Shown here piece after piece: positions 1 to 22,043 of a DNA stretch of 22,043 nucleotides. The position numbers and the translations under genes were made by a program. Source of the stretch: a virus (lineage: Duplodnaviria; Heunggongvirae; Uroviricota; Caudoviricetes); IMG/VR virus record IMGVR_UViG_3300045049_000270; one strand, written 5' to 3'. How positions within the stretch are numbered: position 1 is the stretch's first letter; each line of letters starts with the position of its first letter. Below the pieces are notes generated by a model, which saw only the letters and a program-made list of their open reading frames with translations, did no database searches and was not told the origin of the DNA.

Positions 1-24
1 GGTTTTGCAATCGATTGCAAAACC
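1..24. repeat. Perfect 24-bp palindrome, possible terminator stem upstream of an early promoter
   Basis: GGTTTTGCAATC-GATTGCAAAACC; may be truncated by the window edge. Confidence 0.8.
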
Positions 25-31
25 GCTCTAA

Positions 32-74
32 GCTTGACTGGTCGAAGGACCTAATATACCATTTGGTTTTCACC
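32..74 (+). promoter_or_regulatory. sigma70-type early promoter with flanking imperfect inverted repeat
   Basis: GC-TTGACT (34-39), 17-bp spacer, TACCAT (57-62); AGGAG RBS before ATG 100. Confidence 0.75.
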
Positions 75-99
75 AACCCCGTAAAAGCTAGGAGATGCT

Positions 100-291
100 A
101 TGCGTATTGAAGATGTGAAGATCAACGAAGTATACATGTTCAGCAAGCAAGGTAATGAAGTGCGCGTCAAGGCTCTGCCCACAACAGGACCGGATACTGG
201 TCTCGTTGAGGTTGAGTTTGTGACCTCTGGCAAAGCTGTAATGGTTACGGCTGGGGCTCTCGAACGTGTCGGAGAATACGAAGACGAATGA
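100..291 (+). CDS. Hypothetical protein (63 aa, beta-rich)
   Basis: AGGAG RBS, first gene after promoter, ATGA overlap with next gene. Confidence 0.8.
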   Translation: MRIEDVKINEVYMFSKQGNEVRVKALPTTGPDTGLVEVEFVTSGKAVMVTAGALERVGEYEDE

Positions 292-527
292 CCCGAGGTT
301 ATCTGCTTCGAAGTGAAGGCCAGGATGGCGAGATCTGTACGTTTCGCCTCCTTTACAACAATACTATAATAAGCTCAGGGCACATCGGGCCGATGCGCGC
401 ACTCGCAATTCTTGATGAGCAATTGAAACGGCGGCCGGCTCCTGTCAAATATCGACATAACAAAATGAGGGCCGTTGAATTTACGGATGACATTCGTGTT
501 TACTTGATTCTCACTTACGGGGGATAA
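288..527 (+). CDS. Hypothetical protein (79 aa), possible member of C-terminal 'D..hh.L.Y/F' paralog family
   Basis: ATGA overlap; ends FTDDIRVYLILTYGG. Confidence 0.75.
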   Translation: MTRGYLLRSEGQDGEICTFRLLYNNTIISSGHIGPMRALAILDEQLKRRPAPVKYRHNKMRAVEFTDDIRVYLILTYGG

Positions 528-528
528 A

Positions 529-900
529 ATGTCGCGAACTAAGTATTTCAATAAATTACGAGCATTCAATTGGGATGGTTTTGGTTCAACCATTTCCGCT
601 AGTTCAAACTACAACCTCAAAAAGGATGAATTTAGCAACTGGTGGGTATATGTACCAACTAGTCAAGGATATTTCATACTTGATAGCTTTGTTAATTCAT
701 CGTCAACTATAAAGAAAAAGCCAGGAATAAATCATCCTTTTCAGTACTTCAAAGATGCGATGGCGGCTGTTAAAGAATTACAACAAATGCACGTACATCG
801 ACCAATTTCTGTTTACCCCAACCCCGATGATCCGGACGAATATGTTAAAATTGGCGACAACGAATTAGAAGAGCTTCAAGCCGTTTTAACATATACCTAA
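529..900 (+). CDS. Hypothetical protein (123 aa), paralog array A
   Basis: Tightly packed; ends ELQAVLTYT, similar to neighbours. Confidence 0.8.
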   Translation: MSRTKYFNKLRAFNWDGFGSTISASSNYNLKKDEFSNWWVYVPTSQGYFILDSFVNSSSTIKKKPGINHPFQYFKDAMAAVKELQQMHVHRPISVYPNPDDPDEYVKIGDNELEELQAVLTYT

Positions 901-901
901 G

Positions 902-1198
902 ATGCCAAAAGATAGATTTCGCGATCCCACATCCGAAGAAGCAATTATTTGGTTCGATAGCACCTCAGCGGAGTGGAAAAGTTCTCAATGGAATGTTGAT
1001 TGGATAGAAATAGAATCTTCATTGTTTTGTAATGCTCGATTTGAAACATTAAATGAAGCATTTTATTCGGCAACTCATTTAAAGACAAAATTTGGTATTA
1101 AGCGAATCATATTCAAAATTCCTAATACTGATGATTTGATATTTGTCACAAATGATTCTGAAGCAGTTGCTGTGATACTGGAATATGCAGACATTTGA
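902..1198 (+). CDS. Hypothetical protein (98 aa), paralog array A
   Basis: Tightly packed; ends DSEAVAVILEYADI. Confidence 0.8.
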   Translation: MPKDRFRDPTSEEAIIWFDSTSAEWKSSQWNVDWIEIESSLFCNARFETLNEAFYSATHLKTKFGIKRIIFKIPNTDDLIFVTNDSEAVAVILEYADI

Positions 1199-1655
1199 AT
1201 ACTGGGACTATCGTTATACCAGCCAACGCATGAAGAATGACCAACGTGCCCTTAAGCATTTGCGTCGTTCGTATGAGATTTCTAGAAACAATTTCGGTGA
1301 ATGGAATTTAAGTATTCCTATCATCAATTATGATGGTATTCACGGCTTACATAACCATAGTGATATAAAAATTTCCATATCACTGTCAGGCGTAATGTCA
1401 AATGTATTATGGCGAGAAATATACGACTCTGGCGCATCAAATATTGGCACATTCAAGTATCATTGTTTGGGTGCCCAACTTATCAAGTATGATCCTTCTC
1501 TTGCTGGTATGATCAAAATCGCAAAAGAACTAAGATCATTCTGGGCAAAACTACCGATTCGAGTTTGGTGCGAAAAAGAAAACGGTGAATTTGGCTACCA
1601 AACTATTCCCCACAACGATGCTGACCTTGTAGCATTCATCCTAACCCATAGTTGA
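1185..1655 (+). CDS. Hypothetical protein (156 aa), paralog array A
   Basis: Overlaps previous gene; ends DADLVAFILTHS. Confidence 0.8.
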   Translation: MQTFEYWDYRYTSQRMKNDQRALKHLRRSYEISRNNFGEWNLSIPIINYDGIHGLHNHSDIKISISLSGVMSNVLWREIYDSGASNIGTFKYHCLGAQLIKYDPSLAGMIKIAKELRSFWAKLPIRVWCEKENGEFGYQTIPHNDADLVAFILTHS

Positions 1656-1667
1656 TTCTCACTTCAT

Positions 1668-1991
1668 ATGAAGCTATCATGTGAGCATGGTAACTCATTG
1701 GAGGATCAAGTGGATAAAAACAAGATCGGCGTACATTTATCGCATTGCTGCTTGGAACACGGTTGCAAGTACAATGCTCCTGATTGTCCGGTAGCGTCGG
1801 GTGAACTCGCCCAGTTGTATCCTTGCGACACTTGTGTTGAAGAACTCGAACAGTTCAAAGAGCTGACAACCAAGGTGCTTGCATCACCTGAAAAATTGGC
1901 AGAGTTTCTTTCACAGCTATGCGTTCACACAAGTGACACTCGCCTGATTGGTACTCTTGCTGATGCAGTCACGCGGTTGCGGGGTTACTGA
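1668..1991 (+). CDS. Cys/His-rich putative Zn-binding phage protein (107 aa)
   Basis: HCCLEHGCKY..DCPV...YPCDTC motif; TGATG coupling to next gene. Confidence 0.75.
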   Translation: MKLSCEHGNSLEDQVDKNKIGVHLSHCCLEHGCKYNAPDCPVASGELAQLYPCDTCVEELEQFKELTTKVLASPEKLAEFLSQLCVHTSDTRLIGTLADAVTRLRGY

Positions 1992-2401
1992 TGGATGCCC
2001 CGAAGACCTACCATGAAGCGTTACAGCGTCTGCGCGAGGCGCTGAAGTACGGTGAAATCAGCTTTGGTTATCCTGAATATGTTCTGACTGACCCCAACAA
2101 ACCCAATTTTCGCTATGACAAACACGGTCCGTTTGGAGCTATGTTGACACAAGATGAATTCCAACAACTGGTATCAACTGCACAACCGCACATCTATCTC
2201 AAACAGATGTTGCAACGTGCGTTCAGCATGGAGATGAACGAGATCATCGAGTTGATTTCATACTGGAATTTGCTTGATGCACATCGCAAAGCTGGTCTAC
2301 CCAAAGAACGCATTGATGCGCAAGAAGCTAGACTCGCATATGATGCTTTTCTCGAATCATTACTAGTGAATCGGGAGGATTATCCCAACCCTGAGCTTTA
2401 A
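1991..2401 (+). CDS. Hypothetical protein (136 aa)
   Basis: TGATG translational coupling with the upstream gene. Confidence 0.8.
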   Translation: MDAPKTYHEALQRLREALKYGEISFGYPEYVLTDPNKPNFRYDKHGPFGAMLTQDEFQQLVSTAQPHIYLKQMLQRAFSMEMNEIIELISYWNLLDAHRKAGLPKERIDAQEARLAYDAFLESLLVNREDYPNPEL

Positions 2402-2477
2402 GGAGATCGTAACTAATTTCACCTACAGTATAACTTCGTAGAACAGTTCACCTGGTAAACATGAAGGGAGAACAAAA

Positions 2478-2954
2478 ATGTCTGGAATAAGCTATGCGAG
2501 AGTCAGGTACGGGGACCGTGAAGTGCCTGCCAGCTTTCATGATGCAATTTTAAAGATAAAAGACGCGACAGCAAAGCAATGGATTTCGTTTGAAGCTGAT
2601 GGGCGATACATAGTGCCAAAGCAAAATCCACCAATGTATTGTGCGATTGGATATTTGCTTCCACCCATCTATCGCCGACAGCTTGTTGATAGCAACAACA
2701 CTGTGAGGGAATTGCCCTCATTGCTCGGTGTTCGGCGGCAAGAACTTGAAATCTTGATGGGTATGGATTTAGCAGATGCTACTGCGATTCAAAACAAATT
2801 CGACGATTTATCAAGGAGTTTTTTGACTGTTAGTACCACTCCATATGTTACTTCAGAAGAAGTGGTGGCAGCAAAAAAGCGATACAGAAAAGAATGGGCG
2901 GAATTCTTGAACCAGCTTCTAGAGAAAGAAAATTATCAGTTCGAAATAGAATAA
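2478..2954 (+). CDS. Hypothetical phage protein (158 aa)
   Basis: GGGAG RBS; contains a CAIGYLLP...IQNKFD pattern recalled from phage hypothetical proteins. Confidence 0.8.
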   Translation: MSGISYARVRYGDREVPASFHDAILKIKDATAKQWISFEADGRYIVPKQNPPMYCAIGYLLPPIYRRQLVDSNNTVRELPSLLGVRRQELEILMGMDLADATAIQNKFDDLSRSFLTVSTTPYVTSEEVVAAKKRYRKEWAEFLNQLLEKENYQFEIE

Positions 2955-2965
2955 CTTACAAATAT

Positions 2966-2993
2966 TTGCAGATTGAATGCTCTAACGTAAAAT
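2966..2993 (+). promoter_or_regulatory. Possible sigma70 promoter for the mazG-like operon
   Basis: TTGCAG (2966-2971), 16 bp, TAAAAT (2988-2993). Confidence 0.45.
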
Positions 2994-3015
2994 GGCGGTT
3001 GATATCCGCCTTTTT
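2994..3015 (+). terminator. Hairpin plus T-tract (terminator or 5' stem)
   Basis: GGCGG-TTGATAT-CCGCC-TTTTT. Confidence 0.55.
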
Positions 3016-3032
3016 CGTTGGAATTCAGATAT

Positions 3033-3359
3033 ATGTCAAAAGTACTAGAACAATTCAACAATATAAATATGAACTTGCATCTTCTTTCAGAAGAATGCAA
3101 AGAAGTCGGCTTAGTTGTATCCAAAGCATTGCGTTTTGGTCTAACGGATGTTGATCCTGATTCTCCAAATTCAGCTCCCAAATATCAACTTCTCGAACAA
3201 GAAATTGGTGATGTGTTTGCATTGGTGGATATTCTGATCCACAATCAAATTGGTATTTCGCACGAAGGTATTGCCCAAGCTAAGGCTAGGAAACTCCAAA
3301 AACTAGCTCGTTACTATGGTAATGGTGAATTCGCCAAGAACGGGCCATTAGAAGAATGA
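3033..3359 (+). CDS. mazG: MazG-like nucleotide pyrophosphohydrolase
   Basis: LSEECKEV...KALRFG...LEQEIGDVFALVDIL matches the MazG EExxE...EhgD pattern; ATG 3033 preferred over TTG 3018. Confidence 0.8.
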   Translation: MSKVLEQFNNINMNLHLLSEECKEVGLVVSKALRFGLTDVDPDSPNSAPKYQLLEQEIGDVFALVDILIHNQIGISHEGIAQAKARKLQKLARYYGNGEFAKNGPLEE

Positions 3360-3574
3360 AACAACAAAAGCACCGCTGGCGCGGTAAACGATCCGCCAAG
3401 CGTCTGGCCGAAGTTCATGCTTCACGGATACTGAAACATCCTAAGGGGCATAATGTAGGGGCTCTTAACCAGCCAGATGTAATTCCTATTGTTATATTAG
3501 AACGCAAACTCATCGAATTACAAAAAGTGGTGTTAAACCGCATAGCGATGAAAAATCATGCAATCAAGACTTGA
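3356..3574 (+). CDS. Basic hypothetical protein (72 aa)
   Basis: ATGA overlap with mazG; Lys/Arg-rich N-terminus. Confidence 0.65.
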   Translation: MKQQKHRWRGKRSAKRLAEVHASRILKHPKGHNVGALNQPDVIPIVILERKLIELQKVVLNRIAMKNHAIKT

Positions 3575-3698
3575 AGTATTTAAAACTGTTGTATATGTAG
3601 TTGGCGTTCTGGCTACTGTTGCTGTTACCGTATATGTGATTATTAGTGGTGGCGAAAGCGAATATCACCGAACATTAATCAAGGTTTTACTTCCATAA
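3558..3698 (+). CDS. Small single-pass membrane protein (46 aa; not in ORF track)
   Basis: MQSRLEVFKTVVYVVGVLATVAVTVYVIISGGESEYHRTLIKVLLP; fills the gap in the operon. Confidence 0.65.
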   Translation: MQSRLEVFKTVVYVVGVLATVAVTVYVIISGGESEYHRTLIKVLLP

Positions 3699-3711
3699 AA
3701 GGAGAAAAGAA

Positions 3712-3843
3712 ATGGTCTTTTGTATTGTACTATTGGTAATTATTACTGCTTTTGGTTTGTATTCACATTTTGTATATGATGATGCACAAAAGCAAGTAGA
3801 CCGAATCAAAAAGGAAAAACAAGATGGTCAACATGAACAATAA
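3712..3843 (+). CDS. Small N-anchored membrane protein (43 aa; not in ORF track)
   Basis: AAGGAG RBS; MVFCIVLLVIITAFGLYSHFVYDDAQKQVDRIKKEKQDGQHEQ. Confidence 0.75.
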   Translation: MVFCIVLLVIITAFGLYSHFVYDDAQKQVDRIKKEKQDGQHEQ

Positions 3844-4081
3844 AATCGTTCTGGGTATGTGTCTTACCTCACGTCATGATTTCGGTTTGATGTCGGAAAC
3901 TGATGCGCAATTCTTGTATAAGGAAATGTATCAGCTATACGAGCACAATGTGAAGCCAGTCATTGAAAAATTAGAATCTGAACTTGATGAAATGACTGAC
4001 CAGATTGAGGCATTGCAAAGAGAATTGCGCTGTGAACGTGATAAAGTACAGACTTACCAAAACAATGGCCATTTCTATTGA
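3824..4081 (+). CDS. Hypothetical phage protein with MCLTSRHDFGL motif and coiled-coil C-terminus
   Basis: Overlaps previous gene; start 3824 or 3833. Confidence 0.8.
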   Translation: MVNMNNKIVLGMCLTSRHDFGLMSETDAQFLYKEMYQLYEHNVKPVIEKLESELDEMTDQIEALQRELRCERDKVQTYQNNGHFY

Positions 4082-4098
4082 TTAGCCAAATACGAAGA

Positions 4099-4116
4099 GG
4101 GGAGCAAATGCTCCCC
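4099..4116. terminator. Hairpin between convergent gene blocks
   Basis: GGGGAGC-AAAT-GCTCCCC. Confidence 0.7.
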
Positions 4117-4127
4117 ATCTTACCATT

Positions 4128-4358
4128 TTAAAGCAAACGTGGTTGCTGTTCTGCTCGATATGTCCAATCATTGCGGTTGACTTCATAGAAACGGACAATC
4201 GTTTCATTCCCCAGCTCGCGCCAGATTTCCTTTTCGGTTGCTGGGGTATCTGAATTTGGCTCCAGGCACATTTCCATCTCTGCCATAGCTTTTGCCAGTG
4301 TACGACGGGAGCGATAAAGTTCCACGTCGTAGCCATCATGTACGAGAGAATAGATCAT
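4128..4358 (-). CDS. Hypothetical protein (76 aa)
   Basis: ATG 4358 overlaps the TGA of the upstream gene (ATGA); MIYSLVHDGYDVELY... Confidence 0.75.
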   Translation of the reverse strand: MIYSLVHDGYDVELYRSRRTLAKAMAEMEMCLEPNSDTPATEKEIWRELGNETIVRFYEVNRNDWTYRAEQQPRLL

Positions 4359-4564
4359 GGATAATACACCGTCCAGCCCACATCGCGCCAAGCCTTTTCG
4401 AGAATGTTGATGTTTTGCATCAACTCCTGGCGGGTCATGCGTTTGACATCACCTTGAGGTGCATGAGCATGCATGACAATCTTGTGAAATGCATCACGAA
4501 GCTCACGTTCTTTAACCATATGTTCACGTGTTGCTTCGCTACCGTCGAAATACAAGACTGACAT
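4355..4564 (-). CDS. Hypothetical protein (69 aa)
   Basis: AGGAG RBS directly after a promoter. Confidence 0.8.
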   Translation of the reverse strand: MSVLYFDGSEATREHMVKERELRDAFHKIVMHAHAPQGDVKRMTRQELMQNINILEKAWRDVGWTVYYP

Positions 4565-4584
4565 ATTGTTCTCCTATTTCATTG

Positions 4585-4625
4585 CCATGTTCAAATTCTG
4601 CACTCAGATGAACATAATGTCAAGC
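4585..4625 (-). promoter_or_regulatory. Hairpin-containing early promoter
   Basis: GC-TTGACA (4618-4623), 17 bp, CAGAAT (4595-4600); sense TTATGTTCA...TGAACATGG arms with inner TCTG/CAGA. Confidence 0.7.
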
Positions 4626-4796
4626 GAAATAATTACCTGTGAGAAACTTGACATCGCTATGTAAGCGCATCAGATCAGAACGAAGAATTGCTATACGCCG
4701 ATCGCTTCGTTGGTCGGCTGGCTTTTGCATTTCTGCAGCCAACTCAACCTTGATAGCGAGTAATTGGTCTTGTTTTTCTTTTAGCGTATTATTCAT
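4620..4796 (-). CDS. Hypothetical coiled-coil protein (58 aa)
   Basis: AAGGAG RBS before MNNTLKEK; TGA stop lies inside the next TTGACA. Confidence 0.75.
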   Translation of the reverse strand: MNNTLKEKQDQLLAIKVELAAEMQKPADQRSDRRIAILRSDLMRLHSDVKFLTGNYFA

Positions 4797-4807
4797 ATGT
4801 CTCCTTT

Positions 4808-5158
4808 TTAATCGTTTGACCATTCGTTTATTGGTGCGCCGCCGCAATCAGCTGTTAGCTCCTTGCCATCCCACTCAAGTGAAAAGAAGTTTTCAGCGTA
4901 ACCACCTTCGTTATCATTTTCCCACAAAAAGAAATTGCCCTTTTTACGGTTGATTGCCATCACTTCCATCTCACCCATGCCAGCATCGTCAAATGCCTTT
5001 TCAAGTTCTTCGCATTTGAGATTCAGCAAGAATACATCTTCCTCAAAGACTTCTACGCGTTCTACACCATAGCGTTCGCGTAGTGCATCAATCAGCTCAA
5101 CCTTGCGCTGGAGGAAATCAGCGTTCTTCAGTGTAACTTCAGTTTTAATCGTTGCTAT
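4808..5158 (-). CDS. Hypothetical protein (about 116 aa) with probable non-canonical ATA start
   Basis: Frame open to an in-frame TAA just upstream; GGGAGA-TATAAG-ATA-GCA; no ATG/GTG/TTG before TTG 5029. Confidence 0.65.
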   Translation of the reverse strand: MATIKTEVTLKNADFLQRKVELIDALRERYGVERVEVFEEDVFLLNLKCEELEKAFDDAGMGEMEVMAINRKKGNFFLWENDNEGGYAENFFSLEWDGKELTADCGGAPINEWSND

Positions 5159-5178
5159 CTTATATCTCCCGTTGTTTT

Positions 5179-5220
5179 ACCATGTTCATATGGTATATTC
5201 ACTTGAAGGTGTGGTCAAGC
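5179..5220 (-). promoter_or_regulatory. Hairpin-containing early promoter
   Basis: GC-TTGACC (5213-5218), 17 bp, TACCAT (5190-5195), followed by ATGAACATGG. Confidence 0.75.
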
Positions 5221-5571
5221 TGTTTCGATTGGTTCCCAATTGTTGTTGAGGCCACTACCCGTTAATGGTTCACATGTTTGCTTGCGAAAGCAACCAATAT
5301 CACCAGTACAATTGTGGTGACATTTCCCACCATCTAAGCATTGAGAACCGGGCCTTTCTTCGAGACCATAGGTGATCTTTAGGGTCACCTGATTTTGGCA
5401 CCATTCAACAGCTTGGCCGACGAATTCACATACGATTTCCTGGTTGTTATAGTCTCGATTGTAAGCATGCCATTTTTGGCCATGAGGTTCGATGACATAA
5501 GCAAGCTTGTCATACCGTCCGATCATCTTCCAACCTCGATGTTCCCAACATAATGCGATGCTATTATTCAT
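5215..5571 (-). CDS. Hypothetical protein (118 aa) with C-terminal Cys cluster
   Basis: AGGAGG RBS; CLDGGKCHHNC...CFRKQTCEPL. Confidence 0.8.
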   Translation of the reverse strand: MNNSIALCWEHRGWKMIGRYDKLAYVIEPHGQKWHAYNRDYNNQEIVCEFVGQAVEWCQNQVTLKITYGLEERPGSQCLDGGKCHHNCTGDIGCFRKQTCEPLTGSGLNNNWEPIETA

Positions 5572-5591
5572 ACTACCTCCTTGGTAAAATG

Positions 5592-5630
5592 ATAGCTAGA
5601 TGATATGTTCATCTAGCTATGGCTGCAAGC
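5592..5630 (-). promoter_or_regulatory. Hairpin-containing early promoter (perfect 12-bp arms)
   Basis: GC-TTGCAG (5623-5628), 17 bp, TATCAT (5600-5605); ATAGCTAGATGA-acata-TCATCTAGCTAT. Confidence 0.8.
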
Positions 5631-5668
5631 CCCCTTTATTCACCATATGCTACCATGGCAAACTAATT

Positions 5669-6055
5669 TTACAGCTTGGTCTTTTTACCAGTTACAAAAT
5701 TAACAACAGTTGCACCAGATCCGAATGCTGCGCGCATTTCAAAGAGTTCTTCGGCCGACGGCGTATGATTTTCCATCTCGCGTCGATATTCGGCAAGGAA
5801 TGAACTCGTTTCCGCATCACGCGTTGCTGTTGCCTTTTCAAGGTCGATCGGGTAACCACAGTACACCCAGAATTCTACGATGTCAGCTGGCGGCACACGG
5901 TTATTTGCTTTCCAATACGGAACACCTTCAACCATGTAGGCATCTTTGGCGAAGTCATCCATCAGGGCAAGACTAGCCTTGATTTCCCACGGTCCACGCG
6001 GAATATTAATACCACGGATATAGGCATTCAGATACGGATGTTTTTTCATGTTCAC
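5669..6055 (-). CDS. Hypothetical phage protein (128 aa)
   Basis: ATGA overlap; WKANNRVPP.D and EMRAAFG.GATVVN.VTG patterns recalled from phage hypothetical proteins. Confidence 0.85.
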   Translation of the reverse strand: MNMKKHPYLNAYIRGINIPRGPWEIKASLALMDDFAKDAYMVEGVPYWKANNRVPPADIVEFWVYCGYPIDLEKATATRDAETSSFLAEYRREMENHTPSAEELFEMRAAFGSGATVVNFVTGKKTKL

Positions 6056-6237
6056 CCCCGATATTGTTTGCGGAAGTTACGGACGAGATCATCGCAATAC
6101 CACGTGCTGACCATAGGAACCTTGCCTTCTTGATAGTCGACGATTCCATATTTTTGGTGATTGACACGTGCGAATTCAACAAGTTCTTTTTCAGGAACAC
6201 ACTGAGCTTTTGCAACGAATTCAACACGATGATACAT
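6052..6237 (-). CDS. Hypothetical protein (61 aa)
   Basis: GAGGAG RBS after a promoter. Confidence 0.8.
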   Translation of the reverse strand: MYHRVEFVAKAQCVPEKELVEFARVNHQKYGIVDYQEGKVPMVSTWYCDDLVRNFRKQYRG

Positions 6238-6256
6238 GTTCAGTTCTCCTCAACGG

Positions 6257-6300
6257 TCACCATATAATGATGATATGTTCATATGAACATGATGTCAAGC
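6257..6300 (-). promoter_or_regulatory. Hairpin-containing early promoter
   Basis: GC-TTGACA (6293-6298), 17 bp, TATCAT (6270-6275); spacer carries the palindrome ATGTTCATATGAACAT. Confidence 0.8.
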
Positions 6301-6308
6301 ACCAAATG

Positions 6309-6334
6309 AAAAGAGCGGCGAAAGCCGCTCTTTT
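6309..6334. terminator. Intrinsic terminator (bidirectional form)
   Basis: AAAAGAGCGGC-GAAA-GCCGCTCTTTT. Confidence 0.9.
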
Positions 6335-6355
6335 GTATGTTACCTTTTGGGTAGC

Positions 6356-6712
6356 TTACGACGTAGCTGTCGCAGTACCTGTCGCAGTTGCGGGTGAAGT
6401 AGCTGTTGTCGAAGGATCAGTGGCGGCCGTTGAGCCATTAGCCGTGGCCTTAATTGCGGATGCATTTTCAGGCGTGAAACCGGTGATCTTGACGTGGCCG
6501 GAAACGAAAATAGCATTTCCTGATTTACTGTCGATAAACGTATAGCCATGTGCTGTTTCCTCGATCGAATCGGTGTACCAGGTATTCTGGAGTCCTTGAG
6601 CAGCGTATTGCTTCACTTCATACAACGAAACGGCTTCTTTTGCTTGAGAAAGACCGAAGAGCTTTTCGAGATATTGCAGCATGATTGATGGAATAGAGAT
6701 CGTCAGCACCAT
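6356..6712 (-). CDS. Hypothetical protein with Ala/Thr low-complexity tail
   Basis: Sits between a promoter and a terminator; start uncertain (6712 or 6682), no clear RBS. Confidence 0.65.
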   Translation of the reverse strand: MVLTISIPSIMLQYLEKLFGLSQAKEAVSLYEVKQYAAQGLQNTWYTDSIEETAHGYTFIDSKSGNAIFVSGHVKITGFTPENASAIKATANGSTAATDPSTTATSPATATGTATATS

Positions 6713-6739
6713 TGCTGAACGAGCGGGTAACGCTCAAGC

Positions 6740-6767
6740 ATTATAACTGCAAAAGTTGAAGTCGCAA
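6740..6767 (-). promoter_or_regulatory. sigma70-type promoter
   Basis: TTGCGA (6762-6767), 16 bp, TATAAT (6740-6745). Confidence 0.6.
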
Positions 6768-6792
6768 AAAAGGCGAACATTCGGTTCGCCTT
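6765..6792 (-). terminator. Intrinsic terminator after the lipoprotein gene
   Basis: Minus strand AAGGCGAAC-CGAAT-GTTCGCCTT followed by a T-run. Confidence 0.85.
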
Positions 6793-6819
6793 ACGTCAAC
6801 TTTTAGAGTTGATTATTGA

Positions 6820-7224
6820 TTATCGTCGCCGATAGCTGCTGACGCTCGTTGTCGAGACCGACGAACGATACGACGGAGAATACGAAGTCGACGGGCGAAC
6901 ATACGTGCGGTTGATCACCGTTGTCTGGTGGATTACAGGGGCCGGAGCAGCGTGATAGTGATGAACGACAGTTGTGCCGCCACCACCCGCCATCATATGG
7001 CCGAGCATCATACCGGTAGCCAAATCTGCGGCCGAATGATCTTGTTGAACAACGACAGGTTGGGCGGGTTGTGCATAGACAACTTGTGGTGCTGGTTGCT
7101 CGATGACTTGAGCGGGAGGTGCTACTTGAGCTTGTTGCTGCGGCTGTTGATTGCTATTGCCACAAGCGGCGAGTGTTACAGCAACAACGGAAGCGAATGC
7201 TAGGGAAGCGATGGAACGACGCAT
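6820..7224 (-). CDS. Low-complexity lipoprotein (134 aa)
   Basis: Signal peptide with lipobox LAA-C; Q/P/V-rich middle, S/R-rich tail; GAGGAG RBS. Confidence 0.85.
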   Translation of the reverse strand: MRRSIASLAFASVVAVTLAACGNSNQQPQQQAQVAPPAQVIEQPAPQVVYAQPAQPVVVQQDHSAADLATGMMLGHMMAGGGGTTVVHHYHAAPAPVIHQTTVINRTYVRPSTSYSPSYRSSVSTTSVSSYRRR

Positions 7225-7277
7225 TTTTATTCAACTCCTCTTGTAAGGTTACCTAAAAGTAAAACATCTTAAAACGA

Positions 7278-7309
7278 TGCCATTCTATGTGAATGGCAGC
7301 TATTTGCAA
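7278..7309 (-). promoter_or_regulatory. Hairpin-containing promoter (perfect 8-bp arms)
   Basis: TTGCAA (7304-7309), 16 bp, TAGAAT (7282-7287); TGCCATTC-acata-GAATGGCA. Confidence 0.75.
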
Positions 7310-7331
7310 GAGGAACAAGCAAAGATTTTTC

Positions 7332-7598
7332 TTACGAAATGCTTGCTTCAGCATACACAAACGTAAGTTTGAATATGGCAGCATCTTGTTCACGGCTGAA
7401 GTAGATGCCTCGATCTTCGTCAAATTTAAATCTACCTCTAATATTAACATCGAACCATTCTTGATATTCAGGTTTCAATCGATACCCAAGTGCCGGATGG
7501 AATTGCACAATGTTTCTGACATTGGGATAACTGACAAAGAACCACTCAATGCCTAACATGAAAACAATGTCCAAGTAAATGTTTTTGAATATGCTCAT
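7332..7598 (-). CDS. Hypothetical protein, 'F...DA..FKL.F' paralog array B
   Basis: Ends IYFSREQDAAIFKLTFV; ATGA overlap. Confidence 0.8.
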   Translation of the reverse strand: MSIFKNIYLDIVFMLGIEWFFVSYPNVRNIVQFHPALGYRLKPEYQEWFDVNIRGRFKFDEDRGIYFSREQDAAIFKLTFVYAEASIS

Positions 7599-14870: not shown

Positions 14871-15436
14871 TAAATGAATTTTACGTATTCGTAATAATGA
14901 TCCCAATGTGGCAATTCGCACAACATAGAATATCCATTGGGAAAATTCGCCACCACCAAACCAGCATCAACCATAGACAAATTGGGATTATTATAAACCA
15001 CAATCATTTCATCGTTAGTCAATTGTTCTTCAATATGCCAACTCATAGTGGCAGAATTAAACCACCGATTGTTCTTGACTAAGTCATACATTTCAAGCGA
15101 AACAAACACTTGATTACCCGCACCACGATAGCTTTTAGCAGCAATGCTATTTGCTGCTTTATTAGCAGCAAGCATGACGACATCAGAATATTCAAGTTGC
15201 TTGGGATCTTTTGAAATTTCAGTGGCTTTGAGCCCTCGAATAAGCTTCAGAGCTGAAGCCAAAACCAAGTCCGCGTTGTGCTCTCCGTGATTCGTGAGCA
15301 ACGCTGGTGTATGCTGACCAATTTTGATAGAATCAGCTCTACCAGTCAGTATATCGAAATGTACTTCGATGCTATCAAAATGATCGTGATCATTTGCCAA
15401 TTGCACATTGGCAGCGATTGATTGTAATGTTGTCAT
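14870..15436 (-). CDS. Truncated T4 gp23-like paralog 1 (188 aa)
   Basis: IAAKSYRGAGNQVFVS...MVDAGLVV; colinear with paralog 2. Confidence 0.65.
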   Translation of the reverse strand: MTTLQSIAANVQLANDHDHFDSIEVHFDILTGRADSIKIGQHTPALLTNHGEHNADLVLASALKLIRGLKATEISKDPKQLEYSDVVMLAANKAANSIAAKSYRGAGNQVFVSLEMYDLVKNNRWFNSATMSWHIEEQLTNDEMIVVYNNPNLSMVDAGLVVANFPNGYSMLCELPHWDHYYEYVKFI

Positions 15437-15979
15437 TTAGTTATGAGCTTGATAAGGACGTGAAACTACCAAACGATTTTGCCAGTTTTGAATATAAGGA
15501 CCGGCCATAGCTGGGCAATGTGTAAACCAGACGACATTCTCGGCGTTGCGTTTCTGAGCACTCGTTGTGAAGTTGAAGCTTCCTGTGATAACGTCAGTAC
15601 CGTCGATGACCATCACTTTGTTATGTGCTATCGCAACTGTGTAATCAGTTGCCACAGGCACACCAGCCGCCAGGAATGGTTTGATCAAATTTGCGTAGCG
15701 TGCTTCTTCATTGCTCTTGTCGAGAATGAAACGCACATCAACACTACGCTTGGTTTTTGCGTCGTAAAGAGCTTGCAAGATTGCAGGGTCGGTGAAGTTA
15801 TATGCTTGCACCAAGATTTGATGTTGAGCTGAGTTGACTGCACGAACGACAAGTGATTCGCCACCGCCATTTGGACTGAATTCAACATCAGCAGTGCATT
15901 GCAGGTTCATCTGTGTTGCATATGCTTGGGAAGTGAAGAGAACAATACTAGTTGCCAGAAGAGTGATCAATTTTTTCAT
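15437..15979 (-). CDS. Secreted phospholipase D-family (Nuc-like) endonuclease
   Basis: Sec signal peptide ending AYA; single HxKxxxxD (HNKVMVID) followed by GSFNFT. Confidence 0.9.
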   Translation of the reverse strand: MKKLITLLATSIVLFTSQAYATQMNLQCTADVEFSPNGGGESLVVRAVNSAQHQILVQAYNFTDPAILQALYDAKTKRSVDVRFILDKSNEEARYANLIKPFLAAGVPVATDYTVAIAHNKVMVIDGTDVITGSFNFTTSAQKRNAENVVWFTHCPAMAGPYIQNWQNRLVVSRPYQAHN

Positions 15980-16078
15980 TTTTGTTTTTATTTTTAGAAT
16001 ATTTTGCCCAACCGTAGAATGCCACTATAACAAAGAAAAGTGAAATGTCATATGGGTTTCCATCAATCCATTTGAACA

Positions 16079-16267
16079 TTATGACATAACCCATTTAATG
16101 GATTTTAAGTATCTGATTAAGTACCAATCAAATACTGATCCCAATATGTCGGCCGTTTTCGGCCATCCAAGCCACTCAAAGATGTTTGCCGCTACAGCAA
16201 ACATCGATGCAAACATGAAGCCAGCGTAGCCGATCAGAAAGACCGGCACGGCAAACAGTTTTTTCAT
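16079..16267 (-). CDS. Small membrane protein (62 aa)
   Basis: Hydrophobic N-terminal half; ATGA overlap. Confidence 0.75.
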   Translation of the reverse strand: MKKLFAVPVFLIGYAGFMFASMFAVAANIFEWLGWPKTADILGSVFDWYLIRYLKSIKWVMS

Positions 16268-16671
16268 TTAGGTGCTGAATCGTCTATAGTTACACCAAGA
16301 GCAGCTCGATCAGCAGGCGACAACTTGCTCAATGCTGCTTGGCGAGCATTTATTTGCTTGTCGAGATCAGCCTTTTCAGCATTCAGCTTGTCAATCTGAG
16401 ACGTAATCTCAGTGCGGCGGTGGAACACATCAGTCTTACCTTCACGAACATAGTAATTGTTCGTCGTTGTAGTAGTGTTACCGCATTTGGCGATATAAAA
16501 TGACTTGATGTTGTAGCCACGATCAACATAGCTGACAGAGCAACCTTCGAACGTCCCAATGACCGTTGTTTCGGGGTTTGTAGCCATAGTGTCACGTCTA
16601 GGATCACTGCATCCCGTAAGGATGCAAACTAGAGCAGTCAAGCCAAGCACAACAGGAAGTTTAATGTTCAT
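16264..16671 (-). CDS. Lipoprotein (135 aa)
   Basis: Lipobox LTG-C; GC...C beta domain and C-terminal coiled coil. Confidence 0.85.
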   Translation of the reverse strand: MNIKLPVVLGLTALVCILTGCSDPRRDTMATNPETTVIGTFEGCSVSYVDRGYNIKSFYIAKCGNTTTTTNNYYVREGKTDVFHRRTEITSQIDKLNAEKADLDKQINARQAALSKLSPADRAALGVTIDDSAPK

Positions 16672-16698
16672 TTGTTTTCTTGTTAGTTAGAACAACAC

Positions 16699-16794
16699 TT
16701 GCCATTATACTGAAGATTGCCATATGCCAAAATAAAAGTGAGTAAAATCATTTGGCTACGCTTGCTTTTTCAGTTGCCATATGTATCATGCAAC
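16699..16794. promoter_or_regulatory. Divergent promoter region
   Basis: Minus strand TATAAT near 16704-16709; plus strand GC-TTGCTT (16762-16767), 16 bp, TATCAT (16784-16789). Confidence 0.6.
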
Positions 16795-16832
16795 CGTTGT
16801 TCCCATAACTATAACAATAATGGTTTGGCAAG

Positions 16833-17360
16833 ATGGAAATCGTAAAAGGTGAAAATTACGACAAGTGGGGTTTTGACAGCCGGGTAGATGAAATTGAAGA
16901 GTTGTTATCCTACACTACTCCGAGATTCCTTGGTACCAAAGACGGACTGACTCTTTACCATATCAAAGGTGAGTCTTGGAATCAGTTCATCTACTTGCAG
17001 CGTAACCGAGATAAAAAGGTTATCGGCATGCTCGCAATGGCAAAAACTCCATATAGACATATTGGTTATGGTGTTCGCGCAGTTTACATCAGTAGTAGGT
17101 ACCGAGGCAAAGGTCTTGGTACAGTTATGTACCTCGGCGCCGTTCATGTCTTGAAGAAGATTCACAGTAGCACTTGTATCGGTGAAATGGCAGTTCGTAC
17201 TTGGCGCAGTCTTAGCAAGTACCATACTCTCGAAATGTATGATTTGTATGAAAGAAAGCGTGACTTCAAATGGAAGAAGCGGGAATCTGTTCCTCGTATT
17301 GATAAAAAACGAATCGATGAAACTCGTGACTGTTATCACTTTGTGATCAAGCACGCTTGA
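16833..17360 (+). CDS. GNAT-like acetyltransferase (175 aa)
   Basis: VRAVYISSRYRGKGLGTVMY (motif A). Confidence 0.8.
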   Translation: MEIVKGENYDKWGFDSRVDEIEELLSYTTPRFLGTKDGLTLYHIKGESWNQFIYLQRNRDKKVIGMLAMAKTPYRHIGYGVRAVYISSRYRGKGLGTVMYLGAVHVLKKIHSSTCIGEMAVRTWRSLSKYHTLEMYDLYERKRDFKWKKRESVPRIDKKRIDETRDCYHFVIKHA

Positions 17361-17394
17361 CTGGTGGCCAGACGAGCGTATCATCTGGTTGTCA
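17355..17394 (+). promoter_or_regulatory. Hairpin-containing early promoter
   Basis: GC-TTGACT (17357-17362), 16 bp, TATCAT (17379-17384); 13 of 14 positions pair around loop GCGTA. Confidence 0.8.
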
Positions 17395-17412
17395 AATGAA
17401 CCGGAGGACAAC

Positions 17413-17607
17413 ATGGTTACAACAAAGCAGGTAAAGCAAGTTACTAATGCTGCTGGCTACGAGTACGTTGAACCTCGGCTAAGTGACGGGTTCCCGTTTG
17501 TAGTCGTCGGTGGTCTACCACGGGTTGATGTGAAGACACTGATCGAACAGGCCCGTCGCCGTCAAGCTGGCGATGCATTGATCATTAGCACTTCTGACGA
17601 TCAATGA
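17413..17607 (+). CDS. Hypothetical protein (64 aa)
   Basis: GGAGG RBS before ATG 17413. Confidence 0.75.
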   Translation: MVTTKQVKQVTNAAGYEYVEPRLSDGFPFVVVGGLPRVDVKTLIEQARRRQAGDALIISTSDDQ

Positions 17608-17987
17608 AGCTGATCGCCCTATTTTCGACAGGTGATGGATATACGTGGTCTTACGATCACGTCATCTGCGTCGAATGCGAATCTGCTGAAAAACTACTGG
17701 TTGACTTCGAGGCTGAGGTCCGTCGCGCGGCTGCTGATCGCGAATGCGAGGTGCTTGAGTATGAGCATTATTGCAAAGAGATGCAACGCGTTCGCTCAAA
17801 CAAGAAAGCCACCGAGGCTGATTATGAACGTGCGATGAGCATGCACCCGAAGCGCGATACTCATGTCCACTTCTTCGACCAGGAATGGTCGCTGGATACG
17901 TTCTATGATTTCGACACGAGAACGATCAACAACATCGAGATTCTGACGCTTGATGAATGGTTCGCACAGAATGTCATAAACGCTTGA
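17604..17987 (+). CDS. Hypothetical phage protein (127 aa)
   Basis: ATGA overlap; stop lies inside the next TTGACT. Confidence 0.85.
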   Translation: MKLIALFSTGDGYTWSYDHVICVECESAEKLLVDFEAEVRRAAADRECEVLEYEHYCKEMQRVRSNKKATEADYERAMSMHPKRDTHVHFFDQEWSLDTFYDFDTRTINNIEILTLDEWFAQNVINA

Positions 17988-18022
17988 CTCCTAGCCATAT
18001 GAATGTATCATATGATACATGG
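17982..18022 (+). promoter_or_regulatory. Hairpin-containing early promoter
   Basis: GC-TTGACT (17984-17989), 16 bp, TATCAT (18006-18011); CATATGA-atgta-TCATATG; overlapping 18-bp palindrome at 18003-18020. Confidence 0.8.
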
Positions 18023-18042
18023 TGAATAACACGGAGGTCGCA

Positions 18043-18609
18043 ATGGCAAAGGTCAAAGTTGATAGTGTAAAGAAGAAGATGGAAGCGTTTGCAAAACCCC
18101 TGAACGGGGTTGTCACAGCAACGCAAGGCAGAAACAGTGTTGCTATAGCAATGAATTTACCCATCAACGATGGCATTGTCATCGAAATGACAGTATATGA
18201 TGACGGTTATGTTCTGTGCGAAACGATCTACAAAGCACATGGCAAGCGTTTCTCGTTCGATCGTCTTGGTGTTGAAGACAGCTTCTACTTCGAAACATTG
18301 ACAAAACTACCTGAGCAGTTTGCTCAACAAGTTGAACGTGCTAAGGAACGCCAAGAAGTGCTCTCGCGCAGCAAACCGGTTAATCTCGGTCCCGTAACGA
18401 TTTATATGACCGAAGAAGCACGAGATGCGATGGTCGCAAAGCTAAAGAAGGGCGAAACATACTGTTATTTCCCGTCGGGTTTCGGTACTGGTTACAACTT
18501 TACGATTCGTTTCCGCAGGGAACGCTTTCCCGAAAAGATCAAGGCAAGTTATGAACTTGAGCGCTTGGTCGGTCAACGTGTGTTCATCTCTTCATTCGAC
18601 GCTGACTAA
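18043..18609 (+). CDS. Hypothetical protein (188 aa)
   Basis: GGAGG RBS before ATG 18043. Confidence 0.85.
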   Translation: MAKVKVDSVKKKMEAFAKPLNGVVTATQGRNSVAIAMNLPINDGIVIEMTVYDDGYVLCETIYKAHGKRFSFDRLGVEDSFYFETLTKLPEQFAQQVERAKERQEVLSRSKPVNLGPVTIYMTEEARDAMVAKLKKGETYCYFPSGFGTGYNFTIRFRRERFPEKIKASYELERLVGQRVFISSFDAD

Positions 18610-18623
18610 AACCGCGTTGGAAT

Positions 18624-18668
18624 TAAATTCACCTAGTGCTTGCAAAAAGCACTAGGTGAATTTACCAT
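18624..18668 (+). promoter_or_regulatory. Long stem-loop (17-18 bp) interlocked with an early promoter
   Basis: TAAATTCACCTAGTGCTT-gcaaa-AAGCACTAGGTGAATTTA; TTGCAA (18640-18645), 17 bp, TACCAT (18663-18668). Confidence 0.75.
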
Positions 18669-18699
18669 TGGAATATGGTGAATGCACAGGAGATCGTAA

Positions 18700-19020
18700 A
18701 TGAATCTTGATACGTATGATCGTGTTGAAGCACTGCTTGAAAAACTCAACGTACGAAATACACTGCGCAACAGTAATTATATCTACAATTTTGCAGATCA
18801 CGTCTCCGAAGCACAGATGGTGACACTCGAGAAAATGGCAAAGTTTGGTTGGACCGCAAGCAAAATTTACCACTCCACCAAAGATGGCAAGAAAGTGCTT
18901 GCAGTTGCACTGTATGCAAATGGTTGCGCCGGCTGGCTGTACCCGGATGGCAACTTTGTGCGTGCTGAACTTGGCAAGGCAACTGCATATCTGGATAATA
19001 ACTGGAAAGAACAAGTATAA
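18700..19020 (+). CDS. Hypothetical protein (106 aa)
   Basis: AGGAG RBS. Confidence 0.85.
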   Translation: MNLDTYDRVEALLEKLNVRNTLRNSNYIYNFADHVSEAQMVTLEKMAKFGWTASKIYHSTKDGKKVLAVALYANGCAGWLYPDGNFVRAELGKATAYLDNNWKEQV

Positions 19021-19029
19021 GGAGACAGT

Positions 19030-19302
19030 ATGAAACTTGGTAATTTCTACCTTTTCTTCAATGCTTTTCCGAAACACGTCTCTATGGCAGCTATGGAGAA
19101 TGGTGAACAATTTCGTATGCTCAATCACCATGGCAAGCCCGAAGGTGGCCGTTTTACTGTGGTTGAAAACAGCAATGGTGTATTCACTGCGCTCGATCAC
19201 AAAGGCAAATTAGTTGATCTATCGGAAAACAAATACAAACTGGTGAAGCCGATCGATGTCATTCCATTGACGATCGCGGCAAAGTTGAAATACTATGGGT
19301 AA
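19030..19302 (+). CDS. Hypothetical protein (90 aa), paralog of 20102-20536
   Basis: AAGGAG RBS; GEQFRMLNHHGKP. Confidence 0.85.
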   Translation: MKLGNFYLFFNAFPKHVSMAAMENGEQFRMLNHHGKPEGGRFTVVENSNGVFTALDHKGKLVDLSENKYKLVKPIDVIPLTIAAKLKYYG

Positions 19303-19305
19303 AGG

Positions 19306-19345
19306 TTGACACTATGTTCATTTGAACATACCATATGAGCATGGT
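19306..19345 (+). promoter_or_regulatory. Hairpin-containing early promoter
   Basis: TTGACA (19306-19311), 17 bp, TACCAT (19329-19334); 13 of 15 positions pair around loop ACATA. Confidence 0.85.
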
Positions 19346-19367
19346 AATATCTAATTGTGGAGGTAAA

Positions 19368-19931
19368 ATGCCGAATAGATCAGAACTCACACAACTTGAT
19401 TTTCGGGTTGACGAACAACAAGACCATTTCGTAATAACCATTATGTATAAAGGTCGTGATTTTGCATATCGTAGTCAATCGGCATCTTCTCCACAATATG
19501 TTGCCACCAGATTCCGCGTCAAATTCACCTTTACGAAAGGTTTCAAAGTTAAAGGATTTCCGCCGAGTGCAACGCTCGAAGCTATGACTTTACCTGTTCC
19601 TGGGCATTGGACCGTTGTCGATGAACTCACGCTTTCCGAAATGAAAACAGATAGATCGGCGATCGCTTGCATTTCCATTGCGGCCCTCAAAGAGAAAGCT
19701 TATGGGATTGCGATCGGTCGAATCCCGCAAATTTCGATAGATGAGGTAGATAATGCTTTGTCTAGTCCTTATGCTCCAGCCGGGGTGACAAAAGAACAAA
19801 TGATGCGCAACATTGCTGAACCTTACGTAAACGAAATATTGCAAGAGCTTGTCAAGTCTGAGTTTCACCGGTACCTCGAACATGATATGGATGAAATGGA
19901 GAGGCGAGCTTGCAGTCTTTACTTTAGTTAA
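19368..19931 (+). CDS. Hypothetical protein (187 aa)
   Basis: GGAGG RBS before ATG 19368. Confidence 0.8.
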   Translation: MPNRSELTQLDFRVDEQQDHFVITIMYKGRDFAYRSQSASSPQYVATRFRVKFTFTKGFKVKGFPPSATLEAMTLPVPGHWTVVDELTLSEMKTDRSAIACISIAALKEKAYGIAIGRIPQISIDEVDNALSSPYAPAGVTKEQMMRNIAEPYVNEILQELVKSEFHRYLEHDMDEMERRACSLYFS

Positions 19932-19934
19932 AGT

Positions 19935-19976
19935 GCTTGCAGCCATGTTCAGGTGAATGTATCATTTGAACATGGT
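19935..19976 (+). promoter_or_regulatory. Hairpin-containing early promoter (14-bp stem)
   Basis: GC-TTGCAG (19937-19942), 17 bp, TATCAT (19960-19965); CCATGTTCAGGTGA-atgta-TCATTTGAACATGG. Confidence 0.85.
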
Positions 19977-19999
19977 AAACGACTTCACAAGGAACTGAA

Positions 20000-20101
20000 A
20001 TGCTGCACATTCTCGCTCAAGTTGGTACGGTGGTTGGTGCTTTTGTCGTGATGATGATTGTGAATGCATGCGCCCGTCGTAACTTCGGAGGTGGTTTGTA
20101 A
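20000..20101 (+). CDS. Small membrane peptide (33 aa; not in ORF track)
   Basis: AAGGA RBS; MLHILAQVGTVVGAFVVMMIVNACARRNFGGGL; abuts the GTG of the next gene. Confidence 0.7.
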   Translation: MLHILAQVGTVVGAFVVMMIVNACARRNFGGGL

Positions 20102-20536
20102 GTGTTACTTGAAATAACAAGAAAGCCCAGACGCCTACGTTCACATCAACGTAGGCAATCAGGCATTCCTTGGCAATATACCCCGCGCGATATGGCATGG
20201 TGGAAGGACACACGACGAGCCGAACGCGTCCAACTCAAGTATCTGCAGAAGGGTGATCAATTCCGCTTTCTCAACAAACACGGCAAGCCATACGGCCCTA
20301 GATGGACTATTGTGTTTGATATGGAAGATTATAAAAACACATACTATCCAAACGGAGAATACCCCAAATTCATGCCTATGGATAGTATGCTCTTTAAGAA
20401 AGATGGTGATGATCGTAAATGGGCTAACGGTCACTGTCAAGAGCTGGTAGTCAAACCAATTCGCGGGGCTGCAATGTACATCGCCTCGATTTTCAGCCAA
20501 TCTACTGGATTCAATCTTCTGTCCGACTTGCTATAA
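20102..20536 (+). CDS. Hypothetical protein (144 aa), paralog of 19030-19302
   Basis: GGAGG RBS, GTG start; GDQFRFLNKHGKP. Confidence 0.8.
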   Translation: MLLEITRKPRRLRSHQRRQSGIPWQYTPRDMAWWKDTRRAERVQLKYLQKGDQFRFLNKHGKPYGPRWTIVFDMEDYKNTYYPNGEYPKFMPMDSMLFKKDGDDRKWANGHCQELVVKPIRGAAMYIASIFSQSTGFNLLSDLL

Positions 20537-20567
20537 TATTCATATGAATGTACCATACAAGAAATGG
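20528..20567 (+). promoter_or_regulatory. Early promoter with degenerate hairpin
   Basis: TTGCTA (20528-20533), 17 bp, TACCAT (20551-20556). Confidence 0.7.
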
Positions 20568-20584
20568 TACAAAGGAGAATGAAC

Positions 20585-20836
20585 ATGCAACTCACCGACG
20601 AAGAAATTGATACTCTGTTTGAAAGTGATCACTTTCAAAATAAAGTGATCGAATTGCTTGCTTCGCGCCTTCAAATCGACGTGAAAGTATCGAATGGTGC
20701 TCCGTATGAACAACGAAGCAACGAAGTAAGAGTCGAAGTCGCTTTGAAAGCAAATAACGGCAATAGCTTTGGTTGGGCTAACGAAGCAACTGAAATTTGC
20801 AGTGGAAGTGACTCAGTAACAGTGGAGACCAGCTAA
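20585..20836 (+). CDS. Hypothetical protein (83 aa)
   Basis: AAGGAG RBS; start 20585 or 20579. Confidence 0.8.
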   Translation: MQLTDEEIDTLFESDHFQNKVIELLASRLQIDVKVSNGAPYEQRSNEVRVEVALKANNGNSFGWANEATEICSGSDSVTVETS

Positions 20837-21463
20837 ATGGCCGAAATTGACCGAATCAATCACGTAAAAGCAACACAAGGTGATGAAGCCGCTCTTGCGT
20901 TTGCCGAGCGCACTATGAAGACCTACCGCACAGCAGTTCTTACAAGTGCAAAACGTGGCGCTGGTAAGCCGCACTTTGCAAGCGCAAATGTGTGGAAAGA
21001 AACATTCATCAAAAGCTATTTGGAACTGAAGCGTTACGTGATTGAACAACGACCTGGTCCTAAATTGTCGTTTGAAGAACGTATGGCACAAGCTGAAATT
21101 CGTCGCAAGGAGCAAGAACAAGCAGAAGCACGAGCCGAACGAGAACGTCGTCATCAAGCATTGCTCGAGAACGTGCAGGACAACATTCAACGTCGGGTGA
21201 AATATTTGCAATCTCTCAAAGATGGTGATCGACCGAAGTTTCATGCAATTGAACGGGTACTTGTCACGTATCACGAACATCCGGAATGGTTTACGGGTTA
21301 CAACATCACTACACGACGTGATGGTGATGCAGTTATTGTCACTGCACCTTTTGTAGTAGGATCTGTCTGCGGTAATGTTACCATGTACAATAGCGAGACG
21401 CAGTGCATTGGTGATTTGATTATGCGTGCGTTGGTTATCGGAGTGAAAGACCGAAAACTGTAA
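20837..21463 (+). CDS. Hypothetical phage protein (208 aa) with central coiled coil
   Basis: Abuts the previous stop; GGAG RBS. Confidence 0.85.
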   Translation: MAEIDRINHVKATQGDEAALAFAERTMKTYRTAVLTSAKRGAGKPHFASANVWKETFIKSYLELKRYVIEQRPGPKLSFEERMAQAEIRRKEQEQAEARAERERRHQALLENVQDNIQRRVKYLQSLKDGDRPKFHAIERVLVTYHEHPEWFTGYNITTRRDGDAVIVTAPFVVGSVCGNVTMYNSETQCIGDLIMRALVIGVKDRKL

Positions 21464-21473
21464 CGAGGTTGTA

Positions 21474-21809
21474 ATGGTTGAACGGTTCAAGCCAGCAGTG
21501 GAAAAAGAACCAACATTCAATACCCCATTTGCCGTCATGATAAATCATCATGACGGCAAATTCGTTAGATGGGTTGATTATCATGAACTCGAAACCCGAG
21601 TGAAAGACCTCGAAAACATACTGTCATTAAGCTTTGTTAAAGACTTAATGAATGGTAAAGTATTCAACGGTTATAAATTCATGCCTGTTGTTGCTACAAA
21701 CCAGATGGCCTCCCAAGCAGCTCATATAACGGACTATGCACGGAATGTCTGGTCGCTTATGGTAAGCACCACGCCGTCATATAATGACGCTAAGGGGAAG
21801 TATGGTTAA
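21474..21809 (+). CDS. Hypothetical protein (111 aa)
   Basis: GAGG RBS; N-terminus resembles that of the next gene. Confidence 0.8.
   Translation: MVERFKPAVEKEPTFNTPFAVMINHHDGKFVRWVDYHELETRVKDLENILSLSFVKDLMNGKVFNGYKFMPVVATNQMASQAAHITDYARNVWSLMVSTTPSYNDAKGKYG

Positions 21810-22043: not shown

Follow-up and report, generated by a model that had tools for sequence, protein, structure and literature searches.

A compact form of the promoter-early stem-loop cassette in a giant T4-like phage

Results

A promoter cassette with a built-in stem precedes small genes

The stretch of DNA analysed here, hereafter the window (22,043 nucleotides), carries 15 sigma70-like promoters (approximately TTGACA, 16-17 nt, TAYCAT), and in many of them the last four -10 bases, the discriminator and the predicted start region pair with the spacer, leaving a 5-7-nt loop which ends in T-12/A-11. 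We conclude that these promoters belong to a unit of about 70 nt preceding small, putatively early genes, and that this unit is a PeSL (promoter-early stem-loop) cassette in compact form, not a new promoter class. The initial annotation had known of no described promoter class with this geometry, which was wrong, because PeSL cassettes have been published, including some whose stem-loop overlaps the -10 box (PMC2839356, PMC4122927). Our preferred reading, to which we give a probability of about 0.55 from sequence comparison, is that these are PeSL-type early-gene cassettes whose stem would act as RNA and insulate neighbours, and which also serve as seams for gene turnover.

The window is syntenic with a T4-like phage contig of 524 kb, at about 70% identity. 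A capsid of the gp23 family is encoded by the relatives (E 2e-81), and the source is a giant T4-like phage. In the cassette, the upstream stop codon, in or just before the -35 box, is followed by the promoter (consensus gcTTGAc, 16-17 nt, TAyCAT, of host sigma70 type), by a conserved leader that includes a GGAG ribosome site (nTGAACATGGTAAAC), and by the next gene, which is small and mostly without family matches. The pattern TTGA-N18-20-TAYCAT gave 48 forward and 8 reverse matches in the 524-kb relative, compared with only 2-3 for its reversed control, and the cassette was also present on 18 further metagenome stretches.

The sites in the window are listed below (mostly named in the text by the first -10 base; MFE in kcal/mol; G001 is a relative).

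34..78, + strand: family promoter; -35 TTGACT 34-39, -10 TACCAT 57-62; register hairpin not significant (z -0.5)
1652..1688, + strand: cassette; -35 TTGATT 1652-1657, including the upstream ORF's TGA stop; -10 TATCAT 1675-1680; 9-bp register stem 1663-1671 / 1677-1685, loop AGCTA, 8 bp in the MFE fold (z -0.3)
4579..4623, - strand: variant cassette; -35 TTGACA 4623-4618, including a TGA stop; -10 CAGAAT 4600-4595; pairing limited to the outer arms, ATGTTCA / TGAACAT (z -0.8)
5174..5218, - strand: cassette; -35 TTGACC 5218-5213, including the upstream ORF's TGA stop; -10 TACCAT 5195-5190; partial register stem owing to a degraded 5' arm, with a full 14-bp stem in the G001 ortholog
5592..5628, - strand: cassette with unique arms; -35 TTGCAG 5628-5623, -10 TATCAT 5605-5600; perfect 12-bp stem 5620-5609 / 5603-5592 (12/12), then CATTTT; MFE -20.4, z -5.0
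6254..6298, - strand: cassette; -35 TTGACA 6298-6293, -10 TATCAT 6275-6270; register stem of four inner pairs only, 16-bp local palindrome in the spacer (z -1.0); canonical terminator hairpin just upstream, ~6334-6309
6740..6800, - strand: family promoter without embedded hairpin; -35 TTGCGA 6767-6762, -10 TATAAT 6745-6740 (z -0.2); preceded by canonical terminator hairpin 6800-6778 and a T-run
7278..7309, - strand: cassette with non-consensus arms; -35 TTGCAA 7309-7304, -10 TAGAAT 7287-7282; 8-bp stem 7298-7291 / 7285-7278 (8/8), then TCGTTTT (z -3.1); the sole promoter hairpin scored terminator-like by a terminator scan
16762..16805, + strand: opening promoter of the rightward block, located at the divergent junction; -35 TTGCTT 16762-16767, -10 TATCAT 16784-16789; no embedded hairpin (z +0.7), likewise in the G001 ortholog
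17357..17394, + strand: cassette with non-consensus arms; -35 TTGACT 17357-17362, including the upstream ORF's TGA stop; -10 TATCAT 17379-17384; stem 17362-17375 / 17381-17394, 13/14 with 4 G-T; register hairpin -13.6, slightly better competing fold -16.3 (z -1.7); pairing kept with different bases in the G001 ortholog
17984..18014, + strand: cassette; -35 TTGACT 17984-17989, including the upstream ORF's TGA stop; -10 TATCAT 18006-18011; partial hairpin, inner 7 bp only, 17996-18002 / 18008-18014 (z -0.8)
18626..18684, + strand: other-register cassette; 16-bp hairpin 18626-18641 / 18647-18662 (MFE -32, z -7.0); -35 TTGCAA 18640-18645 at the hairpin tip, in or beside the loop; -10 TACCAT 18663-18668; identical layout in the G001 ortholog
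19306..19344, + strand: cassette; -35 TTGACA 19306-19311, -10 TACCAT 19329-19334; stem 19312-19325 / 19331-19344, 12/14 paired, 7-nt loop (MFE -13.6, z -2.5); upstream stop 19300-19302
19937..19976, + strand: best cassette; -35 TTGCAG 19937-19942, -10 TATCAT 19960-19965; 15-bp stem 19942-19956 / 19962-19976 with 3 G-T (MFE -20.8, z -6.0); upstream ORF stop at 19931
20528..20572, + strand: cassette; -35 TTGCTA 20528-20533, -10 TACCAT 20551-20556; register stem poor (z -1.5), alternative 7-8-bp stem of (TG)TACCAT with ATGGTA(CA); upstream ORF's TAA stop, 20534-20536, in the spacer

All nine hairpin promoters of the initial annotation were found in place with the loops described for them (ACATA at 5605, 6275, 7287 and 19329; ATGTA at 18006, 19960 and 20551; GCGTA at 17379; ATATA at 5195). 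Four to six of the nine fold robustly, while 6275, 5195 and 20551 show only partial pairing; only four window sites (19960, 5605, 7287 and 19329) have the register hairpin as their minimum-energy fold with z <= -2.5. The looser variants that had also been listed did not hold up as the same element: 40-74 (z -0.5) and 16773-16794 (z +0.7) are not significant, 18655-18670 belongs to the different 16-bp hairpin at 18626-18662 (z -7), and 4585-4617 has outer arm pairs only. One additional copy, at 1675, had been overlooked.

The pairing exceeds chance and points to selection

The pairing was examined in 75 sites chosen solely by TTG-N19-21-TAYCAT from the window and 120 kb of the 524-kb contig. 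In these sites 718 of 1125 cells were paired, compared with 642±11 in column shuffles (z 7) and 359-476 in slid registers, and Watson-Crick cells numbered 484 against 386±11 in column shuffles (z 8.6). On a MAFFT alignment of the same sites, 64.9% of cells were paired, compared with 59.2±0.9% after column shuffling (reached by 0/500 shuffles), and sliding the register reduced pairing to 27-44%. Double-sided changes were found in 105 cells against 64.7±7.4 shuffled, and covariation was 0.245 against 0.171 (0/500 for both). Folding gave a mean MFE of -11.9 kcal/mol, compared with -5.3 in shuffles preserving the -35 and -10 boxes, and an MFE of -15 kcal/mol or lower was reached by 31% of sites, 0.05% of shuffles and 4% of the genome background. 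The conserved structure claimed in the initial annotation was thus borne out against box-preserving shuffles and by covariation across the window and the relative, which points to selection for pairing.

A strong stem was present in only 32 of 87 promoters (~37%). Pairs are frequently lost in orthologs: 12+12 positions were broken and 13 kept their pairing despite change. In L038 3117 the 3' arm has an insertion of 1 nt, which the stem accommodates as a bulge. Some hairpins use another register, either enclosing the -35 box, as at window 18626-18662, or displaced by 2-3 nt, which fits a cassette that contains some stem whose register is not obligatory.

Stem strength depends on the upstream gene

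Hairpin strength was compared with the distance to the upstream gene. Promoters with an upstream ORF stop at most 45 nt before the -10 box (n = 62) had a mean MFE of -12.7, with 45% at or below -12, whereas those with a longer gap (n = 25) had a mean of about -8.6, with 16% at or below -12 (Mann-Whitney p = 0.0017), a moderate effect. Most scorable longer gaps contain a separate GC-rich hairpin, several with a T-run after it; a crude 2x2 terminator test was null. In the window, 6745 and 6275, which lie behind canonical terminators, and 16784, at the divergent junction, all have no strong stem. A hairpin which is stronger with an abutting upstream gene and weaker where that gene has its own terminator is best explained by a role in read-through RNA.

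At most one T was found in the 8 nt after the stem in 23/32 strong stems, so most are not classical intrinsic terminators, of which the same phage has canonical examples elsewhere. The stem starts a median of 9 nt after the upstream stop codon. Its 5' arm would therefore lie under a terminating ribosome, a point against co-transcriptional termination. A phage RNase III was looked for in the relatives and not found.

These observations point to a stem-loop which, being separate at other junctions, is written into the promoter itself where no intergenic room is left. The spacer would be kept complementary to the last four -10 bases, the discriminator and the start region. The promoter's own transcript, predicted to begin within the 3' arm, would never carry the whole stem, and the complete stem would be carried by read-through RNA from the upstream gene. 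There it may attenuate or pause read-through, mark a processing site, or protect the 3' end of the upstream message, and in this way insulate neighbouring cassettes.

The register and the -10 box

The strong stems keep a tight register, with 30/32 centred on -13 (loop at -3..+1, -4..+2 or -2..0 from the first -10 base) and T-12/A-11 last in the loop; one further stem has its loop at -4..+1. At -9 the -10 box TAyCAT carries a C that is both conserved and unusual, and its partner is the conserved G in the TGA of the spacer. Folding with DNA parameters likewise yields the stems (-6.5 against -2.2 shuffled). Such features would suit an element acting as DNA, either an inverted repeat extruded under negative supercoiling as a cruciform or non-template-strand hairpin, or a structure recognised by a phage factor or polymerase like the N4 virion RNA polymerase (vRNAP). 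Extrusion would expose T-12/A-11 in the loop, or hide -10..-7, giving supercoiling- or injection-state-sensitive early promoters. N4 early promoters are indeed gyrase-dependent inverted repeats centred at -11, but N4 has just three of them, GC-rich and without -35/-10 boxes (PMC4496689). We consider this explanation unlikely, since family promoters behind terminators and at the divergent junction do without the stem, other registers exist, and a near-consensus -35 box at 16-17 nt suggests ordinary duplex recognition by host sigma70. In addition, the relatives gave no match to sigma-70 region 2, and none to a T7/N4-type polymerase in a search that is weak evidence because it lacked a positive control.

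The initial annotation had also argued for a single-stranded fold from an excess of G-T pairs on the sense strand. G-T to A-C stood at 114:59, with 128:83 predicted from base composition alone; A-C mismatches were more depleted than G-U (observed/null 0.71 vs 0.89), and the excess of G-U over A-C was not significant after composition correction (z ~1.5, estimated from counts). The strand-bias argument is therefore weak, and a G-T pair on one strand is an A-C mismatch on the other, which weakens a cruciform. Of the two interpretations offered earlier, a stem in read-through RNA fits best, while the cruciform or pre-melted promoter is disfavoured by this weakness and by the stemless 6745, 6275 and 16784.

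Arm sequences follow one consensus with exceptions

Arms had been described as unrelated between copies yet still pairing. This applies to 5605, 7287 and 17379, the only truly off-consensus arms in the window, which remain complementary, as do several departing copies in relatives; most arms share one palindromic consensus, ccatgtTCAnnTGA / TCAnnTGAacatgg. In the inner stem, CAnnTGA / TCAnnTG, the sequence itself is conserved, beyond what pairing alone demands, and the half-sites do not covary (GC at pair 21/30 in 63/75 sites, UA at 20/31 in 60/75, AU at 17/34 in 50/75). TTCANNTGAA occurs 68 times in G001, 39 of them at promoters, against 1-25 for control palindromes, and TAYCAT with ATGGTA forms a common second inverted repeat.

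Such a conserved dyad could be a duplex operator for a dimeric phage or host regulator that turns the whole early set off or on, with the hairpin as a side effect. Its binding sites would be the spacer's TTCAnnTGAA, the AyCAnnTGAA that spans the -10 box and discriminator, and TAYCAT-N6-ATGGTA. An operator does not predict the covariation at variable positions, where pair 18/33 shows 21 double-sided changes and outer pairs take GCCA/TGGC, CTCA/TGAG or AGCTAG/CTAGCT forms, nor that the wholly different arms of 5605 and 7287 nevertheless pair. The conserved 3' half falls on promoter elements (-10, discriminator, start), so the spacer can be explained as its complement, and no regulator was identified; we therefore regard an operator as quite improbable.

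Cassettes mark gene gains and replacements

Differences between the window and G001 start and stop at cassettes. At 5158-5657 the window has an additional gene with a promoter, a unit headed by the 5605 cassette and absent from G001; 7351-7920 is also extra; and 19347-19996, flanked by two cassettes, is a replacement without homology. The cassettes thus mark gene gains and replacements between relatives.

In our preferred reading the cassettes, being repeated 50-70-bp homologies, also serve as seams for gene gain, loss and replacement.

It is very doubtful that the palindromes have no regulatory role, being kept by template-switching quasi-palindrome correction and gene conversion among ~100 copies and at most serving as hot spots of recombination by which cassettes are shuffled. 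In favour of this view, the single consensus accounts for most of the pairing (column-shuffled copies are still 59% paired), many copies are decaying, gains, losses and replacements end at cassettes, and an RB49 crossover was mapped to the loop of a PeSL stem (PMC2839356). Against it, a copying mechanism does not predict that stem strength tracks upstream-gene distance and a separate terminator, arms unrelated to the consensus are perfectly paired (5605, 7287), and G-U pairs persist without correction to Watson-Crick.

Discussion

The stem in the window is placed just after a cistron, as are intrinsic terminators, 3' stabilising hairpins and the RNase III sites of T7 early genes, in which a stable stem just past a cistron lies in a polycistronic early transcript. 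Unlike intrinsic terminators, most stems of the family have no U-tract, and their 12-16 bp fall short of the length typical of RNase III substrates.

Like the promoters of the N4 virion RNA polymerase, the present promoters contain an inverted repeat whose centre lies near -11 to -13; some stem bases are conserved, and the variable ones only need pairing (PMC4496689). In N4, however, an injected T7-like polymerase, assisted by gyrase and SSB, reads a template-strand hairpin at three GC-rich promoters (PMC4496689), whereas the present family numbers ~100 copies, their sigma70 boxes are near-consensus, and no T7-like polymerase was detected in the T4-like phage that carries them.

The closest likeness is to the PeSL cassettes of the T4-type phages RB49/phi1 (Arbiol et al. 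2010, PMC2839356). Both combine a sigma70-like early promoter with a stem-loop in one intergenic unit of ~70-100 nt, limited by the upstream stop codon and by the downstream Shine-Dalgarno and start codon; both recur ahead of small genes without known function, in parts of a T4-like genome that are plastic, and in both gene gains, losses and replacements end at cassettes. Unlike those of RB49/phi1, the present stems nearly always keep one register, built from the promoter's -10, discriminator and start together with the spacer, their arms follow a TTCAnnTGA-type consensus, not poly-G/poly-C, and most lack a U-tract. The PeSLs of PST/T4 and nt-1/KVP40 show that cassette consensus and stem sequence are specific to each T4-like lineage and that variable loci are where the cassettes gather (Comeau et al. 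2014, PMC4122927); the promoter consensuses there differ from TTGAC..TAYCAT, and PST stems sit just upstream of the promoter (PMC4122927, Fig. 3 legend). For RB49/phi1, terminator activity and mini-circles were demonstrated, and one PeSL stem-loop blocked read-through in a reporter (PMC2839356).

A predicted promoter family with an embedded hairpin

The window was searched for TTG-N19-21-TA...T and the matches were inspected, which identified 15 predicted promoters of one family. They are named here by the first base of the -10 box. In the common register, the spacer pairs with the last four bases of the -10 box, the discriminator and the start region.

Promoters of the family in the window (first -10 base, strand, pairing in register, TGA stops within the -35 hexamer)
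57, plus strand, rightward -10 box
1675, plus strand, rightward -10 box; 9 pairs, a copy overlooked by the initial annotation; upstream TGA stop within the -35 hexamer 1652-1657
4600, minus strand, leftward -10 box; upstream TGA stop within the -35 hexamer 4618-4623
5195, minus strand, leftward -10 box; pairing only partial; upstream TGA stop within the -35 hexamer 5213-5218
5605, minus strand, leftward -10 box; 12/12 pairs
6275, minus strand, leftward -10 box; pairing only partial
6745, minus strand, leftward -10 box
7287, minus strand, leftward -10 box; 8/8 pairs
16784, plus strand, rightward -10 box
17379, plus strand, rightward -10 box; 13/14 pairs, 4 of them G-T; upstream TGA stop within the -35 hexamer 17357-17362
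18006, plus strand, rightward -10 box; 7 pairs; upstream TGA stop within the -35 hexamer 17984-17989
18663, plus strand, rightward -10 box
19329, plus strand, rightward -10 box; 12/14 pairs
19960, plus strand, rightward -10 box; 15 pairs, 3 of them G-T
20551, plus strand, rightward -10 box; pairing only partial

The family has the consensus core gCTTGa-N17-TAtCAT, which by its sequence is a sigma70-like promoter with -35 and -10 boxes about 17 nt apart and many copies in the genome. The TTGA-type pattern gave 48+8 matches in G001, a related phage contig, compared with 2-3 in the control. The nine promoters and loop sequences listed by the initial annotation were correct, and so was its register: the last base of the 5' arm is four bases ahead of the -10 box, T-12 and A-11 form the loop together with three bases of the spacer, and the 3' arm extends from the third base of the -10 hexamer across the discriminator and into the start region. 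Some family members have CAGAAT as the -10 hexamer (G001 ~303016; window 4595-4600), and therefore counts based on TAYCAT, the family hexamer, underestimate the number of cassettes. A second inverted repeat was also observed, in which the -10 TAYCAT can pair with a conserved ATGGTA at the predicted start (5190-5195/5178-5183, 20551-20556/20566-20571 and 18663-18668/18675-18680, and many G001 copies too). This small hairpin is mutually exclusive with the main stem, and both its partners are invariant.

When the copies were folded singly, the register hairpin was the MFE structure with a clear z score at 19960 (-6.0), 5605 (-5.0), 7287 (-3.1) and 19329 (-2.5), while at 17379 a rival fold was slightly better. 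The looser variants proposed earlier held up poorly: 40-74 and 16773-16794 were not significant when folded, 4585-4617 kept its outer pairs alone, and 18655-18670 belongs to another 16-bp hairpin (18626-18662, z -7) with a -35 box at its tip.

The window and its relatives

The 22-kb window has a GC content of 42.5% and three gene blocks, rightward at 100-4081, leftward at 4082-16671 and rightward at 16833-22043. Its ORFs are mostly small and without a PHROG or phage protein family match; one encodes a dCMP deaminase. Megablast of 4000-12000 and tblastn of a 504-aa ORF found no match to the window in the GenBank phage collection, no relative came out of a related-locus search that used the 504-aa protein, and an Rfam scan of the window found nothing. 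Relatives were obtained instead by scanning IMG/VR with the promoter motif, which gave two related contigs, G001 (523,836 bp, with direct terminal repeats) and G002 (a 290-kb fragment). Synteny matches the window to ~285-307 kb of G001, with 67-76% nucleotide identity, which indicates that its source is another, related phage. The Gp23 major capsid family (PF07068) matched with E 2e-81 in both contigs, and since these capsid genes are of the gp23 family, the lineage is T4-like. The Gp23-family matches in G001 (117608-118552, 256480-256566 and 299832-299999) comprise a full capsid gene and short weak matches in small ORFs, one of which is syntenic with tandem ORFs of 188 aa and 223 aa in the window (14250-15436).

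In this group of giant, uncultivated T4-like phages each genome has about 100 copies of the cassette, and scanning metagenomes turned it up in 18 additional stretches drawn from several samples. Neither sigma70 region 2 nor RNase III was matched in the relatives, in searches whose controls worked.

Pairing and covariation exceed chance

For the statistical tests, 75 sites, including a few false ones, were collected from the window and G001 262-382 kb by TTG-N19-21-TAYCAT alone, ignoring the arms. In the fixed register 718 of 1125 cells were paired, compared with 642±11 in column shuffles (z 7) and 359-476 in slid registers. On a MAFFT alignment of these sites (A1), 64.9% of cells were paired, versus 59.2±0.9% in column shuffles and 27-44% in slides; double-sided changed cells numbered 105 versus 64.7±7.4, and the covariation score was 0.245 versus 0.171. 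Each of these three values on the alignment was reached by 0 of 500 shuffles. The mean MFE over -24..+22 was -11.9 kcal/mol, compared with -5.3 (SD 2.6) in shuffles preserving both boxes, and an MFE of -15 or lower was found in 31% of sites, 0.05% of shuffles and 4% of the genome background. Pairing was thus clearly better than in shuffled promoters that keep their boxes, against the null expectation that it would be no better. The hairpin structure is real, with stem pairing and covariation above both shuffled and slid controls.

Extension to the whole of G001 retained 87 sites, each with a ribosome site and an ORF downstream. Watson-Crick cells numbered 484 versus 386±11 (z 8.6), and 205 cells with a non-consensus 5' base were paired versus 166±8. 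Strong stems (MFE <= -12 kcal/mol) occurred at 32 of the 87 sites; the loop lay at -3..+1, -4..+2 or -2..0 relative to the first -10 base in 30 of them, and at -4..+1 in one more.

Column-shuffled copies are still 59% paired because the full family consensus, gCTTGa..ccatgtTCAt.TGAAc.TAtCAT.TGAa.atgGtaAa, is itself an inverted repeat. The inner stem is nearly invariant (GC in 63/75, UA in 60/75), the -10 box itself forming its 3' half. The earlier statement that the arms are unrelated yet pair therefore does not apply to most arms, which share this consensus, and holds for a minority: 5605, 7287 and 17379 in the window, and pairs such as GCCA/TGGC, CTCA/TGAG, CGTTCA/TGAACG and AGACT/AGTCT in the relatives. 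The conserved TTCAnnTGAA dyad, enriched in G001 (68 occurrences versus 1-25 for control palindromes), could be accounted for by a protein operator, but an operator leaves the covariation at variable and outer positions unexplained.

Cassettes sit at tightly packed gene junctions

The stop codon of the upstream ORF lay within 45 nt before the -10 box at 62 of 87 sites. In the window the TGA stop falls inside the -35 TTGA at 1675, 17379, 18006, 5195 and 4600, and at 20551 the stop (20534-20536) is in the spacer, so that coding sequence and promoter overlap. The first paired base was at a median of 9 nt past the upstream stop codon, and a GGAG-type ribosome site and a start codon followed about 25-35 nt downstream of the -10 box. 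The conserved ATGG of the predicted start had suggested a leaderless mRNA; the frame from this ATG was inconsistent between copies. One gene on the minus strand (ending at 4808, start region ~5120-5165) lacks an ATG, GTG or TTG close to its GGGAG ribosome site; the window has ATT where the G001 ortholog has ATG, and an ATA lies 7 nt past the ribosome site. Judging from the sequence, this gene probably uses a non-canonical ATT or ATA start.

Comparison with G001 showed indels and replacements between these close relatives at the following places.

Seams in the window relative to G001
5158-5657, one gene and promoter extra
7351-7920, extra
19347-19996, non-homologous gene replacement flanked by two conserved cassettes

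At 4081-4128, where the rightward and leftward blocks converge, the window lacks ~2.5 kb present in G001 at ~287766-290240.

Stem strength depends on the upstream context

The 62 promoters abutting the upstream ORF had a mean MFE of -12.7, with 45% at -12 or lower, whereas the 25 longer-gap promoters had a mean of about -8.6, with 16% at -12 or lower (Mann-Whitney p=0.0017). Most of the scorable longer gaps, eight gaps capped at 120 nt being left out, contained a separate GC-rich hairpin, several with a T-run after it. A strict terminator finder, which overlooked terminators with the T-run inside the stem, showed no association between embedded stem and upstream terminator in a 2x2 table. Canonical terminators, a GC-rich hairpin with a T-run, were observed at four places in the window, showing that this phage makes use of ordinary intrinsic terminators where there is space between genes.

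Canonical terminators in the window
4099-4116, minus strand, GC-rich hairpin and T-run
6309-6334, GC-rich hairpin and T-run
6778-6800, GC-rich hairpin and T-run
13054-13086, minus strand, GC-rich hairpin and T-run

Promoters 6275 and 6745 lie behind two of them (~6334-6309 and 6800-6778) and have no strong embedded stem. Neither has 16784, the first promoter at a divergent junction, nor its G001 ortholog. Stems outside the register also occur (18626-18662 in the window and a shifted 17-bp stem in G001), suggesting that the conserved thing is a stem in the cassette and not the precise presentation of the -10 box. The context-dependence, the separate terminators and the other registers together speak for a role in the upstream transcript and not in promoter recognition. 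If the stems arose purely mechanically, through palindrome correction and gene conversion, their strength would not be expected to depend on context.

Transcription would start 6-8 nt past the hexamer, placing the beginning of the cassette's own RNA within the 3' arm; such RNA could not form the stem, and only read-through RNA from upstream would have it. The stems are not canonical intrinsic terminators with a GC-rich stem and U-tract, since 23 of the 32 strong stems lack a T-run, having 0-1 T within the 8 nt that follow; only 7298-7278 passed the terminator scan, and the 5605 stem is followed by CATTTT. A ribosome stopping 9 nt upstream would also cover the 5' arm, which counts against a classical terminator role. 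Together these two points make outright termination less likely than attenuation or pausing, processing, or protection of the 3' end of the upstream message, and we infer that the stem acts in one of the latter ways. Its distribution is complementary to that of canonical terminators, which may bear indirectly on termination or attenuation of upstream transcription.

The initial annotation had argued for a single-stranded fold from an excess of G-T pairs on the sense strand. This argument proved weak. The G-U versus A-C ratio on the 87 sites was 114:59, arm base composition predicts 128:83, and the residual excess after this composition null is estimated at about 1.5 SD (observed/expected 0.89 for G-U, 0.71 for A-C and 0.83 for other mismatches). 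An initial count of 58:12 was discarded as circular, the copies having been chosen by a score that treats G-U as paired. A G-T pair on one strand is an A-C mismatch on the other, which weakens a cruciform. It is very improbable that these early promoters form a structure-gated sigma70 class, which a phage factor or the sigma70 polymerase of the host would read while extruded or partly melted, with T-12 and A-11 in the hairpin loop; if they did, the whole early program of a half-megabase phage would depend on DNA supercoiling or injection state. Such a supercoiling-sensitive or N4-like promoter acting at the DNA level is further disfavored by family members without a stem and by the near-consensus sigma70-type boxes. 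PF00940 (T7/N4-type polymerase) had no match in the relatives, in a search whose positive control gave no match either.

Comparison with PeSL cassettes and N4 promoters

So far, descriptions of PeSL (promoter-early stem-loop) cassettes come from only a few cultured T4-type phages, and what the stem-loop does has been judged from one reporter construct. With about 100 copies per genome, one register, clear compensatory variation and terminator-dependent stem strength, the family described here offers a clean, testable case for the question that these cassettes pose, RNA insulation between single-gene cassettes versus promoter control. The cassettes show extreme compression of promoter, terminator-like element and coding ends, to the point of a stop codon within the -35 box. 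For annotation, they give a model of the promoters in this group of phages and mark seams of accessory-gene exchange.

The geometry had been thought to match no described promoter class, but PeSL cassettes have been published (PMC2839356, PMC4122927). The PeSL is the closest known system; it was reported for RB49 and phi1 (PMC2839356), and PST/T4 and nt-1/KVP40 were added later (PMC4122927). In RB49 and phi1, G-T pairs are marked in the stems, and the unit lies between the upstream stop codon and the ribosome site with its start codon; the cassettes occupy plastic regions ahead of orphan genes, at recombination seams, and in a lacZ reporter one RB49 stem-loop blocked read-through (PMC2839356). 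Mini-circle formation is a further property of PeSL cassettes. By our comparison, all sequence-testable PeSL features are found here, seams included, except the AT-rich upstream region: the sequence upstream, usually the end of a coding sequence, is 55% AT versus 53% genome-wide. That the genome carrying the cassettes is a T4-like myovirus is indicated by the Gp23 of the relatives, by synteny and by the dCMP deaminase gene of the window. Unlike in PeSLs, the register here is near-fixed and the arms are made from the promoter's own functional elements, and the cassettes have no poly-G/poly-C tracts and usually no U-tract. N4 hairpin promoters differ in every defining feature, being used by an injected T7-like virion RNA polymerase and having a GC-rich heptamer centered at -11 and no sigma70 boxes (PMC4496689); an N4-type promoter was rejected for these cassettes, which have near-consensus -35 and -10 boxes. 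The structural feature is well supported, its mechanism is inferred, and the register-locked cassette is a lineage-specific variant of a published cassette type rather than a new promoter class.
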